Source of the DNA: Candidatus Poribacteria bacterium
Lineage (GTDB): Bacteria; Poribacteria; WGA-4E; WGA-3G
Length of the DNA: 64,000 nt
Assembly (NCBI GenBank): GCA_012270865.1
Contig: JAAXHL010000014.1
Location: 26,860-90,859 of the forward strand
Direction of reading: 5' to 3'
The notes under the pieces: model-generated
Seen by the model: the letters and a program-made list of their open reading frames with translations, nothing else
Told to the model about the DNA's origin: nothing
Database searches by the model: none
Shown: positions 1 through 64,000 of the stretch, in pieces
How positions within the stretch are numbered: the stretch's first letter is position 1
Layout: every line of letters starts with the position of its first letter
Program-made: the position numbers and the translations under genes

Positions 1-2
1 TC

Positions 3-998
3 AGTGGCTCTAAAGATGGCTTGTGGACCGAATGGTATACCGATGGAACCGAAAAATCCAAGGGAACCTATAAGTCCAGCATAAAAGATGGTGCGTGGTT
101 TTTTTTCTATGACAATGGTCAGAAAAGCAGTGAAGGTGCTTATATCGGTGATTCTAAAGATGGCCTGTGGACCGAATGGTATACCGATGGAAAAGAAAAG
201 TTAAAAGGGAACTACAAAACAGACGTAAAAGATGGGATGTGGACTCTCTGGTACGACAATGGTCAGAAAAGCAGTGAAGGTGCTTATATAAACGGCTCTA
301 AAGACGGTTTATGGACCGAATGGTATGATAATGGGACGCAAAAGTCGAAAGGAAATTACAAAAATGACTTCCATTTCGGAGCATGGACTTGGTGGTACGA
401 TAATGGGAAACAGGAAGCAGAGGGAACATTTAAGGCTGGAAAAGGGCGAAGTTACGTTTATTTTGATCGTGATCCGAAGCAGGGTGCGGGTAAAGGAAGC
501 CAAATAAATCTATCTGGGAGTCGCTATTCTAATTTTGAGTATTATTTTCCTGGCATTTGGATTAAAGGCATTGCTGATGGAAAATGGACCTTTTGGCACA
601 CCAATGGCCAGAAGTGGGCGGAAGGAAGTTACAAGGATGGCAATGGAACTGGTTCGTGGGCTTGGTGGTGGCCTTCCGGAAATAAGGCAGCCGAAGGAAG
701 TTTTGTAGACGTTAATTCTGACCTCTATGTTACTGAGTTTGGTCTGTCGTACTACTACGGAGCTTTCTCTGACAATTGGAAAAGAACTTTACTTACCGTT
801 GGTGGAGCTGCTTATGGAAAATGGACCTTCTGGCATAACTATATGCCCGTCTCCGAGGAGAAGTTATCAGTGTGGTTTTCCCTAACTATCACTAAGGGGT
901 ACAGAGTTGAAAATAAAATGCTACTCGACTGGAACGGAGAATACCAGGGTCCCTTTGTGGATATGAGATATGAGACTTATTCTCAACATCTTGAGTAG
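3..998 (+). CDS. MORN-variant (YwqK-like) repeat protein, 5' end outside window
   Basis: The frame-3 ORF is open from the window edge (SGSKDGLWTEWY...) to TAG at 996-998. It has more than eight ~23-aa units of the form DGxWTxWYxNGxKxxEGxY. Same repeat family as CDS 10219-11205. Confidence 0.75.
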   Translation, partial: SGSKDGLWTEWYTDGTEKSKGTYKSSIKDGAWFFFYDNGQKSSEGAYIGDSKDGLWTEWYTDGKEKLKGNYKTDVKDGMWTLWYDNGQKSSEGAYINGSKDGLWTEWYDNGTQKSKGNYKNDFHFGAWTWWYDNGKQEAEGTFKAGKGRSYVYFDRDPKQGAGKGSQINLSGSRYSNFEYYFPGIWIKGIADGKWTFWHTNGQKWAEGSYKDGNGTGSWAWWWPSGNKAAEGSFVDVNSDLYVTEFGLSYYYGAFSDNWKRTLLTVGGAAYGKWTFWHNYMPVSEEKLSVWFSLTITKGYRVENKMLLDWNGEYQGPFVDMRYETYSQHLE

Positions 999-1474
999 TA
1001 GCACACAACGCGGAATTGGTAGAACATGATTAACAATAAGTACTTAGGATTAGTGTATATCCATGAGGTATAATAGAATTTTTCTGTGAGGTTTAAGTTT
1101 AATGTGAGTTCGGTATAAGCCTACTTTCATATATTCTTAAGTATTTTCCACTGGTTCCGTCTGTCTGCGGGATTTAGGAGGTAAAACACCCCGCATCTAT
1201 ATTGAAACACCCACTATTTCTTACACTGAACCCACGTTAAGTTTATGTAAAGTTTCTCTTGCAAGCGAATCTATTTAGTTACACATCTCAATATACTTAA
1301 GAGTACTGCAGATATATCACTGATTGAACGCCGCGAGGTGAATTATGTTGTCTTCGCATGCCCGTCTATCGCCACCGATCAGAAATCATTAGAGTATCGT
1401 AAAATTAAGGGCCTCAACTGGAAAGCGTCTCAATTGGCTAAATCAGAGGCATCTCAATAACAAAGGAATTACTT

Positions 1475-3484
1475 ATGGCTGAACAACATCACGAACTTGC
1501 TCACGTTTTTAGTGAACCCTCTGGAAGGGTGAACGACGCGCGCGCTGGTGGTCTCCGCGATGTCAACACTCCCTATACCTTTCCGGGTTATACCGAGGCA
1601 GAATGGCTCGAAAAAGCCGATGCTTTGCGCCAGCAGATTCGCGTCGCTAACGGCTTGATACCGGCACACGAACCGACACCACTGAATGCTGAGATATTCG
1701 GAAAGATTGAACGCGAAGACTATAGCATCGAAAAGGTCTATTTTGAACCCTTTCCGGGGTTCTTCACAACCGGAAACCTCTATCGTCCACTTGGGAAATC
1801 CGGTCCGTTTCCGGGGATTGTGAGTCCGCACGGACATTGGGGACGTGGTAGACTTGAAAACATCGAACGCGGTTCAATCCCCGGTCGCTGCATCAACTTT
1901 GCGAAACAGGGTTACGTTATCTTTGCCTACGATATGCTCGGCTATAACGACAGCGGCAAACAGATTGAGCACCGTTATGGCGGTGCGCGTGAAGGTCTCT
2001 GGGGTCTAAGTGCGATGGGTCTTCAACTCCAGAGCGGTATCCGCGCCATCGACTTTTTACAAAGCTTGGTAGATGTAGATGCGGAACGTATCGGTTGTAC
2101 GGGTGCGTCTGGTGGTGGAACGCAGACCTTTATCTTGACAGCAGTAGATGAACGCATCAAAGTCTCTGCCCCTGTCAATATGATTTCTGCGACGATGCAA
2201 GGTGGGTGTCTCTGTGAAAACGCGCCGAACCTCCGTTTGGATGTCAGCAACCTCGAAATCGGTGCGTTGATGGCACCGCGTCCGCTTTTGCTCGTATCGG
2301 CGACTGGGGATTGGACGGTGAAAACGCCGACGGTTGAATATCCGGCGATCCGAAGCATTTATGAACACTTCAACGCAGCGGATAAGGTCCATCAGGTTCA
2401 GGTAGACGCGGAGCATAACTATAACCGAGAGAGTCGTGAAGCGGTATATGCGTGGTTCGCGAAATGGTTTTTAGGAGCAGAGGACGCTTCGGCGTTCAAG
2501 GAGATAGAATTTCAGGTTGAGCTGGATGACGCGCTATTGGTCTTCTCGGAACGTGAGATACCATCGCATGCGCTGAAGCAGGAAGATTTTTTACCGGCTT
2601 GGGTCGCGCGTTCCGAACAAGCACTCGAAAATCGGAAGCCGACGAACGACACAGAACTTCAGACGTTCCGTGAAGAGATGGAAAGCGGATTGCAACACGC
2701 CCTCGGATTGCAGGTTCCAAAGATTACAGATGTCACGCTTGTCGAACCGGAGGGCGCGTTTCCGACGACCTACCAAACCAGCCTCTCTGCAAGACATCTC
2801 GTTATCGGGAGAAAAGGTGTCGGCGATACGATCCCTGCCATCTTGTTTAGTCCAGAGCCACAAGTCGGACACGATCCGATCGTATTGATCGTTCATGCAG
2901 AAGGTAAGGAGAAGTTGATTGATATGGAGACGGGTGAACCGTCGAGCCTTATCACCGACTTACTCGCTGCCGACCGAAAGGTGCTGCTCATTGATGTCTT
3001 CGGTGTCGGTGAGCATGAAGATTATGATAGACCGGAAGATACCTCCTTTTTCACGACCTACAACCGTACCGCTGCAGCACTCCGCGTGCAAGACATTGTA
3101 ACGGCACTGCGTTGCTTCACAGGTAGAGGCGATGTCTCGGAGGTGAACCTAATCGGGATCGGAGAAGCGGGATTGTGGAGCCTACTTGCGGCTGGATTCA
3201 CCGATGTCAAGAACGTTGTTATAGATACAGATGGATTTGATAACAGCAGCGACGATGCCTTTTTAAAGACGTTGCCGATACCGAGTATTCGTCGGGTTGG
3301 CGATTTTCGGACAGCCGGAACACTCGTTACCCCACGAAACTTAATCCTCCACAATACGGGTAATGTGTTTGAAACGGCATGGATTCGCGAGGTGTATAGA
3401 AATATCGGTGCGAGCGACGAGTTGTTGGTTGCGGAAGCTCGGTTATCTGATGAAGAGATTGTCGGTCGGGTAACGGAAGCGTAA
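1475..3484 (+). CDS. alpha/beta hydrolase (acetyl-xylan-esterase / dienelactone-hydrolase-like) with long C-terminal extension
   Basis: 669-aa ORF with a nucleophile-elbow-like GCTGASGGGTQTF preceded by SPHGHWGRG. The overall pattern matches AXE1/DLH-type hydrolases. The exact family was not verified. Confidence 0.6.
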   Translation: MAEQHHELAHVFSEPSGRVNDARAGGLRDVNTPYTFPGYTEAEWLEKADALRQQIRVANGLIPAHEPTPLNAEIFGKIEREDYSIEKVYFEPFPGFFTTGNLYRPLGKSGPFPGIVSPHGHWGRGRLENIERGSIPGRCINFAKQGYVIFAYDMLGYNDSGKQIEHRYGGAREGLWGLSAMGLQLQSGIRAIDFLQSLVDVDAERIGCTGASGGGTQTFILTAVDERIKVSAPVNMISATMQGGCLCENAPNLRLDVSNLEIGALMAPRPLLLVSATGDWTVKTPTVEYPAIRSIYEHFNAADKVHQVQVDAEHNYNRESREAVYAWFAKWFLGAEDASAFKEIEFQVELDDALLVFSEREIPSHALKQEDFLPAWVARSEQALENRKPTNDTELQTFREEMESGLQHALGLQVPKITDVTLVEPEGAFPTTYQTSLSARHLVIGRKGVGDTIPAILFSPEPQVGHDPIVLIVHAEGKEKLIDMETGEPSSLITDLLAADRKVLLIDVFGVGEHEDYDRPEDTSFFTTYNRTAAALRVQDIVTALRCFTGRGDVSEVNLIGIGEAGLWSLLAAGFTDVKNVVIDTDGFDNSSDDAFLKTLPIPSIRRVGDFRTAGTLVTPRNLILHNTGNVFETAWIREVYRNIGASDELLVAEARLSDEEIVGRVTEA

Positions 3485-3489
3485 GCAAA

Positions 3490-3520
3490 GGATGGAAGGA
3501 TGGAAGGATGGAAGGATCCA
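3490..3520. repeat. tandem 8-bp repeat GGATGGAA x3 plus a partial unit
   Basis: ggatggaa occurs at 3490-3497, 3498-3505 and 3506-3513, followed by ggatcca. It lies in the convergent gap between the hydrolase and amt. Partly complementary to ccaatcttcc downstream, so it may form a bidirectional terminator hairpin. Confidence 0.8.
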
Positions 3521-3570
3521 TCTATGCTTCCAATCTTCCAAACCCTGCCTGTAAGAGAAGGATAGATTGC

Positions 3571-5034
3571 CTATGAGAGGTTGTATCCACGCTCGTTGTG
3601 TTGTGAGAGGTCGAGTCCCATCCGTTCCTCATCCTCTTCAACGCGTAAGCCGACTGTGGCATCAATGATTTTAAGGATAATAAACGAAAGCACACCGCTC
3701 CAGACGAGTGTAATGACGACACTGAGGAACTGTGCCCAGAGTTGCGCGCCTATGCCGTTATCCAATCCGACCCCACCTAAACCTTTAGCAGCAAAAACTC
3801 CAGTCAGCAGTGCGCCGACAATTCCACCGATCCCGTGAACGCCGAATGCGTCAAGCGAATCGTCGTAACCGAGTTTTGATTTCAGACTGGTCGCGCCCCA
3901 ATAGCAGACGATACCGGAGACGATACCGATAACAAGTGCGCCCATAGGTCCGACGTATCCGGAAGCTGGTGTGATAGCGACCAAACCGCCGACAGCACCT
4001 GTCACAATACCCAAAGCACTCGGTTTACGGTGTACTGCCCATTCAACAAACATCCAGGTAATCGCGGCGGCTGCGGTAGAAATTTGCGTAACGAGCATCG
4101 CCATACCTGCGGCACCATCAGCGGCAGCAGCACTTCCAGCATTGAAACCGAACCAACCGACCCAGAGCATTGAAGCACCGACGACGGTGAGGGTCAAGCT
4201 ATGCGGCGGCATCGCGGAGGTACCGTATCCGATCCGTTTTCCGACCATGATAGCAGCAAGGAGTGCGGCAATTCCAGCGTTAATATGAACAACCGTTCCA
4301 CCTGCGAAGTCGAGTGCACCGAGAATATCGCCAAACAGCGAACCGTCTCCACCCCATGCCATGTGGCAGAGAGGTGCGTACACAATTATCGACCATAGGA
4401 CGGAAAAGATTAACATCGCCGAGAATTTCATCCGTTCAGCGAACGCACCAGCGATCAATGCGGGTGTAATAATCGCAAATGTTAGTTGGAAGGTAATAAA
4501 GACCGTTTCGGGGATGCTCCCAGACAGCGAATCCACACCAACACCACTTAGGAACATGGCACCGAGCCCACCGACAAAGGAGCCGAGCGTGAGTTTTCCT
4601 GCCTCCATACCTGCGGTATTAAATGCAAGGCTATAACCACAGATAATCCATATAATGGTAATCAACCCTGTCAATGCGAAACATTGCATGAGGACAGAGA
4701 GTACATTTTGGACGCGCACGAGTCCGCCGTAGAAGAGCGCGAGTCCGGGGATCGTCATAAAGAGCACGAGAGCAGTTGAAGTGAGCATCCAGGCGGTATT
4801 ACCGGAATCATGCGGTTTCTCCAATTTTTCCACACGTTCCCCTAATTCCTCTAACGTCAGCACCGAAGCAGTGTCCTCTGAATCAGGTGATGCTTCTTGT
4901 GCCATAATCAAACTCGGCACGCCACACATTAATAAAATAACAATCAACGCTCCAATTCGTGTGTAAGCAGTTCGCTTTCCTGCTAATAGTGATGCACATC
5001 GTTGTTGCATCGGAATCCTCCATAATATTGACAA
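3571..5034 (-). CDS. amt: ammonium transporter (Amt/MEP family)
   Basis: 487-aa polytopic ORF with Amt signatures AGAFAERMKFSAML, GGTVVHINAGIAAL and DDSLDAFGVHGIGGIVGALLTG. Both pore histidines are present. Confidence 0.93.
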   Translation of the reverse strand: MSILWRIPMQQRCASLLAGKRTAYTRIGALIVILLMCGVPSLIMAQEASPDSEDTASVLTLEELGERVEKLEKPHDSGNTAWMLTSTALVLFMTIPGLALFYGGLVRVQNVLSVLMQCFALTGLITIIWIICGYSLAFNTAGMEAGKLTLGSFVGGLGAMFLSGVGVDSLSGSIPETVFITFQLTFAIITPALIAGAFAERMKFSAMLIFSVLWSIIVYAPLCHMAWGGDGSLFGDILGALDFAGGTVVHINAGIAALLAAIMVGKRIGYGTSAMPPHSLTLTVVGASMLWVGWFGFNAGSAAAADGAAGMAMLVTQISTAAAAITWMFVEWAVHRKPSALGIVTGAVGGLVAITPASGYVGPMGALVIGIVSGIVCYWGATSLKSKLGYDDSLDAFGVHGIGGIVGALLTGVFAAKGLGGVGLDNGIGAQLWAQFLSVVITLVWSGVLSFIILKIIDATVGLRVEEDEERMGLDLSQHNERGYNLS

Positions 5035-5232
5035 GCAGGTATTGCTTGCTTTGTTATTTTTGTAAGGATAGACAACTTTGTCTGCCCTTCAATTATATTG
5101 TATCATACGCTAATTTCACGTAGCAAAAAGGGAAGCACCCACAAGGTGAGAAGTAAAACTCAGGGATATAAGTGAAACTTCCTGTGGGTGGTCCCTATTA
5201 GATTTGTAGCCAAAGGCTACCGGACAAATACG

Positions 5233-6609
5233 TTAACGCATTGCCGAGACGTTAAAGTCGGGATAGGCACTCGCACCGTGTTCCTCGTAATCGAGTCCTG
5301 TCTGTTCTTCTTCTTCTGTGACCCGCAAGCCTGTAATCGCTTTGATTCCGTAGAAGAGAATAAAGCCAGTGACGAGACACCATACGAGAACGGCGAAAAC
5401 ACCGACGATCTGTGCCCAGAGAAGCCCGAATCCTCCACCGGCGAAAACGCCACTTGAGCTGTCGAAGAACCCGAGAAGAATCGTGCCTAATGCGCCACAC
5501 GTACCGTGTACAGAGATGGCACCGACCGGATCATCAATCCGAAGTTTCTCAAACATCAGTACACTCAGAACAACAACAATACCACCGAGGGCACCGATAA
5601 TTGCGGCATCTCTTGGACTTACGGATGCACAACCGGCAGTAATTGCCACCAATCCACCGAGTGCGCCGTTGAGTGCCATACCGGCATCGGGTTTACCGAG
5701 GATGAGCCATGCGGTAATCATTGCGAGGATAGCACCTGCAGCGGCTGCGAGGTTCGTCGTTATGGCAATACTGGAAATCGCAGCTGCGTCTGCCCCCATT
5801 TGGCTACCGGGATTAAATCCGAACCAACCGAGCCACAAGATAAAGACACCGAGTGCAGCGAGCGGGAGATTGTGTCCGGCAATCGGTCTCGGATTCCCCT
5901 CAGCATCGTATTTCCCAAGGCGAGGTCCCAAGACGATAGCACCTGTTAAGGCGAGCCAGCCGCCTGTTGAATGGACGACCGTTGAACCGGCAAAATCCGA
6001 CATACCCAAACTTGACAACCAGCCACCACCCCAAACCCAGTGTCCCACGATCGGATAGATGATCCCAGTAATGAAGACACTATAGATGAGGTAGCTTTTA
6101 AACTGTGTGCGTTCTGCCATTGCGCCTGAGACGATAGTTGCGGCAGTAGCGGCGAATACGAGTTGGAAGAGCCACGCCGCATAAGTCGGGACCGAGCTCC
6201 ACTCTAATGAACTAAATATACTTGTACTGGCTGCTGCGCCTTCTGTAAGGGTTTGAGAAGGCACAAACCAACCACTTGTTCCCATGAACGCATTACCGGC
6301 ACCAAACATAATAGCAAAACCGATTGCCCAGTAAGCGATGGAACCCATTGAAAAGTCCATCAGGTTTTTCATGAGAATGTTGACAGCATTCTTGGCGCGT
6401 GTGAATCCAGACTCCACCATAGCGAACCCTGCCTGCATAAAGAAAACCAAAAATGCAGCGACAAGTACCCATAGTGTGTCACCCATATACTTGGCATCCT
6501 CAACCTTTTTGAGCGTGCCTTCATCATCTATCAACCCATTTAGGGCGAAAGCGTTTAGGCTCAGGAGGCATACAAGAATAAAAACGGATATGATAACCTT
6601 TTTCTTCAT
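5233..6609 (-). CDS. amt: ammonium transporter (Amt/MEP family), second copy
   Basis: 458 aa with a signal-like N-terminus. Motifs SGAMAERTQFKSYL, GSTVVHSTGGWLAL and DDPVGAISVHGTCGALGTILLG. Confidence 0.93.
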   Translation of the reverse strand: MKKKVIISVFILVCLLSLNAFALNGLIDDEGTLKKVEDAKYMGDTLWVLVAAFLVFFMQAGFAMVESGFTRAKNAVNILMKNLMDFSMGSIAYWAIGFAIMFGAGNAFMGTSGWFVPSQTLTEGAAASTSIFSSLEWSSVPTYAAWLFQLVFAATAATIVSGAMAERTQFKSYLIYSVFITGIIYPIVGHWVWGGGWLSSLGMSDFAGSTVVHSTGGWLALTGAIVLGPRLGKYDAEGNPRPIAGHNLPLAALGVFILWLGWFGFNPGSQMGADAAAISSIAITTNLAAAAGAILAMITAWLILGKPDAGMALNGALGGLVAITAGCASVSPRDAAIIGALGGIVVVLSVLMFEKLRIDDPVGAISVHGTCGALGTILLGFFDSSSGVFAGGGFGLLWAQIVGVFAVLVWCLVTGFILFYGIKAITGLRVTEEEEQTGLDYEEHGASAYPDFNVSAMR

Positions 6610-6725
6610 TTTTCAGAATCTCTCCTTTGCGTCAATCCATTAAAAAAACTGGGGATGCTCATCGCGAACCGTAAGACTGTTGTGTTGTCCTCGGCTCGCG
6701 ATAATATCGACCAATGTTTATTTTC

Positions 6726-7469
6726 CTACCACTCGCGGAAGAGCGTCATTCTGCCCGTAATTCCTGTTTGCTCTATCTCGTTGCCCTCATCATCTTCCTG
6801 CGGTTGGGTTTCAAATCCGACAAAAATCCCGAGCGTATTATTTTCGCCATAACCGACATTCGCTCGAGCACCGACAACCAGGCTGCTAAGTCCACCTTCA
6901 TCGCCTAAGCCGATCGTTGCTTCTACTTGTGGACCGATAGCAATCGTATCGTTGACCGAATAGAGAATGAAGTCGCGTGTATAGAGCGAATCATCGCCGT
7001 AATCAAAAGGCGAGTTGAAGAACCCTTGAATCCACGATTCAAAATAGATGGAGCCTGCGGTGAGATAGGTGAACAACTGCGGGGCGATCAAAGAAGAGGG
7101 GCCATCCGCTGCGGCATAGTCAAAACCGATACCTACCATCGGGAGGAAAGTAAGTTCCAATGATTCACTGGCAACAACAGGGATGCCGAGACCGAGGTCT
7201 AACTCACCAAACGTTCCGACGACATAAATATCAGTATCGAAAGAGAGGCTGCCGAGGAAATCTGGCGAATGACTGGCACCAACCCAGATTTGTGTTCCCA
7301 AACTATCAGTATCGGTACGAAACCACCCGGAAGCACCTGATGCTTCTTCTTCCGCCATATCTTCTTCACCCATTTCATGGGCATCTGCATAAACCATCGG
7401 AACACTACCAATTGCGAAAATACACGCAACGACTAACAGACGAACTAACCAAACAGTATACGTTTTCAT
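6726..7469 (-). CDS. secreted, putative outer-membrane beta-barrel (porin-like) protein, first gene of the amt operon
   Basis: Signal peptide (VWLVRLLVVACIFAIGSVPMVYA), then an acidic DAHEMGEEDMAEEE segment and amphipathic strand-like repeats, ending ...GRMTLFREW. AAGGAG lies 11 nt before the ATG at 7469; the longer ORF to 7499 has no RBS. Clear paralogue of 12515-13297. I do not recognise the family, so the barrel is inferred. Confidence 0.6.
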   Translation of the reverse strand: MKTYTVWLVRLLVVACIFAIGSVPMVYADAHEMGEEDMAEEEASGASGWFRTDTDSLGTQIWVGASHSPDFLGSLSFDTDIYVVGTFGELDLGLGIPVVASESLELTFLPMVGIGFDYAAADGPSSLIAPQLFTYLTAGSIYFESWIQGFFNSPFDYGDDSLYTRDFILYSVNDTIAIGPQVEATIGLGDEGGLSSLVVGARANVGYGENNTLGIFVGFETQPQEDDEGNEIEQTGITGRMTLFREW

Positions 7470-7672
7470 TAAAGTAAATTCTCCTTTATGTGCATCCAAA
7501 ATGCACGGACAAACTGCGTAAATGTGAACTACGTACGTTTACGGTGCAACTCCAAAATTTCAATACAGAAATAGGTCGCTTGACTCTGGGATCAACTTGT
7601 GATATAGTGGTTCTCGCTTGCACAAACAGCAGGTTTTTCACCAGTGCCTATTATGCACCTATTTTCGTTAAA

Positions 7673-7687
7673 GCAAGACGCGTGCCA
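7673..7687 (-). promoter_or_regulatory. sigma54 (-24/-12) promoter
   Basis: The minus strand reads TTGGCACGCGTCTTGCT. This matches the consensus TGGCACG-N4-TTGCW exactly. It lies about 200 nt upstream of the porin-like/amt/amt genes. Confidence 0.65.
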
Positions 7688-7776
7688 ATTAACAGTTTAC
7701 CTCACAGTGAGAACTCTTAAATCATTCGTTTCGCCTACTTTCAGTTGTCAGTAATGTAAGCATTACAAGCATTTAG

Positions 7777-7804
7777 CCGATAATAGATACCGGATAACGG
7801 ACAA
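7777..7804. repeat. heptad-periodic repeat run (ccgataa tagatac cggataa cggacaa)
   Basis: Four 7-nt units in a fixed register in the divergent gap 7500-7832. Member of the intergenic heptad family described in the findings. Confidence 0.6.
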
Positions 7805-7832
7805 CGCTCACTGCAAGGCAACTCCTTAAAAA

Positions 7833-9242
7833 ATGCTGAAATTTTCAACAGAACATTGCCCAAAAAAGATGCAAATCGTCCTTCTGAGCGTTATTGTGAT
7901 GTTCGGGGCAGTCCTACGTTTTTGGAACTTGGGACAGTGGAGTTTTTGGATTGACGAGGTGTTCACCGTCAGAGACGCACAAGACCTCTCGTTCAACAGT
8001 TTTCAGTCTATTCCGAACCCGATTCCGTACCTTGCAGTGAAGTTATCAATCTTTATCGGTGGTAGTAGCGAATGGTGGAGTCGTCTGATTCCGTGTCTCG
8101 TCGGGATCGTTTCAATTCCTGCTGTTTTCGGGTTAGGACGGACTCTCTATGATTGGCGTGTTGGACTTTTTAGTAGCGCGTTTGTGGCGTGCGCCAGTTG
8201 GCATCTGTTTTGGACGCAGAACGCTCGTTATCCTGTCTTTACCTTCCTGTTTGCGGTCCTGACAGCGTGGTGTTTCTATCTATCTCTGGAGCGCGATTCA
8301 ACACGACTGACGATAGGTGCGCTCGCCTGCTGTTTGTGTCTAATTCTCTCACATACGCTTTCGGTTGTCATCGTTCCGGCGTTAGCGGTTTATGCCGTGA
8401 TTCGTCTCTTAGAAAAATCGGATCGGAAACGGTGGCTAAATTTGCTTATCTTTTTTATCCCGTTTGCGATGCCGGTGTTCGCCTTAGCGTTTCCAGAGGT
8501 CCGCGGCTATCTTTTCTCTGGGTGGGGACGCAACGAATGGCAACGGAGTCCGCTCTATATTATCTTAACACTCGTGCAAGGCGTGAGTGTTCCGATAGCC
8601 ATTGCTGCCTTTTTCGGGTTCGTTGCAACAACATCTAATAGGGCAACGCATTTTCTATTCTGTTATGCCGGTATCCCGTTATTCCTTTTCCTGATAGCCT
8701 CCCAGTTTCAAAATGTCGCTGGCTACTATCTATTCTGGACAACGCCTGCCTATTTTATTTTCGCTGGTGTTGCGTGTGAACGGGTCGTCTGGAGGGTGAT
8801 AGGTCCGCAATCGGAGGAGAAAAGAGTGGTACTTGTGCCGTGTATTTTGGTGGTAACATTACTCTCGCAGACCTATCTTTACTTTGAAGTCGAAAACGGT
8901 GGCCGCCCGCGGTGGCGTGAGGCATTTGAAGTTGTCAGGTCTGAGCAGAAACCCGGCGATAGTATCGTGCTTTCGGAGCCTGAAATGGGTAAGTATTACC
9001 TGTCAGAACTGCCGCCAATTTATATCGGTGAATTGTTAGAGGATAAAGATGGCTTTGAGAAACAGTGGGAAGATTCAGGGAGAGATCGGTTATGGTTCGT
9101 AGTTGATGTTGCGAGTTTCAACGTTTTCGACGCGGATGGAGATGTCCGCAGTTGGATTCGCCACCGCGGACATATTGTCCAAACGCTGCCTGCCTTCTCA
9201 CGTGCAAAGGACAGGACGATTCATATCTATTTACTGAGATAA
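7833..9242 (+). CDS. GT-C fold glycosyltransferase (family 39 / ArnT-PMT-like)
   Basis: 469-aa polytopic ORF with an N-terminal WSFWIDEVFT (acidic loop motif after TM1) and a soluble C-terminal domain. Confidence 0.65.
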   Translation: MLKFSTEHCPKKMQIVLLSVIVMFGAVLRFWNLGQWSFWIDEVFTVRDAQDLSFNSFQSIPNPIPYLAVKLSIFIGGSSEWWSRLIPCLVGIVSIPAVFGLGRTLYDWRVGLFSSAFVACASWHLFWTQNARYPVFTFLFAVLTAWCFYLSLERDSTRLTIGALACCLCLILSHTLSVVIVPALAVYAVIRLLEKSDRKRWLNLLIFFIPFAMPVFALAFPEVRGYLFSGWGRNEWQRSPLYIILTLVQGVSVPIAIAAFFGFVATTSNRATHFLFCYAGIPLFLFLIASQFQNVAGYYLFWTTPAYFIFAGVACERVVWRVIGPQSEEKRVVLVPCILVVTLLSQTYLYFEVENGGRPRWREAFEVVRSEQKPGDSIVLSEPEMGKYYLSELPPIYIGELLEDKDGFEKQWEDSGRDRLWFVVDVASFNVFDADGDVRSWIRHRGHIVQTLPAFSRAKDRTIHIYLLR

Positions 9243-9380
9243 AATCAAGCCTGCAATTAGAGAGTATTGCCCAAATAACAGTATTTTCAAAACCTCATGA
9301 AACTCGACGCACCACAAACACGAGTGTTCAATACATAAAAGACACGATATACTATTAATTGGACAACACCATCAAGAAAC

Positions 9381-9923
9381 CTAATAGAAATGAACATTAA
9401 AAGTAGCTGCGATGGTAATAATATTACTCTCAGATGTCTCATTGAAAGTTTCACCAGTCCAAATATTAAACCCGCTGGTATAAGTATCAGTATACCTAAC
9501 GTACCCCAATCCTAATTCAAGAGACACATGATCGCGCAACTCGTAACCTATTCCACCTGATAATGAAACAAGACTGTCCTCATTGGCACTTGTATACCCG
9601 AGTGCCCCGTGAAGATAATATTTTGAGTTTGGGTCAGTGAAGTACATAAATCCAAGACTCGGTATAATGCTTGGAACCGTCGATGAGAGGTATATAGTCA
9701 GCTGATCAGATAAGCCATAACCGAGTTTGCCAGACGTAGCAAAACCTGCCGCTGAACCTTCGATCTCACCTCCGCTCGCAATCGCTGCGTATCCAACGCC
9801 AACGCCCAAGAGTAATCCTTCACGTTCCCCATCAAACAGTTGCGCGTGCGTAATGAGTGATGGGCCAAATGTTAGTAACACTATCAAAATTGCTAAGGTT
9901 GAAAAACGTAAGTTTGTTTTCAT
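9381..9923 (-). CDS. small outer-membrane beta-barrel protein
   Basis: 180 aa with a signal peptide (AILIVLLTFGPSLITHA). Gly/aromatic alternating strands and a C-terminal ...TFNVHFY aromatic terminus. Confidence 0.6.
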   Translation of the reverse strand: MKTNLRFSTLAILIVLLTFGPSLITHAQLFDGEREGLLLGVGVGYAAIASGGEIEGSAAGFATSGKLGYGLSDQLTIYLSSTVPSIIPSLGFMYFTDPNSKYYLHGALGYTSANEDSLVSLSGGIGYELRDHVSLELGLGYVRYTDTYTSGFNIWTGETFNETSESNIITIAATFNVHFY

Positions 9924-10218
9924 AAAATATCTCCTTTTTTAAGTAGAACCCCTGCAACTCCGCGTTGCAGAGAAGCGTGTCAGCGGACTGTCCCGCATCT
10001 GACTGGATCCGTATGCCCTGTGAGGGTAACACCCATGGGTTCGGAAATAGTTTTCACACCTACCGAAGATTGCTGAAATATTTCACGAGAAGTCTTCGGT
10101 CTCTCGAACAGAACCAATTCCAGCAGTATCGTGAGCAACACCTATCGGGCAAAAGCACGAGTGAAGGTGTTTTTGCCTTACCACCAGAAGGGAAATTACA
10201 AGACGACGACGCTCCACC

Positions 10219-11205
10219 TCATAGCACCTGTGGAAGTTCTGGGAGCCGGTCATCTACCCATCCCCACTGCAGCTGCCCATTTTCATTCCAGAGTTTCCAC
10301 CCGTCACCCGTTCTGCCGTTTTTGTATGTGCCTTCTGCTGCCTTCTGCCCATTTTGATGCCAGAATGTCCAGGCACCATCCCGTCTACCATCTTTGTATG
10401 TGCCTTCTGCCCATTTCTCTCCATTTTCATGCCAGAATGTCCAGGCACCATCTCTCCAGACATCCTCACCGTCTTGTTTATATGTGCCTTCTGCTACCTG
10501 TTGCCCATTTTCATACCAGAATTTCCAGGCACCATCCCGTCCACCCTCTTTGTATGTGCCGTCTACTTTTTTGTCTCCATTTTCATACCAGAACGTCCAA
10601 CCATCTCGTTCACCGTTTTTGTATGTGCCTGCGGACGATTTCTGCCCGTTTTCTCTATACCAGAACGTCCACATACCATCTGGTTCATCGTCTTTGTATG
10701 TGCCTTCAAACCGTTTCTGCCCGTTTTCATACCATTCTGTCCACATACCATTTCTCTTACCCGTTTTGTATGTGCCTGCGTCCGATTTCTGCCCGTTTTC
10801 ATACCAGAATGTCCACATACCATCTTGTTTACCTTCTGTAAAGGTGCCTTCCTCCGACTTCTGTCCGTTGTCATACCAATTGGTCGCCGGACCATGAAAT
10901 TTACCGTTGCGCACATGGAAAAGTGATCTGATATCTTCTTCCTCATCGTCATAGTACTCTTTAACCCAACCTGTATAAGGCGTTTCCTGATTCGGTTGGT
11001 AAAAAAGTTCTTCACCTTCTGCCCCACGAATCTGCAACTTATCCGCGTCTAATGCTTGGGCAATCAATTGCTCCAGATCCGCTTCGGTAGGGAGCAAAGT
11101 GTCCGCTGGGTTTGCTTCTTCATCAGTAGAGCATCCGAAGAAACAAAAGCACAATACATAGATTAGCGTAAGCGATAGTGCAAAGTTTTTTAACATCAGT
11201 TTCAT
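10219..11205 (-). CDS. MORN-variant (YwqK-like) repeat lipoprotein
   Basis: Lipobox FFGCS follows a signal peptide. About 9 tandem units of the form DGxWTFWYENGQKxxEGTYKxGxx. Confidence 0.8.
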   Translation of the reverse strand: MKLMLKNFALSLTLIYVLCFCFFGCSTDEEANPADTLLPTEADLEQLIAQALDADKLQIRGAEGEELFYQPNQETPYTGWVKEYYDDEEEDIRSLFHVRNGKFHGPATNWYDNGQKSEEGTFTEGKQDGMWTFWYENGQKSDAGTYKTGKRNGMWTEWYENGQKRFEGTYKDDEPDGMWTFWYRENGQKSSAGTYKNGERDGWTFWYENGDKKVDGTYKEGGRDGAWKFWYENGQQVAEGTYKQDGEDVWRDGAWTFWHENGEKWAEGTYKDGRRDGAWTFWHQNGQKAAEGTYKNGRTGDGWKLWNENGQLQWGWVDDRLPELPQVL

Positions 11206-11242
11206 CTTTTTTTATACCTCCGTATGTATAAATCAAATGTTT

Positions 11243-11884
11243 TTAGTAGAGCCAATAATTAAACGAAGCAAAGAGAGATATTCCGTTTAGATGCACATTG
11301 CGAAAACTCGAATCCCAATATGCATTAGGAATCGTTATTCGACTGAACCCGGCTGTGAGTTCAAACGCGTAGTGTCGTCGAAATTCGTTACCGATCCCTA
11401 AGTTAAAGGTCCAAGCGTCAGCTGGCGTGTTACCCCCTGCGAGAATATATTTGCCGAAATTTGCGGCTGTAATTCTTGAAGAAGCAGCCATTCTTGTGTA
11501 TCCGAACTGCACAATGTAATAAATGTCCGAATATTGTTGGCTAGAGAATAGTACACCGAACGCTGGTTGTATTGATAGGAACGGTGATGTGATATAGAAT
11601 CTCATATCTTCTGAAACCGCGTATCCGAGCCGCCACTGTACGCCTCCGGACACATATCTGCTGTTTGAATTGTCAAACTTATCATCTTCATTAAACCGGT
11701 CTGCCAAAATAGACAACCCTGATTGCGTTATTCCGTATTCGGCTGTTCCCCCTAAGAATATGCCGCGCCATCGGTTATCGAGTAGATCGTCTAATGGGTT
11801 TGTATTCTGCTGTGCGGGACTCTGTGTTACAGAAAAAACACAGACCCCTATTGAAACCAAAAGTAGAAAGAATAATTTTTTCAT
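11243..11884 (-). CDS. small outer-membrane beta-barrel protein
   Basis: 213 aa with signal peptide LLLVSIGVCVFSVTQSPA. Beta-strand periodicity and a C-terminal ...SFNYWLY. Confidence 0.55.
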   Translation of the reverse strand: MKKLFFLLLVSIGVCVFSVTQSPAQQNTNPLDDLLDNRWRGIFLGGTAEYGITQSGLSILADRFNEDDKFDNSNSRYVSGGVQWRLGYAVSEDMRFYITSPFLSIQPAFGVLFSSQQYSDIYYIVQFGYTRMAASSRITAANFGKYILAGGNTPADAWTFNLGIGNEFRRHYAFELTAGFSRITIPNAYWDSSFRNVHLNGISLFASFNYWLY

Positions 11885-11996
11885 ATTGTTAACCTGAGCT
11901 TGATAAAAAACGTGAGTTTGATAAAAGTTGGACTTATGTAGCGTTCAGTGTTAATTTGCGCTGTATACGCCACAAACTAACAGTTTGTGCTACGAT

Positions 11997-12110
11997 TCAC
12001 GGTTCTGTGATGCGGAAAATCTGGATTTTCAAGGGTTTGTGTGGACCAGATGCTGAGTCGTCGCCTGATAAAACGGCATGAATCAATTGAACATCGTCGT
12101 CTCTTTCCAT
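11997..12110 (-). pseudogene. 5' fragment of an ECF-type sigma-70 gene
   Basis: GAGGAGG RBS followed by a 37-codon ORF, MERDDDVQLIHAVLSGDDSA.... This is the typical ECF sigma N-terminus up to the point where region 2 should begin. The frame then degenerates and stops. It lies in a 630-bp AT-rich non-coding gap. Confidence 0.45.
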
Positions 12111-12420
12111 GGCGTTCCCTCCTCATGAACAGATTCAGCTGCCTTGACATCCACTGAAATATCTAATTAAGTATTTAGTCTAATAATTTTTAAATTAATT
12201 CCATATAATTATATCGTCTTAATATTATACTAAAGACACTTTTTTTTGTCAAAACGTTACATCATAGAAAAAAATATTTTGTCAGGCAACGATTTACAAC
12301 CGTAGAAGGATCTCCGATTCCGATTCTACCCCACTATTCCCTACAAAAATTCTATTATCGACTTCACTATAAATGCCCATTAGGCAAACCTCTAATCTAC
12401 TCAAGCAGATAATTTTTCTG

Positions 12421-12458
12421 TTAAATAAAAATAAGGCGAGGTCAGAAAACCTCGCCTT
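12421..12458 (-). terminator. rho-independent terminator of CDS 12515-13297
   Basis: The minus strand has a 9-bp stem AAGGCGAGG/CCTCGCCTT (12433-12441 pairing with 12450-12458), followed by TTATTTTTATTT. Confidence 0.7.
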
Positions 12459-12514
12459 ACGGATAACTCAGGGATAAACTTTACTGTTGTTCAGGCTGCG
12501 CTTCCATGGCTAAC

Positions 12515-13297
12515 CTACCATCTACGCGTGAAATTCATTCTACCGGTAAGTCCGGTTTCATCTTCGCCTTTTTCGGTTTCATACCCGACATATAGACCGA
12601 GGGTATTCGCCTTACCATAACCGATGTTCAAACGTGCACCGAAATTTAAAGCCCAAAGTCCGCCATCCTCACCGAGTCCAAGCACAGATTCAAACTGCGG
12701 ACCGATAGCAATAATGTCGTTAATAGCATAAGTAATGTAAGTCCGGTTGTAGAGTTCATTCAGACTTTCGTCATCAAATATGGATTTGACTGTGCCGATT
12801 GTCCAATGGAAACCGAAGATTTTACCGGCAGGTAGGATAGCAAAGATTTGCGGGTATAAGGCATAAGGACCGTCTGGACTGGTATAATTGAACCCGACAC
12901 CGAGCATCGGTGTTAGCAGCAGCGCCATGCTGTCATTCGCGATAACAGGGAATGAAATGCCCATATCAAACTCACCCAAAAACTGGCGCGAACCATCGAT
13001 CGCCGGACTACCGTTCACATAGATATTAGAATCAAATGAAATGCCATCGCTGATCGGATGACTTGCACCAATCAGGAAATAGGTACCGAGACTATCGACA
13101 TCAATCTGGAACCATCCTGTAATATTCGGTTTTTCTTCCATCGGCATTTCTTCTGCCGCTTCGCCTTCCATCTCGTGGGCATCAGCGTAGACGGTAGAGA
13201 AACTGCCAATAGACATCACACAGACGAGAAAGACAATAGCTGCACCTTTGAGAAGATTGTTAAGGGGCTGTGCAGAGCAAACGAGGTAAGTATTCAT
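12515..13297 (-). CDS. secreted porin-like protein, paralogue of 6726-7469
   Basis: Shares VYADAHEME...GWFQIDVDSLGT...GASH...AIGPQFE...GLGEDGG...GARLNIGYG...TLGLYVGYET...GLTGRMNFTRRW with the amt-linked copy. Confidence 0.6.
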   Translation of the reverse strand: MNTYLVCSAQPLNNLLKGAAIVFLVCVMSIGSFSTVYADAHEMEGEAAEEMPMEEKPNITGWFQIDVDSLGTYFLIGASHPISDGISFDSNIYVNGSPAIDGSRQFLGEFDMGISFPVIANDSMALLLTPMLGVGFNYTSPDGPYALYPQIFAILPAGKIFGFHWTIGTVKSIFDDESLNELYNRTYITYAINDIIAIGPQFESVLGLGEDGGLWALNFGARLNIGYGKANTLGLYVGYETEKGEDETGLTGRMNFTRRW

Positions 13298-13414
13298 AAG
13301 AACTAAATCTCCTTTGTTTGGACAAGCGAGAAGCGTCTTGTCCTGTAAGTATTGATGTATCTGAATAGGACTGGAACGATTTTTTCTTAACGCATGATCT
13401 ACAAGTAAAGGTGA

Positions 13415-14098
13415 TTAACCGGCTTGCTCGACCTGCTCCATGAGTTGTACCAATTTTTGTGGGTCTTTAACACCTTTAGAGGCTTCAACACCGGAGCAGA
13501 GGTCTATACCGTGTGGACGGATTGTCTCGATTGCGGCTTTGACGTTCTCTGGACGGATGCCACCGGCGAAAAATACCGGTAACGGACTTTCCGAAATAAG
13601 TTCAGCGGCGATATTCCAATCGCAGGTTTTGCCTGTGCCGCCGTATCTTGGCTTCTCAAGACTCATATCAACGCTATCGAACAATAGAAAATCGGCACCG
13701 GCATCCCGATAGGCTCTCATCTCTGTTCGGATGGCAGGCATATCAACGTTCTCCGGTCTACCTGCCGGCAGATAGACCGACTTCCAGAGTTGACACGTTA
13801 CGGTGCGTTTAAGTGCTTCAACCTGTTGCGGCGGTTCCTGTCCGAGAAGCTGCACAGCAAACGGTTGAACCTGTGATACGATCTCTTGGATATCGGATGT
13901 TGTTCGGTTGTAGAGTAGAATTACGGGAGGGATTGGACTCGATCTTGCGATTTCGGAGGCTTCGGCAGCGGAGCGCGTCCGTTCGGACACAGCGACATCA
14001 ACCAACACACCGATGTAGTCTGCGCCTGCGTCAGCTGCAAGTTGAGCGTCGTGGTTAGAGGTAATGCCGCAGATTTTGACACTGCATTCTTTGGACAT
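13415..14098 (-). CDS. trpF: phosphoribosylanthranilate isomerase
   Basis: N-terminal VKICGIT motif, 227-aa TIM-barrel-sized ORF, ...FFAGGIRPENV... phosphate-binding region. Confidence 0.85.
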   Translation of the reverse strand: MSKECSVKICGITSNHDAQLAADAGADYIGVLVDVAVSERTRSAAEASEIARSSPIPPVILLYNRTTSDIQEIVSQVQPFAVQLLGQEPPQQVEALKRTVTCQLWKSVYLPAGRPENVDMPAIRTEMRAYRDAGADFLLFDSVDMSLEKPRYGGTGKTCDWNIAAELISESPLPVFFAGGIRPENVKAAIETIRPHGIDLCSGVEASKGVKDPQKLVQLMEQVEQAG

Positions 14099-14246
14099 TT
14101 TTTAATTTACCTTGCGGTTAAACGGAGTGGACTGGAACTTTGAGGTTCTTTTCTCAAATCCGCTCTCCATTTCATTACGAGCTACGCGTTTTGGACATTT
14201 TTTAATGATTCCTTGCATAAGATAGGATCGGGATTACAAATCCCTC
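14099..14246. repeat. shared upstream leader cassette (copy 1), including a partial internal re-duplication
   Basis: 14100-14123 and 14157-14183 match 46909-46932 and 46965-46991. The 27-nt core aatccgctctccatttcattacgagct is exact. 14187-14222 repeats the trpF start context (ggacattttttaat..ccttgc). Confidence 0.8.
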
Positions 14247-14606
14247 CTACTCTTCAAAGACGGTTCGTCGGTCAGCGTCCGAATAACAGATAATCATCGT
14301 TACAGGTTGCCAACCGGTGTTGACAGCATTGTGTTTGACGTTCCTCGGAATACGCAACATCATTCCGGGTTTCAGTGGGATGACCTCATCGCCGAGTTTG
14401 TGGTCGCATTCACCTGAGAGTACATAGATGAGTTCCTCACAGTTCGGGTGGTAGTGGGTCGGATTCCCTTCGCCAGCGTTGATGTAGACGACCCCGAAAG
14501 TCATCTCGGCATCCGGGTCAATCTGATCGTTGCAGAGCCATTTAATCGCACCCCACGGAAATTCGAGGGCACCGGCATCGTTACTATTGGTTAAAGTTAT
14601 CTCCAT
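14247..14606 (-). CDS. cupin domain protein
   Basis: Cupin motif GEGNPTHYHPNCEELIYVLSG followed by a second motif, GMMLRIPRNVKHNAVN. Confidence 0.8.
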   Translation of the reverse strand: MEITLTNSNDAGALEFPWGAIKWLCNDQIDPDAEMTFGVVYINAGEGNPTHYHPNCEELIYVLSGECDHKLGDEVIPLKPGMMLRIPRNVKHNAVNTGWQPVTMIICYSDADRRTVFEE

Positions 14607-14631
14607 AATTGTTTCCTTTATCCGTTATTCG

Positions 14632-15471
14632 TCAAAGGGCTTCAAAACAGGTTAAACATTGTCGGGCATAAGTTTGCAACCCATCTTTCGGTTCCTCACG
14701 TAGATAGCCGACAGGTGCGCAAATCGCACGGATATCGTGAATTTGCATATCAACAGTTCGGTGTGTATGTCCGAAGAGGACGTGTGTAACGAGTGGTTCT
14801 TCTAAACAGCATTCACCGAGGCGTTTACTGCCCATGAATGCTCGAAAGAAATCCCACGGCAACTCACGACGGTATCGGATACACTCCCGGAACGGAACGT
14901 GATGCGTAACAACAATGATACGGGATACATCGTTTCGGACGGTGGCGATTTGTGTTTTCAGGTCCATCTCAAACCGTCGGGCAATAGCAGAATCGGTATC
15001 CGACCATTTGGCGTACCGTTTATCGTTCCAGACGGCACCCATCAACGTTTTTTCGGCATATTGGGCATCAGAGAAATCGTAGCCATCCGGTGCGAAACTA
15101 TAATCGTACCAACCGATAGTCCCACAGAAACCGATCTGCTCCTTAATGAACGGCTCATCCATCAACGGATGGAATCCGCATTCACGACAGAGCTTCGAGA
15201 TGATTTCACACTTCTGCTCGCTCGTGACATCTGTCGTTTCCGTTGCCCAGATGTCGTGGTTGCCCGGAACGAATAATTTGTCGCAGGCTAACTCAGCGAG
15301 ATGAAAGGCGTTGAGCGTTTCAGAAAGTTGTACGAGATGTCTTGCGAGATCGCCAGCCAGTACAAAAACGTCAAGTTCTGCCGTCTTCACCGCCTCAATA
15401 AGATGTGGGACGAGTGCTTTATTGTGCGGCGTAACGTCTGTGTGCAAGTCTGAAACGAGTCCGATTTTCAT
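14632..15471 (-). CDS. metallophosphoesterase
   Basis: Motifs GLVSDLH, GDLARH, GNHD, VVTHHVP and GHTH. The ORF-track start at 15483 is a TTG, so ATG 15471 (MKIGLVSDLH) is preferred. Confidence 0.8.
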   Translation of the reverse strand: MKIGLVSDLHTDVTPHNKALVPHLIEAVKTAELDVFVLAGDLARHLVQLSETLNAFHLAELACDKLFVPGNHDIWATETTDVTSEQKCEIISKLCRECGFHPLMDEPFIKEQIGFCGTIGWYDYSFAPDGYDFSDAQYAEKTLMGAVWNDKRYAKWSDTDSAIARRFEMDLKTQIATVRNDVSRIIVVTHHVPFRECIRYRRELPWDFFRAFMGSKRLGECCLEEPLVTHVLFGHTHRTVDMQIHDIRAICAPVGYLREEPKDGLQTYARQCLTCFEAL

Positions 15472-15509
15472 CAAAAGCCACAATCCGTTGCGCGAGTTTT
15501 TCCGGTTGA

Positions 15510-16955
15510 TTACATCGACTTCTGTTCTAAATTTCTGAAGACCTCGTCCAAGAAGATTCGGATACCACTGTCATCATCTGCGGGGTACTGTGCGCGTTGG
15601 CGTTCGAGGGCTTGTCTTGACGGTGTGTCTCCGATCTTAGCGATGGCATCCACAAGTGTGAGTTGAATCGCGGGTTCAGAAGTGTTTTCGAGTGCCTGAA
15701 TTAGACGGTCGCGAGCCTTAGTTCCACCGATGCCACCGAGGGCGGAAGCGGCAATATCCTTCGTACTGGTATCTCCATTTTCAAAAGCAGAGATGAGTGC
15801 GTCAACAGCGGGTTCACCAATCTGGCTAAGTGCCAATCCTGCTTGGAATCGGATCCCCGGAATTTCTGCCGAATTATCGAGAACAGTGACCAGTGCGTCA
15901 ATCGCCGAAACGGGTTTAAGGATTCCGAGCATTGCGAGGCATGCGCGTCGAATTTCCTGTTCCGGTTCGACCGTAATCTGGATATATTTCTGTGCAAGTT
16001 CTGCCAGCTGCCCTTCGTTAATTTTCTGGTAGAGTGCCTCAGACCTATGTCTGAATTGTGTTCCGAAGGGTGCCTCAAGCGTTGCTGTATTCTCGGCTCG
16101 GTCTACGGTAAGCAGTTCGAGGATCGCAGCGGCTTCGAGCTGCTGCGGTTGAAGGCTATCCGCCGGAAGTTGATTTACATTCGCGCTCTGAAATTGTTGG
16201 AAGAGATCATTTAAGACGCTTAATTCGACGAGACGTTGCAGACTACTGACTGACGCTTTCCGGAGTGAGAGTTCTGTGCTATTCTCGAAGATATCGATCA
16301 ACGGTTCAATCGCGCGGACATCCCCTAAATCGCCGAGTGCGCTCACAGCAGCAATTTTCACACCTATCAGCTCAGTGGTTCGGAAAGTAATCTGCTGTTT
16401 AGAGAGTTTCCCGAGGATCTTCTTATAGTCATCAAGGCTATAGATTTTGCGTTCATCAACAACCCTCTCAACAATGTCGCCGACCTGAATATTCGAGTTC
16501 GCGGCAGGCGTGCCGGATTCTATCGTTTTCACCCGTACGGTGCCGCTGCCTTCAACGCTGAATCCGACATTATCTCCTTGTCTACGGAGTGCGATGCGGA
16601 GTGGCGGTTTATCCTTCAGATAAAGCATTAAGTTATTATCTTCGTCCAAACCGGTTTTCATTGCGTTGTTAAAATCGGCAACAGTTTTGATAGGATACTC
16701 AGCGATTACATAAGAGATGAGTTCACCGCTTTCAAGTTGCGCCTTATCCGCGGGTCCGTTCGGTGTGACTTCTGTAACAACGACCCCACTCGTAGACCAA
16801 CGGTTCATGAGATCGCTGTCCAATTTCTGTACCCGCATTTGCAAGCGTTCATCGTAGTACTGGTTGTCGCAACCGATCATAATGATCAGTAGGAAAATGG
16901 ATAAACTAAGTGCCAAACATTGGGATTCGTTGAACCTTTTTATTTTCTGAATCAT
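15510..16955 (-). CDS. PDZ-domain plus HEAT-repeat lipoprotein
   Basis: Lipobox MIGC. Two PDZ-like segments (GVVVTEVTPNGPADKAQL, VKTIESGTPAANSNIQVGDIV). C-terminal PBS-lyase-type HEAT repeats (D.RAIEPLI..., ALG.IG). Confidence 0.65.
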   Translation of the reverse strand: MIQKIKRFNESQCLALSLSIFLLIIMIGCDNQYYDERLQMRVQKLDSDLMNRWSTSGVVVTEVTPNGPADKAQLESGELISYVIAEYPIKTVADFNNAMKTGLDEDNNLMLYLKDKPPLRIALRRQGDNVGFSVEGSGTVRVKTIESGTPAANSNIQVGDIVERVVDERKIYSLDDYKKILGKLSKQQITFRTTELIGVKIAAVSALGDLGDVRAIEPLIDIFENSTELSLRKASVSSLQRLVELSVLNDLFQQFQSANVNQLPADSLQPQQLEAAAILELLTVDRAENTATLEAPFGTQFRHRSEALYQKINEGQLAELAQKYIQITVEPEQEIRRACLAMLGILKPVSAIDALVTVLDNSAEIPGIRFQAGLALSQIGEPAVDALISAFENGDTSTKDIAASALGGIGGTKARDRLIQALENTSEPAIQLTLVDAIAKIGDTPSRQALERQRAQYPADDDSGIRIFLDEVFRNLEQKSM

Positions 16956-17032
16956 GGAGGTTCCCTTTGGTTTATAGCGTCTTTAGGATTACCGATTGTG
17001 ATGTGTGCCGAAAAGTGTGCCTAACTCACGGC

Positions 17033-17917
17033 TCAATTAAGTGGAATGACGACATCTCGATTACTCTGTTCTTTCAAAGCATCTAAGAGAGGTTCAACAA
17101 CCTTTTCGTCGCCGAGTACTGCCAATGTGCGGATAGCATCTACTCGGAGCGAGGACCCCTTATTTTCGACGATTTTGACTAATTCGGGTACGGCGTTGCC
17201 GCCGATTTTTCCGAGAGCCTCTACAGCGAGTTGTCGGACTTCGGGTTCTTCTCGGTCGCGTACGGACCTTGCAGCACCAGATTCGATGAGAGTTGCGAGT
17301 GCCGGAATCGCCGCTTCACTTCCCGCTTCACCGAGTGCTTTCACGGCATTCAATCGGGTCTCTGTCCGCCCATGCTCCAGAAGGTTCACCAAAATCGGTA
17401 CAATCGTGTTGGGGTCGTCCTTACCGAGGTGTCCGAGAACCCAGTGGGCATTGTGCCTATCTCGATTATCGCTCGACTTAATCGCCTTTTGAAGTTGACT
17501 CAGAAGTTGTTTTCGGTCGCCTTGGGTATAGACCCGTTTAAGTGCGTCAAGAGCTGCGTTCTGTATATCTAAGTCGTCATCGCGAAGCGTCTCAAAAACG
17601 AGTCTTTCGAGATACTTCCGTTTTTCTGCTTGATATGCGAGGAACATGTGTTTCCCGCGCTCGGTAACGGCTGCCCCCTCCCAATCCATCGTATTCGGTT
17701 CATAAAATTCTTGGGAGTCGTAAAGTCCGAGCAGATAATGTGCTTCAGCGTTATCAACCTGTTGCTGAATTGCGAGTTTAAATTCTCGGACAGCGCGTTC
17801 CTCTTTACGCCGTTTATCCGATTTGATCAATTCTTTGCCCTTAGCGAGGTTTTCATTCTGTGTGCCGCATCCAACAATAAACAGGACGAGTGTAAGGGCA
17901 ACCCAAACTTTCTTCAT
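17033..17917 (-). CDS. HEAT-repeat lipoprotein
   Basis: MKKVWVALTLVLFIVGC lipobox at ATG 17917. Repeated ...R..A..ALG..G...A.P.L... HEAT-like units. Confidence 0.6.
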   Translation of the reverse strand: MKKVWVALTLVLFIVGCGTQNENLAKGKELIKSDKRRKEERAVREFKLAIQQQVDNAEAHYLLGLYDSQEFYEPNTMDWEGAAVTERGKHMFLAYQAEKRKYLERLVFETLRDDDLDIQNAALDALKRVYTQGDRKQLLSQLQKAIKSSDNRDRHNAHWVLGHLGKDDPNTIVPILVNLLEHGRTETRLNAVKALGEAGSEAAIPALATLIESGAARSVRDREEPEVRQLAVEALGKIGGNAVPELVKIVENKGSSLRVDAIRTLAVLGDEKVVEPLLDALKEQSNRDVVIPLN

Positions 17918-18029
17918 CAAAATCTTCGGGATGGAAACCTCTTCTTTTAAGGCGAGGCGGAAATCCCGCTCCTTGTTTCTTCGCAAAATATGTCAAAAAT
18001 GTTCGTCCGCTAATAGCGGCAAGTCTCTG

Positions 18030-18572
18030 CTAATCTTCAAGAAGTGTCTGCTGTTCACTGCCGGTTTCGACAGCCTGTTCCTCCTGCGTCTCCTCCTCAG
18101 CGTCGGCTTCATCTGTTTCAGGTGCGGCTTCAAGCGTTTTCTGGAGGACAACAAGCGGCTTCTCAGAGAATCCCCAGTCCTTATATCTCTTTATGACACT
18201 CTTTTCGGATGCTGGAAGTTCGATTTCGAGTGTATTCGCACCGTCTTCTGCTGCTGTAGTCTCGGCAGCCGCCATAAGATGATCAGCGACACCTAACTGA
18301 CGGAAGGGACCGGATACAACGAGGTCGCCGACCGTTGAGATTTCAGGATCATTGGCATCTTTTTTGACGAAAATTTGTCCGATAGGGTAGCCACTGACCT
18401 CTGCGACGAGTCGGTGCGTTTGGCTTTCTTTTGCCAAATCCGCTTTTAACGCATCAGCAATCTCTTTCGGGTCTTCTTCCGGAAAACAAAATTGGTGCAA
18501 CGGTGCTGCATCTTTTTGTTGTGCTGGACGTACCTTAACGGCACCAGATAAGTTGAAATCTTGATTTGCCAT
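18030..18572 (-). CDS. GNAT N-acetyltransferase with acidic C-terminal tail
   Basis: Acetyl-CoA site-like FRQLGVADHLM. About 140-aa core plus an E/D-rich tail. Confidence 0.65.
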   Translation of the reverse strand: MANQDFNLSGAVKVRPAQQKDAAPLHQFCFPEEDPKEIADALKADLAKESQTHRLVAEVSGYPIGQIFVKKDANDPEISTVGDLVVSGPFRQLGVADHLMAAAETTAAEDGANTLEIELPASEKSVIKRYKDWGFSEKPLVVLQKTLEAAPETDEADAEEETQEEQAVETGSEQQTLLED

Positions 18573-18735
18573 GTGATTTTTTTCTCCTTTAGTTTTCTCA
18601 GGGTGCCGGTCTGTCTATAGACCGAATGCCAATTTATCTGTCCATCTGGTTCAATACCAATTTAGTGCATCATTGTAATATATATTGTTTTGCATTACAA
18701 GCATTTTTTCGGGGTGTGCTATTTGAACCGTCAAT

Positions 18736-21195
18736 TTACGAGGAGAGCGAGGCAGCGTCCTCCACTTCAGCATCACTCGGATTCTGCGGAGAGGTCGAAT
18801 CCTCACGCTCCTCAACGTTTTCTGCTGCGGTTTCGGCGAGGTTCTCCTGTCCGATTCGCAGCTGCCGTTCCGCATCAACAACGTCTCTGTTAATTTTTTC
18901 GATGCAGCGGTTGAGTTTATCAACAAGTGCCGTATGTCCAACCATTGCGCGACGGATTTGACGGAGTTGGTCAATGACGAGCCGGAAAGTTCGGACGAAG
19001 TCACCGGCATCTAAACGGGCAAATTTTTCGAGTTGATCAAATTCGCAACCTTGACTCCACGCCAACATTGCCGTACAAAGTCGGAGTTCCAACATAGGGG
19101 TCATTTCTGTTACTTTATGCTTAAATTCTAAATTCTGGACATCTGAAACTTCAGAACTGACAGCATAAAACATTTCCAACAAATTCTCATCTTTGAGGCG
19201 TTTATAGTAGCCATCTTTACGCGGTTCTGAGACGATCGCCACCATAAGACAGTTAATCTCATCTTCTGTCAGCCTTTCAAAGAAACCGCTAAATAGGAGT
19301 TGGGTCAGTTGGAGTTCGTACCCATAGATATGCGATGCTGTCGTTCCGCGTGGTAAAAGTGATTGCTCTTCAATATAACCCAATTCCTTAAGAACTCTAA
19401 GCCGCGCGGCGATCTGTTCTCTTGGATCGTTCGCGATAACCGTAGTCCGTTTTTTGAGTTTTTGGATCTGGGTTTCTGTCCCTTGAATCGCCCTATATCT
19501 TGTAGAGCACGTTTGAAAATGTTCACATCCGGTACAGAGGCTTTTTATTTCAGTCGCTTTAGCACGTTTGATGTTTCGGTAGATGACCTTTAATCTCTTC
19601 GAGCGTTCTTTTTTTCGTTTCTTACCGCGCGTTTCCGATAAAATTTGCCCTTTTTCTATATGCAGACGTTGGAGTTTTTTATCACGATCCCGCTTGTGGC
19701 GATGATGCTTCTGAATTTGCTCGCTTCCATCAATCCCTTCATGGATGCATTCCGGTTTCGGAAGCGTCTGAAGTCCCTCCGTTTTATTTTCTATCTGTTT
19801 GCTAAGTTCCGCGACACGTACACGGTTTTGATGGTTGCTGAGACTCATGGTGTAGACATCGTAAATATCGTCTCCGTACTTATCATATAGATTGAGAATA
19901 CTGGAATAGGAGAGATTAAATTGGCTCTCTATAGGTTCTACTTTGCCTGTCACCACGGATTTAATTTCCTGTTCATCAGCATACGCTGGCACGATTTGCG
20001 AGTAGACGTAACCGATAGTGTCAATTCCGCGTCTGCCAGCACGTCCTGCCATTTGGTGATATTCACGCGCTTTGAGGTAGCGAAACCCGATACCGTCGTA
20101 CTTCTCAAGGCTATCAAAAACAACGGAACAGGCAGGCATATTAATACCGACCGCAAAGGTCTCAGTCGTAAAGAGGAGTTGGATCAATCCAGAGGTGAAC
20201 AGTCTCTCTACGACCTCTTTGAGTGTCGGTAACATACCGGCGTGATGATAAGCGATCCCGCGGCCGAGAAGTCTACGAAATTTTTCGATAACCTTTTCCT
20301 CAGCGATGTCAAATAGGGCACAGAGTTCATCGAACTGTTCCAAAATTTCTGCACTCTGCCTTTTCGTGAGCAATTGTAGCTGCGCGCCGAACACCAATGC
20401 GGCAGCGTTCTCCTCACACCCTTTTCGACTGAAACAGAAATAGAGACACGGAAGCTGTGTCTCATGTTGAAGATGCGGAATCAGTCTCGTCTCAATAAAG
20501 TCGGACGGAAGGGCTTTTACGGGTTTATCACTTGGGAGATCATATTCTCGTTTACGTGCGTCTTGGTGTGCCCTGTTGCGCAGTTCACGGATATGTTTTA
20601 TAGCACCAACACCGTAATCTTTAAAATAGAGGTGATGCTCTAACGGGACGGGACGTTTTAACTCCTCAACCACTTTAATCTCAATATCTCGGACGCTTTG
20701 CATCCAATCGGCGAAAGGATTGATGTTCGGAATCGTGGCACTCAAGCAGATGAACTTGATATGTTGGGGCGCGAAGATAAGACTCTCTTCCCAGACAGTG
20801 CCGCGCTCAATATCGTTAATATAGTGGATCTCGTCAAAGATGACGTAAGAGACATCTTGCAGACGTTCGATGTCATCAAAGATGGTATTGCGGAAGATTT
20901 CGGTCGTCATCAATAGAACTTGCGCGTAGGGATTTAGCACGACATCGCCTGTGACAATACCGATTTTATCGCCGTATTCGGCATAAAAGTCCCGATACTT
21001 CTGATTGCTGAGGGCTTTGATCGGTGCCGTATAGATAACACGCTGATTTTCCTCAAGACACTTTTCGACAGCATATTCGGCGATAACCGTTTTACCGGCA
21101 CCTGTCGGTGCGGTGACAATAACCGAAGTATCCTGATTAATTGCCTCAATAGCCTCCTCTTGAAACCGATCTAATTGTAATCCTTTATAAAGCAT
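18736..21195 (-). CDS. Ski2/HelY-like DEAD/DEAH-box (SF2) helicase
   Basis: TAPTGAGKT Walker A, DEIH box, SAT motif, QMAGRAGRRG motif VI and a long C-terminal arch/DSHCT-like region. 819 aa. Confidence 0.85.
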   Translation of the reverse strand: MLYKGLQLDRFQEEAIEAINQDTSVIVTAPTGAGKTVIAEYAVEKCLEENQRVIYTAPIKALSNQKYRDFYAEYGDKIGIVTGDVVLNPYAQVLLMTTEIFRNTIFDDIERLQDVSYVIFDEIHYINDIERGTVWEESLIFAPQHIKFICLSATIPNINPFADWMQSVRDIEIKVVEELKRPVPLEHHLYFKDYGVGAIKHIRELRNRAHQDARKREYDLPSDKPVKALPSDFIETRLIPHLQHETQLPCLYFCFSRKGCEENAAALVFGAQLQLLTKRQSAEILEQFDELCALFDIAEEKVIEKFRRLLGRGIAYHHAGMLPTLKEVVERLFTSGLIQLLFTTETFAVGINMPACSVVFDSLEKYDGIGFRYLKAREYHQMAGRAGRRGIDTIGYVYSQIVPAYADEQEIKSVVTGKVEPIESQFNLSYSSILNLYDKYGDDIYDVYTMSLSNHQNRVRVAELSKQIENKTEGLQTLPKPECIHEGIDGSEQIQKHHRHKRDRDKKLQRLHIEKGQILSETRGKKRKKERSKRLKVIYRNIKRAKATEIKSLCTGCEHFQTCSTRYRAIQGTETQIQKLKKRTTVIANDPREQIAARLRVLKELGYIEEQSLLPRGTTASHIYGYELQLTQLLFSGFFERLTEDEINCLMVAIVSEPRKDGYYKRLKDENLLEMFYAVSSEVSDVQNLEFKHKVTEMTPMLELRLCTAMLAWSQGCEFDQLEKFARLDAGDFVRTFRLVIDQLRQIRRAMVGHTALVDKLNRCIEKINRDVVDAERQLRIGQENLAETAAENVEEREDSTSPQNPSDAEVEDAASLSS

Positions 21196-21327
21196 TCAGC
21201 CCCCTATGTCCCTTGGCACTTCTCTCCGCAACAAACAAGTAACTTAGCGTATGACGTTGATATTAATTTTAATAGATACGGTATATCTTTGTCAAGCGAA
21301 ATTTTGTTTAGGATTCTATCTGCAAGA

Positions 21328-21357
21328 TTGCAATACGGTTTGGAGATGTGTTATACT
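21328..21357 (+). promoter_or_regulatory. sigma70-type promoter
   Basis: TTGCAA (21328-21333), 18-nt spacer, TGT-TATACT (extended -10, 21352-21357). Lies 50 nt upstream of ATG 21408. Confidence 0.45.
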
Positions 21358-21407
21358 AACATGAAAGTTCCACGCTATTTTCGTTTAGAGGTTCTGAAAA
21401 ACCTACC

Positions 21408-22142
21408 ATGCCCATTAAAGTATTCGATTACCCCTTAATCCATATTCCAGCAGGTGCGTTTACGATGGGGACGATCCCGACTGGACTGCGGAAGACCGAC
21501 CCCGAAGAGCCGCAACGCAGTGTAACGCTTGACGCTTACGCCATCGGTGCGTATCAGGTCACGAATGCCCAGTACGCCCGGTTTCTGGAAGATGTGGATC
21601 ATTTACCGCCGCCATTCTGGAGCGACGACCGTTTTAATGCGCCCGATTATCCCGTTGTCGGTGTGAGTTGGTACGAGGCGACGAATTTTATGGAGTGGCT
21701 CAACAAGATTGAAAATAGCGGTTCTGAAGAGATAGAATATCGCCTTCCAACAGAGGCGGAGTGGGAGAAGGCGGCTCGTGGTACGGATGCGCGCGAGTAT
21801 CCTTGGGGAGATAGGTGGGATGCGAGTCGCGCGAACACCTCGGAATCGCGAAACGGTCAATTGATGCCAGCGGGAAGTTATCCATCAGGTGTAAGTCCTT
21901 ACGGGTGCTACGATATGGCAGGCAACGCCTACGATTGGTGTAGCGACTGGTTCCATAGAGAAACATATAAATACTCGCCCGCGGAGAATCCGTTGGGGGC
22001 AAGTGTAGGTCGGCGGAGGGTGATTCGGGGTGGTTCGTGGATCGCGCGAGGTGAGTTTGCTGGACGTTGCGCGAACCGTGCGGCGTACGAACCGATCCAA
22101 AGCGTCCATAGCGTCAGTTTTCGGATTGCGGTGGATGGATAG
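21408..22142 (+). CDS. formylglycine-generating enzyme (SUMF1/FGE) family protein
   Basis: Motifs ...YPVVGVSWYEA..., RLPTEAEWEKAARG and RVIRGGSW...CANR, typical of the FGE-sulfatase domain. Confidence 0.85.
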   Translation: MPIKVFDYPLIHIPAGAFTMGTIPTGLRKTDPEEPQRSVTLDAYAIGAYQVTNAQYARFLEDVDHLPPPFWSDDRFNAPDYPVVGVSWYEATNFMEWLNKIENSGSEEIEYRLPTEAEWEKAARGTDAREYPWGDRWDASRANTSESRNGQLMPAGSYPSGVSPYGCYDMAGNAYDWCSDWFHRETYKYSPAENPLGASVGRRRVIRGGSWIARGEFAGRCANRAAYEPIQSVHSVSFRIAVDG

Positions 22143-22144
22143 AT

Positions 22145-23224
22145 ATGGAGAAAAAACAATTAATCGAACACTGCCAAGATTTTCGTGAGGCGTTGCTGGA
22201 CTGGTTCGGACGTTACCAACGTGACCTGCCGTGGCGGCGGACGGACGATCCGTATCGTATCTGGGTCTCTGAGGTGATGCTCCAACAGACACAAGTCAAG
22301 AAGGTTGTGGACTACTATGAGAAGTTCATCAATCGGTTTCCAAGTGTCCGGGATTTGGCAGCGGCACCATTACAAGATGTGCTGAAGACATGGGAAGGAT
22401 TGGGGTATTATGCCAGGGCGCGGAACCTTCACAAAGCCGCGCAGGTCGTTGTAGATGAATTGAATGGTGAGGTTCCACGCGATTATGCGACCTTTCGGAA
22501 GTTACCGGGTGTGGGCGATTACAGCGCGGCGGCGGTGCAGAGCATCGCTTTTAACGCGCCTTATGCTGCAGTGGACGGAAACATCAAACGCGTGCTGGCG
22601 CGACTGTTCCTCATGGAAGCACCGATTAACGATGCGAAGTCGGCAAAGGTATTTCAACAGAAATCGGACGCACTTTTGGACCGAAACGAACCCGGACTTT
22701 TCAATCAGTCCGTGATGGAATTGGGGGCAGTGATCTGTCGTCCACAATCGCCAGCGTGTCTCGTCTGTCCTGTGAACGCGTTTTGTGAGGCGTTCCACGC
22801 GACACGTCAAGCCGAATTTCCGAAGCGACGTGAGACAAAACCTACGCCAGAGCATTATCTCGCCGTCGGAGTTATCTATAATAAGAGAGGCGAAGTGTTG
22901 CTGACACAACGGCAGCTGGACGGGTTGCTCGGCGGACTCTGGGAGTTCCCGGGCGGTCAAATCAGGGAAGGTGAAACGGCAGAAAACGCGTGTGTCCGTA
23001 ATATCGCTGAGGTCGTCAATCTCAGTGTCACGAACGTGCGGTATCTGACGCGCGTCCGGCACGCTTACACGCATTTCAAGATCGTTGTGGACGTGTTTCA
23101 GTGTGATTATGCAGCGGGTGAGGTCGTGTTGAATGGACCGCGGGATGCGAAGTGGCTTGCAATTTCGGCACTACAAGATTATCCGCTCCCGCGCGCGACG
23201 CATAAGTTTTTAGAGGAATTATAG
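22145..23224 (+). CDS. mutY: A/G-specific adenine DNA glycosylase
   Basis: Motifs VSEVMLQQTQV and GLGYYARARNLH. 4Fe-4S loop C-x6-C-x2-C-x5-C (CRPQSPACLVCPVNAFC). C-terminal NUDIX-like domain. Confidence 0.92.
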   Translation: MEKKQLIEHCQDFREALLDWFGRYQRDLPWRRTDDPYRIWVSEVMLQQTQVKKVVDYYEKFINRFPSVRDLAAAPLQDVLKTWEGLGYYARARNLHKAAQVVVDELNGEVPRDYATFRKLPGVGDYSAAAVQSIAFNAPYAAVDGNIKRVLARLFLMEAPINDAKSAKVFQQKSDALLDRNEPGLFNQSVMELGAVICRPQSPACLVCPVNAFCEAFHATRQAEFPKRRETKPTPEHYLAVGVIYNKRGEVLLTQRQLDGLLGGLWEFPGGQIREGETAENACVRNIAEVVNLSVTNVRYLTRVRHAYTHFKIVVDVFQCDYAAGEVVLNGPRDAKWLAISALQDYPLPRATHKFLEEL

Positions 23225-23391
23225 CCGTCAGCCGTCAGCAAGAATAGCCATCGGTTTCCGTTAGCCATCAGTAACAAGAGGTTTTGATTAACAGAAAACC
23301 CTCTTTGCTAACTGTTCTTACTGCGAGGCAAGGTTTTTCTACGAAAAAAAACCGCCCTGATCGCTGACGGCTGATAGCTGACAACCGATCG
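23225..23391. repeat. heptad-periodic palindromic intergenic element
   Basis: Left arm gccgtcagccgtcagc. Right arm gctgacggctgatagctgacaac (reverse-complement register). Internal aggtttttctacgaaaaaaaacc hairpin module. Confidence 0.75.
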
Positions 23392-24342
23392 CTAATTCGC
23401 CCCAAACCGTGCTTCATATTTTTCCCAGACTTCATCGGGTAGCGGGGTGCTGGCGGCGCGGACGTTTGCCTCAAGCTGCTCGACATTGAGACTCCCAATG
23501 TTGTTGCCTTGAATCCGATCTTCTTTCAGACAGAACTGGAGTGCAAGTTGCAGCAGACTTATGCCTTCTTCAACGCACCATTCCCAAATTGGGTATGATG
23601 CTGCAACATCCCCTTCTTTTTTCCAGCGTCCACGTTCAATTTCTGCGTCGAGATCAACACCTGTCAGGATACCGCGCAGGATTGACCAACCGTTCATGAC
23701 CCCGATGTCGGCTTCAGCGGCGGCGGGTAGAACCTCGTCAGCGGCAGTCTGGCGGATAAGGTTATAGTCGTTGAAGCATAAGATGAGATCAACATCGCCT
23801 GTCGCCATCGCCTTGAGATGGAAATCGTGCTGACGCATCCCGTAGCCGACGTAGTTCACGAGTCCGCGGGCTTTGCACTGGAGTAAACCGTCAAGCGTGC
23901 CTCCTTTTTCGAGCGTCGGGTCGATTTCGATGGGGTCGTGGATAAGCATACCGTCGAAGTAGTCTACATTGAGAATCTGGAGCTGGTCTTCGAGGTCAGC
24001 GATGGTGCGTTCGGCGGAATAGTCGGGTCTACCTTGTCCGTAGCCGCCCCATTCTGCGGCGGAGTGGCAACAGAGTCTGCCGGTGATGATGACATCCTCA
24101 CGCGGGACCTCCTTCATTGCCAATCCGAGTTTCCGCAAGGAATCTCCATAACAGCGTGCGCAATCGAAATGGTTCACGCCAATGGATATGGAGTGTTTGA
24201 TGAGTGCAATAGCGTCCTCATCAGAAACGAAGCCGAAGTTGTTGCCGAACCCCTGCGTCCCGAATGGGACGACAGGGATACTCAACTCCGTTCTTCCTAA
24301 CCGTCGTCTCGGAATTGTGGGTAGGTCTTGGTTGGTTGCCAT
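23392..24342 (-). CDS. aldo/keto reductase
   Basis: 316 aa with AKR-like N-terminus (LGRTELSIPVVPFGTQGFG...) and ...FDCARCYGDSLRKLG. Confidence 0.8.
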   Translation of the reverse strand: MATNQDLPTIPRRRLGRTELSIPVVPFGTQGFGNNFGFVSDEDAIALIKHSISIGVNHFDCARCYGDSLRKLGLAMKEVPREDVIITGRLCCHSAAEWGGYGQGRPDYSAERTIADLEDQLQILNVDYFDGMLIHDPIEIDPTLEKGGTLDGLLQCKARGLVNYVGYGMRQHDFHLKAMATGDVDLILCFNDYNLIRQTAADEVLPAAAEADIGVMNGWSILRGILTGVDLDAEIERGRWKKEGDVAASYPIWEWCVEEGISLLQLALQFCLKEDRIQGNNIGSLNVEQLEANVRAASTPLPDEVWEKYEARFGAN

Positions 24343-24523
24343 AGAGAGTTCCTTTCTATTGGTTGTCAGTTATCAGTACGATTTTTCTGCGAAAAATCTT
24401 TCAGTTAACAGGACTCAGTTTTCAGAGGAAGAGTTAACAGTTACCAGTGTCCAGTTACCAGAACGCTCTTTAACTGTTAACTGACAACTGTTAACTGACA
24501 ACTGTTAACTGACAACTATTTCC
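24343..24523. repeat. heptad-periodic palindromic intergenic element with a 14-mer x3 run
   Basis: Module gttatcagtacgatttttctgcgaaaaatctttcagttaacag at 24362-24411. aactgttaactgac x3 at 24472-24513, then aactatt. Confidence 0.85.
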
Positions 24524-25147
24524 CTAATACTGATCTGAGCCTTCGAGTGGAAGTGGCACTACCCAGACGTTCCGATACCTAACGTCGTTGCCGTGATCCT
24601 GCAAGCGGAGCGGTCCTGGCTCGTGGGCTGCGCCCATGCTCCCACCTGTCACGCCTGCCAATTGCGCGTTGTTGATGATGACCAAGCCGTTCTGGATGAC
24701 GGTGATACGTGGAGTTTCCGTCACTTCGCCGTTGTCGTTGAAACGTGGCGCGCGGAAGGTAATATCGTAAGACTGCCATTCAAGCGGTGGTTTGCAAGCG
24801 TTGACGAGCGGTGCGAACTGGTTGTAGATTGCGCCGCAATCGCCTTTTCCTGGGGCATCAATGCCGTAGGAGTCCAAGACCTGAACTTCGTATCGACCTT
24901 GAAGGAAGACACCACTGTTGCCTTTCGCCTGTCCGGAGGCTTCAGGCATATCGGGGCACCTGAATTCGATATGGACGAAGTGATCCGTGAAGGTTTCTTT
25001 ACTGATGATGTCGCCGGTGCGTGGAATAACGAGCATTGCGTCGTCTTCGACTTCCCAACCGGGCTCATCGCCGTTTAGGTTCGTCCAGTTACTGAGGTCT
25101 GTGCCGTCAAAAAGAACAACTGCGGATTCTGGAGGTGTTTGTGTCAT
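24524..25147 (-). CDS. DUF1080 (3-keto-disaccharide-hydrolase-like) domain protein
   Basis: Motifs ...NSGVFLQGRYEVQVLDS... and ...GPLRLQDHGNDVRYRNVWV, characteristic of DUF1080. Confidence 0.8.
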   Translation of the reverse strand: MTQTPPESAVVLFDGTDLSNWTNLNGDEPGWEVEDDAMLVIPRTGDIISKETFTDHFVHIEFRCPDMPEASGQAKGNSGVFLQGRYEVQVLDSYGIDAPGKGDCGAIYNQFAPLVNACKPPLEWQSYDITFRAPRFNDNGEVTETPRITVIQNGLVIINNAQLAGVTGGSMGAAHEPGPLRLQDHGNDVRYRNVWVVPLPLEGSDQY

Positions 25148-25230
25148 GAGTTTTCCTTTCGCGTGTTATGCGTTGAAAATAACGATTTTTCACTATTTTA
25201 AAGAAATCCGTTTTTTTGTCAAGACATTTA

Positions 25231-25262
25231 GCCGTCAGCCATTCTTGCTGACTGCTGATGGT
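25231..25262. repeat. heptad-periodic repeat run
   Basis: gccgtca gccattc ttgctga ctgctga tggt. This is the reverse complement of the motif seen at 23225-23250. Confidence 0.6.
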
Positions 25263-25271
25263 TAAACCCCC

Positions 25272-25299
25272 TTGACAAAAACCTCTGTGTGGATATAAT
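25272..25299 (+). promoter_or_regulatory. consensus sigma70 promoter
   Basis: TTGACA (25272-25277), 16-nt spacer, TATAAT (25294-25299). Lies 44 nt upstream of ATG 25343. Confidence 0.6.
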
Positions 25300-25342
25300 T
25301 GTATGGAAACTTACGAAGTCTCACGAAGGAGTTTCAATCTCC

Positions 25343-26794
25343 ATGCCAGGTCCCAATCTTCTATATATCCATTCCGACCAACACAATCCCTACGTGACCG
25401 GTTGTTACGGCGACCGGTTGGTTCAGACACCTCATCTTGATAGCCTCACTGCTGAAGGCGTGGTACTTGAAAACGTCTATTGCCCGTCTCCGATTTGTGT
25501 GCCGTCCCGGATGTCGATGCTGAGTGGACGCTACCCGCACGAAAATGCGGTGTGGACGAACAGCCATATCCTCGATTCTGGGATACCGACCTTCGCACAT
25601 GCGATGGGTGCCGCGGGGTATCAACCCGTACTCATTGGACGGATGCATGCGTTGGGACCGGATCAGCTGCACGGGTATGCCGAGCGTCTTGTCGGGGACC
25701 ACGGACCGAACTATCACGGTGGAGGTGGTGTCGATCACGGCGAACTCTCTGGAACTGCGGGACCGGCGCGTGTGAGTCTCGAAAAATCGGGCGCGGGACA
25801 GAGCGCGTATCAGGTTCACGATGAGGACGTTACTGCCGCGACGGTCGATTATCTCAATCGGCTCGGTGTCCAGAAACGGGCAGGACTTTTGGATACACCC
25901 TTTTCGATTTCGGTTGGGTTCATGCTGCCGCATCAGCCGTTTGTTGCGCGTCAAGAGGATTACGAACTTTATGAAGGACAGATGACGATGCCTGAAAACC
26001 CTGAGCCGTTTTCGGAGACGTTGCATCCTTATTTCCGGTGGTGGCGTGAGAAGTGTGGGATTGTAGAGGTCTCCGATGCTGAGATTCTCCGCGCACGCAC
26101 GGCGTATTGGGCATTGGTTACGCGGATGGACGTGATGATTGGGCAGATATTGACAGCACTCCGAGAGAACGGGTTGGACGAGAACACACTCATCCTCTAT
26201 AGTTCGGATCACGGCGAGCAGGTCGGTGAACACGGACTCTGGTGGAAACAGACCTTCTATGAGCATTCGGTGAAGGTTCCGGCGATTATGTCGTGGCGCG
26301 GCACGCTACCGGAAGGTGTCCGATGCGATCGCGTCGTCAGCGCACTGGACCTAAATGCGACGATGCTCGATGCACTCGGTGCCCCTGCACTGCCACACTC
26401 TCGTGGACGGAGTACACTGCCGCTGCTCCGTGACGAAGATACACAGTGGGAGGACAGCGCCTTTTCTGAATATTGTACCGATGACGGGTGTTATCATCGT
26501 ATGGTTCGCGATGGTGAGTGGAAGTTGAATTACTATCACGAGCAACCGCCGCAGCTATTCAACTTGGCGGAAGATCCAAACGAATTACATGACCGAACAG
26601 ACGATCCCGGATGCCAAAACATTTTGGCACGATTGAGAGAAAAAGTATTAGATGGCTGGGACCCAGAGAAAGTCGCAGCACAGATGGCAGCGAAACGCGC
26701 AGACACACAACTCCTCGGTCGATGGGGACGGAATACACAACCAACGGATCAGTACCGTTGGAATTTATTACCAGAAATGGATTATTTGGAATAA
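25343..26794 (+). CDS. FGly-dependent sulfatase (arylsulfatase family)
   Basis: Canonical CVPSRMSMLSGRYPH (C-x-P-x-R) motif and SSDHGE metal site. AAGGAG 11 nt before ATG 25343. The ORF-track GTG at 25289 lies inside the promoter. Confidence 0.88.
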   Translation: MPGPNLLYIHSDQHNPYVTGCYGDRLVQTPHLDSLTAEGVVLENVYCPSPICVPSRMSMLSGRYPHENAVWTNSHILDSGIPTFAHAMGAAGYQPVLIGRMHALGPDQLHGYAERLVGDHGPNYHGGGGVDHGELSGTAGPARVSLEKSGAGQSAYQVHDEDVTAATVDYLNRLGVQKRAGLLDTPFSISVGFMLPHQPFVARQEDYELYEGQMTMPENPEPFSETLHPYFRWWREKCGIVEVSDAEILRARTAYWALVTRMDVMIGQILTALRENGLDENTLILYSSDHGEQVGEHGLWWKQTFYEHSVKVPAIMSWRGTLPEGVRCDRVVSALDLNATMLDALGAPALPHSRGRSTLPLLRDEDTQWEDSAFSEYCTDDGCYHRMVRDGEWKLNYYHEQPPQLFNLAEDPNELHDRTDDPGCQNILARLREKVLDGWDPEKVAAQMAAKRADTQLLGRWGRNTQPTDQYRWNLLPEMDYLE

Positions 26795-26818
26795 ATTTTA
26801 CATGAAAGGAGAAATAAC

Positions 26819-27697
26819 ATGGCGAACAGTCCAATACTTAAAGGTGAGCGTTTTAGCGCAGAACGGACAACAGAGATTGCTGAACAATTTTTCCGTGATG
26901 GGTTTGTCTATCTTCCGGGCGTGTTGACAGAATCAGAAGTTACCGCGCTACGAGAGAAATCGGACGAACTTTTTGCGGACCCGGAACTTATGGAAAGAAC
27001 GAACGCAGAACTTGCGGATGTCCGATATATCCAGATGGGTGCACACACCGAATCGGGTGAAGCGTTACCTTTCATTCTGCGGAATACGATTGAATTGGAT
27101 CCGATTTTTCGAGATATGCTCCTCCGTGAACCGATTCTGAGTTTAGCAGAGGCGATCGTCGGTGAGAACTGCAAATTTTGTGGGCAGAATGTGCTGCGGA
27201 ACCTTCCCGGTCTCTCGATTGACACGTGGCATGTAGACGGTTCGGTGCATTTCCCGGTCACCGAGGAGATGCCGCGCCACGACCCGCGTTTGCGGATGCC
27301 TGTGATGTGGTTTACCGTCCAGATGGCGTTAAACGATATTGATACCATAGAAGAGGGTCCGACGCAATACGTACCGGGTAGCCATTACTCCGGTAGGCAT
27401 CCGAACAGTCAAGAGAATCCTGAGTTTGAAGGCAATAAGCCTGTCTCTATTTTCTGTAAGGCGGGGGATATTTACCTACAGGACCCACAGTGTTGGCACC
27501 GCGGTGCGCCGAACTTGTCTAACAAGACGCGCTATATTATACAATCGCAATACGCGGCGTATTGGGCGTATTGGCGGTTTAGTCTTTGCAACGGTGTGCC
27601 TGTGCCTGAAGAGGTCCTGCAAGATGGGGATGATCGGTTGATGCGCCTTTTAGGTCGTCCGCGGGTGAGTGAATTGAACAAGACTCACGCGAATTGA
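26819..27697 (+). CDS. phytanoyl-CoA dioxygenase (PhyH) family Fe(II)/2OG oxygenase
   Basis: 292 aa with WHVDG (H-x-D) and a distal ...CWHRGAPN histidine. Confidence 0.8.
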   Translation: MANSPILKGERFSAERTTEIAEQFFRDGFVYLPGVLTESEVTALREKSDELFADPELMERTNAELADVRYIQMGAHTESGEALPFILRNTIELDPIFRDMLLREPILSLAEAIVGENCKFCGQNVLRNLPGLSIDTWHVDGSVHFPVTEEMPRHDPRLRMPVMWFTVQMALNDIDTIEEGPTQYVPGSHYSGRHPNSQENPEFEGNKPVSIFCKAGDIYLQDPQCWHRGAPNLSNKTRYIIQSQYAAYWAYWRFSLCNGVPVPEEVLQDGDDRLMRLLGRPRVSELNKTHAN

Positions 27698-27717
27698 AAA
27701 AGCATGAACCCCCTAAA

Positions 27718-27740
27718 TCCCCCTTATCAGGGGGACTTTA
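27718..27740 (+). terminator. putative intrinsic terminator
   Basis: Stem TCCCCCT (27718-27724), loop TATC, stem AGGGGGA (27729-27735), then CTTTAA. Lies 20 nt after the PhyH stop codon. Confidence 0.45.
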
Positions 27741-27806
27741 AGAGCAGGACGTAAACCCTATTGAATTTGACGTGTATATTGATCGCGAGAGAGAAGGTGC
27801 GGACAG

Positions 27807-29009
27807 ATGGAACGACAGATAAGAGATACGTTTCGATGGAGTCTACTCGTCATTTGGGTTGCTGCAGCGGTGATTCTTATCGGTTTAGTCCCGCAACTCA
27901 GGGCAGATGTGAACGGCGGTTGGGTGCAAACTAACGGTCCCTATGGTGGCGAGATTCTCGCCATCCATGAGACACCTAAAGGCGTGCTTTTTGCTGGAAC
28001 AAGCGGTGGCGGTATCTTCCGTTCGACGGATCGCGGTGATACTTGGGCTCCGGTCAATACTGGATTGCGTTTTGAACCTGGAGAGGGTTTGTCTGTTAGG
28101 GCATTTGCGCAAAAGGGCGGGTTGCTCTACGCTGGCACAACTGATGCTTTGTATGCTTCAACCAATAGGGGGGACACGTGGCACCAAGTTCCAATTTTTG
28201 GAAAAAGATTTGTATCGGTCAGTGATATTATGTTCGTAGGTGCCCGCGTATACGTCGGCACCTTAAATAGAGGTGTTTGGTATTCGGATGATCGCGACTC
28301 ATGGCAGCCGGTGATTACAACTATTGGCGATCGCATGTACACTGCTACCCTGAATAGCGGTGTTCGGTATTCAGATGATGACGGCGATTCATGGCGGCCA
28401 GTGCTGCCGCCCGCGCGGTTGGATGCTATGTTAGTTCGTAAACTTTCGAGTATAGGAACAACCCTTGTCGCTGCGACCCAGAACGGGGTTTTCCGCCAAA
28501 GAACAAATGAGGACACATTGACGGCTATTGACGATGATTCTGTTGAGCAGCGGATTAACGCTTTTGCTGCTATGGACAACCTACTCTACGCAAGTGGGTC
28601 CATGGGCAAAGAAGGCAGTGGGCTTTTCCGGTCCGATGACGAGGGCGATTCATGGACACGTATCGCTACAGAAGAGATAACACGGACTGTTGAGACGATA
28701 GCAGTCTACGGAACAAGGTTGTACGCTGGCACTTCTGGCAGTGGTGTCTTCCGTTCGAATGATAAGGGTGATTCGTGGACATCTATCAATGATGGTTTGG
28801 ACGAAGCATCTGCGACCTCAATAGGTACAGATGGCACGAAGTTATATGCAGGCACATTTACCGGCGTTTTCGGGTGGATAGAAGGTGAGGAGCGGTGGGA
28901 GTCAATTGGTTCCTTGCCGCATCAGATTTTGTCGTTAGCGGTGCTTGACGGGTTCCTTTATGCTGGAACCGCCTATAGCGGTGTGTATAAGATTCAGATT
29001 GCGGAGTAG
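27807..29009 (+). CDS. BNR/Asp-box repeat beta-propeller protein (Ycf48/sialidase-like fold)
   Basis: N-terminal TM/signal segment. Six S-x-D-x-G-x-(S/T)-W boxes: STDRGDTW, STNRGDTW, SDDRDSW, SDDDGDSW, SDDEGDSW, SNDKGDSW. Confidence 0.8.
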   Translation: MERQIRDTFRWSLLVIWVAAAVILIGLVPQLRADVNGGWVQTNGPYGGEILAIHETPKGVLFAGTSGGGIFRSTDRGDTWAPVNTGLRFEPGEGLSVRAFAQKGGLLYAGTTDALYASTNRGDTWHQVPIFGKRFVSVSDIMFVGARVYVGTLNRGVWYSDDRDSWQPVITTIGDRMYTATLNSGVRYSDDDGDSWRPVLPPARLDAMLVRKLSSIGTTLVAATQNGVFRQRTNEDTLTAIDDDSVEQRINAFAAMDNLLYASGSMGKEGSGLFRSDDEGDSWTRIATEEITRTVETIAVYGTRLYAGTSGSGVFRSNDKGDSWTSINDGLDEASATSIGTDGTKLYAGTFTGVFGWIEGEERWESIGSLPHQILSLAVLDGFLYAGTAYSGVYKIQIAE

Positions 29010-29030
29010 GCAGATCAATCGGGAGGGAAT

Positions 29031-30437
29031 ATGTCTGAAACGCCACTTCACTTTAAAACTATTACTGAGATTTCGGAAGAGATTGCTGCCAAGCAGCTAT
29101 CGCCTGTGGATGTCACGGCTGCGATGCTCCAACGCATTGGCGAACTTGACGGTCAACTCAAGAGTTATGCGACTGTGACAGCAGAGCAAGCAATGGCTGC
29201 CGCACAAACGGCGGAACGCGAAATTAATGCCGGAAAGTATCGTGGTTCCCTCCACGGTGTTCCGATTGCGGTGAAGGACCTCTGTTTTACGAAAGGTGTC
29301 CGGACGATGGGCGGTGTGGAAGTCCTCGCGGGACATGTGCCTGCGTTTGATGGCACGGTCATCACAAAACTCGCATCTGCGGGTGCAGTGCTGCTCGGTA
29401 AACTCAATCTGACGGAAGGTGCGATGGGCGGTTACAACCCTAATTTTGATATTCCGCAGAATCCGTGGAACCCTGACCGGTGGACTGGGTCGTCGTCAAG
29501 CGGTTCCGGTGTCGCGACGGCGGCGGGGTTGTGTTTCGGTTCGCTCGGCAGCGATACTGGGGGTTCTATCCGGTTTCCCTCAGCAGCGTGTGGGGTCGTC
29601 GGGATAAAACCGACATGGGGTAGGGTGAGCCGTTACGGTGTCCTCGCACTTGCTGAGTCGATGGATCACGTCGGTCCGATGACGCGCAGTGTGGCGGATG
29701 CGGCAATTATACTTGAGGCGATCGCTGGTTTTGACCCCAATGATCCGACTTCTCTGCCGGACCCTGTGCCGAATATGCTTGACGGGATAGGACAGGACCT
29801 CCGAGGTGTCCGTATCGGATTCGATGAGAACTATGCGACAAACGATATTGACACTGAACTCGCTGATGCGGTGCGCGCCGGGGTGGAAGTCCTTGCGAAT
29901 CAAGGTGCTGAGATTGTTGAGGTGGATTTACCGGATGTAGATGAATACGTCTCCGCATGGCCCACGCTGTGTGCGACCGAGGCGGTTGTGGCACACGCAG
30001 CCTTCTATCCATCCCAACGGGACGCTTACGGTCCCTGGTTCCAAGGATGGCTTGATATGGGTGCGAAGGTGACAGGGACAGAATACGCGAAGGCGAACAA
30101 TCTAAGAGCCGCCTGCACAGGACATTTCAGACGCGTCTTTGCGGAGATTGATGTGTTGGTCTGTCCGTCGATGTCCGCGCCGCCGCACGTTGTCACGCCA
30201 GAAATATTATACGGACCGTATGACCCCCGGGACCGGGAACCGAAGTTCCAACGGTTTACAGTGCCTTTCGACTACAACGGCGCGCCGACGCTTTCTGTAC
30301 CGTGTGGCATGAATAGCGACGGATTACCGTTGAGCATTCAGTTTGTCGGGAAACATTTGACAGAGCCGTTGCTGTGTCAAGTCGGACACGCTTATGAGCG
30401 AGCAACGCCGTGGCACAATCTTCATCCTGATGTTTAA
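29031..30437 (+). CDS. amidase (amidase-signature family)
   Basis: AS-family stretch GSSSSGSGVATAAG...GSDTGGSIRFPSAACGVVGIKPTWGRVS. Confidence 0.88.
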   Translation: MSETPLHFKTITEISEEIAAKQLSPVDVTAAMLQRIGELDGQLKSYATVTAEQAMAAAQTAEREINAGKYRGSLHGVPIAVKDLCFTKGVRTMGGVEVLAGHVPAFDGTVITKLASAGAVLLGKLNLTEGAMGGYNPNFDIPQNPWNPDRWTGSSSSGSGVATAAGLCFGSLGSDTGGSIRFPSAACGVVGIKPTWGRVSRYGVLALAESMDHVGPMTRSVADAAIILEAIAGFDPNDPTSLPDPVPNMLDGIGQDLRGVRIGFDENYATNDIDTELADAVRAGVEVLANQGAEIVEVDLPDVDEYVSAWPTLCATEAVVAHAAFYPSQRDAYGPWFQGWLDMGAKVTGTEYAKANNLRAACTGHFRRVFAEIDVLVCPSMSAPPHVVTPEILYGPYDPRDREPKFQRFTVPFDYNGAPTLSVPCGMNSDGLPLSIQFVGKHLTEPLLCQVGHAYERATPWHNLHPDV

Positions 30438-30441
30438 GGTG

Positions 30442-31452
30442 CTACTTTTGCGGTAAGTGATACCCCTCTTTCGTCGTTTCGATGCTGTAGAGACAATTTT
30501 CTGCCGTGATGTAAAGCGTCTTGCTCGTCTTACCGCGTCCGAAGGCGACGTTGGTCGGTTTATCGGGTGTCTCAACGTACGCCAGTTCCTCACCTTCAGG
30601 CGTATAGACGTGAACGCCTTTTTGGGTTTCATCGCGCACCGCTACCCAAAGATTCCCCTCCGCATCGACAACCATCCCGTCTGGACCGTCCTCTGGTGTG
30701 TAATCAACAAGCACTTTACGGAAAGTTGCAGTGCCTTCGGGTGAAAGATCGTAGGCGAGGAGTGCCATATTTCCCTTACGCGGTTCCATCTCATCGGTGA
30801 GGTTTCCCATCGCGCCGTTGTCGTGACTGATAACGTAGAGCGTCTTTTGGTCGGGTGAGACTGCCACGCCGTTCGGTTTACCGGCATCCGTAACAACAAG
30901 GTGAACAGAACCGTCTGGATCAATGCGATAGACACCAAAAATGGGTTGTTCGACGGGTTCGTGTCCGGCGTAACGCGGGTCGGTAAAATAGATGCGTCCC
31001 TGTTCGTCAATTGAGAGATCGTTCGGTGAGTTAAAAGGTTTTCCGTTATACAGTCCAGCGATAATCTCGCTTTTACCGGTTTCCATATCTGTTCGGGTAA
31101 TCCTGCGTCCCCCGAAGTCCGCACCTTCCGCGACCACAAAGCGCCCTTGTGCGTCAAACTTCGTTCCGTTGGACATCCCACTCGGAGAACGAAAAACGGT
31201 TGTTTCTCCGGTCTCCGGGTTGTATTTCATGATATGTCCAGCCTTCATATCCGTCTGATCCGTGAAGGTGATGTCGCTGAAGTAGACCATCCCGTCTGGC
31301 GCGACGGAGACACCCTCCGTGAAATGCGCACCGTTGAAGAGTTCTTTAAGTTCCGCACCTGGGGCGATAATGGGGTCGCTGCTTTCAGGACTCCCAATCA
31401 GAGTAGATGCTAAGGCACATACAAGCGTTTGAGATATTTGTAGATTCGGCAT
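30442..31452 (-). CDS. SMP-30/gluconolactonase/LRE family protein
   Basis: Signal-like N-terminus. Motifs PNGVAVSPDQKTLYV and PDGMVVDAEGNLWVA. Confidence 0.8.
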   Translation of the reverse strand: MPNLQISQTLVCALASTLIGSPESSDPIIAPGAELKELFNGAHFTEGVSVAPDGMVYFSDITFTDQTDMKAGHIMKYNPETGETTVFRSPSGMSNGTKFDAQGRFVVAEGADFGGRRITRTDMETGKSEIIAGLYNGKPFNSPNDLSIDEQGRIYFTDPRYAGHEPVEQPIFGVYRIDPDGSVHLVVTDAGKPNGVAVSPDQKTLYVISHDNGAMGNLTDEMEPRKGNMALLAYDLSPEGTATFRKVLVDYTPEDGPDGMVVDAEGNLWVAVRDETQKGVHVYTPEGEELAYVETPDKPTNVAFGRGKTSKTLYITAENCLYSIETTKEGYHLPQK

Positions 31453-31536
31453 ATCTGATCTCCTTTGTTGTTAACTGCGCGTGTGAAAAAAGTATACGTC
31501 AGTTCTGCCTCCGTGTCAATAGAAATTAAAAAAAAA

Positions 31537-31566
31537 TTGCATTTTAATCTAAGTATCAAGTATAAT
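31537..31566 (+). promoter_or_regulatory. sigma70-type promoter
   Basis: TTGCAT (31537-31542), 18-nt spacer, TATAAT (31561-31566). Lies upstream of hicB. Confidence 0.4.
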
Positions 31567-31704
31567 ACAAATTACCATAAGCCGTAGGGTCCTACCTTTT
31601 TCCACCCATGTTCTCGGCAACGCAAACAATACGAATCAAGTCAATAGGGTATAATATCCATAACGTATTAGGAATAATATAAGAAACGAAAGGAGATATG
31701 GGAG

Positions 31705-31923
31705 ATGAAATTTAACGCAGTTTTCAAAAAAGTCCCAGAGGGTTATATCGGATTTGTCGAAGAATTGCCCAGCGCGAATACACAGGGTAAAACGCTTGAA
31801 GAAGCGAGGGCAAATCTCCGAGAGGCAATTGAACTGACACTTGCGGCGAATCGCGCACTTGCTGAAGAAGACATCGCTGAGTTACAGGATGTCATTCGTG
31901 AACCTATTTCCGTGCGCTTATGA
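31705..31923 (+). CDS. hicB: HicB-family antitoxin (short form), no adjacent toxin gene
   Basis: 72 aa. MKFNAVFKKVPEGYIGFVEELPSANTQGKTLEEARANLREAIEL... matches the HicB/UPF0150 N-terminal fold pattern. GGAG RBS present. Confidence 0.7.
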   Translation: MKFNAVFKKVPEGYIGFVEELPSANTQGKTLEEARANLREAIELTLAANRALAEEDIAELQDVIREPISVRL

Positions 31924-31994
31924 ATTTGTAATAAACGCTGTGTAACTCTTCTATTTATTGCATGACAGGATTTTATCACACGTCAGGAACGGCG

Positions 31995-33011
31995 TTATCC
32001 CATCGGATGCGGTCCGTGAGTTATCACGCCTTGTCGGGCGTGTGCGTAGATTGCATCTTGAATCTCAAGAATCCGCACCGCATCAGCAACCGTCGGCTCA
32101 AAGGTACTGCCATCACGGATTGCGTCAAATGCCCTACCCATTATCCCCTGTATCCGCGCACCGTGAGAGATGTCCTCGCTAAACTGCACACCCTCCGTTG
32201 TATGGACTTCAATCAACGGTTCACCGTTGCGACCATATTGTTCAAACACGGAAGCCTTCGTTCCAACGAACCGAAAGAAATGATCGCCACCGCGTGTGCC
32301 AGATGGATAGTTATAACCAGATTCAATGACACCGGTGATCCCGCTTTCCGTTCTTAACACACCGATACCGCTATCCTCTACACCACGACTATGCATGGCG
32401 TTGGACATAACCGCGCCGACGACCGTGATTTGTTCATCACCAACGAATTGAAGGAATGTATCAATACCGTGTGCTGCTTCAACCGCCCAGCATCCGCCAC
32501 CAGAGATACTCGGATCGCTGTGCCAGTAAGACGGAGTCGGATCATAACGGGATGGAGGACCGTTGTTAAGTCTGCTATTGTATAACGTCAGTTCTCCTAA
32601 ACTGCCATCAGCGACCATCCCTTTAACAACACTCACGATTCGGCTTGCGCGGTTCGGTAGCACAAGCGCGCTGAAGACTCCATGCTTTTCGGATGCCTCA
32701 GCAGCGGGACGGAGCCTATCTGCACAATCCGCGAACGGTTTGTCTAAAAGGTAAGGGATACGCCGATCTACACATGCTTGGACGTGATCTCCCATTTCAA
32801 TATGTTTGCCAGCGACAAGCACAGCGTCAGGTTTGCTGGTGTCAAGGCATTCCGCTGCAGTCTCGAATCCAGGACATTGAAAATCGTCCATCAACTGTTG
32901 TCGGGGAGCAGGTTCACCGTCCATAACTCCGACAATCTCGTGTCCAAGTCCGTGCGCCGTGCGCGCCATACTCCGTCCGTGATGACTATAGGAAAGCACT
33001 GCTAATTTCAT
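31995..33011 (-). CDS. Gfo/Idh/MocA family oxidoreductase
   Basis: 338 aa with an N-terminal Rossmann-like segment and the family-typical ...EKPF... equivalent (LLDKPFA). Confidence 0.75.
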   Translation of the reverse strand: MKLAVLSYSHHGRSMARTAHGLGHEIVGVMDGEPAPRQQLMDDFQCPGFETAAECLDTSKPDAVLVAGKHIEMGDHVQACVDRRIPYLLDKPFADCADRLRPAAEASEKHGVFSALVLPNRASRIVSVVKGMVADGSLGELTLYNSRLNNGPPSRYDPTPSYWHSDPSISGGGCWAVEAAHGIDTFLQFVGDEQITVVGAVMSNAMHSRGVEDSGIGVLRTESGITGVIESGYNYPSGTRGGDHFFRFVGTKASVFEQYGRNGEPLIEVHTTEGVQFSEDISHGARIQGIMGRAFDAIRDGSTFEPTVADAVRILEIQDAIYAHARQGVITHGPHPMG

Positions 33012-33330
33012 TTTTTAATTATTCCTTGCGGTTCGGTGATAAAAAAATAGGGATACCCTTACTCTTTTTCTCTACCTGCCTAAGCGTCTGTGTTAAGCCA
33101 ACCACTTTCCTCGGAACACACATGGACAGATTTAAAAACGCTTTCTACGGGCGTTTATGGGGTTTTCCTTTTCAGGATCGTCACGTGACGATGAAGAAAG
33201 AGTTGTGGCAATAACGTTAAAGTTGCGGAACCTGCTCACGCATGTCTCATCCTTTATGAGACGGAATTCTGCGTATAAAATGTCCGTAAGCATAAATCGT
33301 TGGGAGCATGGTAGCGTTGGCACGCTCAAA

Positions 33331-33654
33331 CTAAACCGTGATAACCCGCTGTTGCCCCTCTCTGTATCCTGAGGGCGTAATGCGAATCTCAATATCGCGG
33401 TTGAGTCGATTCAGAAACGTCAACAGCCGTTCGACGCTATAATGATTAAACTTTCCTTTTTTGAGTCGTGAGATTTCAGGCTGCTTCACGCCGAGAATCT
33501 TCGCGGCTTCCGCTTGGGTGAGCTGACGATCTTCTATAATCCGAAACACTTCAAACCCAAGTTTCGCTTTGAGAAACAGTTCGTCGGCATCTGGCAAGTC
33601 TAAATCCTTAAACACATTGCCTGAACTCTTTTCAAATTCAATCTTCTTGCTCAT
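33331..33654 (-). CDS. XRE-family HTH antitoxin (HigA-like)
   Basis: 107 aa. HTH segment LTQAEAAKILGVKQPEISRLKKGK. Overlaps the upstream toxin gene by 17 nt. Confidence 0.8.
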   Translation of the reverse strand: MSKKIEFEKSSGNVFKDLDLPDADELFLKAKLGFEVFRIIEDRQLTQAEAAKILGVKQPEISRLKKGKFNHYSVERLLTFLNRLNRDIEIRITPSGYREGQQRVITV

Positions 33655-34012
33655 AATTCTTCTCCAGTTCCTGCGCCATTCTGAGGCGTTTGTTGATAAG
33701 GTCTACCTCTTTCTTGGGGGTCTGAATGCCGCGCCTTGATTTTTTCTGAAAACAATGCAGCACATAAACCCTCTCTCCGATTTTCACGGCATACACGGCA
33801 CGATACGTGTCCGTCCTATAATCCGCTCGGATCTCAAAAACCCCTGAGCCAACGCCCTTGAAGGGTTTTGCTGCAGGAGACATGCTTCCCGCCTGTGCAA
33901 TAAACAAAGCGTCCCCTATATCCTTTTGAACGGACTGCGGAAATTCCTTCAGCTTTGCCTTAGAATCCCCGACCCATATAGCCTCTCTTAAGTTCAGTCT
34001 TTCGTGATCCAT
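33638..34012 (-). CDS. RelE/ParE-superfamily toxin of the Gp49/HigB type
   Basis: 124 aa. ...KPFKGVGSGVFEIRADYRTDTYRAVYAVKIGERVYVLHCFQKKS... The toxin-first order is typical of higBA. Confidence 0.75.
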   Translation of the reverse strand: MDHERLNLREAIWVGDSKAKLKEFPQSVQKDIGDALFIAQAGSMSPAAKPFKGVGSGVFEIRADYRTDTYRAVYAVKIGERVYVLHCFQKKSRRGIQTPKKEVDLINKRLRMAQELEKNYEQED

Positions 34013-34124
34013 AATGTATTATAACCAAATGGATATAATATGTCAAGCTGATATTTCTCAAAAGTTATTGTAAATCAGTGATTATCAAGGTTCTTTGGGT
34101 GCTATTGTATGAATCTGCGCATTT

Positions 34125-34196
34125 ATGAAAAGATGCGAGTTCATTCGCCATCTTGAAAAGAATGGTTGCAAAAAGAAAGCGTTGATAAATCACAAC
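34125..34196 (+). pseudogene. hicA-like toxin gene remnant (N-terminal ~24 codons)
   Basis: MKRCEFIRHLEKNGCKKKALINHN resembles the HicA N-terminus (MKRxEFxRHLExHGC...). It lacks the following REGGxH catalytic segment. The reading frame then runs antisense into the 3' end of CDS 34212-36137. Confidence 0.4.
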
Positions 34197-34211
34197 CCAG
34201 ACTTATCACTA

Positions 34212-36137
34212 TTATCTATAAAACGAATACATCTGCAAGCCTGTGAAGAGTCGAATGAGTACCCAAATCCCACCGATCATGAATTCACCGAGAATCAGTC
34301 CGAGAAAAAGCGGATACGCTTTGCGGTACAGACGAATCCCACCGACTTTCAGCAGTATCGTTTTGATGCCCCAACTCAGAAATATCGAGAACCAGAGCCT
34401 ACCGATCGTCGATCTCTCGCCAGCGACGAGATAACCAGCCGGGTGGAAGGGCCAGAACGGAAAGACGGTTCGGAGCCACCAGAGAAAACCCGTGAAAAAC
34501 GCTCCGACACCGATAAACGTCACTGCAACAACGTCGGTTTCAGTCGGATGCGAAATCCAATTTTGCAGGAGATTGTAGCCTCCCGTACCCAAGTCGCTGA
34601 CGACACCAATATTGTATCCGACAAGTAGATACGCCCAAAACGAAGCGAGAATTCCGACCACCGCCGCGAACATCATCGCTATAATCAGTCTGCCGGAACG
34701 CATGCCTGATTCTTCCGCAAGTTTGAACCCTTCGAGGGTATGCGGCATCGGGTTTGCACGAGAACCACGATTGAAGGTGAGATAGAGACGCATCATCGTC
34801 AGGCTCCCGTGCGAAAGGATTCGCGTGCCGAAGATGTCTGTCAGGATGCCGTGCGGTGTTGCATAGGTACGGATCGTTGGTGGACCGACTTCAGCACGGA
34901 TACGCGTGAGACTCATAGATAACAGATAGTAGATGAGGAAGTAGAGACCGATCGTCCAAATTGCCATTCCGCCTCTATGTGAAAAGATGAACAGAAACGC
35001 TAAACCGCCGACCAATCCCAGTGCAGCCCATCGGTAACGCATCGGCTCCCCACTGTCGTCGATTTCACCCGGTGAATGGTATCCTCGGAAAATGTGCTTC
35101 GCAACACGGAAAAAGAAGCGGCGTCCACCCCAAAGTGCGAAGCAGGAGAGGACGAGGTAACCACCCATTATCTGCTGCCAGTCGTAAGGGAACCCCGGCA
35201 GAATATCGAGTCCGAGTGCGCTGCCCAATATCCGTTCCGCTTTCCAGAACCAGTAGAAAAACCAGACGGAGAACGACATCTCTAACGGCATAAGGTACGC
35301 GAGTCCGACAGCGAATGAGCGGATATAGATAGGTGTCCAACCGATAGAATTCCACGGTTTTTGCGTGAAGTATTGACCGATTTCGGCGTGCCGTACTGGA
35401 ACTTCGGGAATCTCAGGAAAGAGAACATGAAAACCGTTGATGAGATTGATACCGCCAGCGATAGCGAATCCGAGCCACATCATCTTCGACTTAAAGAGTC
35501 GTCCGTCAAGTCTTGTCATCTCCAATGGCAGTTGTACAATCGGATAGGATAACCGTTCATGTTCGATCCATTGTCTTCGGATGAAAACATCGAGGCAAAT
35601 CATCACCCAGATAAGGACAGTGAGAAACACTGTCCACCAGAGGATAGGACGGAGCCATCCGAGCAGATGTGCTTTTGTATAGAGTGTACTTTCGCCATCG
35701 TAAAACAGTTTCAGGCTTGCTTCGTCGTTAGAGGTAAGCCACGGTGGAAGGTATCGCCAGAAGAGTTGTTTCCACTCATTTTCGGGAGTTGCGAACCAGT
35801 ATCCATCGGAGATCGTCGGGATAACCGTTTGCATCATATCGTGCCCTGCAATCGCTGATGAGAGCGAGAGCATCGCGAAGACTGTCAGGAGTTCACCCTG
35901 TCTGAAAGCGAACTTTGGCAGAAACCGTTTTAGCAGTAGATTGAACGGGACAAGCACCATTAACGTGATAATCACGTTATAGATGAGCGACATCGTCGTC
36001 GGGAGGGTACTCCAAAATTTGAGGTGGTTTGCCATGATGAAGTAGGTATTCACCGGAATCAGTAGCAAACCGAGCGCAATGGCACGAAAGGTTACACCGG
36101 GATGATGGGTTTTGTTTTTCAAGGTCGCTTTTGGCAT
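34212..36137 (-). CDS. 641-aa polytopic membrane protein of unknown function
   Basis: At least 14 hydrophobic segments and no motif I can name. Starts 49 nt downstream of helicase-nuclease B on the same strand. G+C resembles the surrounding genome. Confidence 0.6.
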   Translation of the reverse strand: MPKATLKNKTHHPGVTFRAIALGLLLIPVNTYFIMANHLKFWSTLPTTMSLIYNVIITLMVLVPFNLLLKRFLPKFAFRQGELLTVFAMLSLSSAIAGHDMMQTVIPTISDGYWFATPENEWKQLFWRYLPPWLTSNDEASLKLFYDGESTLYTKAHLLGWLRPILWWTVFLTVLIWVMICLDVFIRRQWIEHERLSYPIVQLPLEMTRLDGRLFKSKMMWLGFAIAGGINLINGFHVLFPEIPEVPVRHAEIGQYFTQKPWNSIGWTPIYIRSFAVGLAYLMPLEMSFSVWFFYWFWKAERILGSALGLDILPGFPYDWQQIMGGYLVLSCFALWGGRRFFFRVAKHIFRGYHSPGEIDDSGEPMRYRWAALGLVGGLAFLFIFSHRGGMAIWTIGLYFLIYYLLSMSLTRIRAEVGPPTIRTYATPHGILTDIFGTRILSHGSLTMMRLYLTFNRGSRANPMPHTLEGFKLAEESGMRSGRLIIAMMFAAVVGILASFWAYLLVGYNIGVVSDLGTGGYNLLQNWISHPTETDVVAVTFIGVGAFFTGFLWWLRTVFPFWPFHPAGYLVAGERSTIGRLWFSIFLSWGIKTILLKVGGIRLYRKAYPLFLGLILGEFMIGGIWVLIRLFTGLQMYSFYR

Positions 36138-36186
36138 AAAGGGATTGGTACTTAGAGTTCATGGTTTGTTAGGTGTTAGTGGGATA

Positions 36187-38766
36187 TTAGTTGGAGTTTG
36201 GTGTCATTCTTGATTGTTCCACAACCTTCCACATATAATTCCAAAAGTCGCGGAATACATTCGTACACAAATGTGTTTTCTCTGGACCGATACAATAATC
36301 TGCCAAGCGACTATTATCTATAGTTTCTACGCTTTTAGCAGAAAATGAAACTATTTCCTTGGCCGATTTTATGTCTAAACCTGACAAATACTGTATCATT
36401 TTTCGTTTGATAAAGGGCTTATCTATATTTCCCAAGTTAAGCCTATTTCCACACCTGAATATAATACGATCTAAATAGATTGTAACCACCTTATCTAGAT
36501 GATCAAGGGGCCAGATATTTTTCTTTTTAGGGACCGTCCCATGTATGTTTATTAACTGTTTGGGAAGACTGATTTGCGGCGGCGGCGTTGCTGTGTTTTT
36601 AACCGTGCTATCAGTTTCCAATGCATCGCGCCGTAAAGGAGGGGGTTTACGTTTATGTTGTTTATATGGGGGTTTGGTTGAAACTTCTATCTGTTTGGGA
36701 GACTCAGATGTTCCCCTTGTTTGTTCTGCTTTCCCAAGTTCTATAGGAGGTACGTTTCGAAATTCTGAAATGAATTGACAATTCCCACCATCAAAAACGA
36801 CCAACTCCTGCTCTGCACGAGTCACGGCAACATAGAAAAGTCGTCGTTCTTCTGCCAAATCATTTCTGTCATCGGGCAGGTTATCATACACAGTGTTTAC
36901 AAGAAGAATAACCTTTTCCCACTCTCGCCCTTTCGCAGTGTAAATGTTGAGGATCTCAATCTCTTTTTCACCTCGCCGCAAGATTATTTTTCTTCTATTT
37001 TTTTCACTCGGATCACCTAAATCCTTCCAGTCAATTTCAAACCCTTGGATCTGAAGTTCTGAAAAATCGAGAATATCCTGAATGTCATTGATCTCGCCCT
37101 TCCAGTTGCGAGCCAAAATTCCTACTTTTTTGAGATCAGCCGTTAATAAGTTTGATAGTTCCCTTAACAAAACCTCTTTTACTGTCCCTGTTTTCTGTGG
37201 AGTTTCAAAAATCTTTACTTGATTTTGGGCAGAATTTTTAGCGCAGAGATCTTTGGGAATCCGATCCCGCTTTGGATTGTGTTCAATCAAAGCCTTCGCA
37301 TGCCTAACAATTGTTGAAGTGGAACGGTAATTGCGCGTAATTTTATAATGTGTTACATTTCTCCGTTTTCCAAACTTCTCTCGCATAATTGAAGAATCAC
37401 CACCCCGGAATCCGTAAATTGCCTGATCATCATCGCCAACAGCAAAGAGATTTTCTGAAAAAAGGTCTATCAAGCGAAAATCAATAGGTGATATATCCTG
37501 AAATTCATCAACAAAAACATAACGATGTTTGTCGCGATAGTCTTGGTAAAGATCAGGATGGGTTTCAAGTAGGTGTGCCGAGTAGATAAGCATATCAAGA
37601 AAATCAATAGCATCAGCTGCCTTTCTTCTTTCTTCATACCTTTCAGCAAATGCGCGGAGGACAGGATCCAAGATTTTATCAGGATTGAACAAACCTGTGT
37701 TAACCTGCCGTTTTGCTTTTTCGACATCCTCTCTCAGATCGTCAAATCTTTTCATTAGATTTTCAAACTTTTCGGGATGCGCTAAGACTTGGTTGTAGGA
37801 AATATCGAAATACTGGCAGAATACCTCAATAAGAAGTTGATTACTATATCTTGCTTTTTCTGGATCTTCTCGGTTAAACACCGCCCAGTTTTTGTGATCT
37901 TTAATCTCATTTGCGATATGAGTAGAAGCCTCTGTCCAAGGCACTTCTGTACAAATAACCTCAAATTTAAATCGTTTATTTCCTTCATTTTCGATTATTT
38001 TACGGATACTTTCTGAATCTGTTGTATACCCGATGTAAGCAGTAACATCTGTCAGTGATTTGATTTTATAGATAGTTACAAGAACGTTGCTGCTTTGACT
38101 TACGACTTGTTCCATTCCGTGAACGAGGTTAAACACAGATCGATTTCTATAGTAATTAATCCAATATTTCTCTCGAGGATAAGCTATCGCACCTTTCACC
38201 CACTCAATTACATCAAAGTCAAAATGCTCTTCGCCTTTCTGGATTGCATTACGTAGTCCTCGGTTTGATGAATCAGTGCGGTGTTGATGCTCTCGAAATC
38301 CTGGATCCATAGTTTGTCCAATATAACACCGACCTGTGGTTGCCCCTTCAAGTTTATAAATAGCAACATCTGCAGTTCGAGTTTCTCGGTCTAATAATCT
38401 CTTTTCCTCATTAATGACTCGTCCAATTTCCTTTTCGTTCCATGTATCAGGTTCCTTACTAAATCCTAACAACTCATAACGATTCGTAATAAGGTCTTTT
38501 CCAAATGTATGAAGGGTACAGATTTTATGTTTCCCTTGCCTCAAAAGTAGTTCATTTGAAAGCCTCTCTGTCATTTCGTCAGCAGCGGCGTTAGTGAAAG
38601 CAATCGCAAGGATATGCTCCGGATCCACGTTGTGTTCACGGATTAGATGTAAAATTCGTTCTTTGATAACTGTGGTTTTTCCGCTGCCAGGACCTGCCAC
38701 AACGAGGGCAGGTCCCTGAAAATGTTCCACGGCTTTTTGCTGGTTTTCGTCTAATTTCAGTGTCAT
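36187..38766 (-). CDS. UvrD-like SF1 helicase with inserted GIY-YIG nuclease module(s) and novel C-terminal extension (helicase-nuclease B)
   Basis: SF1 motifs: AGPGSGKT; ILAIAFTNAAADEM (Ia); FVDEFQD (II); VGDDDQAIYGFRGG (III); TRNYRST (IV); YTAKGREWE (V); YVAVTRA (VI). GIY-YIG core at aa 133-212 (AIYKL...GRCYIGQT...REHQH...SSN...REKYWINYY). Degenerate second copy at aa 228-300. aa 671-859 are unassigned. Confidence 0.85.
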   Translation of the reverse strand: MTLKLDENQQKAVEHFQGPALVVAGPGSGKTTVIKERILHLIREHNVDPEHILAIAFTNAAADEMTERLSNELLLRQGKHKICTLHTFGKDLITNRYELLGFSKEPDTWNEKEIGRVINEEKRLLDRETRTADVAIYKLEGATTGRCYIGQTMDPGFREHQHRTDSSNRGLRNAIQKGEEHFDFDVIEWVKGAIAYPREKYWINYYRNRSVFNLVHGMEQVVSQSSNVLVTIYKIKSLTDVTAYIGYTTDSESIRKIIENEGNKRFKFEVICTEVPWTEASTHIANEIKDHKNWAVFNREDPEKARYSNQLLIEVFCQYFDISYNQVLAHPEKFENLMKRFDDLREDVEKAKRQVNTGLFNPDKILDPVLRAFAERYEERRKAADAIDFLDMLIYSAHLLETHPDLYQDYRDKHRYVFVDEFQDISPIDFRLIDLFSENLFAVGDDDQAIYGFRGGDSSIMREKFGKRRNVTHYKITRNYRSTSTIVRHAKALIEHNPKRDRIPKDLCAKNSAQNQVKIFETPQKTGTVKEVLLRELSNLLTADLKKVGILARNWKGEINDIQDILDFSELQIQGFEIDWKDLGDPSEKNRRKIILRRGEKEIEILNIYTAKGREWEKVILLVNTVYDNLPDDRNDLAEERRLFYVAVTRAEQELVVFDGGNCQFISEFRNVPPIELGKAEQTRGTSESPKQIEVSTKPPYKQHKRKPPPLRRDALETDSTVKNTATPPPQISLPKQLINIHGTVPKKKNIWPLDHLDKVVTIYLDRIIFRCGNRLNLGNIDKPFIKRKMIQYLSGLDIKSAKEIVSFSAKSVETIDNSRLADYCIGPEKTHLCTNVFRDFWNYMWKVVEQSRMTPNSN

Positions 38767-38800
38767 AAAGGCAATCTTGCTTAGATCTCCAAATAGGTCG

Positions 38801-38847
38801 GAACTTTAATGTTATGAACTTTAATGTTATGAACTTTAATGTTATGA
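38801..38847. repeat. perfect tandem repeat, 15 bp x3 (+2 nt): gaactttaatgttat
   Basis: Units at 38801-38815, 38816-38830 and 38831-38845. Located between the extended -10 box and the start codon of helicase-nuclease B. Confidence 0.95.
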
Positions 38848-38855
38848 TTATACCA
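38847..38855 (-). promoter_or_regulatory. extended -10 promoter element
   Basis: The minus strand reads TGGTATAAT (TGnTATAAT), 81 nt upstream of ATG 38766. No good -35 box, as is usual for extended -10 promoters. Confidence 0.5.
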
Positions 38856-38915
38856 AATCTGAAAAATGAACTTGCCTTTAGGTGGTTTGGAAACTTTATG
38901 AAACCTAATATACAA

Positions 38916-38969
38916 GTGGCGCAATAACGCACTTCGCATTTGGGTGAGTACACCGCAGAATTGCGCCAC
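38916..38969 (-). terminator. 10-bp perfect inverted repeat, possible terminator/insulator after the 82-aa gene
   Basis: GTGGCGCAAT (38916-38925) pairs with ATTGCGCCAC (38960-38969), with a 34-nt loop. On the minus strand it is followed by TTGTATATT. Weak as a classical intrinsic terminator. Confidence 0.35.
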
Positions 38970-39017
38970 TACGAACCAGATTTCTGTTCACGAGAAACGG
39001 TTATTCAGAAATAGTGT

Positions 39018-39266
39018 TTATTTGAAAATAGCGACGATAATCGAAATGATAATAGCACCAACGGCACACGCGGTCGTTATCCAGTTTCGCATCCCCGCAA
39101 TCGCGCTTTGTTTACCTTTGAGTTCCGATATACCGTTCTCAACAGTGCGTAGCCGGGCATCCATTCCATCTAAACGCTGATTAACTTCTGCGAAATTTGT
39201 TCTAACTTCTTCTCTGATTTGATCAAAACCGTCTTTCATCAATTGGTAGAGTTCTTCATTTGTCAT
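39018..39266 (-). CDS. 82-aa coiled-coil, C-terminally membrane-anchored protein (XhlA-like architecture)
   Basis: N-terminal heptad-like helix (FAEVNQRLDGMDARLRTVENGISELKG), then a single C-terminal TM segment (ITTACAVGAIIISIIVAIF). Starts 47 nt downstream of helicase-nuclease A. Confidence 0.6.
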   Translation of the reverse strand: MTNEELYQLMKDGFDQIREEVRTNFAEVNQRLDGMDARLRTVENGISELKGKQSAIAGMRNWITTACAVGAIIISIIVAIFK

Positions 39267-39313
39267 TTCTTCTGTTCTCCTTTCGCTTTTTGATAAAAAT
39301 TATACCACATTTT

Positions 39314-41041
39314 CTATTTTGCATCACCTTCTTTTTTAAATTGCCTTCTCGCACGCCAATAAGCGAACTGCCGGAGATAGTAACCGATATTTTTTTCGAT
39401 TTTCTCGAACTCTGGCACGAATGGACACCTCCCACCGAGGACGACGAGTTCTGTCTTCGCACGCGTCATTGCGACATAGAAGACACGACGCTCCTCTGTC
39501 AGTTCACTATCACGACGCGGAAAGCGACGTTCCAACGTGTTATGGATGAGGATGACCTTCTCCCACTCCCTACCTTTCGCTTTGTGGATTGTTGTTATTT
39601 CAGGTGCTGCCGGATGGTTGCCAAGCATCTCTTGAATCTGATCGGTTTCGTAGTTGGTGCGCGCTAAAACAGCAGTATCTTCGGACGATTCCAACTCGCG
39701 TGATAACGTGGCTGCAACGGTTTCAGGGGTCGTCTCTACGGTTTTTATGCGTTGTTGGGTCGGGTTGTAGGCGCGGAGGTCTTTACGGATACGGGGTGTG
39801 TTGCGCTCAATCAACGCTCTGGCATGCTCAACGATTGTCGATGTGGAACGGTAATTGCGTGTGATCTCATATTTTGTTACGTTCTTCCTATCCGTGAATG
39901 CAAGCATAATCTCGGAGTTACCACCACGGAATCCATAGATCGCCTGATCGTCGTCGCCGACAGCGAAGAGGTTTTCGGATAAGAGCTCAATCAGTCGGAA
40001 ATCGGCGGGTGCGATGTCTTGGAACTCGTCAACGAGGACGTACGGGTACTTTTCAGAATAGGTTTGACAGAGATCAGGGTTCGTCTCAAGTAGATTTGCG
40101 GCGTGGATAATCATGTCCTCGAAATCGACAGCATTCGCTTCGGTTTTGAGGATTTCGTATTTTATAGCAAATGCGCGCGCCACTGGGTCGTCAAGTGTCT
40201 TCGGGTCGAACAATCCTGTCGTGACCTGTCGTTTCGCGCGCATGACCGTCTCCTTTATCCCGTCGAAACGATCGCGGAGGTTCTCGAAATCTGGGTGTGT
40301 GTCGAAATTTTCTTCATAAGGGATACCGAAATGCTGACAGAACATCTCAAGGACCAGTTGGTTGCTGTAGTGCCTACGGAGTGGGTCGGCACGGTTAAAC
40401 ACACTTGTCCGTTCTCTGTAGTATGCGATCCAGTGTGCTTCTCGACGATTTGCCTCTCGTCCTGGCATATACTCAATTACTTTAAAACTGAATTGTGTCT
40501 CTCCTTCGGATCGGATCGCCTGTCGGAGTCTGTCGTTTGATGAGTGCGTGAAATGTTCTTTTTTCCGCCGTTCAGGGTTTGTGGTTTGCCCGATGTAGCA
40601 CTTACCGGTCTTTGTGTTCTCAATTTTATAGATGGCGACCTCAATTGTTGCGGCTTCCCGCTCAATCTGTCTCCGTTCTTCAGCGATGATTTTGTCAATC
40701 TGTCCCGACCAAATTTCAGGGATATGGCTAAAGCCTGCGCGTTCATAGTTTTCGGTGATAATGTCTTTGCCGAAGGCGTGGAGTGTACGGATGACAGGTG
40801 TGCTGGATGTAGCGTGGTCTGATGCTGCGAGTGTGCGTCCGACACGGGTTTCCATCTCTTCAACGGCTTTTCTGTTAAAGGCGATGGCAAGGATATGTGA
40901 TGGTGGGATATTGTGTGTCTGGATGAGATTTAGAATCCGTGCCGTAACGACTGTGGTTTTACCGCTGCCGGGGCCTGCAATGACGATTGCCGGTCCTGTG
41001 AAGTGGTTGACGGCTCTTTCTTGGTTTCTGTCGAGATTCAT
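39314..41041 (-). CDS. minimal UvrD-like SF1 helicase with inserted GIY-YIG nuclease module (helicase-nuclease A)
   Basis: SF1 motifs: AGPGSGKT; ILAIAFNRKAVEEM; LVDEFQD; VGDDDQAIYGFRGG; TRNYRST; IHKAKGREWE; YVAMTRA. GIY-YIG core at aa 133-216 (AIYKIENTKTGKCYIGQT...RRKKEH...HSSN...REAHWIAYY). Alignable along its whole length with 36187-38766. Confidence 0.88.
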   Translation of the reverse strand: MNLDRNQERAVNHFTGPAIVIAGPGSGKTTVVTARILNLIQTHNIPPSHILAIAFNRKAVEEMETRVGRTLAASDHATSSTPVIRTLHAFGKDIITENYERAGFSHIPEIWSGQIDKIIAEERRQIEREAATIEVAIYKIENTKTGKCYIGQTTNPERRKKEHFTHSSNDRLRQAIRSEGETQFSFKVIEYMPGREANRREAHWIAYYRERTSVFNRADPLRRHYSNQLVLEMFCQHFGIPYEENFDTHPDFENLRDRFDGIKETVMRAKRQVTTGLFDPKTLDDPVARAFAIKYEILKTEANAVDFEDMIIHAANLLETNPDLCQTYSEKYPYVLVDEFQDIAPADFRLIELLSENLFAVGDDDQAIYGFRGGNSEIMLAFTDRKNVTKYEITRNYRSTSTIVEHARALIERNTPRIRKDLRAYNPTQQRIKTVETTPETVAATLSRELESSEDTAVLARTNYETDQIQEMLGNHPAAPEITTIHKAKGREWEKVILIHNTLERRFPRRDSELTEERRVFYVAMTRAKTELVVLGGRCPFVPEFEKIEKNIGYYLRQFAYWRARRQFKKEGDAK

Positions 41042-41071
41042 GTTCTTCAGGATGTGACATCTGTTTTATCG

Positions 41072-41425
41072 CTACAATATTTGTAAAAGCACTCCGATTT
41101 TATCTAAAATTTCATGTACGGTATAATGAGGCAGGGAACACCAAAACTCCACATTTCTCTCCTGCCAATCAAGACTCTTGACCTGATCTGCAAGAACGAC
41201 ATCCTTTACATCTAACCCTTCTGGAATAACGACCTCAAAAGAGTTGTTTCCGCCCCTCGTAGTAATTGGACAGAAGATCGCCAAATTCCGAGAACTTATA
41301 TTATATTCCCATGGACTAAGGACAACGGCAGGGCGACGACCCGCCTGTTCATGACCGGTTTGGGGATCGAAATTAATCCAAACGACATCGCCGGGGACCG
41401 GAACGTACTGTGTTAAATCTACCAT
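41072..41425 (-). CDS. mazF: MazF/PemK-family endoribonuclease toxin
   Basis: Motifs GDVVWINFDPQTGHEQAGRRPAVVLSP, ...CPITT... and LADQVKSLDW, typical of MazF/ChpB. Its ATG overlaps the upstream stop codon (ATGGTAG). Confidence 0.88.
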   Translation of the reverse strand: MVDLTQYVPVPGDVVWINFDPQTGHEQAGRRPAVVLSPWEYNISSRNLAIFCPITTRGGNNSFEVVIPEGLDVKDVVLADQVKSLDWQERNVEFWCSLPHYTVHEILDKIGVLLQIL

Positions 41426-41835
41426 ACTTCATTGCCCACTGATGGTCCCGTGTCTACCTCACCTTGCCCACCATCTTCTGGCATTTGGGCTAAAAGTTCT
41501 TCAAGCGTAAATTTGGGTTTCCCGCGGCGTGGCGGTGGTGGCGTGCGGTGCGGCTTGAGCTTTCCAGATTTGACAGCTTCACAGAACAAATCATAATCCG
41601 GCATTTGGGCTAAAAGTTCCTCAAGCGTAAATTTCGGTTTCCGGCGGCGTGGAGAGGGTGGCGTGCGATGCGGCTTAATAGTTACATCTGTAGCATCGGA
41701 TGGAACGCCTGAAGTGGCTACTTGCTCATCTTCTGCGCTGTGTGGCACGCTTGAAGTCCTGATGTATTTGACATACGCTATAAAAATTAAGCATTCTTTA
41801 TAGGACATAATTGCCTCCTTGTATAAGGATACCAC
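41419..41835 (-). CDS. MazE-like antitoxin with duplicated toxin-binding segment and no recognisable AbrB/SpoVT domain
   Basis: The C-terminus KFTLEELLAQMPEDGGQGEVDTGPSVGNEVW parallels E. coli MazE ...[30 protein letters not shown]. The N-terminal 60 aa are unlike an AbrB swapped hairpin. The start codon is uncertain. Confidence 0.55.
   Translation of the reverse strand: MVSLYKEAIMSYKECLIFIAYVKYIRTSSVPHSAEDEQVATSGVPSDATDVTIKPHRTPPSPRRRKPKFTLEELLAQMPDYDLFCEAVKSGKLKPHRTPPPPRRGKPKFTLEELLAQMPEDGGQGEVDTGPSVGNEVW
41480..41676. repeat. in-frame direct duplication, two 77-bp copies 120 bp apart
   Basis: 41480-41556 and 41600-41676 differ at 7 of 77 positions by hand count. Each copy encodes KPHRTPPxPRRxKPKFTLEELLAQMP. 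Confidence 0.85.
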
Positions 41836-41867
41836 AATTTGATTAACGCGTCAAATTTTAATTTAAC

Positions 41868-42302
41868 TCACTTCGGGATACGGCGGACCCATAGCATGAG
41901 TGCGACATTCATCGCGCCGATAAAACCGAAAACGTAAGATTGGATGCCTACCAATGTATCGAGCGACCGGAGGAGCATCGCACAGAAAACTGGTAAACTG
42001 AGTGCCACGCAGGTGTAGAGCATAAGGAGTTTTGAGCCTTTTGCTTCCCAAAAGGTTATCTCCCGTTTTAAAACCTTTAGATACGACTGCTGCCACAACC
42101 GAGATGTCCACTTCCCCTGCATAAACCCTAAACCGATCCCCAAACCGAAACCGAAACTTGACCAACGCAAGTCAATACGCACATTGTAGGACAGTGCCAC
42201 AACCCACAGGAGTTGTCCGAGCACCGAAAGCACTATAAATGCCCAAAAAACAGGCATCTTCATATAAAATGGAAGTAGGCGACGTGTTAACTTATCCTGC
42301 AT
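41868..42302 (-). CDS. small 4-TM membrane protein, unknown function
   Basis: 144 aa with four hydrophobic segments and no recognised motif. Confidence 0.45.
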   Translation of the reverse strand: MQDKLTRRLLPFYMKMPVFWAFIVLSVLGQLLWVVALSYNVRIDLRWSSFGFGLGIGLGFMQGKWTSRLWQQSYLKVLKREITFWEAKGSKLLMLYTCVALSLPVFCAMLLRSLDTLVGIQSYVFGFIGAMNVALMLWVRRIPK

Positions 42303-42354
42303 TTTTTATCGGTGCTTCGGAATACACTGCTTTTGAATAACAGCGTCTATTGTG

Positions 42355-43155
42355 CTAAAGATTCGCTTTGATGTAATTAACAGCGTTTTTGAAGATCGCG
42401 AGTCCGTCACCTTCTTCAGTCGTCGTGTCTTGCGTTTGTGCAAACCGAGTCCAGCGGGGGTGATTCCATTTCGTTAGGAACCGTTCCGGGTGTGGCATCA
42501 AGCCGAAGATCCTACCCGTCGTGTCACAGATACCAGCGATCTCAGCATCCGAACCGTTCGGATTCTTCGGATATTCACTCTCAGTATATCGAAACACGAC
42601 TTGATTCTTCGCTTCTAATTCAGCCAACACATCTGCGGGTGCAGTGAACCGTCCCTCAGCGTGTGCGACGGGGAGATAGATACTCGGTTTGATGCCTTTC
42701 GTAAAGACACACGGACTCTCTTGTGTCTCTAAATCTACCCATCGACACTCAAACTTTGCGGAGGTGTTCATGGCGAGCGTCGCGCGCTGCGTCATCTCTG
42801 AAGCACCGTTGTTAGATGTAGACACGCCGGGTAACAAACCCGTACGGACAAGCACTTGGAAGCCGTTGCATATACCGATAACCAGTTTACCGTCCGCAAC
42901 GAATTGGTTCAGCGCATCTGTTAGTTTGTGTTTCATCTCAACGGCTAACAGGATACCGGCGGAGATGTCGTCGCCGTAGGAGAAACCACCCGGAATCGCG
43001 AGGATCTGATAGTCGGATAGGTTAACTTTACCGGAGATGAGGTTTTGGATATGGACTAACGCGGTCTTCGCACCAGCGAACTGGAACGCGGTCTCCGTTT
43101 CTGCGTCGCAGTTAGTCCCTGCAGTTCGTAAGATGAGTACTTTAGGTTGCGTCAT
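42355..43155 (-). CDS. purQ: phosphoribosylformylglycinamidine synthase, glutaminase subunit
   Basis: Motifs GGFSYGD, GICNGFQ (catalytic Cys) and MPHPER. Confidence 0.92.
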   Translation of the reverse strand: MTQPKVLILRTAGTNCDAETETAFQFAGAKTALVHIQNLISGKVNLSDYQILAIPGGFSYGDDISAGILLAVEMKHKLTDALNQFVADGKLVIGICNGFQVLVRTGLLPGVSTSNNGASEMTQRATLAMNTSAKFECRWVDLETQESPCVFTKGIKPSIYLPVAHAEGRFTAPADVLAELEAKNQVVFRYTESEYPKNPNGSDAEIAGICDTTGRIFGLMPHPERFLTKWNHPRWTRFAQTQDTTTEEGDGLAIFKNAVNYIKANL

Positions 43156-43195
43156 TTTTATCCTCTATAAATATAACACACGTCTTGCTAAAAAG

Positions 43196-45616
43196 TTACG
43201 AATGCAACGGCGTTTGCCATGCGGATTTAAGGACATCAATTGAGGTCTCGACGATCCGATGCCCCGCTTTTCCTGTGATGACGAATTCAGGTGTCTCTGT
43301 GACAGTTCCGAGGTAGCCTGTTGGTACGCCTGCTATGTGATTTTCGTAAGCCTTTCGGTGTTGCGGTTCAACCTCTACAATAAAACGGCTGTTCGATTCC
43401 GAAAACAGGAGATAGTCGTCAGCATCGGTCTCATCGCCAGTGGGAACGTTGTCCAAATTCAACTTCATTCCGTAGCCACCTGCAAACGCCATCTCCGCCG
43501 CTGCCACACCGATACCGCCTTCGGAACAGTCGTGACAAGAACGCACCAACCCACTGTTAATAGCACTGCTGAGTCGTTCCATTGTCCGTTTTCCTTCAGC
43601 CGGACAGACGACGGGTGCGCTGTTTCCGATAAATCCGTGGATACCGAAGTAGTGCGATCCGCCTAATTCAGCGTAAGTGTTGCCGACGACATAGATGAGA
43701 TTGCCGGGTGCTTTTACATCCATTGTAACGGCGGTACGGATGTCTGGGATGACACAAATCGCGGAGATAAGGAGTGTTGACGGAATGGCACGTTGTTCGC
43801 CAGTTGTTGTATCCCGATATTCGTTATAGAGGCTATCCTTACCGGAGATGTAAGGCGTGCCGTAGGCGGTTGCGATGTCATAACACGCTTTCGCCGCTCG
43901 GACTAACTCACCGAGCCGATCAGGTTTGTCCGGGTTCCCCCAACAGAAGTTGTCTAACAGTGCCGTCTTTTCGACGGTTCCGCCGACAGCGACGATGTTG
44001 CGCAACGCCTCGTCAATCGCTGATGCCGCGCTGAGATACGGGTCTACGTCGCTGTATTTTGGGTTGATACCGTTGGCGATAATAACGCCTTTCCGACTCC
44101 CTAAGACCGGCGTGATAACGCACGCATCACTGGGTCCGTCGTTTGCCACACCGACGAGCGGATTGATAACCACACCACCTTGTACAGCGTGGTCGTATTG
44201 GCGAATGACGGATTCTTTACTGGCGATGTTCGGACTTGCGAGCAGTCGCTTAAGATCGTCCGTGTAAGAGGGGTTTTCAACCCCGATTCCTCTCTCTCGG
44301 GACGGCATATCTGGGTGGTTCGGTGGCTGCCAAACCGCCGCTTTCACAGGTTTCGGGAGTCCGTTATGCAGGAATTCCATCTCTAAATCAGCGACAATCG
44401 CGCCTTCATAGAAGACCTGTAACCGATGTGTATCCGTGAAAGTTCCGAGGACAGTGGCTTCAACGAATTCCGCCTCACAAATAGCCACCAATTCCGATAG
44501 GTTTTCGGGTGGCACGGCGATAACCATCCGTTCCTGTGCTTCGGAGAGCCAGATTTCCCACGGCTCCAGCCCCTCATATTTTAAAGAGACGCGTTCGAGG
44601 TGTACCTCTGCGCCTATAGCTTCACCCATCTCACCGACGGCGGACGAGAACCCGCCTGCACCACAATCGGTAATTGAGCGATAGAGGTTGCGGTCGCGCG
44701 CCTGTAGCAACGCATCAACGATCTTTTTCTCCATAATCGGGTTGCCGATCTGTACGACGCTGCCGAGGTTTTCGGAGGTATCGTCGAGTTCAGCGGAGGA
44801 GAACGTCGCGCCGTGAATGCCGTCGCGTCCGGTTTGTCCGCCGATAGCGACTACCAGATCGCCGGGTTCAACGGACTTTTCACATCTGTTTCTCGGTATG
44901 AGACCGACGTTTCCACAGAAGACGAGCGGGTTTGCTGTATAACGACTATCGAAAAGGATCGCACCGTTAGCAGTCGGGATCCCCATCCTGTTGCCGTAGT
45001 CTCGGACACCGGCGACAACGCCTTTAAAGACGCGTTTCGGATGAAGCGTGCCTTTCGGTAACTCCGTGTATGACATGTCCGGCATTCCAAAACAGAAGAT
45101 GTCCGTATTCAGAATCGGTTTTGCGCCGAGTCCGGTGCCGAGGGAGTCGCGAATCACGCCGCCGATGCCTGTCCCCGCACCGCCATAAGGTTCAATCGCT
45201 GATGGGTGGTTGTGTGTCTCGACTTTGAAGACGAGGTTAAATGTCTCGTCAAACTCAATGATACCAGCGTTGTCCGAAAAGACAGAGACGCACCACGGTT
45301 TGGCGATGTCCTCGGTTGCGCGTTGGATGTAGGTTGGGAACAATCCATCAATTTGTTCGGGTTCTTTTCCGTCTTCGGAATAGCGGATGATACTCTTGAA
45401 CGTTTTATGAACACAATGCTCCGACCATGTTTGTGCGATGGTCTCTATCTCTACATCTGTCGGATTGCGTCCTAAGGTGCCGAAATGCGTCTGGATCGCC
45501 TTCATCTCGTTGAGGTTCAGCGACAATGTTCCCTCTCGGCTGATACGCATCAGTTCAGCATCGTCCGCATTTAGAATCTCTATTTCTTTAACCATATTGG
45601 ACATTAATTTCTCCAC
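43196..45616 (-). CDS. purL: phosphoribosylformylglycinamidine synthase subunit PurL
   Basis: 806 aa. Motifs ...EIETIAQTWSEHCVHKTF..., ETHNHPSAIEPYGGAGTG, and duplicated AIR-synthase-like domains. Confidence 0.92.
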   Translation of the reverse strand: MEKLMSNMVKEIEILNADDAELMRISREGTLSLNLNEMKAIQTHFGTLGRNPTDVEIETIAQTWSEHCVHKTFKSIIRYSEDGKEPEQIDGLFPTYIQRATEDIAKPWCVSVFSDNAGIIEFDETFNLVFKVETHNHPSAIEPYGGAGTGIGGVIRDSLGTGLGAKPILNTDIFCFGMPDMSYTELPKGTLHPKRVFKGVVAGVRDYGNRMGIPTANGAILFDSRYTANPLVFCGNVGLIPRNRCEKSVEPGDLVVAIGGQTGRDGIHGATFSSAELDDTSENLGSVVQIGNPIMEKKIVDALLQARDRNLYRSITDCGAGGFSSAVGEMGEAIGAEVHLERVSLKYEGLEPWEIWLSEAQERMVIAVPPENLSELVAICEAEFVEATVLGTFTDTHRLQVFYEGAIVADLEMEFLHNGLPKPVKAAVWQPPNHPDMPSRERGIGVENPSYTDDLKRLLASPNIASKESVIRQYDHAVQGGVVINPLVGVANDGPSDACVITPVLGSRKGVIIANGINPKYSDVDPYLSAASAIDEALRNIVAVGGTVEKTALLDNFCWGNPDKPDRLGELVRAAKACYDIATAYGTPYISGKDSLYNEYRDTTTGEQRAIPSTLLISAICVIPDIRTAVTMDVKAPGNLIYVVGNTYAELGGSHYFGIHGFIGNSAPVVCPAEGKRTMERLSSAINSGLVRSCHDCSEGGIGVAAAEMAFAGGYGMKLNLDNVPTGDETDADDYLLFSESNSRFIVEVEPQHRKAYENHIAGVPTGYLGTVTETPEFVITGKAGHRIVETSIDVLKSAWQTPLHS

Positions 45617-45687
45617 TATTTACGCGTCGTCTTTTTGAAGAGATTTACTGCAAATCATTTTGATTGTTATCATATCACAATGTTGGT

Positions 45688-46086
45688 TTAGACAGTGGCC
45701 CGAATTTCCGATGGCAGTGCACTTTTGAAATCTCTGAAAATATCACGAAGTTTTATCGCTATATCGCTAATTGTTCCTTCAGCACCGAGACTAAGCATTT
45801 CCATTTTTTCAGTTGCTGTATGGGCGGTTTTGTAGTAAATACAATATGTGAAACGATAAGAACGGAACCAACTGTCTACATCTACGACTGAAATTTCGCC
45901 TTTAAATCCTAAAACTACCATTTTAACCATGTATTCAGCCAAGGGTGGTCTTAAATGAGTTAATAACAATTCCTCGTAAAGAACGCAGTTAATTTCTACT
46001 AATGACCAATCTATAGCAAATTCTTTCGCTTCTTCTTTCAGAATTTGTCCAAATTTCTTGTCAACAACAACATTTATAGTTTCCAT
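45688..46086 (-). CDS. hypothetical protein (AT-rich orphan)
   Basis: 132-aa ORF. Its start overlaps the stop of the upstream gene by 1 nt (TAATG). No motif recognised. Markedly AT-rich: line 45961-46020 has 18/60 G+C by hand count. Confidence 0.4.
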   Translation of the reverse strand: METINVVVDKKFGQILKEEAKEFAIDWSLVEINCVLYEELLLTHLRPPLAEYMVKMVVLGFKGEISVVDVDSWFRSYRFTYCIYYKTAHTATEKMEMLSLGAEGTISDIAIKLRDIFRDFKSALPSEIRATV

Positions 46087-46907
46087 TATTCCTTAAATGA
46101 AGCAGTAACCCGCGGGATGCTCTCTTCGCAGGCGAAGCGTTCAATACTGGATGCGCCGACGAAGCCGACGGTGTCCGTCTTTTCGTTGATAAACGCCGCC
46201 TCCGGTGCTTTTGAGATGGGACCGCCGTGCGAGAGACAGATGACGTTTGGGTTCACGGATTGTGCAGCGTCACATATCTCTTGGACACGGACTGCCGCAT
46301 CTTCGAGCGTGAAAGCGGTTTCCGCACCGATCGTACCACCGATCGTCGTCCCCATGTGCGCGATGATTACGTCCGCACCGACTTTTGCCATCTGCTCGGA
46401 TTCTTCAGGGTTAAAGACGTAGACAATCGTGAAAAGGTCCATCTCATGCGCAATGCCGATTGTCTCGACCTCTTTGTAGAAACCCATCCCTGTCTCTTCA
46501 AGCGTTACCCTGAAAGTGCCGTCAATCACACCGACAGTTGGGAAGTTATTCACACCATCAAAACCGACATCGCGAACCTGTTTGAGGAAGTTGCTCATCC
46601 GGCGTGTCGGGTCGGTGCCGTTAACGCCAGCGATAACGGGGGTCTCTTGGACGACGGGTAGCACCTCGCGCTCCCCCATCTCCATGACGATAGCGTTCGC
46701 ATCACCGTAAGCCAAGAGTCCTGCACAAGAACCGAACCCTGACATCCGATAGCGACCGGAGTTGTAAATTACGATCAGGTCTGCCCCGCCGCGTTCTGCG
46801 AATTTCGCTGTGATACCTGTTCCAGCACCGACAGCCAACAAATGTTTTCCTTGATCCAATTCTGCTCTCAATCGTCCTAAAACGTCATCTCGTCTATAAT
46901 CCGGCAT
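46086..46907 (-). CDS. phosphoenolpyruvate-hydrolase-like TIM-barrel protein (Tm-1 C-terminal-domain family)
   Basis: Motifs ...GAGTGITAKFAERGGADLIVIYNSGRYRM..., NFPTVG and ...IIAHMGTTIGG..., as I remember for the PEP_hydrolase/UPF0261-partner family. Confidence 0.65.
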   Translation of the reverse strand: MPDYRRDDVLGRLRAELDQGKHLLAVGAGTGITAKFAERGGADLIVIYNSGRYRMSGFGSCAGLLAYGDANAIVMEMGEREVLPVVQETPVIAGVNGTDPTRRMSNFLKQVRDVGFDGVNNFPTVGVIDGTFRVTLEETGMGFYKEVETIGIAHEMDLFTIVYVFNPEESEQMAKVGADVIIAHMGTTIGGTIGAETAFTLEDAAVRVQEICDAAQSVNPNVICLSHGGPISKAPEAAFINEKTDTVGFVGASSIERFACEESIPRVTASFKE

Positions 46908-47080
46908 ATTTTAATTTTCCTTGCGGTTAAATAACATGGTTTGAGATTTGACATGCTTTTCTTGAATCCGCTCTCCATTTCATTACGAGCTGCGTTCTTG
47001 ATGTTGTGAAGAGCGGATTGATTTAATCAGAAATTTCTTACTGACAGCCGAAAGCCGACTGCTGACAGCCATTCTAATGG
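46908..47080. repeat. shared upstream leader cassette (copy 2) plus heptad run
   Basis: 46909-46932 and 46965-46991 match the trpF upstream region. A 10-bp inverted repeat aatccgctct/agagcggatt is present. Heptads ctgacag ccgaaag ccgactg ctgacag at 47041-47068. Confidence 0.8.
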
Positions 47081-48475
47081 CTACTCATCCCTCGATTTTG
47101 CCTGTAAACGTGCGGCTTCGCCTGGATTCCCGATGTGCATCGTATCGTACGCCTGTTCGGAGGACTTGAATGGACCGACCCCTTTGTGTCCGTGCCAATC
47201 GCCTTGGTTCATAATCGGATTTGGCAACCCTGTCTCTTGTTCTCGCTGGCGAATCCAACTTTTCATGCGTGTTTCGAGGAGATTGACGACATCCGGGTGT
47301 TGGTCAGCGAGATTGTTGTTTTCATCAGGGTCCTGGATCAAGTTATAGAGTTCAACAGACGGTTTGAAATGGAAATCAGGTTCGAGTGCAACGATGAGTT
47401 TCCATTCGGGAGTCCGCCAACCGTGTTTGCGCATCCACGTACATTCTGTAATATAGAACTCACTATCGTAAGAAGCCACCTCGCCGCGGATCATCGGTGT
47501 AAGGCTCTCACCGTCAAATTCAATATCGGTTTCGATATCTGCAAGTTCAAGAAGCGTCGGGACAAGGTCCTTGTGTTGGTTATACCCTGAAACCCGTTTT
47601 CCAGCAGGCACGCGACCGGGATAGCGGATAATAAGTGGAACGTGTAAGGTGACATCGTAGAGTCCGTGATGGTCGAACCAGCATTCGTGGTCGTAGAGCG
47701 TTTCACCGTGATCGCCGTTGATAATGATGATCGTTTCGTCCATCACACCGCGCGTCTCAAGCGCATTGAAAAGCGTCTGAATACATGCATCCATATAAGC
47801 GATGGCACCGTCATATTGTGCGATGACGTAATCCTTGTCGGTGATTCCAACTGGCATCCAAGAGGCGAAATAGTCGCAAAACGGTTTAAACGACATCACC
47901 GGCTCCATAGATTTATTGTTCGGATCGCACTCATCACCGTGGTAGAACGTCCGTTCATACGGAGCGGGAGGTAAGTAAGGTGAGTGTGGATCCATGTGTC
48001 TCAGGAATAGGAAAAACGGTTTTTCGTCGTTCTGATCAATGAGTCGATTTAGCTCGGGGAGTGTCGTTTTGTTGAGGTTTTCTGCTTTCGGACTCCGTCC
48101 GCTTTCATCGGGGCCCCAGCCAGAGAATTCGAGATAGGTATCAAACCCACGCGCACTCGGACCACCGAACCCGACACAAGTGGTGTCGTAACCGACTTCC
48201 CGTAAGATTTCCGCCAATGTTTTAACTTCCTCGCGGAGCGGTCCTTGGTGGCGCAATGCGACGACTTGTGTGCTGAACGTATCCATCCCGGTAAGCATAG
48301 ACGCATAAGCGCTCGTTGTCGGGATATGCGCGCTGTAAGTTCTCTCGAAGAGGGTGGCACCCTCCGCGAACCGATCAATGTGTGGAGTCGTCAGTCGATG
48401 ATATCCGTAGCAACTCATGTGCGTCGCGAGGAGTGAATCAACGCCCATCAGGACAATATTCGGTTGTTTTGCCAT
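47081..48475 (-). CDS. sulfatase-fold (alkaline-phosphatase superfamily) hydrolase lacking the C/S-x-P-x-R FGly motif
   Basis: N-terminal PNIVLMGVDSL...TPHIDRF... The motif position reads TTSAYASMLTG instead of CxPSRxxxLTG. ...INGDHGE metal site is present. Confidence 0.75.
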   Translation of the reverse strand: MAKQPNIVLMGVDSLLATHMSCYGYHRLTTPHIDRFAEGATLFERTYSAHIPTTSAYASMLTGMDTFSTQVVALRHQGPLREEVKTLAEILREVGYDTTCVGFGGPSARGFDTYLEFSGWGPDESGRSPKAENLNKTTLPELNRLIDQNDEKPFFLFLRHMDPHSPYLPPAPYERTFYHGDECDPNNKSMEPVMSFKPFCDYFASWMPVGITDKDYVIAQYDGAIAYMDACIQTLFNALETRGVMDETIIIINGDHGETLYDHECWFDHHGLYDVTLHVPLIIRYPGRVPAGKRVSGYNQHKDLVPTLLELADIETDIEFDGESLTPMIRGEVASYDSEFYITECTWMRKHGWRTPEWKLIVALEPDFHFKPSVELYNLIQDPDENNNLADQHPDVVNLLETRMKSWIRQREQETGLPNPIMNQGDWHGHKGVGPFKSSEQAYDTMHIGNPGEAARLQAKSRDE

Positions 48476-48611
48476 AGTTAAGTTCTCCTTTTTTAATGGT
48501 TATAAGTTAGAATAGTTATCAGTCGTCAGTCAAGAGCGGTTGGGTTCACCAAATAGTGTTAGGTTACAAGGATACCCTCTTAACTGAAAACTGTTAACTG
48601 ATAACTGACGA
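48476..48611. repeat. heptad-periodic palindromic intergenic element
   Basis: Left arm gttatcagtcgtcagtcaagag. Right arm ctcttaactgaaaactgttaactgataactgacgact. Confidence 0.75.
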
Positions 48612-49418
48612 CTATGTTCCCCAATCCTTATGCCAAACCAGTGTATTCTGCTCGTTATTGTTAAGCATATCACCAATTTCGAGTGCGTTAAAATAGTCTT
48701 CCGGCAGGATATTCCGTTTCCCGTTGAAGGTGCATCCATCGGGCATGAAGCCGCAGGTCATTGCTCGACGATGAGAAAAGGTCATGTTTGCCCCTGCGCC
48801 GTGCGCTGTTAAACCGTTGTGCCATACCATGGAACCCGCAGGACAGGGCGCAGATTGCGGTTCAAGTTTTTTCCATTCCGGGTACACATTGAACAACGCG
48901 CCTATGTTTTCGCCAATACCGACGTTATCAAAACGAGCCGTTTTGTGGGTCCCCGGTAGATACCACATACAACCGTTCGCGAGGGTGGCATCGTCTAAGG
49001 CGACCCAAAACGAAACCGCGTCCCGTGAGTCAAATGACCAGTACGGGACATCGAGATGCCATGCTGTCGGATTCCCAGACGGCGGCTTAATCAACGCTTG
49101 GTCGTGCCATATTCGCATGCCATCAACACCTGCGAGCCGTGTCGCCATCTTTCCGATTTTCGGGTCGTGGACCAATTTCCGCATACCTGCGTGTGAATCC
49201 GCCAAACGGAGGCATTGTGTAAAAACCCGCGCGTAAAAATTAGACGGATCCAACTGGTTCGTCATGTGTTCAACAGAGGTGCCGAGACGTTCCTCAACGG
49301 ATTCGTCTGTGCAACGTCGCCATTCTTCTAATTCGTCGGCATCAAGAAAGTTTTCAATAACCAGAAATCCGTTTTCTTGATAATCGTTAATTTGTGAGTC
49401 GGTAAGTTCGTGTTGCAA
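48612..49418 (-). CDS. phytanoyl-CoA dioxygenase (PhyH) family oxygenase
   Basis: Motifs WHLDVPYW (H-x-D) and a distal ...MVWHNGLTAHGAGAN. AAGGAG lies 9 nt before TTG 49418. The ORF-track start at 49538 would place a promoter-like TGATACAAT inside the gene, so the start is uncertain. Confidence 0.75.
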   Translation of the reverse strand: MQHELTDSQINDYQENGFLVIENFLDADELEEWRRCTDESVEERLGTSVEHMTNQLDPSNFYARVFTQCLRLADSHAGMRKLVHDPKIGKMATRLAGVDGMRIWHDQALIKPPSGNPTAWHLDVPYWSFDSRDAVSFWVALDDATLANGCMWYLPGTHKTARFDNVGIGENIGALFNVYPEWKKLEPQSAPCPAGSMVWHNGLTAHGAGANMTFSHRRAMTCGFMPDGCTFNGKRNILPEDYFNALEIGDMLNNNEQNTLVWHKDWGT

Positions 49419-49551
49419 TTCCGCGTTCTCCTTTTCATTCTTCCTATTGATGGGCTTGCAAATACCTCTTTTCAGAATTGTATCACAGAAGTGAGAAATA
49501 GACAAAAGAAAAATGGCAAGATGCCCAGAACGTACCAAATTCGTTTAACCC

Positions 49552-49581
49552 TTGAATTGTGATATGCAGTTGTGGTATAAT
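49552..49581 (+). promoter_or_regulatory. sigma70-type promoter with extended -10
   Basis: TTGAAT (49552-49557), 18-nt spacer, TGG-TATAAT (49576-49581). Lies upstream of the regulator gene. Confidence 0.5.
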
Positions 49582-49659
49582 GCTTTATAATGTCGTAGAA
49601 GTATATTAAATAAAGTGATGTTAACTATATGAATTCCCCGAATACGACGAGGTAATCAC

Positions 49660-50292
49660 GTGAATTGCGAAATAAGTGAAACCCGAATGCGAATCCTGCA
49701 GCTGCTGAAAATGCGCGCCGGCATGACCATCGGTCAACTGACAGATGCCTTGCATATCAGTCAGATGGGGGTCCGGCAGCACCTCGCAATACTTGAAACA
49801 GAAGGTTTGGTTGAACATTACCAAGAAAAACAGGGGCGCGGTCGTCCACCGTACGTCTATAGATTAACCGATGAAGCGAACAGCCTGTTCCCGACAACTT
49901 ACGCCAATTTTGCTGTCGGGTTGATGCATGAGGTCGCGAAATTTAACGGTCCCGGTTTCATCAATAAAGTGTTCCGTGAACGTATGAAATCGCAACTCAA
50001 GGCGTACCAACTCCGACTTAACGGCAAAACGTTACCTGAACGGGTCAAAGAACTTGCCTGCATCCGTGACGAAGAGGGATACATGGCACGTTTTCATGAG
50101 GCAGCAGACGATTACATTTTAATCGAGCACAACTGCCCTATTGCGGTAATCGCACAGGAATACCCGCAGGTATGCGAGATTGAATTGGCACTCTTCCGCC
50201 AGTCTCTGGATGCCAAGATTGTTCGGGAAGAACATCTGATGCAGGGAAGCCACAGATGCTGCTATCGGATTCCGAAAACCTCTGAAGAGTAG
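49660..50292 (+). CDS. ArsR-like winged-helix transcriptional regulator with C-terminal sensor domain
   Basis: Motifs RILQLLKMRAGMTIGQLTDALHISQMGVRQHLAILETEGLV and ...GRGRPPYVYRLT. Confidence 0.7.
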   Translation: MNCEISETRMRILQLLKMRAGMTIGQLTDALHISQMGVRQHLAILETEGLVEHYQEKQGRGRPPYVYRLTDEANSLFPTTYANFAVGLMHEVAKFNGPGFINKVFRERMKSQLKAYQLRLNGKTLPERVKELACIRDEEGYMARFHEAADDYILIEHNCPIAVIAQEYPQVCEIELALFRQSLDAKIVREEHLMQGSHRCCYRIPKTSEE

Positions 50293-50337
50293 TCCGAATG
50301 TCAGGGCTGCACACGATTTTTGAGGATAAATCATAGC

Positions 50338-50940
50338 ATGGCTCGTGAAACAGGGAGACGCGGTTTTTTCAAGGAAGCACTCAACCAAATCATGCAACCG
50401 GTCGCCGAATTTCTTGACGACACGATGCATGAACAGTTGCCTGCTGCTGAAGCCGACAGACGTTATATTTTGCGTCCACCCGGCGCATTGCCTGAAACGG
50501 AATTCTTGGAGACGTGTCATCGGTGCGGTAACTGTATCAAAAACTGTCCCGCAAACGCTATACTTCCGTTACAGAACGTTCAATCTGCTATCGTCAACAC
50601 CCCTTACATTGATCCTGACGAACAACCGTGTGTTATCTGTGATTCGTTAGCATGCATGTATGTCTGTCCGAGTGGGGCACTAAAACCTGTCTACGCTGAA
50701 GATATTCGGATCGGTATAGCAGTGTTCAATGTTGAGACGTGCCTTCGGACGAAAACGGTGGATTGTACCTACTGCATTGATACGTGTCCGATTGGAGCGG
50801 ATGCGATTCATCTCACGACAGAAGGCGTTGTGGAGGTACTTGAAACCGGCTGCACGGGGTGTGGTGTGTGTCAGTATGCGTGTCCAACAGCTCCGAAGTC
50901 GATAATCGTTGAACCGCGTATAGAGCAAGCGGAAACTTGA
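50338..50940 (+). CDS. 4Fe-4S ferredoxin-domain protein with twin-arginine-like N-terminus
   Basis: MARETGRRGFFKE. Cysteine clusters CHRCGNCIKNCP, CVICDSLACMYVCP, CTYCIDTCP and CTGCGVCQYACP. ATG 50338 preferred over TTG 50320. Confidence 0.75.
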   Translation: MARETGRRGFFKEALNQIMQPVAEFLDDTMHEQLPAAEADRRYILRPPGALPETEFLETCHRCGNCIKNCPANAILPLQNVQSAIVNTPYIDPDEQPCVICDSLACMYVCPSGALKPVYAEDIRIGIAVFNVETCLRTKTVDCTYCIDTCPIGADAIHLTTEGVVEVLETGCTGCGVCQYACPTAPKSIIVEPRIEQAET

Positions 50941-50984
50941 TATTTTAAATATATCGTTGTATAACGCACCATTTCGCAGAAAAT

Positions 50985-51539
50985 ATGTCTGTACTTACAC
51001 AAGTTTTTATGCAAGGCGCGGTGAACGGACAAGGATTACGCGATATCAAACCGCCGCTGGAGGTACCTGAGAGCCTACTCCTGTATATGCTCGGTGCTGT
51101 GGTGATACTCGGACTTATCGCTGCGTCGGTAGGGTTCTATCTCCGAAAACGGCACCAAACCATAGCCGTATCTGAAGATGAAGGGGTAAACCTCCCGTTA
51201 CCGCATGAGGTGGCATACCAACGGTTGAAAGCGATTGAGGCATCGGATCTGCTTGCGCGTGGTGATATGGAGACGTATCACACACAAGTTGCACACACAC
51301 TCCGGGAATATATCAGTGCCAGATATAGGATCCCTGCGTTAGAATTAACAACGACAGCACTGCGTCAAGCGATGTCGCGTGCCGAGATAGGCGCAGAATA
51401 TATTGATCGGATTCAGCAGGTACTTGCCAATTGTGATATGGTAAAATTCGCAACCTATCAGCCACAAGTTTCGGAAGCGTCCGCGCGTATCGTTGCCGCG
51501 CGTTGGATCGTTGACGCAACGAAGGCTTCGGTCTCCTAA
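50985..51539 (+). CDS. DUF4381-like single-TM protein
   Basis: Pattern ...LRDIKPPLEVP... followed by one TM segment and then a helical domain. This family usually accompanies MoxR/DUF58/BatA loci. Confidence 0.5.
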   Translation: MSVLTQVFMQGAVNGQGLRDIKPPLEVPESLLLYMLGAVVILGLIAASVGFYLRKRHQTIAVSEDEGVNLPLPHEVAYQRLKAIEASDLLARGDMETYHTQVAHTLREYISARYRIPALELTTTALRQAMSRAEIGAEYIDRIQQVLANCDMVKFATYQPQVSEASARIVAARWIVDATKASVS

Positions 51540-51809
51540 ATACCGATGCCGACAAAAATCAAAAAAAGCACAGAAAGTTGTTTTGGAATACGAACCTCCA
51601 AAAATTAATTAAAATGTTGACACAATTTGAAATATAGTATATTTTTAATTCAGTCTTTATAGTCGTGCATCTGTGAAAATATGGATTTGGATGATATATA
51701 AATCATAGAATCGGTCTTTGCGATATGGATTGAAATGAAGACTACAAAATTAGAACGAATTTATAGGTTTCCTATGTAAAATATGAGCCATAGCAAGGAG
51801 GGAAATAAC

Positions 51810-52247
51810 GTGTCATTAGAACACAAAGTACTCCTCACTATACCGATGTACCCTGATATGGAACTTGCCGCAGCGAAAACCGCCTCTGTTCTCGCAGAAC
51901 TGATGAATTTTGAGGAGGGACAGGTTGAAGAGATTCAACTCGCAATTATTGAAACCTGCATAAACGCTTTTGAGCATAGCCACAGCGATGATAATGAGGT
52001 CCATATTGAGTTCCTACTTTCTGAGGACCAGTTGCAGTTTAAGATTATAGATCGAGGGGTCGGTATAACCCCGGATATTCTGGACGGTTCCCGTTTACTC
52101 GGGAGTCCAAGTGTACACCCTGATCTGCGCAAACGCGGTAGAGGTCTACAAATTGTTAGAAGCCTAATGGATGAGGTAGATATAGAAAGCAGCTCGAACG
52201 GTACAACTGTTAGCGTCATCAAAAGAAAGAGTAGGAGAACTGCCTAA
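51810..52247 (+). CDS. anti-sigma-factor-type serine kinase (RsbW/SpoIIAB-like HATPase)
   Basis: N-box IETCINAFEH, G1 IIDRGVGI, G2 RGRGLQIVRSLMD. AAGGAGG lies 8 nt before GTG 51810. Confidence 0.8.
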   Translation: MSLEHKVLLTIPMYPDMELAAAKTASVLAELMNFEEGQVEEIQLAIIETCINAFEHSHSDDNEVHIEFLLSEDQLQFKIIDRGVGITPDILDGSRLLGSPSVHPDLRKRGRGLQIVRSLMDEVDIESSSNGTTVSVIKRKSRRTA

Positions 52248-52418
52248 ACGTTATGCCGTTTTGCCCTATCCGTAGCGCAATTTTGCGTTCGGGATCGGTT
52301 GTTTAGAGTCCCGCGTTCAAAGGACGACTCTCAGCGACAACCTTTTCTACATACCCTCTTTAGGTTATAGGGGACAGTTTGCATTCCATATTCAGAGTTT
52401 AAAAAGGAGGTAAGCACT

Positions 52419-52763
52419 TTGCTAAACAAATTTGATATTCAAATCCGCGAAGCACAGGAACACGCGGTGATTGAAACGGCTGGATACCTGAATGATGCCC
52501 TCGGCGAAGAACTTTCTGCTAAAGCGCGGGAACTCATTCAGAACGGTCACACACAGTTGGTTATCAACCTTGAAAAAACAACGCTTATTAATAGCATCGG
52601 TATATCCATACTTATTGAAATCATAGAAGCACTCGAGGAACGTCAAGGCACCTTGAATTTCTGTGGATTGTCTGCTACACAAGAACGCACTTTTCGGATG
52701 ATGGCACTTGCAAAATACGCCGGTATCTACCCAGATGAAGAATCCGCAATTGCGAATCTATAA
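52419..52763 (+). CDS. STAS-domain anti-anti-sigma factor (RsbV/SpoIIAA-like)
   Basis: 114 aa. ...LVINLEKTTLINSIGISILIE... contains the phosphorylatable-Ser context (N-S-I-G). AAGGAGG lies 8 nt before the TTG start. Confidence 0.8.
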   Translation: MLNKFDIQIREAQEHAVIETAGYLNDALGEELSAKARELIQNGHTQLVINLEKTTLINSIGISILIEIIEALEERQGTLNFCGLSATQERTFRMMALAKYAGIYPDEESAIANL

Positions 52764-52917
52764 GTTTTGTTTCCGAAGCAAATTTAATTCGGTTGTCCAT
52801 TAAGATCGGTTTTTTGCAAATTTTGTGGCGTGTGTTTAGAAGACTTTTACTCGTACCTTTTGACCTCAGCAATCATTAATATAAAAAATTAGAAACGAAT
52901 TTCTGGAATATAATATT

Positions 52918-54855
52918 ATGAAAGACCCGAGCAAGTCATTAGGCGTTAATTTGCAAACGCATAAAACGCAAAGCACTGCTGAACAGACGATGGAGCGGCT
53001 GATCTTCAGTCTATCCGAGTTGGAAAATTTGGGGCAAACATTAATCTCAGGACATACGAATTTCAATCATTCAAGCAAAACTTATCTCCGTATCACGCTC
53101 GGTACCTTGCAAATTCGACGCGGCGCAATACTGCGTTACCACTCGACGCAGCAAAACCTTGATGTCGTTGCAGTAACACCTGATGAGGTATTCCCGTCAA
53201 TCCCTGTTGAACCGGACGAGCTCACCGCTTTGCTACAACACGCATTCATCGAAAACGCCGCGCCACCCGACCCGCTTAAGCAATTCTTTGATCGGAGTGC
53301 CAAACTTGCCGAGATAATAGATATACATCTCTGGGTTCCCCTAAAAATTCAAGACGAATTTTTAGGGATGATTGGTCTCGGTAAATTCTTGGCGAGAGAT
53401 ACGTTAGAGGCATGGGAAAAGGAGTTACTGACGACGCTCGCACACCAAATATCGATTGCGATTGCATACTCGCAGATGGTCGAAGGTATTCAAAGCGAAA
53501 AGTTCCGCCTATTTATGCTGGCAGAGAGTGCACCGCAGATTTGCCAACTTCTGCAACCTGAAGAAGCAGCGGAACAGGTCGTGCAACAAGCCGTCTCGCT
53601 CCTTGATGCAAACGTCGGTGCCCTAATGCTCACGAACACCGATCAACAAGAACTTGAGATGCACTATGCGTTTCCTGAAACCTTGCTCGAACAGACGACA
53701 GATTCAGACAGCGCGAATGGACACCTCATTCCGTACAGCGAAGAGGCACCTGTCTCCGAAGCTTTGACCTCCGTAGATATGCTGAAATCTGTAGTTACGG
53801 AAGGTCTCCCGGGACACTGTCCACCGGAGTCTGATACATTCTTCGGGGGCAGGAACTTGATGGCTGTTCCGATTCCCGGACGCGATGGCGACATCTTAGG
53901 GATTGTTGTTGTTGGCGATAAAGAGGAACGCGGTGGTAGTATCACCGCCTTCACTGATGAAGATGTTATCTTGCTCGATTCTTTCGCGAAACAGGCAGGT
54001 GTCGCAATTGAGAACGCACGTCTGCATCAGGAAGCACTCGAAGCACGTCAACTCCAAGCTGAAATGGAAGAGGCACGCAAGATTCAAGTGAACCTTATTC
54101 CTGACATGCTCCCAGACATTCCGGGATACGAGGTCGCAGGACATTATGAACCGCGGGGACCCGTCGGCGGCGACTATTATGATTGTATCGCTTTACCTAC
54201 TGGACGTTGGGGGTTGGCGATTGCGGATGTCTCCGGAAAAGGGATGCAAGCCGCACTCCTCATGGCAACTTTACGCGCCGGCCTCATCTCCGAATTATCA
54301 CGCGTCCGAAACATAGATACAGAAGATATGGAGCAGGAAACAGCCACACATGAACCGTTGTATGCCGAAATCGCTGATATGGCTATGACGCTTAATTCGC
54401 TCCTTTATGCCAGTGGGACAGAGGAAAAATATGCCACGTTCTTCTACAGCCACCTTAATCCAGAAACCGACACACTTACAACGCTCAATGCAGGACACAA
54501 CCCGCCCTTGCTCGTTAGGAAAGATGGCACTTACAAGTGGTTAGGTGAAGATGTTGGCGGTATCCCGCTCGGAATGTTTCCAAACGATATGGTTACAAAC
54601 ATTGCCGAGTACGAAGCCGAACATGTTCAACTCATTAGCGGTGATGTCGTTGTATATTATACAGACGGTGTCACAGAAACTGTTAATGTAGAAGATGATT
54701 ATTACGAAGAAGAACGACTGGTCGAAGCATCTATAGCGTGTAAAGATGAAGATGCCGAGGGAATCCGATCATCACTTCATAAGGCAGTCATGGATTTTCA
54801 GGGTGAAGCAGACCAGTTTGATGATCTCACACTGCTTATTTTAAGAAAGACATAG
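52918..54855 (+). CDS. GAF-GAF-PP2C (SpoIIE/RsbU-type) phosphatase
   Basis: Two GAF-like regions. PP2C motifs GGDYYD, IADVSGKG and YTDGVTE. Confidence 0.85.
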   Translation: MKDPSKSLGVNLQTHKTQSTAEQTMERLIFSLSELENLGQTLISGHTNFNHSSKTYLRITLGTLQIRRGAILRYHSTQQNLDVVAVTPDEVFPSIPVEPDELTALLQHAFIENAAPPDPLKQFFDRSAKLAEIIDIHLWVPLKIQDEFLGMIGLGKFLARDTLEAWEKELLTTLAHQISIAIAYSQMVEGIQSEKFRLFMLAESAPQICQLLQPEEAAEQVVQQAVSLLDANVGALMLTNTDQQELEMHYAFPETLLEQTTDSDSANGHLIPYSEEAPVSEALTSVDMLKSVVTEGLPGHCPPESDTFFGGRNLMAVPIPGRDGDILGIVVVGDKEERGGSITAFTDEDVILLDSFAKQAGVAIENARLHQEALEARQLQAEMEEARKIQVNLIPDMLPDIPGYEVAGHYEPRGPVGGDYYDCIALPTGRWGLAIADVSGKGMQAALLMATLRAGLISELSRVRNIDTEDMEQETATHEPLYAEIADMAMTLNSLLYASGTEEKYATFFYSHLNPETDTLTTLNAGHNPPLLVRKDGTYKWLGEDVGGIPLGMFPNDMVTNIAEYEAEHVQLISGDVVVYYTDGVTETVNVEDDYYEEERLVEASIACKDEDAEGIRSSLHKAVMDFQGEADQFDDLTLLILRKT

Positions 54856-55007
54856 GAATGGTTAACAGTTAACAGTTAACAGTTAACAGTTACAAGAGGT
54901 TTTGGAGAGTAGGGGCTGGGTTACCCAGCCCTTACAAAAAACTGAAAGATTTTTTTCATAGAAAAAAATCGTACTGAAAACTGATAACTACTGATGAGAG
55001 GTTACAG
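54856..55007. repeat. heptad-periodic palindromic intergenic element
   Basis: gttaaca x4 plus gttacaa at 54861-54895. GC hairpin gggctgggttacccagccc. Module actgaaagatttttttcatagaaaaaaatcgtactgaaaactgataactact at 54941-54992. Confidence 0.85.
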
Positions 55008-55994
55008 ATGCAACAGAATACAGCAGTGGGGCGCGCGTTTTTAGACCCGACAATCCTTGCGCGAATCGGGAATCTTGAGTTAATTGCCAGATACGTCGTT
55101 GAAGGGTTTATCTCAGGGCTGCACAAGAGTCCATATCACGGATTTTCTGTCGAATTCTCACAATACCGTCAATATATGCCCGGAGACGACATGAAACATA
55201 TAGACTGGAAAGCCTACGCTCGTACCGACAGATACTATATTAAGCAGTTTGAGGAGGAGACGAACCTCAACTGTTACCTGCTCTTAGATACAAGCGAATC
55301 TATGATGCATCCAACAGATACGGAAACCGAGACAGAGGATACAAGCGTTTCCGAAGGGAATAGACCGAGACAACCGATACTTACAAAATTGAAATACGCA
55401 AGTTACCTCATCGCATCGCTCTCTTATTTTATGGCGAAGCAACGGGATGCTGTCGGGTTCGCCTATTTCGATGACACACTTCATCAGTACCTTCCAGCAC
55501 GCAGCAGTACATCACACTTACACTCAATCCTACTGACGCTGGAGACGCTACAGACAACAAAAAACACTCGGATGGGAACGCCGCTTCATCAGATCGCTGA
55601 ACGCCTTACGAAACGTGGATTGGTACTTTTCATCTCAGACCTGTACGACGAGAACCATGAGGAAGTCATTGCCGGATTGGAGCACCTACGTTATGAAGGA
55701 CACGAGGTCATCGTCTTTCATGTTCTTGCGAAACAGGAACTTGAGTTTAATGATTTTGAGAGGGGACGGAGTTCAGAAGCACTTATCCGTTTTATTGATG
55801 CCGAAAACGACGCTGAGATTATCACAACGCCACAAGCGATTCAAGAGAGTTATCTTAGCAACTTCAACACGTTTCTGGAGAACTATAGGCTCGCACTTCG
55901 GCAAGCGGATATTGATTACAACATAATAACAACAGCGACTCCGATTGATTTCGCACTCGCTTCTTACCTCGCCAAACGGCAAGGAATTTTTTAA
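55008..55994 (+). CDS. DUF58 (vWA-like, MoxR-associated) protein
   Basis: Motifs HKSPYHGFSVEFSQYRQYMPGDDMKHIDWKAYARTDRYYIKQFEEE and LLDTSESM. Confidence 0.85.
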   Translation: MQQNTAVGRAFLDPTILARIGNLELIARYVVEGFISGLHKSPYHGFSVEFSQYRQYMPGDDMKHIDWKAYARTDRYYIKQFEEETNLNCYLLLDTSESMMHPTDTETETEDTSVSEGNRPRQPILTKLKYASYLIASLSYFMAKQRDAVGFAYFDDTLHQYLPARSSTSHLHSILLTLETLQTTKNTRMGTPLHQIAERLTKRGLVLFISDLYDENHEEVIAGLEHLRYEGHEVIVFHVLAKQELEFNDFERGRSSEALIRFIDAENDAEIITTPQAIQESYLSNFNTFLENYRLALRQADIDYNIITTATPIDFALASYLAKRQGIF

Positions 55995-56102
55995 ATGGTT
56001 GTCAGTACTCAGTTAACAGTTAACAGTTAAAAGAGGTTTTCGATAGTTCCAAAGTCTCTTAACTGACAACTGAGTACTGTTAACTGATAACTACAAAAAA
56101 AC
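55995..56102. repeat. heptad-periodic palindromic intergenic element
   Basis: Arms 56004-56036 (cagtactcagttaacagttaacagttaaaagag) and 56056-56079 (ctcttaactgacaactgagtactg) are reverse complements apart from a one-heptad length difference. Confidence 0.85.
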
Positions 56103-58253
56103 ATGTTTGGATTAGGCGTTTTAGCCCCCTTATTTGCAGTGGCTGGTGTTATCGGTGCCTCGATTCCGATTATCCTCCATCTACTGAATAGAGAACGCGC
56201 AAGGCAGCTGATATTCAGTACCGTCCGTTTCATCCAGATGTCGCACCAGACGAACGTGAGACGGCACAAATTGAAACGGCTCCTGCTTCTGCTAATGCGT
56301 ATTCTGATGTTAGCACTGCTCGGTTTCGCGTTTGCACGTCCATTTTTCGCCGATTCACTCGCGGTTACACAGAAAACCGGGGGCAAACGCAACGCTGTTA
56401 TTATTCTCGATACGTCCTATAGTATGCAATATGCGGCGGTATTTGAGGATGCGAAAAAAGAGGCAGTCAAAATTTTAGACGGACTTGACGCAGCGGACGC
56501 TGCTTGCCTAATCCTTTCGTCCGATAATGCGCGTGTCGTCGCCCCCCTCGGTTCAGAATTTTCACACATTCGGACAGCATTGAATACAGCAGAAACTACG
56601 AACAATCAGACAGATTATTTGGACGCGCTCCAAAATGCCGATGAGATTCTTGCGGGTATTCCTATCGGTGAAAAACAGGTTTACCTCATTAGTGATATGC
56701 AAAAGCGTGGATGGGAGAACTTCATTGAGACAGATAAACTCAGTGCAGATATCCAAATCAATTTTGTTGATATCCATGTAGAGGAACCGCAGAACCTCGC
56801 GATTACAGGTATTAGTGTGCCGCCAGTTGTTTTGAAAGAACAGAAAGCCTCCCGTTTGGTCGCGCGTGTCCGTAATTTTGGAACCGAATCTGTCGAAAAT
56901 TTGCCGGTTCGCCTCTTTATAGATGATAATGTGATTGATACCGTCGAACTTGATATCGAAGCGGACGACCTTGCGGATGCTGTCTTCAACATTGAGTTTC
57001 AAGACGAAGCGACACATACAGGATGGGTTGAACTACCAGAAGACCGACTCCTTGTTGATAACAAACGGTATTTCACGTTGCAAAGCCTACAGTCGATTAA
57101 AGTCCATGCCGTTCGGGAAAGGGCACGCTCTGTAGGGACTGGGGTATCCAACCCTTACGACGAAACTTTTTTTATTAAAAAGGCGTTAGTCTCAGGCAGG
57201 AACACTGCTGCACGGATTGACTTTACTGAAACCTTCTCGGTGCCAAACGCGGCGACACTTGAACGCGCAGATGTTCTGATCCTTGCCGATGTCGCAGCAT
57301 TATCTTCTGCTGAAGCCGAACGCGTGAAGAACTTTGTCGCGAACGATGGCGGCTTGATTCTGACAGTCGGTGATAACATAGATACCGATACCTATAAACG
57401 GCACCTCGGCGGCGAGGATGGACTCATGCCTTGTGATTTTGTGCAAGCAGTCGGGGACGCATTCAATCGTGATCAATTTCGCGTCATCGCCACAGTACAG
57501 TACGAGCATCCGATTTTCACGCCTTTCAAGGAGCCGAATCACGGAGATTTCGGTAAAGCACGGTTTTACAGGCTCTTTCAAGCTGTCCCGACAAAAGATG
57601 CAACAGTGATCGCTTCCTACGATGACGGCAGCCCTGCTCTCTTTGAAAAACCTTACGGAAATCTTGGACGGGTACTCTGTTTTACCTCAACAATAGATAG
57701 AGAATGGAACGATTTACCGATTCGCGCCGTCTATCTACCATTTCTACATGAATCTATTAAGTATCTTGCCCTTAAAAGTGTGAACACAACACCAGATTAT
57801 CGTATCAACGATAGCGTTGAATTGAAAGTTTTCGACGATGAAGAGGTGTCCGATACTGTGAGACGCAAGGAGATCGCTATCTTCGATCCGAACAACATTG
57901 AAACACGCATGCAGCCCGATGAAAACGCGCCAGAAGGTTCTTCACGAAATAGCATCTTTTACACCGATACGTCGGTTCCAGGCATCTATTCCGCACATCT
58001 ATCTGGTGGAGATACACACTATTTCGTCGTCAATATTGACACATCGGAATCCGATCTTGCAGCACGTGATATAGAGGAACTGACGAGTATGTTGAAAGGT
58101 GCTGCGGAAGAATCGGTTGAGGAGAAACCGAGAGCAGAACTTGTAGCACAATACCGAGAAGATGTTGAGAAAAACCAAAATGCTTGGATGTATCTTATGT
58201 TAGTCGTTTTCGCATTGGCGGTAACAGAGATGTTTCTCGCCAACCGAGTTTAA
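56103..58253 (+). CDS. BatA-N-terminal-domain / vWA protein
   Basis: N-terminal double-TM with ...SIPIILHLLNR. MIDAS motif ILDTSYSM. C-terminal TM segment. 716 aa. Confidence 0.8.
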   Translation: MFGLGVLAPLFAVAGVIGASIPIILHLLNRERARQLIFSTVRFIQMSHQTNVRRHKLKRLLLLLMRILMLALLGFAFARPFFADSLAVTQKTGGKRNAVIILDTSYSMQYAAVFEDAKKEAVKILDGLDAADAACLILSSDNARVVAPLGSEFSHIRTALNTAETTNNQTDYLDALQNADEILAGIPIGEKQVYLISDMQKRGWENFIETDKLSADIQINFVDIHVEEPQNLAITGISVPPVVLKEQKASRLVARVRNFGTESVENLPVRLFIDDNVIDTVELDIEADDLADAVFNIEFQDEATHTGWVELPEDRLLVDNKRYFTLQSLQSIKVHAVRERARSVGTGVSNPYDETFFIKKALVSGRNTAARIDFTETFSVPNAATLERADVLILADVAALSSAEAERVKNFVANDGGLILTVGDNIDTDTYKRHLGGEDGLMPCDFVQAVGDAFNRDQFRVIATVQYEHPIFTPFKEPNHGDFGKARFYRLFQAVPTKDATVIASYDDGSPALFEKPYGNLGRVLCFTSTIDREWNDLPIRAVYLPFLHESIKYLALKSVNTTPDYRINDSVELKVFDDEEVSDTVRRKEIAIFDPNNIETRMQPDENAPEGSSRNSIFYTDTSVPGIYSAHLSGGDTHYFVVNIDTSESDLAARDIEELTSMLKGAAEESVEEKPRAELVAQYREDVEKNQNAWMYLMLVVFALAVTEMFLANRV

Positions 58254-58485
58254 TTATGATTGGTTAACAGTTAACAGTTAACGGTTAACAGTTAAGATGC
58301 TCGCAGTGAGAGTTTGTGGCAGTCCCGTTTGCTGTCCCCGCCACAAACAGTTTTCAGTTATCAGTTACAAGAGGCTTGAGATAATCCCAGGGGAAACACC
58401 CAAGCAAAACACATCTCTTTCTGATAACTGAAAGATTTTTCGCAGAAAAATCGTACTGAAAACTGATAACTACTAAGGAGAAACC
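58254..58485. repeat. heptad-periodic palindromic intergenic element (carries both internal modules)
   Basis: gttaaca-type heptads at 58263-58297. Hairpin module gtttgtggcagtcccgtttgctgtccccgccacaaac at 58312-58348. Module ctgataactgaaagatttttcgcagaaaaatcgtactgaaaactgataactact at 58431-58474. Confidence 0.85.
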
Positions 58486-59403
58486 GTGAACTTGGAAGCA
58501 AACGCATCCATTGAGGTGCCAAAAATTGTATCCGATGAACAGGTCCAGTTTTTTGTGGACAACGGCTATCTCGTTGTTCCCGACCTGCTTTCGATTGATG
58601 AAATAGAGGAACTACGGCAGGACACTGTCACACTTGCGAAAGGTGGACATCCGTGCGACAGCCTGAAACCGCTTCCTAACGATATTAGCGATGTTGAAGC
58701 CATCAGCCGTATCCTTTGCATCCATCAACCGCATTTCGTGAGTCCAATCATTGAGAAATATGTCAAGCACCCGAAGATCTGCGGCACCTTGAGCCAGATA
58801 ACAGCTGCGCACCTTCCACACTGGGATGGAAGTGTCAAGTGTATGCAGTCTATGCTCTTCGTAAAACCGCCGAATTTTCAGGGACAGGCGTGGCATCAGG
58901 ACGAAATTTACATTCCGACGCGCGACCGTTCCTTAATTGGCGCGTGGATAGCGATGGACGACGCTACCGTCGAAAATGGATGTCTCTGGGTTCTCCCGGG
59001 TTCACACCGCCGAGGTTATCTCTATCCCCAGAAATCACACGAGAACCCAGATGAATTTGATTTTGCGGAAGAGAGCTTCGGCTTTGATGACAGTGATGAG
59101 GTGCCGGTCGAAGTTAAAACAGGGACACTGGTTTTCTTCAACGGGTATCTACTACACCGCTCACGTAAGAACCGTGGCAGTACCTTCCGTCGGGTTTTAG
59201 TGAATCATTACTGTAACGCATGGTCGTTGTTACCTTGGTCCATCCGAGAAGGTGAACGTCCAGCGAGTGCTGATCGGCGATGCATTGTTCCGGTATCAGG
59301 TGTTGATCCTTACGCGTGGAAAGGTTATGACGCGCCGCCTAAAAACGTTTCGTTGCGTACCTGCAAAGCCGTCCAAGAAATGGAGGTATCAGATGGTAGT
59401 TGA
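58486..59403 (+). CDS. phytanoyl-CoA dioxygenase (PhyH) family oxygenase
   Basis: Motifs WHQDE (H-x-D) and a distal ...FFNGYLLHRSRKN. Confidence 0.8.
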   Translation: MNLEANASIEVPKIVSDEQVQFFVDNGYLVVPDLLSIDEIEELRQDTVTLAKGGHPCDSLKPLPNDISDVEAISRILCIHQPHFVSPIIEKYVKHPKICGTLSQITAAHLPHWDGSVKCMQSMLFVKPPNFQGQAWHQDEIYIPTRDRSLIGAWIAMDDATVENGCLWVLPGSHRRGYLYPQKSHENPDEFDFAEESFGFDDSDEVPVEVKTGTLVFFNGYLLHRSRKNRGSTFRRVLVNHYCNAWSLLPWSIREGERPASADRRCIVPVSGVDPYAWKGYDAPPKNVSLRTCKAVQEMEVSDGS

Positions 59404-59686
59404 TCCTTTCGACGCAGCCCGCGAGCCAAAACCGACCAGTGATAATCATGATAATCACGATGAATCACAAGAATCACAGGTCAAAATTGCGGAACTCAGA
59501 CGAACACTGGAGACGATGTTCGATCGGATTGCGGCTGGTGAAGATATATTAGAACAGTTGGATCGCATTAACGCTCTACATCAGCAGGTTGCACCAGCTG
59601 CCCCGAAAATGTTGTGTCATTATCTTGAACGTAAAAGTTATACGAAGGCATTAGACCTACTTAAAACAGTTAACAGTGGCCAGTGA
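59393..59686 (+). CDS. hypothetical 97-aa protein
   Basis: GGAGG lies 5-6 nt before ATG 59393. Overlaps the PhyH stop by 11 nt. Acidic N-terminus followed by helical ...KIAELRRTLETMFDRIAAGEDILEQL.... The longer ORF from 59252 overlaps PhyH in another frame. Confidence 0.45.
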   Translation: MVVDPFDAAREPKPTSDNHDNHDESQESQVKIAELRRTLETMFDRIAAGEDILEQLDRINALHQQVAPAAPKMLCHYLERKSYTKALDLLKTVNSGQ

Positions 59687-59782
59687 CCAGTTAAGAGGTT
59701 TCTTGTGGCAGTAACAGGAAAGGTAAACACCACAAGGTTTTAACTGGTAACTGGAAACTGGTTACTGATACAAAGGAGAAAG
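59687..59782. repeat. heptad-periodic palindromic intergenic element
   Basis: ccagttaagagg ... cttgtggcag..caccacaagg ... ttttaactggtaactggaaactggttactg. Confidence 0.7.
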
Positions 59783-60541
59783 ATGGCAAGAGAGGATGGA
59801 CGTCGGTCAGATGAAATGCGACCCGTGACGATCAAACGACATTATATCAAACACGCGGAGGGTTCAGTTCTCATAGCAACTGGAGATACGCACGTTATCT
59901 GTACTGCCTCCGTTATCGATTCGCAGCCGCGCTTTATGCGCGACCAACGTATTAAAGGTAAGGGTTGGGTAACCGCCGAATACTCTATGTTACCACGTTC
60001 TACTTCCGAACGGATGCAACGTGAGATTACGCGTGGTGCCCCGAGCGGCAGAACACAAGAGATACAACGTCTCATCGGACGTTCTCTACGCGCTGCCGTA
60101 GATTTACATGCTTTAGAAGAACAGACCATCTGGATCGATTGCGATGTCATACAAGCAGATGGCGGGACACGTACCGCAGCCATCACAGGCGCGTTCATCG
60201 CACTCTGGGACGCTTGCCAAGCACTCGTCAAACGTAAAAAGATCGAAAACTTCCCTATCACTGATAACATCGCTGCAACCAGTGTCGGACTCGTTGAAGG
60301 TGAAGCACTCTTAGATCTCTGCTATACCGAAGATTCAACGGCGGATGTCGATATGAATATCGTGATGACGGGCAGTGGACAGTTCATAGAAATACAAGGC
60401 ACAGCGGAGGAGAAGCCGTTTTCGCGGGACGATTACGATCAAATGTTAGACCTTGCTGTCGGCGGTATTACGCAACTTGTCCGACTACAGAACCGGCTGA
60501 TGTTGGAGAACTTAGATGAAGCTTGTACTAGCGACGCATAA
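59783..60541 (+). CDS. rph: ribonuclease PH
   Basis: Motifs [13 protein letters not shown], ...[11 protein letters not shown]... and [15 protein letters not shown]. Confidence 0.93.
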
Positions 60542-61154
60542 CCAAGGAAAAGTTCGAGAACTGACAAAGATGCTTCACAAACGCGCGGGGACCAGCGAAC
60601 CGATAGAAGTCATCTCTTTAGAGAACTACCCTAAAGCACCGGAAGTCGTGGAGGACAGACAGACGTATCTGGAAAATGCCGTCAAAAAAGCATCCGTTAT
60701 CGCAGAATATACAGGTCATCTAACGCTTGCCGACGATGCAGGGTTAGAAGTAGAAGCACTTAACGGTGCCCCAGGTATCCATTCTAAACGTTGGGCAGGG
60801 GACGACGCTACAGATGCAATCCGAATTGCGAAACTCCTGCAAGCACTCGATGGTATCCCTAATCGGCGTGCCCGCTTCGTCGCAGCGATCGCAGTTGTAC
60901 ATCCGGATTCTGATCCCTTGACCAAGAACGCGCGCACATTTTTAAACATCGGAAATCGCGTTCTTGGTCAAGGTGTCCTCGGGGTCTGTGAGGGACATAT
61001 CCTACATGCACCGAAAGGTGAAAGCGGGTTCGGGTACGATCCGATATTTGTGCCAGACGGTTACGAGCAAACTTTCGCGGAACTCGGAGAAAATATCAAA
61101 AACAAAATTAGTCACAGGGCAAAGGCGTTGCAACAAGCACTCGCCTTGCTTTAA
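60516..61154 (+). CDS. rdgB: non-canonical purine NTP pyrophosphatase (RdgB/HAM1)
   Basis: Motifs [16 protein letters not shown], ...[19 protein letters not shown]..., GFGYDPIF and [10 protein letters not shown]. Confidence 0.9.
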
Positions 61155-61294
61155 TAGTTATTCAAAGTTATAAGTGGTAGGTTATAAGTGGTAGGTTAAG
61201 AGGGTCTTTGGGCTGATTATAGAATAAATGACGGCCACACGTTCTTAACTTATAACTTATAACTTATAACTTATAACCGTAAAAAAAGGATAAA
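61155..61294. repeat. heptad-periodic palindromic intergenic element (GTTATAA/CTTATAA variant)
   Basis: gttataagtggtag x2 at 61167-61194. cttataa x4 at 61249-61276. Confidence 0.85.
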
Positions 61295-61852
61295 ATGGCA
61301 TCACTTAACGATTTACGTAACGGGTTGGTTATCCGACTCAATGAAGCAGTTTATACCATAGTCGATTGTCAGCATGTTAAGCCTGGTAAGGGCAGCGCCT
61401 TCGCACGAACGAAGATCAAACGTGTCACGGATGGTGCCGTCTTAGACCGTACATTCCGCTCCAATGAGACTGTCGAAACCGTCAGACTTATGGATCACCG
61501 GATGCAGTATATGTACCGAGATAGCGATATTTTATGGTTTATGGACAACGAAACTTTTGAGCAACATTCACTTCCGCTGAACCTGCTTGAAGAAAACTTG
61601 AAGTTCCTTAAAGAGGGTGAAACAGTCACCGTCAAAATGGATGGGCAGCTGCCACTTGCGGTGGAACTCCCGAACTTCGTTGAACTTAAAATTGTTGAGA
61701 CCGATCCGGGATTACGCGGTGATACCGTCAGCGGCGGCTCCAAGCGCGCAACACTTGAGACGGGGGGCGTTGTTAACGTTCCACTCTTCGTTCAAAACGA
61801 AACCCTTATCAAAGTTGATACGCGGACCGGAAAATATGTAGAAAGGATATAA
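61295..61852 (+). CDS. efp: elongation factor P
   Basis: Motif ...VKPGKGSAFARTKIK..., 185 aa, three-domain length. Confidence 0.93.
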   Translation: MASLNDLRNGLVIRLNEAVYTIVDCQHVKPGKGSAFARTKIKRVTDGAVLDRTFRSNETVETVRLMDHRMQYMYRDSDILWFMDNETFEQHSLPLNLLEENLKFLKEGETVTVKMDGQLPLAVELPNFVELKIVETDPGLRGDTVSGGSKRATLETGGVVNVPLFVQNETLIKVDTRTGKYVERI

Positions 61853-61986
61853 TGGTTATTGGTTAACAGTTAACAGTACGGTTTTTCTACGAAAAACCTT
61901 TCAGTTATCAGTTTGTGGCGGGGACAGCAAACGGGACTGCCACAAGGGGACTGTTAACTGACAACTGACAACTATTAAAAACAGAA
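61853..61986. repeat. heptad-periodic palindromic intergenic element
   Basis: gttaaca x2 at 61862-61875. cagtacggtttttctacgaaaaacctttcagttatcag. Inverted copy of the 58312-58348 module at 61911-61946. ctgttaa ctgacaa ctgacaa ctattaa at 61951-61978. Confidence 0.85.
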
Positions 61987-62508
61987 ATGCGTCAAGATAA
62001 ATCCAAGGATCAATCTCAATCCGTGGAGCGAGACCATAGTGATGTCCTCGAACTCGTTGAGCAGTTAGCAGAGGTGCTTGACCGTGCTAATCTCACGGAA
62101 GTCCGCATTCGCGACAACGAATTTGAAGTGCAAGTTTCAAGGAATCCCGCTACCTCGGTCGGTATTAACCCGTTTCCATCGCTACAAGCACCGGACATAG
62201 GCACAGCATCCGGGGCTTCAGGTCTACCTGCTGAGCAGACAGATGATAGCGGTAACGCCCAAGAAGGGAGTGCTTATATCAGTGCGCCGATGCCGTCACG
62301 TTTCTATCGCTCTCCTGCGCCCGATGAACCCGCTTTTGTAGAAGTCGGGGACACTGTGAGTGCGGGCGAAGCTGTAGCCGTACTCGAAGTGATGAAGACT
62401 TACAACCCCGTGGAAGCACCCTTTAACTGTGAGATTTTAGAAATTCTTGCTGAAGATGGAGACGCGGTTGAATACTCGCAAGCGTTGTTCCGAGTGAAGC
62501 AGCTGTAG
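61987..62508 (+). CDS. accB: biotin carboxyl carrier protein of acetyl-CoA carboxylase
   Basis: C-terminal biotinyl domain ...VAVLEVMKTYNPVEAP...G.ILEI. Pro/Ala-rich linker. Located upstream of accC. Confidence 0.85.
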   Translation: MRQDKSKDQSQSVERDHSDVLELVEQLAEVLDRANLTEVRIRDNEFEVQVSRNPATSVGINPFPSLQAPDIGTASGASGLPAEQTDDSGNAQEGSAYISAPMPSRFYRSPAPDEPAFVEVGDTVSAGEAVAVLEVMKTYNPVEAPFNCEILEILAEDGDAVEYSQALFRVKQL

Positions 62509-62574
62509 ACGTGATGAACGTCCATAACAGTCCTTTCGGGCAAAAAGTGGGAATCAGGATTGAGAATACAGAAC

Positions 62575-63933
62575 ATGATAAAAAAGATACTCATAGCAAA
62601 TCGCGGAGAAATCGCCGTCCGTATTATCCGAGCATGTAAAGATATGGGGATAAAAACGGTGGCTATCTTCTCAACAGCGGATGAAGAGGCGTTGCACGTT
62701 AAACACGCAGACGAAGCGTACTGCATCGGACCGCCACCATCCACAGAAAGTTACCTCAAATATGCGAATATCGTTGCCGTTGCGGATTTCGCGAACGTCA
62801 ACGCTATCCATCCAGGTGTCGGGTTCCTCGCTGAGGACGCTCAATTTGCTGAAATTTGTGAAGCACACGAGATAAAGTTTATCGGTCCCACGGTCACGAA
62901 TATAGCAACCATGGGGGATAAGGTAAAAGCACGCGAGACCGTGGCAAAAGCAGGTCTAAAACTTGTTCCCGGTAGTCAAGGCGGTAGACGCAGAGGCAGC
63001 AAAAAGGGTACCGTCGATACTACCGAAGAAGCGGTGCAGCTTGCAGAGAAGATAGGCTATCCGGTGGGCATCAAAGCGGTTGCCGGTGGTGGCGGACGTG
63101 GTATCCGAATCGCAGAAAACCGTCCGAGCCTACTAAGCCTTTTCCATACGGCGAAAGCGGAAGGCGAAGCCGCTTTTGGAAACGGGGATGTCTACATCGA
63201 AAAATGGATTGAAGAGGCACGACATATTGAAGTCCAGATTTTAGGAGATACGCACGGAAATGTCGTCCATCTCGGAGATCGTGAATGTTCCATACAACGT
63301 AAACAGCAGAAACTACTTGAGGAAGCACCCGCCGCTTCCATCTCATCTAAACTTCGCTCGGAAATGTGTAAAGCCGCAGCTAAAGCTGCAAAAGCGATCG
63401 GCTACGTAAACGCTGGCACCGTCGAGTTTGTCCTCGATAAAAACGATAACTACTACTTCTTGGAGATGAACACTCGGATTCAGGTCGAACACACTATCAC
63501 GGAATGCATCACCGGTATTGATTTGATTAAAGAACAGATACGACTCGCAATGGGTGAGCATCTCGGATATAGTCAATCTGATATCCAACTCAAAGGACAC
63601 GCCATTGAATGTCGAATCAATGCCGAGGACCCTGCGAACAACTTCATGCCTTCACCGGGTCTGGTAACCGCCTATAATCCGCCCGGCGGTATCGGAATTC
63701 GGGTTGATGGTTACATCTATACCGGTTATACCGTGCCACCGCATTACGATTCGCTCGTGGCGAAACTCATCGCAAGTGGTAGAGACCGAGAGGAAGCGAT
63801 TTCTCGTCTACAACGCGCCTTGTCCGAATTCCAGATTGAAGGCATAAAAACCACAATTCCGCTCTATCAAGACATCCTCCATGATGAACGCTTTCTCAAC
63901 GGCACCATTTTCACGAACTTTTTAGAAAAATGA
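62575..63933 (+). CDS. accC: acetyl-CoA carboxylase biotin carboxylase subunit
   Basis: Motifs MIKKILIANRGEIAVRIIRAC, ...GGGGRGIR... and EMNTRIQVEHTITE. ATG 62575 preferred over TTG 62560. Confidence 0.93.
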   Translation: MIKKILIANRGEIAVRIIRACKDMGIKTVAIFSTADEEALHVKHADEAYCIGPPPSTESYLKYANIVAVADFANVNAIHPGVGFLAEDAQFAEICEAHEIKFIGPTVTNIATMGDKVKARETVAKAGLKLVPGSQGGRRRGSKKGTVDTTEEAVQLAEKIGYPVGIKAVAGGGGRGIRIAENRPSLLSLFHTAKAEGEAAFGNGDVYIEKWIEEARHIEVQILGDTHGNVVHLGDRECSIQRKQQKLLEEAPAASISSKLRSEMCKAAAKAAKAIGYVNAGTVEFVLDKNDNYYFLEMNTRIQVEHTITECITGIDLIKEQIRLAMGEHLGYSQSDIQLKGHAIECRINAEDPANNFMPSPGLVTAYNPPGGIGIRVDGYIYTGYTVPPHYDSLVAKLIASGRDREEAISRLQRALSEFQIEGIKTTIPLYQDILHDERFLNGTIFTNFLEK

Positions 63934-64000
63934 TTTTTAAATGTTCGCGAGGCACTAAGCAGACGATTTCTTCAATTACCGTTCCGGTTTTAGAATCGCA

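Follow-up and report, generated by a model that had tools for sequence, protein, structure and literature searches.

An internal GIY-YIG nuclease in a phylum-restricted UvrD-family helicase of Candidatus Poribacteria, at a probable backbone locus with three insertion hot spots

Poribacteria is a candidate phylum of uncultivated sponge symbionts. The window considered here is a 64-kb stretch of DNA from this phylum, in which an earlier note had described 9 kb of minus-strand genes as an accessory island, and a candidate defense system, built around two helicase-nuclease fusions that we call HelA and HelB. An ORF check of the window recovered all nine ORFs of this stretch at the coordinates listed below, on the minus strand throughout. 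ORF and Pfam analysis also upheld the borders that had been proposed, with purL and purQ on one side and a Gfo/Idh/MocA oxidoreductase gene on the other. The features are as follows.

42355 to 45616, minus strand: purL (43196-45616) and purQ (42355-43155), housekeeping genes at the upstream end of the backbone; Pfam AIRS and GATase_5 on orthologous genes; syntenic with HelA in 55/60 loci
41868 to 42302, minus strand: TM4, a core backbone gene; four hydrophobic segments, no family
41072 to 41835, minus strand: cassette 1, a MazE-like ORF (41419-41835) and MazF (41072-41425), in the TM4-HelA junction
39314 to 41041, minus strand: HelA, 575 aa, UvrD-family SF1A helicase with a GIY-YIG domain inside domain 1B and without a 2B domain
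40388 to 40645, minus strand: GIY-YIG insert of HelA (aa ~133-218), I-TevI-like; Y138, Y149, R159, H163, E201 and N216
39018 to 39266, minus strand: p82, an accessory 82-aa coiled-coil, tail-anchored protein, in the HelA-DUF6785 junction
38801 to 38847, no strand: perfect 15-nt tandem repeat, 3.1 copies, in the spacer between p82 and HelB
36187 to 38766, minus strand: HelB, 859 aa, accessory, AT-rich paralog of HelA
34212 to 36137, minus strand: DUF6785/DUF6784 polytopic membrane protein, 641 aa; a backbone gene in the clade of the window
33331 to 34046, minus strand: cassette 3, HigB (33638-34012), HigA (33331-33654) and promoter (34018-34046), in the DUF6785-Gfo junction
31995 to 33011, minus strand: Gfo/Idh/MocA oxidoreductase, which closes the backbone downstream; conserved in many related loci
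31705 to 31923, plus strand: HicB/UPF0150-like ORF, conserved in many related loci

Toxin-antitoxin (TA) modules are confined to 31.7-41.8 kb within the 64-kb window. We looked in the window for tRNAs, integrases and transposases as island markers and found none, in keeping with the earlier remark that no integrase or transposase is visible. A hicA remnant that had also been reported was not confirmed by Pfam. A scan for promoters and terminators gave counts no higher than in shuffled sequence, and the only notable element was the predicted higB promoter, a perfect sigma-70 consensus at 12/12 positions.

The locus was compared across 71 species-level Candidatus Poribacteria genomes comprising 71 HelA loci, with neighbor counts taken over 57-63 loci. 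The order purL-purQ-TM4-HelA is syntenic across this set: purQ lies upstream of HelA in 55/60 loci and TM4 in 54/60 (63-92% identity), and in the clade of the window the backbone runs on into DUF6785-Gfo. The 641-aa protein matches DUF6785 (PF20581, 6e-166) and DUF6784 (PF20580, 1e-30) in Pfam, and TM4 has zero matches in Pfam, NCBIfam and PADLOC. The DUF6785 gene, 84-95% identical, is found downstream of HelA in 35/63 loci and is missing from this position in deeper clades. The TM4-HelA gap is 0-14 bp in many genomes and the HelA-DUF6785 distance just 66-72 bp in many loci, and these are the ancestral gap sizes. The identity of HelA correlates with that of purL (r = 0.86), purQ (0.86) and TM4 (0.84); HelA forms a monophyletic clade, is retained where the gene context shifts (for example, L047 and L068), and has GC and GC3 (0.54) equal to those of core genes. 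HelA is vertically inherited and core to the phylum.

We therefore favor, with a probability of about 0.6, the reading that the 9-kb stretch is a vertically inherited Candidatus Poribacteria backbone, purL-purQ-TM4-HelA-DUF6785-Gfo, with insertion hot spots at three of its junctions. The region is not one accessory island: the TA modules and HelB are accessory, but HelA, TM4 and DUF6785 are core genes with purL-purQ synteny across Poribacteria. The earlier note had left the arrival of an island unexplained. With the backbone vertically inherited and small cassettes alone inserted at the three junctions, no arrival of the backbone has to be accounted for, and the lack of an integrase is no puzzle. 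However, TA, RM and HNH genes gather at both HelA junctions, which is readable as defense-island association, and the TA density near HelA is real within the window. An immune gene fixed in a lineage would look "core" too.

MazEF, p82, HelB and HigBA were inserted independently of one another. In this genome they fill three intergenic hot spots, MazEF at TM4-HelA, p82 and HelB at HelA-DUF6785 and HigBA at DUF6785-Gfo; in other genomes the hot spots hold HNH cassettes, methyltransferases, a transposase, an Mrr-like gene and TA modules. At the TM4-HelA junction, MazF is present in merely 5/60 loci and MazE in 9/60, and the occupant elsewhere is an RHH-like protein with HNH, or a methyltransferase. 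The proposed MazE-like/MazF pair has the layout of a type II TA module, a PemK/MazF toxin with an upstream antitoxin ORF overlapping it by 7 bp (41419-41425). MazF itself is well assigned to the PemK family (PemK_toxin at 1e-23 in Pfam; NCBIfam MazF at 107.5 bits). Its partner has no family in Pfam or NCBIfam, so we infer its identity from where it lies and from its C-terminal tail, which we take to resemble that of E. coli MazE. HigB and HigA were identified correctly, as Gp49 (PF05973, 2.4e-23) and HTH_37 (PF13744, 6.5e-26); the Gp49 toxin gene precedes and overlaps the HTH antitoxin gene, with the consensus promoter upstream. HigBA occupies the DUF6785-Gfo junction in one other locus only (L004, 97-98% identity). 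The lone match of p82 is a weak one to DUF2951 (0.005, Pfam), and its GC is 0.42; it is present in 28/63 loci, with or without a second helicase. An HNH cassette that recurs upstream of these helicase genes was considered as a system partner of the helicase and set aside, as its partner protein varies and most loci lack HNH.

These counts bear on the proposal that HelA, p82, HelB and DUF6785 were acquired horizontally as a single multi-gene anti-phage system with TA modules on either side. A helicase with a nuclease is a common defense logic, the TA modules of the window cluster here, relatives carry RM and HNH genes at the same junctions, and GajB profiles in PADLOC match both helicases at 1e-60 to 1e-65. 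However, the four genes are found together in just 3/57 loci, p82 occurs without HelB and HelB without p82, and DUF6785 is not downstream of HelA in deeper clades. The backbone genes belong to the core and keep their synteny with purL-purQ, the composition of HelA is native and its identity tracks that of purL, PADLOC matches none of the non-helicase genes, and the GajB matches are no stronger than those of PcrA and come without a GajA/OLD partner. HelA sits in a conserved housekeeping context, an outcome that the earlier note had itself named beforehand as counting against a defense system. We consider the one-system proposal extremely unlikely.

Both large proteins match UvrD-helicase, AAA_19 and UvrD_C in Pfam, with GIY-YIG (PF01541) inserted at ~aa 136-210, and they share 47-52% identity. 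The SF1 motifs reported as intact (GPGSGKT, DEFQD, GDDDQAIYGFRGG, NYRST and VA(M/V)TRA) are all present in HelA and HelB alike. HelA carries motifs Q, I, Ia, II, III, IV, V and VI together with Pfam UvrD-helicase and UvrD_C, as expected of the UvrD-like SF1A superfamily, and among 67 HelA orthologs motifs I, II, III and VI vary little or not at all. In alignments to PDB sequences, HelA 3-94 corresponds to DrUvrD 13-107, HelA 285-473 to DrUvrD 175-374, and HelA 471-535 to DrUvrD 556-625, while a counterpart of the UvrD 2B domain (DrUvrD ~375-555) is absent. Because of these alignment blocks, the insert is placed in domain 1B, the remainder of which is kept, and 2B is scored as missing; the entire 2B domain is lacking in HelB as well. 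The structure model of HelA is of moderate quality (pLDDT 74.6, pTM 0.62), with UvrD, PcrA and Rep as its top Foldseek folds, followed by AdnB, AddA and RecB. HelA is thus a core, phylum-restricted UvrD-family SF1A helicase with an I-TevI-type GIY-YIG nuclease inside domain 1B and without 2B.

The insert region of HelA, modeled at pLDDT ~90, matches PF01541 above the cut-off (1.3e-9, 38.6 bits), as does that of HelB (25.6 bits). It further matches the PADLOC homing-endonuclease model (9e-11) and the group I intron endonuclease family TIGR01453 (1.9e-13), in the latter case at 50.9 bits, below the 56-bit cut-off. Residues Y138, Y149, R159, H163, E201 and N216 are 100% conserved in the 67 orthologs and supply the GIY/YIG tyrosines and the catalytic Arg, His, Glu and Asn of the GIY-YIG superfamily. 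We take them, on alignment to I-TevI, to equate to its catalytic residues. The invariance of these residues and of the helicase motifs among the orthologs is consistent with purifying selection on HelA. It also weighs against the idea that the insert is a selfish homing-endonuclease domain, an in-frame invader of the helicase gene without host function. Its closest relatives are group I intron/homing endonucleases, the domain is tandemly duplicated in HelB, free-standing GIY-YIG genes adjoin a UvrD-like helicase gene on the viral contig L088, and a recent GIY-YIG insertion into an HsdR subunit is documented (PMC1564403). Nevertheless, the six catalytic residues are invariant down to 62% identity, no insert-less HelA ortholog was found (the nearest insert-less proteins match the helicase core only), and an I-TevI-type DNA-binding module is absent. 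Decay, as seen in the second GIY-YIG copy of HelB, is the expected fate of a fixed endonuclease that has no empty target sites left, and a selfish insert is in our view very improbable.

HelB has two tandem GIY-YIG copies, and the catalytic core earlier described as apparently intact in both proteins is so in HelA and in the first copy of HelB (aa ~133-216, 38119-38370). The second copy (aa ~229-305, 37852-38082) is degenerate, lacking the Arg/His segment and the catalytic Glu. At the C-terminus is an all-alpha domain (aa ~755-855, 36202-36504) modeled at pLDDT >90, for which a fold search of the PDB returned nothing significant (best E = 3.6). HelB is a short form: members of its family usually carry fused GrpE and S1 domains, both absent here. 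Such fusions comprise UvrD, GIY-YIG, GrpE and one to four S1 domains, some with TPR, and we found no precedent for the GrpE/S1-fused paralogs. A second helicase is present in ~9/71 loci, and at least three paralog lineages are represented among these proteins. GC and GC3 of HelB are 0.395 and 0.337, versus a GC3 of 0.54 for HelA, and HelB-type genes generally have GC3 of 0.25-0.43 versus 0.32-0.57 for HelA of the same genome. HelB is a patchy, flexible-genome paralog of HelA.

These features could mean that the HelB-type genes by themselves, perhaps together with that of p82, serve in conflict or defense as accessory neighbors of a core paralog. In the full-length forms, the GrpE/S1 modules would sense or bait phage factors and the helicase-nuclease would act as the effector. 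The patchy distribution, the filling of one slot by at least three paralog lineages, a GC steadily ~10 points under that of host genes and the unusual domain fusions all suggest this, as do neighbors such as an N6_N4 methyltransferase, Uma2, an RM system with transposase and HNH genes; the HelB-type gene in L107 is interrupted by an IS element, a disruption evidently tolerated. On the other hand, the insert and C-terminal regions match no PADLOC family, phage and viral contigs yielded no relatives of this architecture, and the HelA-HelB-MFS order is syntenic in three genomes of one clade, which looks stable rather than mobile. GIY-YIG is undetectable in roughly one third of the family, and the copy in the window wholly lacks the GrpE and S1 modules. 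We regard a defense role of HelB-type proteins as possible but doubtful.

Where both are present, HelA and HelB might instead form a heterodimeric two-motor helicase-nuclease for double-strand-break end resection, like AdnAB/AddAB. Among loci retrieved by HelB-type queries, the gene immediately follows HelA, with the strand unchanged, in 6/8; the subunits are paralogous and UvrD-like, each with a nuclease, one nuclease copy being degenerate much as one motor is degenerate in AddB; and AdnB, AddA and RecB are among the structural neighbors. However, in ~60/71 genomes no HelB adjoins HelA, which therefore has to act unaided there, and HelB-type genes also occur away from HelA (L077, L107). The mismatch in composition is unusual within one housekeeping enzyme, and GrpE and S1 fusions do not fit end resection. 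A heterodimer of this kind is rather unlikely.

A broader proposal, which we consider improbable, is that the insert-bearing helicases are a Poribacteria-specific immune family. HelB-type proteins (UvrD, GIY-YIG, GrpE, alpha-domain and S1 repeats) would then represent a novel anti-phage effector class whose helicase-driven nuclease is triggered through baits mimicking host factors that phages often hijack, GrpE (a DnaK cofactor) and ribosomal protein S1. HelA would be either the ancestor of these proteins, since domesticated, or a first line of defense that is constitutive and RecBCD-like.

Returning to the backbone reading, HelA would bind a 3' single-stranded tail and translocate 3'->5' on ATP like UvrD, PcrA and Rep, and the lack of the autoinhibitory 2B domain probably leaves it constitutively active. 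Given the moderate quality of the HelA model, we place the nuclease with respect to the path of the DNA by reference to UvrD-family structures, which would put the 1B nuclease beside the exit point of the tracked strand; from there it would nick or cut the DNA being unwound. In function HelA may resemble the RecB, AddA and AdnB helicase-nuclease subunits. HelA is most likely a housekeeping enzyme of DNA processing in repair or recombination, and the DNA-repair role once listed as the main alternative appears to be the better reading. A secondary RecBCD-like effect against foreign linear DNA is conceivable, but we do not think that HelA is a dedicated anti-phage system. HelB, where present, may form an AdnAB-like heterodimer with HelA or serve as a conflict gene.

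Finding TA genes around a helicase-nuclease does not suffice to call a defense island; here, comparative synteny turned one into a core locus with three hot spots. HelA appears to be an undescribed helicase-nuclease build, a homing-endonuclease-type GIY-YIG domain in 1B of a 2B-less UvrD-like motor, fixed phylum-wide. Should the lineage rely on HelA as its main repair helicase, the protein would clearly exemplify the domestication of a selfish nuclease domain for core DNA metabolism. HelA is compact (575 aa) and should suit biochemistry despite its uncultivated source organisms, and the HelB-type GrpE/S1 fusions deserve a separate look.

Among known systems, HelA shares all SF1A motifs with UvrD/PcrA/Rep, and its best matches among PDB sequences are UvrD (8e-42) and PcrA (4e-39). 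It differs in length (575 versus ~720 aa), in lacking 2B and in the GIY-YIG domain in 1B, and it falls far below the NCBIfam equivalog cut-offs of this group (173-220 bits versus 911-1168; 219 versus 911 for PcrA). RecB, AddA and AdnB likewise join a UvrD-like SF1A motor covalently to a nuclease and are structural neighbors, and the tandem HelA-HelB paralogs recall adnA-adnB and addA-addB. Their nuclease, however, is a C-terminal PD-(D/E)XK domain, which was not detected in HelA or HelB; RecC, RecD and AddB-type partner subunits are absent, and NCBIfam recB and addA scores are far under the cut-offs.

The Gabija likeness drawn earlier reflects generic UvrD similarity. GajB is a UvrD-family helicase whose PADLOC profiles match both proteins, but PcrA and Rep profiles score as high (for HelA, 217 bits with GajB versus 219 with PcrA), and among solved structures HelA is closer to UvrD (8e-42) than to GajB (7e-14). 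GajB has no nuclease insert, and neither Pfam nor PADLOC found a GajA partner (OLD-family ATPase plus TOPRIM) among neighboring ORFs. Nhi, an Upf1/Dna2-like SF1B helicase with an N-terminal nuclease, lies outside the best 25 of the 56-65 PADLOC families matching each helicase, and AAA_11 and AAA_12 matches in Pfam are weak. For the single-gene GIY-YIG systems Uzume, PD-T4-3 and PD-lambda-1 there was no full-length profile match; PADLOC gave a weak partial UzuA match for the HelA insert (2.9e-5, 21.7 bits) and none for that of HelB. Over all nine proteins and isolated segments, PADLOC returned generic UvrD/GajB, homing-endonuclease and weak UzuA matches and no system.

With I-TevI-type homing endonucleases the insert shares catalytic residues and its best families (TIGR01453 and the PADLOC homing-endonuclease model), but it has no linker, zinc-finger or HTH DNA-binding module and is neither intronic nor free-standing, being embedded in a helicase and fixed phylum-wide. 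In phage and viral contigs, only separate helicases or free-standing GIY-YIG genes were found, and no such fusion; a candidate fused gene on L088 proved to be adjacent ORFs. Precedents for GIY-YIG joined to a helicase-like ATPase are Tetrahymena Tlr8p and HsdR with an inserted GIY-YIG (PMC1564403). Tlr8p, an SF1 helicase with an I-TevI-like domain, belongs to a eukaryotic mobile element and carries its nuclease C-terminally, whereas that of HelA is internal; in the HsdR case an Slx1-like domain entered the interior of an SF2 enzyme in a single recent event, whereas HelA is SF1A; and neither is a conserved bacterial core gene. These were the sole precedents in the literature that we searched on GIY-YIG/UvrD fusions, DUF6785 and Poribacteria UvrD, and GIY-YIG inside UvrD is neither described there nor catalogued in PADLOC, which bears out the earlier impression of an unnamed architecture.

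The nine minus-strand ORFs that the earlier note had described in the 33-42 kb stretch were recovered where it had placed them, and the descriptive part of that finding was correct. As it had proposed, both large proteins are fusions of a helicase with a GIY-YIG nuclease.

HelA, 39314-41041, minus strand, 575 aa; UvrD-helicase, AAA_19, UvrD_C and GIY-YIG PF01541 (Pfam)
HelB, 36187-38766, minus strand, 859 aa; UvrD-helicase, AAA_19, UvrD_C and GIY-YIG PF01541 (Pfam)

In each protein the GIY-YIG domain (PF01541) is embedded at approximately residues 136-210, within the N-terminal helicase domain, and the two share 47-52% identity. Pfam assigned the 641-aa protein to DUF6785 plus DUF6784, MazF to the PemK toxins, HigB to the Gp49-like family and HigA to HTH_37, while no significant family was found by Pfam, PADLOC and NCBIfam between them for the "MazE" ORF, the four-hydrophobic-segment protein (TM4) or the 82-aa coiled-coil tail-anchored protein (p82). 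A hicA remnant had also been reported, for which Pfam gave no confirmation. Neither an integrase nor a transposase was found in the window, as had been noted, and the same was true of tRNA genes; the TA modules are confined within the window to 31.7-41.8 kb.

Several smaller features were observed in the same stretch. The MazE-like ORF (41419-41835, minus strand) contains an internally duplicated motif of ~26 aa (KPHRTPPxPRRxKPKFTLEELLAQMP), matches nothing in Pfam, shows no N-terminal domain that could be recognised as DNA-binding, and ends in a C-terminal tail (…VDTGPSVGNEVW) similar to the one with which E. coli MazE binds its toxin. The p82-HelB spacer contains 3.1 perfect tandem copies of a 15-nt unit (GAACTTTAATGTTAT, 38801-38847). 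A HicB/UPF0150-like ORF of 72 aa (31705-31923, plus strand) shows 94-99% identity among many Poribacteria loci, a higher conservation than that of its housekeeping neighbours; the window has no intact HicA gene to go with it.

Named HelA homologues belong exclusively to Candidatus Poribacteria. HelA has >120 distinct 90%-identity clusters (79-95% identity), and when each species was represented by a single genome, 72 HelA loci were obtained, 70 of them titled Poribacteria, with 62-89% identity. We placed the window proteins on these loci by tblastn, limiting counts to loci with enough flank. Upstream of HelA, purQ was present in 55/60 loci and TM4 in 54/60. Downstream, DUF6785 was present in 35 of 63 loci, covering the window's clade; the next genes there are Gfo, an SMP30-like gene and an amidase, arranged as they are in the window. 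Many genomes have a gap of 0-14 bp between TM4 and HelA and one of 66-72 bp between HelA and DUF6785. The identity of HelA to the window protein correlates with that of purL (r = 0.86), purQ (0.86) and TM4 (0.84), and HelA is kept even where its neighbourhood has been altered, for instance in locus L047, and also in L068, whose junction contains TnpB-like and IS-like ORFs. On the basis of this synteny, these correlations and this persistence, HelA is a vertically inherited core gene of a conserved chromosomal backbone, not part of an accessory island. Since the backbone has been in place all along, the missing integrase needs no explanation.

The edges of the same backbone hold further variable elements (L106:1-1542 and 17039-18632, L104:355-2007), namely a type IIG (MmeI/Eco57I-like) RM gene or an N6_N4 methyltransferase directly upstream of purL, and an IS605 TnpA/TnpB pair downstream of Gfo. 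Within it, three junctions differ in content between genomes.

Content of the three variable backbone junctions
TM4-HelA: MazE in 9 loci, MazF in 5 loci
TM4-HelA: 172-aa RHH-like protein plus 135-aa HNH endonuclease, about 16-24 loci (L075:3759-4698)
TM4-HelA: Dam-like methyltransferase with TPR proteins (L065)
TM4-HelA: several kb of unrelated genes (L022)
HelA-DUF6785: p82, 28/63 loci
HelA-DUF6785: second helicase, about 9/71 loci
HelA-DUF6785: N6_N4 methyltransferase (L075)
HelA-DUF6785: methyltransferase, DDE transposase and Mrr-like gene (L058)
HelA-DUF6785: WD40 protein (L015)
DUF6785-Gfo: HigBA, in the window and L004 only

The HigBA cassette of the window has its own promoter with a perfect sigma-70 consensus. 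The RHH-like/HNH cassette is found at TM4-HelA in L002, L005, L006, L009, L010, L013, L016, L021 and others as well, and at an unrelated locus (L077:7593-8475) a HelB-type gene is immediately preceded by an HNH gene of 52% identity, whose 155-aa partner is unrelated; the HNH cassette is recurrently associated with GIY-YIG/UvrD genes. TA and RM genes are reported to be abundant in sponge symbionts including Poribacteria (PMC5649159, PMC5099237), and junctions that collect such cassettes fit this abundance.

The earlier note had read the stretch as a single accessory island forming a candidate anti-phage system. This is not supported, as HelA is core and syntenic with purL-purQ and the cassettes vary. 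Nor is there a conserved multi-gene module of the kind it proposed: HelA, p82, a second helicase and DUF6785 occur jointly in only 3/57 loci, and p82 is found without HelB and HelB without p82. The locus is instead a conserved Poribacteria backbone, to which the window's genome adds an AT-rich paralogue, a gene for a small membrane protein and two TA cassettes.

The central gene of this backbone, HelA, is an undescribed variant of helicase-nuclease. In 67 full-length HelA orthologues the GIY-YIG residues Y138, Y149, R159, H163, E201 and N216 are invariant, as are Walker A, DEFQD and the core of motif VI, with one variable position in motif III. Residues 3-94, 285-473 and 471-535 of HelA align with residues 13-107, 175-374 and 556-625, respectively, of Deinococcus UvrD; these three blocks therefore place the nuclease inside domain 1B, whose C-terminal helical part is kept, and leave the 2B domain (~180 residues) with no counterpart in HelA. 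Group I intron/homing endonucleases are the nearest family to the insert (TIGR01453, 1.9e-13, just under the cut-off; PADLOC homing-endonuclease model, 9e-11), which is without any DNA-binding module of the I-TevI type. The AlphaFold2 model of HelA has a mean pLDDT of 74.6, with about 90 in the GIY-YIG region, and among PDB structures it matches UvrD, PcrA and Rep best, then AdnB, AddA and RecB.

When relatives were taken from a 50% clustering of 1.84 billion proteins, the insert was covered by only about 27 cluster representatives, all at least 46% identical; below 46% the match is restricted to the helicase core, in UvrD-like proteins of ~610 aa and a few giants of 2,000-6,500 aa. A neighbour-joining tree built on the helicase core separates the insert-bearing proteins, as a monophyletic group, from insert-less outgroups and unites the HelA orthologues in a single clade. 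Giants of 2,600-6,500 aa (P0150, P0154, P0158, P0175), 40-44% identical over the core, are among its closest insert-less relatives; in P0150 Pfam sees only the UvrD domains, at residues ~1570-1990, so that the greater part of these proteins carries no annotation. Two species have at the HelA position a helicase of 659-673 aa (P0328 and P0329; L060:10001-11980, L066:9971-11992) that falls in the HelA clade, yet its N-terminal part looks HelB-like; recombination between HelA and HelB may have produced it, or it may be an intermediate with an extra, second GIY-YIG-like segment acquired.

By analogy with the structures of UvrD, PcrA, Rep and RecB, HelA would be an ATP-driven 3'->5' ssDNA translocase. 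The 2B domain of UvrD-type helicases is autoinhibitory, and as it is missing here HelA is likely to be active without a partner. The nuclease in 1B would sit beside the exit of the tracked strand from the motor, and may for this reason nick or cut DNA as it is unwound. Given the core status of HelA and its co-linearity with purL-purQ, a housekeeping role in repair or recombination appears most likely (probability roughly 0.5-0.6). Like RecBCD, an enzyme of this kind could in addition break down linear DNA of foreign origin.

HelB has two tandem GIY-YIG copies, as judged by BLAST alignment and by alignment with I-TevI; the first keeps Tyr, Tyr, Arg, His, Glu and Asn, whereas Glu and the Arg/His segment are gone from the second. 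Its nearest relatives (860-865 aa, 74-83% identity) occupy the same slot. The bulk of the family measures 1,300-1,490 aa and adds a full-length GrpE domain (PF01025, 1e-21) together with S1 RNA-binding domains, of which there are one to four; TPR repeats are present too in a few members, and some are named "nucleotide exchange factor GrpE" by NCBI. The window HelB is a short form without GrpE or S1. Its C-terminal alpha-helical domain recurs in the long proteins and gave a confident all-alpha model with no PDB match. We found no precedent for the complete architecture of UvrD, GIY-YIG, complete GrpE, alpha-helical domain and 1-4 ribosomal-S1-like domains (P0276-P0345, e.g., P0281 and P0279; L008:12948-16799, L029:7785-11486), to which some proteins add an FGE-sulfatase domain or TPR repeats.

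The helicase motifs are kept throughout the HelB family, but in roughly one member out of three no GIY-YIG signature can be detected. Second helicase copies in this slot comprise at least three paralogue lineages, mutually 55-63% identical, and their GC content is always lower than that of HelA and the core genes, by about 10 points; GC3 in the window is 0.34 for HelB versus 0.54 for HelA, a difference kept in all nine other genomes. Two HelB-type genes sit elsewhere in the genome, one of them interrupted by an IS element: in L107:9001-14610 a DDE transposase splits it into a helicase-GrpE part (990 aa) and an S1-repeat part (487 aa). That HelB is an accessory conflict gene is a tentative reading to which we give about one chance in four; a decaying duplicate is another option. 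A HelB-type gene lies directly downstream of HelA in 6/8 loci fetched with HelB-type queries, and in one clade HelA-HelB-MFS is itself syntenic. We consider it improbable that HelB is an AdnAB-like partner of HelA.

Precedents for a helicase-like enzyme joined to a GIY-YIG domain appear in passages of one published source (PMC1564403). In an IMG/VR viral contig (L088:861-3511), a free-standing GIY-YIG endonuclease gene (313 aa) adjoins a minimal UvrD-like helicase (345 aa), an arrangement from which a nuclease-helicase fusion could plausibly have started in frame; a second endonuclease-like ORF is a neighbour as well. Among known systems, Gabija was ruled out, as GajB profiles match HelA and HelB no better than PcrA profiles do, UvrD is a much nearer match than solved GajB, and no GajA was found by Pfam or PADLOC. 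The GIY-YIG defence gene Uzume gave only a weak, partial match to HelA, and NCBIfam makes HelA an equivalog of none of UvrD, PcrA and Rep. Unlike RecB, AddA and AdnB, HelA has no PD-(D/E)XK nuclease, and it would perform an analogous function with different parts.

Follow-up and report, generated by a model that had tools for sequence, protein, structure and literature searches.

A homing endonuclease-type GIY-YIG core nested within a 2B-less UvrD-family helicase of Poribacteria

Helicase-nuclease fusions such as RecB, AddA, AdnAB, Dna2 and Cas3 are central to DNA repair and immunity, and in all known SF1A helicase-nucleases that have been characterized, the motor has a PD-(D/E)xK nuclease attached behind it. 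A 64,000-nucleotide stretch of a Candidatus Poribacteria contig (hereafter the window) encodes a helicase gene, here called helA, in which a nuclease core of the GIY-YIG superfamily is instead nested inside the motor. An earlier note on this DNA had drawn attention to the arrangement, which raises the question of whether the nuclease is a selfish passenger in a helicase gene or a working part of the enzyme, and in the latter case what such an enzyme might do. We favor the reading, with a probability of about 0.6, that helA encodes a domesticated homing-endonuclease core within a fixed single-chain helicase-nuclease, likely engaged in chromosomal DNA processing. The features discussed are listed in Table 1.

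Table 1. Positions of helA, its paralog helB and associated features, numbered from the first letter of the window
Feature	Position	Strand	Basis
helA, 575-aa 2B-less UvrD-family (SF1A) helicase with nested GIY-YIG nuclease	39314..41041	-	ORF, Pfam, AF2 model
GIY-YIG catalytic core of helA, aa 133-216 (Y138, Y149, R159, H163, E201, N216)	40394..40645	-	Pfam, PHROG, I-TevI alignment, AF2
helA aa 95-336, equivalent of UvrD subdomain 1B	40034..40759	-	phmmer alignment to 4C2U; DSSP of model
helB, 859-aa helA paralog	36187..38766	-	ORF, Pfam, BLASTP
helB GIY-YIG copy 1, aa 132-213, catalytic residues intact	38128..38373	-	Pfam; BLASTP to helA 1-216
helB GIY-YIG copy 2, aa 228-298, degenerate pseudo-nuclease	37873..38085	-	BLASTP of helA 125-216 to helB 220-298
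82-aa coiled-coil protein with C-terminal transmembrane helix, between helA and helB	39018..39266	-	ORF
15-bp x 3.1 perfect tandem repeat, helB 5' leader	38801..38847	.	directly 3' of extended -10-like TGGTATAAT

The minus-strand translation of 40394-40645 (IEVAIYKIENTKTGKCYIGQ...SVFN) reproduces exactly the peptide quoted in the earlier note. Over aa 136-210 it scores 38.6 bits against the Pfam GIY-YIG family PF01541 (E=1.3e-9; gathering cut-off 22.6), and it matches phage homing-endonuclease PHROG families with E=1.4e-19 and 3.9e-19, a resemblance that, judged from sequence, lies far beyond chance. These PHROGs, together with PADLOC 'HEase' and TIGR01453, are the top profile matches of the insert. 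In a PDB sequence search the I-TevI catalytic domain ranks first, and a residue-by-residue alignment pairs I-TevI Y6, Y17, R27, H31, E75 and N90 with helA Y138, Y149, R159, H163, E201 and N216, respectively. The AF2 model of the insert (pLDDT 86.8) has a predicted β-β-α-α-β-α topology and is placed by Foldseek closest to I-TevI (1MK0/1LN0; TM 0.74-0.82, rmsd 2.1-2.2 Å, identity 27%), with UvrC (1YD3) next in rank as a distant second. Pfam score, catalytic residues and predicted fold thus all assign the insert to the GIY-YIG superfamily, and its fold and catalytic constellation are those of the I-TevI/Seg homing endonucleases (1MK0/1LN0), which lead the sequence, profile and structure comparisons alike; the assignment to this branch had been made originally from residue pattern, and it holds.

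The earlier reading had also listed two tyrosines, an arginine, a histidine and a glutamate as present, to which the equivalent of I-TevI N90 can be added. These residues are invariant in 32 aligned A-type (helA) and B-type (helB) sequences, and of the 183 first copies in the larger set, 180-183 retain Y138, Y149, R159, H163 and E201 and 168 retain N216. The insert has diverged at nearly the same pace as its host, with a dN/dS of 0.11 against 0.09 for the motor (302 pairs) and a mean pairwise identity among 51 orthologs of 76% against 79-80%. All helA/helB family sequences derive from uncultivated MAGs. The predicted structure and this conservation mark the insert as a genuine GIY-YIG fold whose active site is complete and strongly constrained.

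It is also a catalytic core and nothing more, as had been proposed. TIGR01453, a homing-endonuclease family, scores 50.9 bits against a cut-off of 56.05 and is matched only at profile positions 3-86 of 215; the PHROG matches likewise end after the N-terminal ~85 positions, although the profiles have lengths of 152-574. Immediately downstream of N216 lie conserved helicase 1B helices rather than a linker or DNA-binding domain. The succession of nuclease, linker and DNA-binding module that defines two-domain homing endonucleases is therefore absent from helA, which, unlike I-TevI/Seg enzymes, has neither a linker nor a DNA-binding domain of the zinc-finger, NUMOD or HTH type.

The surrounding protein scores 206 bits against UvrD-helicase (PF00580) and 81 bits against UvrD_C (PF13361), and the UvrD-helicase match is unbroken from aa 4 to 385 (profile positions 2-269), with the GIY-YIG domain inside it. 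Motifs GPGSGKT, DEFQD, VGDDDQAIYGFRGG, NYRS, KGREW and EERRVFYVAMTRA are present and conserved in the 32-sequence alignment, and the ATPase and helicase motifs thus appear intact. Pfam and the motif alignment agree with the earlier description of a minimal UvrD helicase carrying its insert between motif Ia (ILAIAFNRKAVEEM) and motif II (D338-E-F-Q-D342). The whole-protein AF2 model, of moderate quality (pLDDT 75, pTM 0.65, with motifs III-IV below 50), finds its closest structures in UvrD/PcrA/Rep (Foldseek E about 1e-18). Orthology to any of these three is not indicated, as helA scores 219, 173 and 196 bits against the NCBIfam equivalogs for PcrA, UvrD and Rep, far under their cut-offs of 911, 1144 and 951; its addA and recB equivalog scores are also far under cut-offs. 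From family membership, helA is predicted to have UvrD-type 3'->5' translocation and unwinding activity.

Alignment to D. radiodurans UvrD (4C2U, phmmer) clarifies the position of the insert. Residues 3-94 of helA correspond to 13-107 of 4C2U and residues 285-473 to 175-374, while on either side of the gap helA 401-473 corresponds to 295-374 and helA 471-535 to 556-625, leaving subdomain 2B (375-555) with no counterpart. By this alignment helA departs from the four-subdomain 1A/1B/2A/2B layout in that the regulatory 2B is entirely missing, which bears out, and extends, the earlier remark that no full 2B domain is present. The 1A/2A motor, the conserved motifs and a helical 1B are shared with UvrD/PcrA/Rep, but the nuclease housed in the 1B equivalent roughly doubles its length: its helices in the model (DSSP) are 114-132, 227-238, 255-271, 286-301 and 307-331, and the nuclease follows the first. 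The insert had been placed inside the N-terminal RecA lobe, which is correct insofar as 1B is itself inserted in the 1A RecA lobe, but not in the stricter sense, as the nuclease lies outside the RecA core proper.

A second helicase gene in the window, helB, is 47-52% identical to helA and, as the earlier note had observed, carries the module at the equivalent position (PF01541 at aa 136-208, 25.6 bits against the cut-off of 22.6; BLASTP alignment to helA). Its ATPase motifs are intact, as is the active site of this first nuclease copy. Missing from that note was a second, catalytically dead GIY-YIG copy in helB, in which a 13-aa deletion has removed the Arg/His segment and the glutamate is replaced by isoleucine. 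The Arg of the R159 column and the Glu of the E201 column are both absent from all 86 such second copies, and it is only to the second copy of helB that the description of a nuclease relic applies. Beyond the motor, helB has a 190-aa C-terminal extension without recognizable fold, replaced in other members by GrpE and S1 domains or by TPR. We regard helB as a faster-evolving accessory paralog, whose dead GIY-YIG copy probably serves as a scaffold or DNA-binding module and whose variable C-terminus probably regulates the chemistry shared with helA or directs it elsewhere.

We scanned 185,579 species genomes by pattern, a method that very divergent or independently evolved fusions could escape, and recovered 54 loci with the nested architecture, 52 of them titled Poribacteria. 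The position of the insert is identical in all 54. Full-length helA orthologs were extracted from 50 of the loci, and helA sequences are 62-95% identical. Genes purL-purQ lie upstream of helA at 41 of the 54 species loci, and DUF6785 lies downstream at 26, in many as the very next gene; in the Poribacteria genomes recovered, helA is syntenic and vertically inherited. An exhaustive HMMER search of 1.84 billion representative proteins, combined with a custom insert HMM, showed that about 27 of the 150 best matches carry the insert, and these 150 include no close insert-less homolog of helA. The high-scoring insert-less matches among them are limited to short fragments and to chains whose alignment begins only at about helA residue 211-218 (P0229, P0213); with so late a start they look N-terminally truncated. 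The occurrence of the fusion at one site in helA, helB and all 54 loci, with no close insert-less homolog found in that search, agrees with the earlier proposal that it predates the divergence of the two paralogs and is not a recent invasion; the fusion is ancient.

Outside Poribacteria, candidates from the scan for the same architecture came down to a free-standing 148-aa GIY-YIG protein (Desulfatiglandales MAG) and a 29-residue match (Fibrobacter MAG). A phage origin of the whole architecture was likewise considered and rejected: tblastn of the insert with its flanks against 50,697 phage records returned only free-standing Seg-type endonucleases, none covering at least 80% of the query, and a Foldseek search of BFVD returned ordinary viral UvrD-like helicases. 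In the literature we found no description of this architecture under GIY-YIG with UvrD, with SF1 helicases or in Poribacteria.

Several other explanations of the locus deserve consideration. The insert might be selfish or removable, whether as a still-mobile in-frame homing-endonuclease invasion, an intron or intein, or a decaying non-catalytic relic; the domain clearly comes from the homing-endonuclease branch, and GIY-YIG domains are known gene invaders, as in HsdR (PMC1564403). We nevertheless consider this very improbable. An Rfam scan of the entire window detected no families, group I/II introns included, and the insert junctions, read by eye, bear no intein signature (no N-terminal Cys/Ser/Thr, and no C-terminal His-Asn followed by Cys/Ser/Thr); we therefore rejected intron or intein removal. 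The reading frame is continuous across the insert and its flanks are conserved; a recent invasion would also sit poorly with one position in 54 loci and both paralogs, with the lack of any DNA-binding or targeting domain, and with the lack of insert-less alleles among the 150 best matches. The context of mobile homing endonucleases, intron-encoded or free-standing and patchy, is thus replaced here by fixation in 54 of 54 loci, and the catalytic residues and dN/dS indicate purifying selection, not decay. None of the outcomes named beforehand as contrary to the fusion (a different fold, unconserved catalytic residues, removal of the segment) was found. A heterodimeric end-resection machine like AdnAB/AddAB, in which helA and helB act together, GIY-YIG takes the place of the RecB-type nuclease and the dead copy of helB mirrors the inactive AddB modules, is less far-fetched yet still improbable. 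As with adnA-adnB, the window holds two tandem paralogous motor-nuclease genes, on the same strand here and in several other MAGs; AdnB, AddA and RecB are among the Foldseek matches of the whole helA model, and helB keeps intact ATPase motifs and an intact first nuclease copy beside its dead copy. Unlike AdnA-AdnB, however, the partner is missing beside helA in most species: helB adjoins it in this window but in only 11 of the 54 species loci, and in the rest helA has no adjacent helB, being followed directly by DUF6785 in many, so helA must work without helB in most Poribacteria. Within the window, moreover, a small ORF separates the two genes and helB apparently has its own promoter-like element.

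Defense is the main rival to genome maintenance. Here helA, alone or with helB, would be an anti-phage or anti-plasmid nuclease-helicase comparable to Nhi, Hhe or Gabija that loads onto foreign DNA ends or replication intermediates and then degrades them, a role we judge possible but unlikely. The highest PADLOC scores of helA are to GajB and an RT-associated helicase, though by generic UvrD similarity only, and GajB, a compact UvrD-like helicase like helA, also gives PDB sequence matches. The neighborhood is a hotspot for conflict genes: a PemK toxin-antitoxin lies here, and the variable neighbors at other loci include a Gp49-like toxin, an HNH gene and a Tsp45I restriction-modification pair. 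The patchy, fast-evolving helB has C-termini (GrpE, S1, TPR) that resemble sensors, and the nearest relatives without the insert occur as helicase modules within giant multidomain proteins, one of which includes a trypsin-like peptidase domain. Against this, helA looks like a housekeeping rather than an island gene, given its position between purL-purQ and DUF6785 in most of the 54 species, its sequence identity and a dN/dS of about 0.1. No architecture-specific PADLOC model was matched, and the insert alone retrieved only 'HEase' and, weakly, UzuA. Membership in Gabija itself can be rejected, as the GajB profiles match only the generic UvrD core; GajB lacks a nuclease of its own and is partnered by the OLD-type nuclease GajA, whereas helA has one built in, and among the neighboring genes, which are PemK, purQ, DUF6785 and one for a small membrane protein, there is neither a GajA-like (OLD/TOPRIM ATPase-nuclease) gene nor any other known defense partner.

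For the domesticated helicase-nuclease that we favor, we propose that an ancestral 2B-less UvrD-family SF1A helicase of Poribacteria captured an I-TevI/Seg-type GIY-YIG core of ~85 aa, without linker or DNA-binding domain, inside accessory subdomain 1B, and that the fusion was then domesticated and fixed. I-TevI/Seg enzymes are free-standing or intron-encoded and mobile, whereas this core is embedded in a helicase, vertically inherited and not mobile. The motor would bind ssDNA and translocate 3'->5' like other SF1A enzymes, supplying the DNA binding that the bare core lacks. The I-TevI nuclease domain does function when grafted onto foreign DNA-binding platforms, although the linker contributes to the activity of such engineered Tev fusions (PMC4065259); that helA is without this linker counts against the proposal. 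A GIY-YIG domain has a single active site, and those GIY-YIG homing endonucleases that are monomeric make their nicks one after the other (PMC3664794). In the helA model, helix 114-132 runs straight into strand 134-142, such that the link between the first 1B helix and a one-metal, single-active-site nuclease may be almost rigid. The nuclease would nick or cut a strand near the ss/ds junction, at which 1B is located, so that ATP-driven translocation and strand cleavage would be coupled. Deletion of 2B unmasks helicase activity in UvrD1 (PMC13646824; reviewed in PMC13238157), and helA, lacking this auto-inhibitory subdomain, may unwind as a monomer. Its likeliest role would be in repair or recombination, or in removal of damaged or aberrant strands, rather than homing.

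It is tempting to go further and speculate, as an idea we hold doubtful, that helA is a self-sufficient enzyme whose constitutively active 2B-less motor enters DNA at a site made or processed by its own rigid GIY-YIG nickase, that is, one that nicks and unwinds. This would merge UvrC/MutH-like incision and UvrD-like strand removal in one polypeptide, giving a Poribacteria-specific excision repair or end-processing system with no counterpart among characterized helicase-nucleases, in which the nuclease trails the motor. It would also make helB a derived regulator using its dead nuclease copy, the long forms of which would link the machine to DnaK via GrpE or to RNA via S1 domains.

RecB, AddA and AdnA-AdnB resemble helA in that a UvrD-like motor and a nuclease are covalently linked, but theirs is a C-terminal PD-(D/E)xK domain behind the motor, of which there is no sign among the Pfam matches of helA or helB, while that of helA is a GIY-YIG domain in 1B, on what would be the front or junction side. 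Proteins of COG3410/DUF2075 carry an N-terminal GIY-YIG domain. Tetrahymena Tlr8p is an SF1 helicase with a C-terminal GIY-YIG, and the SF2 HsdR of M. capsulatus carries an inserted Slx1-type GIY-YIG at about residue 800, a recent and sporadic insertion given an 80%-identical homolog without it (PMC1564403). In all three, as in helA, one polypeptide holds both GIY-YIG and an NTP-driven DNA motor, and in HsdR the domain is also internal; the helicase families and attachment points are different, however, and the helA insertion, in contrast to that of HsdR, is ancient, has become fixed and evolves under purifying selection.

With a nuclease of another superfamily set within 1B, on its predicted junction-facing side, in a motor without the auto-inhibitory 2B, helA offers a natural experiment in how 1B and 2B govern UvrD-family helicase activity, and in the targeting of a bare, weakly specific GIY-YIG core by a translocase as opposed to a sequence-reading domain. 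It is a clear case of a homing-endonuclease core domesticated into a conserved cellular gene, and could serve as a lineage marker for the uncultivated, sponge-associated phylum Poribacteria. As a compact predicted ATP-driven nickase or cutter of 575 aa, it is also a possible scaffold for protein engineering, comparable to Tev-TALE and TevCas9 fusions.

Two smaller features lie between the helicase genes. The 82-aa ORF has no Pfam match and only weak XhlA-like PHROG matches; it follows helA at 19 of the 54 species loci, some of them without helB, and is thus loosely associated with helA. The perfect 15-bp tandem repeat in the helB 5' leader is, from its sequence and placement, a possible operator.

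By sequence comparison and structural modelling, the segment inserted in helA is a genuine GIY-YIG core of the homing-endonuclease type. Pfam recovers the UvrD-helicase N-terminal domain as a single unbroken match (helA aa 4-385 against profile positions 2-269, 206 bits) as well as UvrD_C, and the former encloses a PF01541 (GIY-YIG) match of 38.6 bits (cut-off 22.6) that spans aa 136-210. Phage homing-endonuclease families of PHROG (phrog_7168, E=1.4e-19; phrog_314, 3.9e-19; phrog_5123, 2e-13) and the PADLOC 'HEase' model match the insert alone, and the group I intron endonuclease profile TIGR01453 (NCBIfam) scores 50.9 bits; with coverage limited to profile positions 3-86 of 215, it falls slightly short of the 56.05 cut-off. 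Among PDB sequences, the catalytic domain of I-TevI (1MK0/1LN0) matches best, with Y138/Y149/R159/H163/E201/N216 of helA aligned to Y6/Y17/R27/H31/E75/N90 of I-TevI. An AlphaFold2 model of aa 124-226 (pLDDT 86.8) has the topology β-β-α-α-β-α of a GIY-YIG fold, and its top Foldseek matches are again I-TevI (TM 0.74-0.82, rmsd 2.1-2.2 Å, 27% identity), with the UvrC N-terminal domain a distant second. The earlier note had located the insert correctly and assigned it to the I-TevI class, which both searches bear out. Its description of the segment as a catalytic core only also holds: no I-TevI-like linker, zinc finger or HTH was found after the insert, the helA sequence beyond N216 being conserved, helical and part of the helicase.

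Features of the helA-helB region (positions in the window)
Feature	Position	Strand	Remarks
Gp49-like ORF (PF05973, HigB-type toxin)	33638-34012	(-)	downstream of DUF6785 gene
helB	36187..38766	(-)	859-aa ORF downstream of helA, same strand
helB GIY-YIG copy 2, aa 228-298	37873-38085	(-)	BLASTP; aligns with helA 125-216
perfect 15-bp x 3.1 tandem repeat	38801-38847		GAACTTTAATGTTAT; helB leader, just downstream of TGGTATAAT
82-aa ORF	39018-39266	(-)	coiled coil and C-terminal transmembrane helix; after helA
helA	39314..41041	(-)	575-aa ORF
helA GIY-YIG insert, aa 133-216	40394-40645	(-)	translation IEVAIYKIENTKTGKCYIGQTTNPERRKKEHFTHSSNDRLRQAIRSEGETQFSFKVIEYMPGREANRREAHWIAYYRERTSVFN
PemK/MazF toxin	41072-41425	(-)	within 41072-41835 pair, between 144-aa membrane protein and helA

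Subdomain boundaries were drawn by phmmer against PDB sequences, with D. radiodurans UvrD as reference. Residues 3-94, 285-473 and 471-535 of helA correspond to 13-107, 175-374 and 556-625 of UvrD. On this alignment the stretch that separates motif Ia from motif II, helA 95-336, corresponds to subdomain 1B, and 2B is lost: helA contains no equivalent whatever of UvrD 375-555, the residues of the 2B subdomain, in agreement with the earlier reading that a full 2B is missing. The 1B counterpart is ~120 residues longer than that of UvrD, and the nuclease accounts for ~85 of these. In a whole-helA model of moderate confidence (pLDDT 75, pTM 0.65; about 90 over the insert), helix 114-132 is followed after one residue by strand 134-142, a junction that looks rigid, and the insert exits through a short loop to helices 227-238, 255-271 and 286-301. 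Foldseek places this model closest to UvrD, PcrA and Rep (E ~1e-18), then AdnB, AddA and RecB. Alignment and model thus put the nuclease inside 1B, which in turn lies within the 1A RecA lobe; a location within the N-terminal lobe, as first proposed, stands, the site being subdomain 1B rather than the RecA core.

Residue conservation, pairwise identity and dN/dS all point to a nuclease under purifying selection. Y138, Y149, G151, R159, H163, S168, N169, E201 and N216 are invariant in an alignment of 32 A-type and B-type sequences, as are the helicase motifs. An insert HMM built here and run on all 355 proteins fetched yielded 183 full-length first copies, among which the catalytic residues already recognized in helA are retained almost throughout (Y138 in 183, Y149 in 181, R159 in 180, H163 in 181, E201 in 180), with N216 in 168. 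Among 51 species-level helA orthologues, the insert has a mean pairwise identity of 76% and the motor domains 79-80%; dN/dS is 0.110 and 0.088, respectively (Nei-Gojobori, 302 pairs restricted to dS 0.1-1.2). Judged by these measures, purifying selection is maintaining the nuclease as strongly as the ATPase. One helA orthologue, in a closed Poribacteria assembly (OZ219753.1; locus L057, 5707-7512), has an internal stop codon, owing either to a sequencing error or to pseudogenization.

The paralogue helB is 47-52% identical to helA, and its PF01541 match (aa 136-208, 25.6 bits) occupies the equivalent position, as the first reading had it. BLASTP resolves two tandem modules, the first of which (aa 132-213) is intact; in the second, a 13-residue deletion takes out the Arg/His segment and the catalytic Glu is changed to Ile. 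Because none of 86 second copies has Arg at the R159 column or Glu at the E201 column, copy 2 is, from its residues, a conserved pseudo-nuclease, predicted to be catalytically dead. The duplication is shared by two A-like orthologues (loci L059 and L060; proteins P0187 and P0188). The length of helB-type proteins runs from ~750 to 1490 aa, the long types (1.1-1.5k aa) having a full-length GrpE domain (77.8 bits), which is the DnaK nucleotide-exchange domain, and three S1 domains, and others TPR repeats. P0131 (locus L006, 8001-12449) is an example of the long type, and some such proteins are labelled 'nucleotide exchange factor GrpE' at NCBI. helB has its own extended -10-like element, TGGTATAAT, followed in its leader by the 15-bp tandem repeat, which may be an operator; the akin TGTGGTATAAT precedes the 82-aa ORF, within the 3' end of helA.

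On the minus strand, the window reads purL, purQ, a 144-aa membrane protein, a 138-aa ORF, the PemK toxin and helA, then the 82-aa coiled-coil/TM protein, helB, DUF6785/DUF6784 and a GFO/IDH/MocA oxidoreductase. Upstream of helA, purQ is found at 41 of 54 species loci; downstream, DUF6785 is found at 26 and the 82-aa ORF follows helA at 19, including loci without helB, while a helB-type second helicase occurs at only 11. From these counts helA behaves as a vertically inherited gene beside a small hotspot, and helB as accessory. The hotspot is the interval that separates helA from the membrane protein, and its content varies: a PemK toxin-antitoxin in the window, an HNH gene in loci L001-L003 and nothing in L006. 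The 138-aa ORF upstream of PemK/MazF contains an internal 26-aa direct repeat (KPHRTPPxPRRxKPKFTLEELLAQMP, x2); the 82-aa ORF has no Pfam match, and weak XhlA/'hemolysin'-like matches in PHROG. The Gp49-like ORF is a further toxin-antitoxin-like element near the locus. In L001, a related Poribacteria contig, a Tsp45I-like restriction endonuclease and N6/N4 methyltransferase pair (3224-5034) lies between a PEP-hydrolase-like gene and purL, and is absent at the same position in the window.

Established at the level of sequence are an SF1A ATPase/helicase core, intact and lacking 2B, and, in 1B, an intact, constrained GIY-YIG core with a single active site and no DNA-recognition module. SF1A monomers translocate 3'->5' on ssDNA. 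Subdomain 2B is auto-inhibitory, and its deletion unmasks the helicase activity of UvrD1 (PMC13646824; review PMC13238157). A GIY-YIG domain works with a single active site and a single metal ion, and GIY-YIG homing endonucleases that act as monomers nick one strand after the other (PMC3664794). Tethered to heterologous DNA binders, the nuclease domain of I-TevI still cleaves (PMC4065259). We suggest that the helicase would supply DNA binding and positioning, and that the nuclease would cut a strand near the ss/ds junction, coupled to ATP-driven movement. This explanation, in which a genome-maintenance role is favoured because the Poribacteria genomes recovered keep helA in synteny and under strong constraint, is given a probability of about 0.6. 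The main rival, a role in defence, draws mostly on the neighbourhood of helA and the variability of helB, and we consider it distinctly less probable. An obligate helA-helB heterodimer resembling AdnAB is unlikely, since helB is mostly missing. The insert is almost certainly neither an active selfish element nor a removable one. The overall reading of the earlier note, a helicase-borne nuclease core, is supported in both observation and interpretation, and is refined by the 1B site and the extra dead copy in helB.

No description of a helicase with a nested GIY-YIG of the helA type was found in the literature searched. A 2006 survey of GIY-YIG proteins (PMC1564403) contains none within UvrD, and includes Tlr8p, an SF1 helicase whose GIY-YIG is C-terminal, unlike the one nested in 1B of helA, and an HsdR of M. 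capsulatus with an Slx1-type insertion that is recent, whereas that of helA appears ancient. The helA architecture is a variant of a known helicase-nuclease theme. More than 120 homologue clusters at identity >=79% all combine PF01541 and PF00580, and every named one is Candidatus Poribacteria. A pattern-based and tblastn scan of one genome per species (185,579 species), with the alignment of insert and flanks as query, found the full segment at 54 loci, 52 in MAGs titled Poribacteria, closed 5-6 Mb chromosomes among them, and 2 in entries titled 'uncultured bacterium'; apart from these it matched only a GIY-YIG protein of 148 aa, free-standing, in a Desulfatiglandales MAG and 29 residues in a Fibrobacter MAG. 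Insert and flanks together occur in no phage record searched. These comparisons indicate an architecture that is real and ancient and, in the pattern-based genome scan, so far found only in Poribacteria. An exhaustive HMMER search covered 1.84 billion representatives clustered at 50% identity; ~27 of its best 150 matches, fragments included, have the insert, and in full-length members this always lies at ~aa 125-220. The matches that score next (235-273 bits) align only to helA ~250-550, the C-terminal part of 1B and the motor, and are either 2B-less UvrD modules within giant proteins of 2.2-6.5k aa or helicases of ~440-800 aa that stand alone. The closest insert-less relatives of helA among these 150 are such modules in proteins of 2,273-6,513 aa (P0235, P0239, P0242 and P0243), one of which has a trypsin-like peptidase domain.

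Follow-up and report, generated by a model that had tools for sequence, protein, structure and literature searches.

Hairpins with tandem 7-base arms form a widespread, fast-changing repeat family in a Candidatus Poribacteria genome

Imperfect hairpins with tandem 7-base arms are real, widespread and fast-changing in the genome of a Candidatus Poribacteria, a sponge- or coral-associated host without cyanobacterial affiliation, as its gene content had already suggested. They are a variant of an already known repeat class, the heptamer repeats of filamentous cyanobacteria. In the window (the whole stretch of 64,000 nucleotides analysed here), they are best read as a dispersed, DNA-level, probably selfish family of imperfectly palindromic repeats built from STRR heptamers, a reading given a probability of about 0.6. 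The core observation of the first-pass annotation, heptad-periodic complementary repeats in intergenic gaps, is confirmed; their extent and some of the gaps were overstated.

The periodicity is enriched over shuffled intergenic sequence by several measures. Tandem Repeats Finder reports period-7 or period-14 arrays at 24432-24517, 48581-48608, 54861-54892, 56010-56030, 56061-56096, 58263-58295, 58348-58367, 59741-59767, 61167-61198, 61246-61277, 61862-61877 and 61956-61973. Runs of at least three CAG/CTG spaced 7 nt lie in non-coding DNA in 12 of 12 cases, although this makes up 12% of the window; 500 dinucleotide shuffles of the gaps yield a mean of 0.026 runs and a maximum of 1. Identity at lag 7 is 0.296 versus 0.265 +/- 0.005 in shuffles, and peaks at lags 7, 14, 21 and 28 appear in intergenic DNA only. 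The arms are indeed reverse-complementary, with 77-94% pairing along 16-44 nt and several alternative registers offset by 7 nt. The proposed folding into hairpins holds for five gaps with fold z-scores of -5.0 to -8.4 (54856-55000, 55995-56102, 59660-59782, 61155-61294 and 61853-61986); the fold of 48476-48611 is weak (z -1.4).

Tandem repeats can be mis-built by short-read assemblers, and several short contigs end within these repeats. However, 61155-61294 and 61853-61986 are 100% identical in seven contigs of independent metagenome assemblies from different samples, and long-read contigs of relatives (1.6 to 6.7 Mb) carry the same kind of element in the same gaps. Taken with the shuffle statistics (0.03 runs versus 12 observed), these assemblies and long-read contigs rule out chance periodicity or assembly artefact as the source of the heptad arrays.

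A strong element occupies nine of the 47 gaps of at least 25 nt, including six consecutive such gaps at 54.8-62 kb; the claim that most gaps are filled thus does not hold for the window. All nine lie downstream of a gene, eight in co-directional gaps and one in a convergent gap. Ribosome-binding site and start codon are left intact, and the forward (TAACTGA-type) arm stops short of the start codon by a few to about 30 nt. There are four divergent gaps in the window, so few that a comparison for promoter avoidance gives p 0.57. Nine of the 12 gaps listed by the first-pass annotation hold these strong elements, and the other three (7777-7804, 25231-25262 and 47041-47068) are short or degenerate. 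Its fixed CAG/CTG register does not apply to 61155-61294, which is in the AAG/CTT register; the element it placed at 59687-59782 is real, but the left arm begins inside the preceding small ORF. The strong elements, none with an assigned strand, are as follows:

E1, 23225..23391: convergent gap; left arm CCGTCAG x2; core AAGAGGTTTTGATTAACAGAAAACCCTCTT at about 23276-23305, then a module-b-like hairpin GGTTTTTCTACGAAAAAAAACC; right arm CTGATCG-CTGACGG-CTGATAG-CTGACAA; z 2.7, fold z -4.2.
E2, 24343..24523: between minus-strand aldo/keto reductase and 3-keto-disaccharide hydrolase genes; left arm of module b at 24374-24404 (reverse orientation) plus heptads 24432-24461; right arm (AACTGTTAACTGAC)3.3 at 24472-24517; arm lengths unequal; z 5.8.
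E3, 48476..48611: between sulfatase and PhyH genes (minus strand); left arm TAGTTATCAGTCGTCAGTCAA; core AAGAGC...CCCTCTT; right arm (TAACTGA-type) x4 at 48580-48608; z 3.6.
E4, 54856..55007: PP2C > DUF58; (GTTAACA)4.6 at 54861-54892; AAGAGG at 54895; module c (REP-like palindrome) in the loop at 54909-54935; module b 54942-54976; right heptads 54973-54995; fold z -6.4.
E5, 55995..56102: DUF58 > BatA; minimal copy; left arm 55998-56030; 30-nt core AAGAGGTTTTCGATAGTTCCAAAGTCTCTT at 56031-56060; right arm 56061-56096; fold z -5.3.
E6, 58254..58485: BatA > PhyH; left heptads 58263-58295; module a (GTTTGTGGC-19 nt-GCCACAAAC) at 58312-58348, then heptads 58348-58367; extended core 58369-58419; module b 58428-58458; right heptads 58455-58475.
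E7, 59667..59782: small ORF > RNase PH; left arm 59667-59694 overwrites the small ORF's last codon and stop; TTGTGGC...CCACAA hairpin in the loop; right arm 59740-59770; fold z -5.0.
E8, 61155..61294: Ham1/RdgB > EF-P; variant AAGT/ACTT register; left arm (GTTATAAGTGGTAG)2.3 at 61167-61198; core TTAAGAGG...TTCTTAA; right arm (CTTATAA)4.6 at 61246-61277; fold z -8.4.
E9, 61853..61986: EF-P > AccB; left heptads 61855-61877; module b 61874-61904 (reverse orientation); module a 61911-61947, the reverse complement of the 58312 copy; right arm 61950-61975; fold z -5.3.

The arrays form inverted pairs in which the CAGT arm is always 5' (88 hairpin-oriented versus 0 reverse), a fixed polarity that is consistent with common descent. 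On either strand, the left part of a full copy reads 5'-(A)TAGTTATCAGT-(CAGTNNN)n; a hairpin core of about 30 nt follows, and then the right part, (NNNACTG)n-ACTGATAACTA(T)-3'. The core is a lineage-specific AAGAGG...CCTCTT hairpin with the consensus AAGAGGnTTnnGAnAnTyCCAAnnnCTCTT; among 22 strict matches, 10 have a core of exactly 30 nt and 16 have one of 28-32 nt. The elements end in a defined inverted pair, TAGTTATCAG...CTGATAACTA. They measure 96 to 232 nt, and their interiors combine modules as a mosaic. Arrays serve as nests for smaller hairpin modules, often a 21-nt hairpin and other small palindromes, and in relatives also for MITEs. The first-pass annotation had overlooked the conserved core and the constant polarity of the arms, along with the nested hairpin modules and the genic copies that lie in frame.

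The heptamer, CAGTTAA (consensus CAGT-T-A-N), also occurs in filamentous cyanobacteria (STRR3, TAACTGA repeats), in Bacteroidota and in a few other phyla. The suggested likeness to STRR repeats is upheld by a sequence search: the exact 21-mer (CAGTTAA)3 has its matches mostly in filamentous cyanobacteria. At (CAGTTAA)3 loci the next commonest heptads are CAGTCAA, the same repeat as cyanobacterial STRR3 (CAACAGT), and CAGTTAT, the same repeat as TAACTGA. Cyanobacterial arrays share the polarity of the Poribacteria arrays but lack their core. The suggested REP/BIME likeness fails for the heptad hairpins, which have no GTAG-type head, vary in length (96 to 232 nt) and come with no RAYT gene in the window or the fetched loci; it is confined to a nested 27-nt palindrome, GTAGGG...CCCTAC (module c).

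The family has spread by copying, with the same core at unrelated loci: three non-orthologous loci share an identical 24-nt core string, with flanks that bear no relation to the window. Dispersal elsewhere in the genome is evident from unitigs that break at every element and from read depth in element bins of 4-25x the baseline of about 19 (480 at 58305-58591). Hundreds of contigs fit elements in part, and a scan of 86 metagenome stretches (434 kb in total) finds 100 copies of the nested module.

Turnover among relatives is rapid. The window has four GTTAACA units where L132 has three; a strain about 97% identical lacks 7 nt at 56002 and has ACTGTTA added behind 61949; in L135, the left arm holds 12 heptads versus about 4 in the right. 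Stem length thus changes by whole heptads, as had been predicted, and such lengthening and shortening of each arm is what characterises slipped-strand mispairing. Relatives with 79-94% BatA protein identity also differ by gain, loss and remodelling of whole elements. In L133, L134, L135 and L136, an empty gap of 12 nt separates the small ORF from RNase PH, but in the window and L132 this gap is filled; the window shares E9 with L133, L134 and L074, but it is deleted whole in L132, an ortholog that also misses about 80 nt of the E6 left arm. The asymmetric interior can flip in place: between L214 and L148, whose flanks are orthologous on either side, core and module b are flipped. No target-site duplication or clean empty/filled junction is definable in the relatives' orthologous gaps.

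The elements might instead be structures under selection within polycistronic mRNAs, either intercistronic or in the 3'-UTR (RNase III/RNase E processing sites, 3'-exonuclease barriers, partial terminators or translational insulators), in which case changes in heptad number would adjust operon gene stoichiometry. Their position behind genes, the sparing of translation signals and the very stable folds favour this, and transcript stabilisation or translational coupling has been proposed for cyanobacterial STRR hairpins (PMC2670836). Hairpins are kept in the same gaps of relatives down to 77-79% identity despite sequence turnover; in the Ham1 > EF-P and EF-P > AccB gaps, where some hairpin is kept down to 77% nucleotide identity, this persistence could reflect selection for function rather than tolerance. 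The view is nevertheless unlikely. Over 24 elements, summed fold energy is -990.9 sense versus -982.0 antisense, with 77 versus 76 G.U pairs. The nested module shows no preferred orientation towards genes either, its outward side pointing to a gene start in 38 cases and to a gene end in 39. None of the hairpins is followed by a U-tract terminator (the scan of 47-64 kb yields 11 terminator-like sites versus 16.7 expected), and no Rfam family matches. Close relatives lack an element in the same gap with no visible compensation, the interior is invertible, and copies occur within ORFs; this sequence analysis gives no evidence of selection for an RNA-level role.

TAACTGA repeats upstream of start codons were reportedly proposed by MacGregor as protein-binding sites, and the CAGT/ACTG heptads could likewise be iterated targets of a DNA- or RNA-binding protein with sequence specificity, forming a regulon-like post-transcriptional network. 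The strongly conserved heptamer (position 4 T 87%, position 5 T 68%, position 6 A 63%, with CAG fixed by the search itself), its presence in distant phyla, the closeness of TAACTGA-type arms to start codons, and the altered reporter output of Nostoc recO and recF after heptamer-repeat deletion (bioRxiv 10.1101/2022.06.06.494920) all agree with this. It is made highly doubtful by the constant inverted pairing, through which half of all arms face gene ends, by functionally unrelated flanking genes (PP2C, DUF58, BatA, PhyH, RNase PH, Ham1, EF-P, AccB, sulfatase and aldo/keto reductase), by one element in the AAGT register without CAG, and by differences in copy number and presence among close relatives; no candidate binding protein was found. 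Classical non-autonomous elements, either MITEs or REPINs moved by a hairpin-recognising RAYT or IS200-family Y1 transposase, would explain the defined termini, the gain in a 12-nt gap, the shared core at unrelated loci, the in-frame copies within ORFs and the REP-like nested palindrome starting with GTAG, and a relative does carry an IS200/IS605-family Y1 transposase. Yet that gene, the sole Y1 gene found, matches the IS200 equivalog model (NCBIfam transpos_IS200, NF033573), with no other family at E <= 0.01, and adjoins no element; neither RAYT nor another transposase is present in the 64-kb window or beside any element in the loci examined. Variable length, mosaic interiors, the lack of target-site duplications and the coreless cyanobacterial arrays of the same polarity also make such mobilisation distinctly improbable.

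As a dispersed DNA-level repeat, the family would behave as selfish or neutral DNA, tolerated where little harm is done; copies insert downstream of a stop codon and ahead of the next ribosome-binding site, with an occasional copy in frame within a gene. Propagation may proceed via a trans-acting activity or gene conversion; no transposase or other mobilising gene is linked to the elements or lies in the window. In-place flips are probably caused by recombination between the inverted arms. Side effects on mRNA are probable because every copy would be co-transcribed within operons as a 30-45 bp imperfect stem. Correia and REP elements are known for RNase III-type cleavage and 3'-end protection of mRNA, and by analogy the same effects may arise here.

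Minor features complete the set:

7739..7804, no strand: weak degenerate candidate in a divergent gap, CAGTTGTCAGT ... CCGATAA-TAGATAC-CGGATAA-CGGACAA; z 2.2 for the whole gap.
25228..25264, no strand: weak short hairpin in a divergent gap, about 2 heptads per arm (GCCGTCAGCCAT...GCTGACTGCTGATGG); z 0.7.
47041..47068, no strand: weak candidate of four 7-nt units, CTGACAG-CCGAAAG-CCGACTG-CTGACAG, without a partner arm; z 1.4.
57132..57158, plus strand: second copy of module c (GTAGGGACTGGGGTATCCAACCCTTAC), in frame within BatA, encoding SVGTGVSNPY.

Some close BatA orthologs have this module c copy and others lack it; among relatives and strains, in-frame insertions occur in BatA and Ham1.

The data describe a repeat family with DNA-level dynamics, built from 7-nt units and lying in the gaps between genes. 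Runs, defined as at least three CAG or CTG triplets at an exact 7-nt spacing, number 12 in the window, and all 12 lie outside long ORFs, that is, within the non-coding 12% of the sequence. Dinucleotide-preserving shuffles of the gaps (500 replicates) yielded 0.026 ± 0.16 runs, with a maximum of 1; the heptad periodicity described in the first-pass annotation is enriched over shuffled intergenic sequence. Identity at lag 7 is 0.296 for the gaps and 0.265 ± 0.005 for shuffled sequence, and identity peaks at lags 7, 14, 21 and 28 occur in intergenic DNA only, while coding DNA has its customary three-base period. Nine gaps contain period-7 or period-14 arrays according to Tandem Repeats Finder, with period-7 copy numbers of 2.3–6, and a 434-kb sample of independently drawn loci contains arrays of 3–7 heptad copies. 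The 7.5 kb of intergenic DNA hold 24 copies (3.2/kb) of GTTAAC, a palindromic hexamer that forms part of the heptad GTTAACA, versus 6 copies (0.11/kb) in the 56.5 kb of coding DNA.

Within each gap the two arms are reverse complements, pairing at 77–94% over 16–44 nt, and several registers shifted by 7 nt pair equally well. Fold z-scores of −5.0 to −8.4 against shuffles in five gaps agree with the earlier proposal of hairpins. An assembly artefact had been named as an alternative, but the sequence is not one: across 61155–61294 and 61853–61986 there is 100% identity among seven contigs that come from different samples and assemblers, and the several short contigs that stop inside the repeats are no more than expected of a dispersed repeat. 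The extent of the family had been put too high. Strong elements occupy nine of the 47 gaps of at least 25 nt, not most of them, and are clustered at 23.2–24.5 kb, at 48.5 kb and in six consecutive gaps at 54.8–62 kb. Nine of the 12 gaps originally listed hold such elements; those at 7777–7804, 25231–25262 and 47041–47068 are short or degenerate. The CAG/CTG register, described as fixed, gives way to an AAGT/ACTT register at 61155–61294. Avoidance of promoter regions in the window is not significant (p 0.57), with just four divergent gaps.

The full element has the same order on either strand: an (A)TAGTTATCAGT terminus, a 5′ arm of CAGTNNN units, a core hairpin, a 3′ arm of NNNACTG units and a ACTGATAACTA(T) terminus. 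In Poribacteria sequences the heptad consensus is CAGT-T-A-[A/T/C], and the commonest unit is CAGTTAA (43 of 127), followed by CAGTTAC, CAGTTGT and CAGTTAT. The core starts with AAGAGG and ends with CCTCTT (consensus AAGAGGnTTnnGAnAnTyCCAAnnnCTCTT); of 22 strict matches, 10 have a core of exactly 30 nt and 16 have one of 28–32 nt. Small palindromes, here called modules a, b and c, are nested in the elements. The features of the window are as follows.

55995–56102, a minimal copy of the element (E5)
54942–54976, 58428–58458, 61874–61904 and 24374–24404, module b, CTGAAAG-(stem of 6–8 bp with a loop of 3–4 nt)-CGTACTG
58312–58348 and 61911–61947, module a, GTTTGTGGC-19 nt-GCCACAAAC, two copies in opposite orientations
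54909–54935, module c, GTAGGGGCTGGGTTACCCAGCCCTTAC, REP-like, in a hairpin loop
57132–57158, module c again, in frame within the BatA gene

Polarity is strict. The CAGT arm is always 5′ in all copies of the window and its orthologs, and 434 kb of independently sampled loci hold 88 hairpin-oriented arrays, 30 unpaired arrays and none reversed. The arms would fold as well in the reverse arrangement, and the polarity is thus not accounted for by stability alone. Module b is in every case a hairpin insert of ~21 nt in register within ACTG-type heptads. Its stem shows compensatory variation: of 100 copies recovered by a metagenome scan, 58 open the stem with an A-T pair, 39 with a G-C pair and 3 with bases that do not pair (Fisher p 3.5e-24), and the relative L134 has a wholly different stem, GGGAACG/CGTTCCC.

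The elements are dispersed through the genome. Logan unitigs break at every element of the window, and depth in element bins is 4–25 times the baseline of ~19, reaching 250 at 54861–55147, 480 at 58305–58591 and 149 at 61749–62035. Hundreds of contigs continue from the elements into foreign flanks.

Turnover was followed gap by gap between the window, five syntenic contigs (BatA protein identity 93%, 91%, 90%, 86% and 79%) and the Poribacteria locus L074. Heptad number is polymorphic among related genomes, as had been anticipated: the window has four GTTAACA units where the relative L132 has three, and a ~97%-identical strain lacks 7 nt at 56002 and has an additional ACTGTTA behind 61949. In the Ham1 > EF-P gap of L135, 12 left heptads face ~4 right ones, which indicates that the arms change independently. 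Whole elements are gained and lost. The gap between a small ORF and RNase PH is 12 nt long and empty in L133, L134, L135 and L136, and an element is present there in the window and in L132, the two copies being unlike in loop and modules. In the window the final codon and the stop of the small ORF have been replaced by its left arm (...LLKTL* becoming ...LLKTVNSGQ*), the new C-terminus being read from heptads. The whole element between EF-P and AccB is missing in L132 and is carried by the window, L133, L134 and L074. Remodelling is also seen: the element at 58254–58485 (E6) matches the L132 copy except for ~80 additional nt in its left arm, and that at 54856–55007 (E4) carries module c in a loop that is plain in L132. 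Copying is indicated by an identical 24-nt core string in E5, in a locus represented by L148, L153 and L214, and in L205, with flanks unrelated to the window. Inversion is visible at that first locus in two strains, L214 (MKWU01006014.1) and L148 (MKWU01023000.1), whose flanks align on both sides while the core and module b are flipped. Target-site duplications or clean empty-versus-filled junctions of whole elements could not be defined in the compared relatives, as their flanks have diverged. An apparent 27-nt Ham1 indel between the window and L003 resembled a population polymorphism but proved to be a mere scaffold N-run.

Copies also enter genes. In BatA, module c replaces six codons (SVGTGVSNPY versus S-GSRYQT). 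The window and the homologs P0003 and P0005 have this insertion, whereas P0002 (94% identical) and P0008 lack it. The BatA gene of L135 (10001–12163) carries in frame CCAGTAACCAGTGGCCAGTTACCAGTAACTGGAAACT, a mini-hairpin of four heptads. In Ham1 of L132 (14269–14934) and L135 (14223–14879) a whole heptad hairpin, with left arm, loop and right arm, lies in frame near the N-terminus and encodes KSYQLPVTSYQKETFHRKPLLTGN... Other repeats were seen as well. Ham1/RdgB of the window contains an in-frame 58-nt palindrome with perfect 17-bp arms (60916–60973), absent from five orthologs; it is single-copy in the window, and a unitig links position 60927 to heptads elsewhere in the genome. The small conserved ORF at 59393–59686 encodes 97 aa, versus 79 aa in relatives, having gained DNHDNHDESQESQ from 9-nt tandem repeats at 59440–59478. 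In L136, the 79%-identity relative, a ~110-nt unit forms six tandem repeats beside the heptad hairpin of the Ham1 > EF-P gap (14933–15500).

The heptad hairpins of three relatives in turn host a ~165-nt MITE with terminal repeats of 12–13 nt (TAGGACTTACGCA / TGCGTAAGTCCT) and flanking duplications of ~5–6 nt. In relatives it is inserted preferentially inside heptad hairpins, and it is absent from the window. Its sites are as follows.

L133, 8560–8730 and 9780–9950, ~165-nt MITE
L135, 16264–16551, ~165-nt MITE
L136, 9145–10000, ~165-nt MITE

In these dynamics the arms change by slippage, elements are copied to new sites, and inverted arms probably recombine with each other, the elements being tolerated between a stop codon and the next ribosome-binding site. 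Effects at the RNA level are plausible. Known effects of Correia and REP elements on RNA underlie the idea, and by analogy imperfect RNA stems of 30–45 bp within operons could be RNase III substrates or shield 3′ ends. The strongest argument for a function is that a hairpin of some kind persists in the same gaps down to 77% identity. A direction-dependent role is, however, opposed by the symmetry of the elements: summed fold energies over 24 elements are −990.9 in sense and −982.0 in antisense, G·U pairs number 77 and 76, and module b turns its outward side toward gene starts in 38 cases and toward gene ends in 39. The G·U pairs in the stem at 61155–61294 had been considered as a trace of selection on the sense strand, a reading that fails because the strands are equal in energy and G·U content across the 24 elements. 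The hairpins also have no following U-tracts, and Rfam 15 at the gathering score gives zero matches in the whole window. Intrinsic terminators were likewise rejected: 11 terminator-like sites in the scanned 47–64 kb stretch compare with 16.7 expected, none lies at an outer hairpin, and the 3′ flanks are A-rich. Within transcripts, Correia elements are cut by RNase III, and by this analogy such cleavage would be the most likely consequence at the RNA level here.

The repeat family with DNA-level dynamics was also compared with known repeat systems. Short tandem heptamer repeats (STRR), notably STRR3 with the unit CAACAGT, were reportedly described in cyanobacteria by Mazel et al. in 1990. The earlier impression of an STRR-like form is sustained: the elements share the 7-nt unit, short tandem intergenic arrays at many loci, whole-unit copy changes between strains and the CAGTNAA heptamer class common to cyanobacterial arrays. 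The class is identical, CAGTTAA being dominant here and (CAGTTAA)3 occurring mostly in filamentous cyanobacteria among the matches listed, and some cyanobacterial arrays can form hairpins too. In cyanobacteria, STRR hairpins with no known function lie between hupS and hupL (PMC2670836), and a preprint on Nostoc reports that heptamer repeats affect reporter expression (bioRxiv 10.1101/2022.06.06.494920). Three differences stand out. The host belongs to Poribacteria, outside the original definition from (filamentous) cyanobacteria; the arms here have inverted partners with a polarity of 88 to 0, whereas arrays in the mainly cyanobacterial loci are mostly unpaired (144 unpaired, 43 hairpin-oriented, 4 reversed); and the AAGAGG...CCTCTT core and module b are lacking in those loci. 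The arms agree with STRR heptamers in every defining sequence feature, the host being the one exception.

A related system is formed by the TAACTGA direct repeats, which lie just before start codons in marine Beggiatoaceae, 15 cyanobacteria and 5 Bacteroidetes (MacGregor 2015, PMC4679880). In these repeats strains differ by 7-nt indels, copies occur in ORFs, sets are split by related heptamers, and no mechanism was found; in ‘Maribeggiatoa’ 169 sets are direct and one is inverted (PMC4679880). TAACTGA is the CAGTTAT heptad shifted in register, and here it occurs in right arms, with 10 intergenic copies versus 1 coding copy. Its forward arm lies just upstream of starts, and right-arm units of the TAACTGA type lie 5–30 nt upstream of starts, but they are mixed with other heptads, and arms face gene ends as often as gene starts (39 against 38). 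Both systems have mixed heptamer sets, 7-nt strain indels, copies at the ends or in the interior of ORFs and a patchy distribution among phyla. The elements of the window differ in forming inverted pairs around a core, where the published arrays are unpaired, and in a host outside the published list. A bias of module b toward the start-proximal arm, as in Beggiatoaceae, was considered and rejected on the 38 to 39 count.

Module b has a possible counterpart in the small dispersed repeats (SDR) that Elhai et al. are said to have found within heptamer arrays of Nostoc punctiforme in 2008. The likeness would lie in a ~21-nt hairpin in register in heptamer arrays with compensatory stem changes, in other small palindromes nested in the elements and in copies within genes. 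Module b itself was seen only in Poribacteria-type loci.

With the REP, BIME and REPIN elements of Enterobacteria and Pseudomonas, the heptad hairpins share an intergenic, palindromic and highly repeated character, cotranscription in operons and a position from stop to next start. The REP/BIME comparison made at the outset nevertheless fails: the hairpins are 96–232 nt long, where a REP has 20–40 nt, are A+T-rich and internally tandem-repetitive and lack a GTAG head, and only module c has such a head and a G+C-rich stem. A search of the window and of syntenic loci totalling ~110 kb found no RAYT gene, and no transposase is annotated anywhere in the window. The sole Y1 transposase gene seen, at 1–209 of L135 (the 86%-identity relative) and next to a sulfatase gene, is of IS200 type; its only NCBIfam match is NF033573, an IS200/IS605 equivalog model (E 1e-16), and the corresponding place in the window has none.

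Bacterial MITEs that fold in mRNA include the Correia element of Neisseria, ERIC and Nezha of Anabaena/Nostoc (review PMC3184786). The heptad elements resemble MITEs in being non-autonomous, in their inverted termini (TAGTTATCAG/CTGATAACTA), and in gene-adjacent insertion, in-frame fusion to ORFs and filled/empty polymorphism among relatives. They differ in variable length, in target-site duplications that were not detected, in having no parent insertion sequence and in arms of tandem heptamers that change by slippage. The identities of REP, BIME and REPIN (on length and GTAG head), of a classical MITE (on duplication and fixed length) and of a terminator (on the U-tract) were accordingly rejected.

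The range of the heptamer was surveyed with the exact 21-mer (CAGTTAA)3 in bacterial and archaeal contigs, one genome per species. More than 119 matches were listed, the large majority from filamentous cyanobacteria, including Microcoleus, Kamptonema, Fischerella, Calothrix, Nostoc, Rivularia, Scytonema and Tychonema. The other hosts among the matches listed are about a dozen Bacteroidota, two Ignavibacteria and two Poribacteria, with single matches in Pyrinomonadaceae, Halobacteroidaceae, Ardenticatenaceae, Roseiflexaceae, Myxococcales and others. In these loci the second most common heptad is CAGTCAA, the STRR3 repeat CAACAGT in another register, followed by CAGTTAT, equivalent to TAACTGA. 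The junction of heptads with the AAGAGG core occurs at 10.6 per 100 kb in Poribacteria loci versus 0.7 in others, a 15-fold difference, and the few matches outside Poribacteria look like chance. Module b was found in Poribacteria loci only, when these were compared with the mostly cyanobacterial (CAGTTAA)3 loci. Phages were rejected as a vector of the heptamer, the 21-mer being matched just twice in 2.9 million viral contigs.

Strict polarity and nested hairpins of ~21 nt within arrays could be the footprint of one horizontally transferred machinery, an enzyme or binding protein that makes, extends or inserts arrays, in filamentous cyanobacteria, Beggiatoaceae, Bacteroidota, Poribacteria and a few other lineages. 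This is regarded as unlikely. If true, the shared machinery could be found by phylogenetic profiling, thanks to the many closed, closely related Poribacteria genomes, and its discovery would address a question that has stood for 35 years, the nature of STRR sequences.

Knowledge of heptamer repeats (STRR, TAACTGA) goes back to 1990, yet no account of their origin or function has gained acceptance, and no mention of them in Poribacteria was found in the searchable literature. The heptamer class itself is already known; the elements here vary it by pairing the arms around a 30-nt core specific to the lineage and by carrying module b. No new mechanism is revealed. The finding extends the host range to an uncultivated symbiont phylum, in which the same heptamer builds a structured palindrome that is propagated by copying. 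The relatives form a rich comparative series, from 99% to 75% protein identity and with several on megabase contigs, in which slippage, gain and loss, inversion and in-frame insertion are directly visible. The elements also have practical consequences: they break short-read assemblies, and they change the ends and interiors of annotated proteins, which matters in the annotation of metagenome-assembled genomes.

The host is not cyanobacterial, as the gene content had suggested from the start. L074 (Candidatus Poribacteria bacterium SB0668_bin_37), obtained in the heptamer search, is colinear with 61243–63926 of the window at 77% nucleotide identity, and for the BatA protein every one of the best-named homologs is assigned to Candidatus Poribacteria by NCBI. 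Sequence-bearing runs carry coral reef, sponge or marine metagenome labels. The elements lie beside ordinary genes: SpoIIE/PP2C, DUF58, BatA/VWA, PhyH, RNase PH, Ham1/RdgB, EF-P, AccB and AccC, as well as a sulfatase, an aldo/keto reductase and a 3-keto-disaccharide hydrolase.

One metagenome contig, ERZ27298222 k141_940524 (L001, L127), is a mosaic relative to 25691–64000 of the window, with 100% identity at 51295–64000, 98.8% at 31980–46152 and ~87% at 25691–31534; either strain recombination or a chimeric assembly would account for it. No heptad elements occur in the ‘helicase island’ at 33331–42302. This region encodes two UvrD-type helicases with GIY-YIG domains, a PemK toxin gene and a Gp49/HTH_37 pair, and it looks like an acquired defence or toxin–antitoxin island. 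Its G+C content is low (0.40 at 36–38 kb), and it contains a perfect 15-nt tandem repeat of 3.1 copies at 38801–38847.
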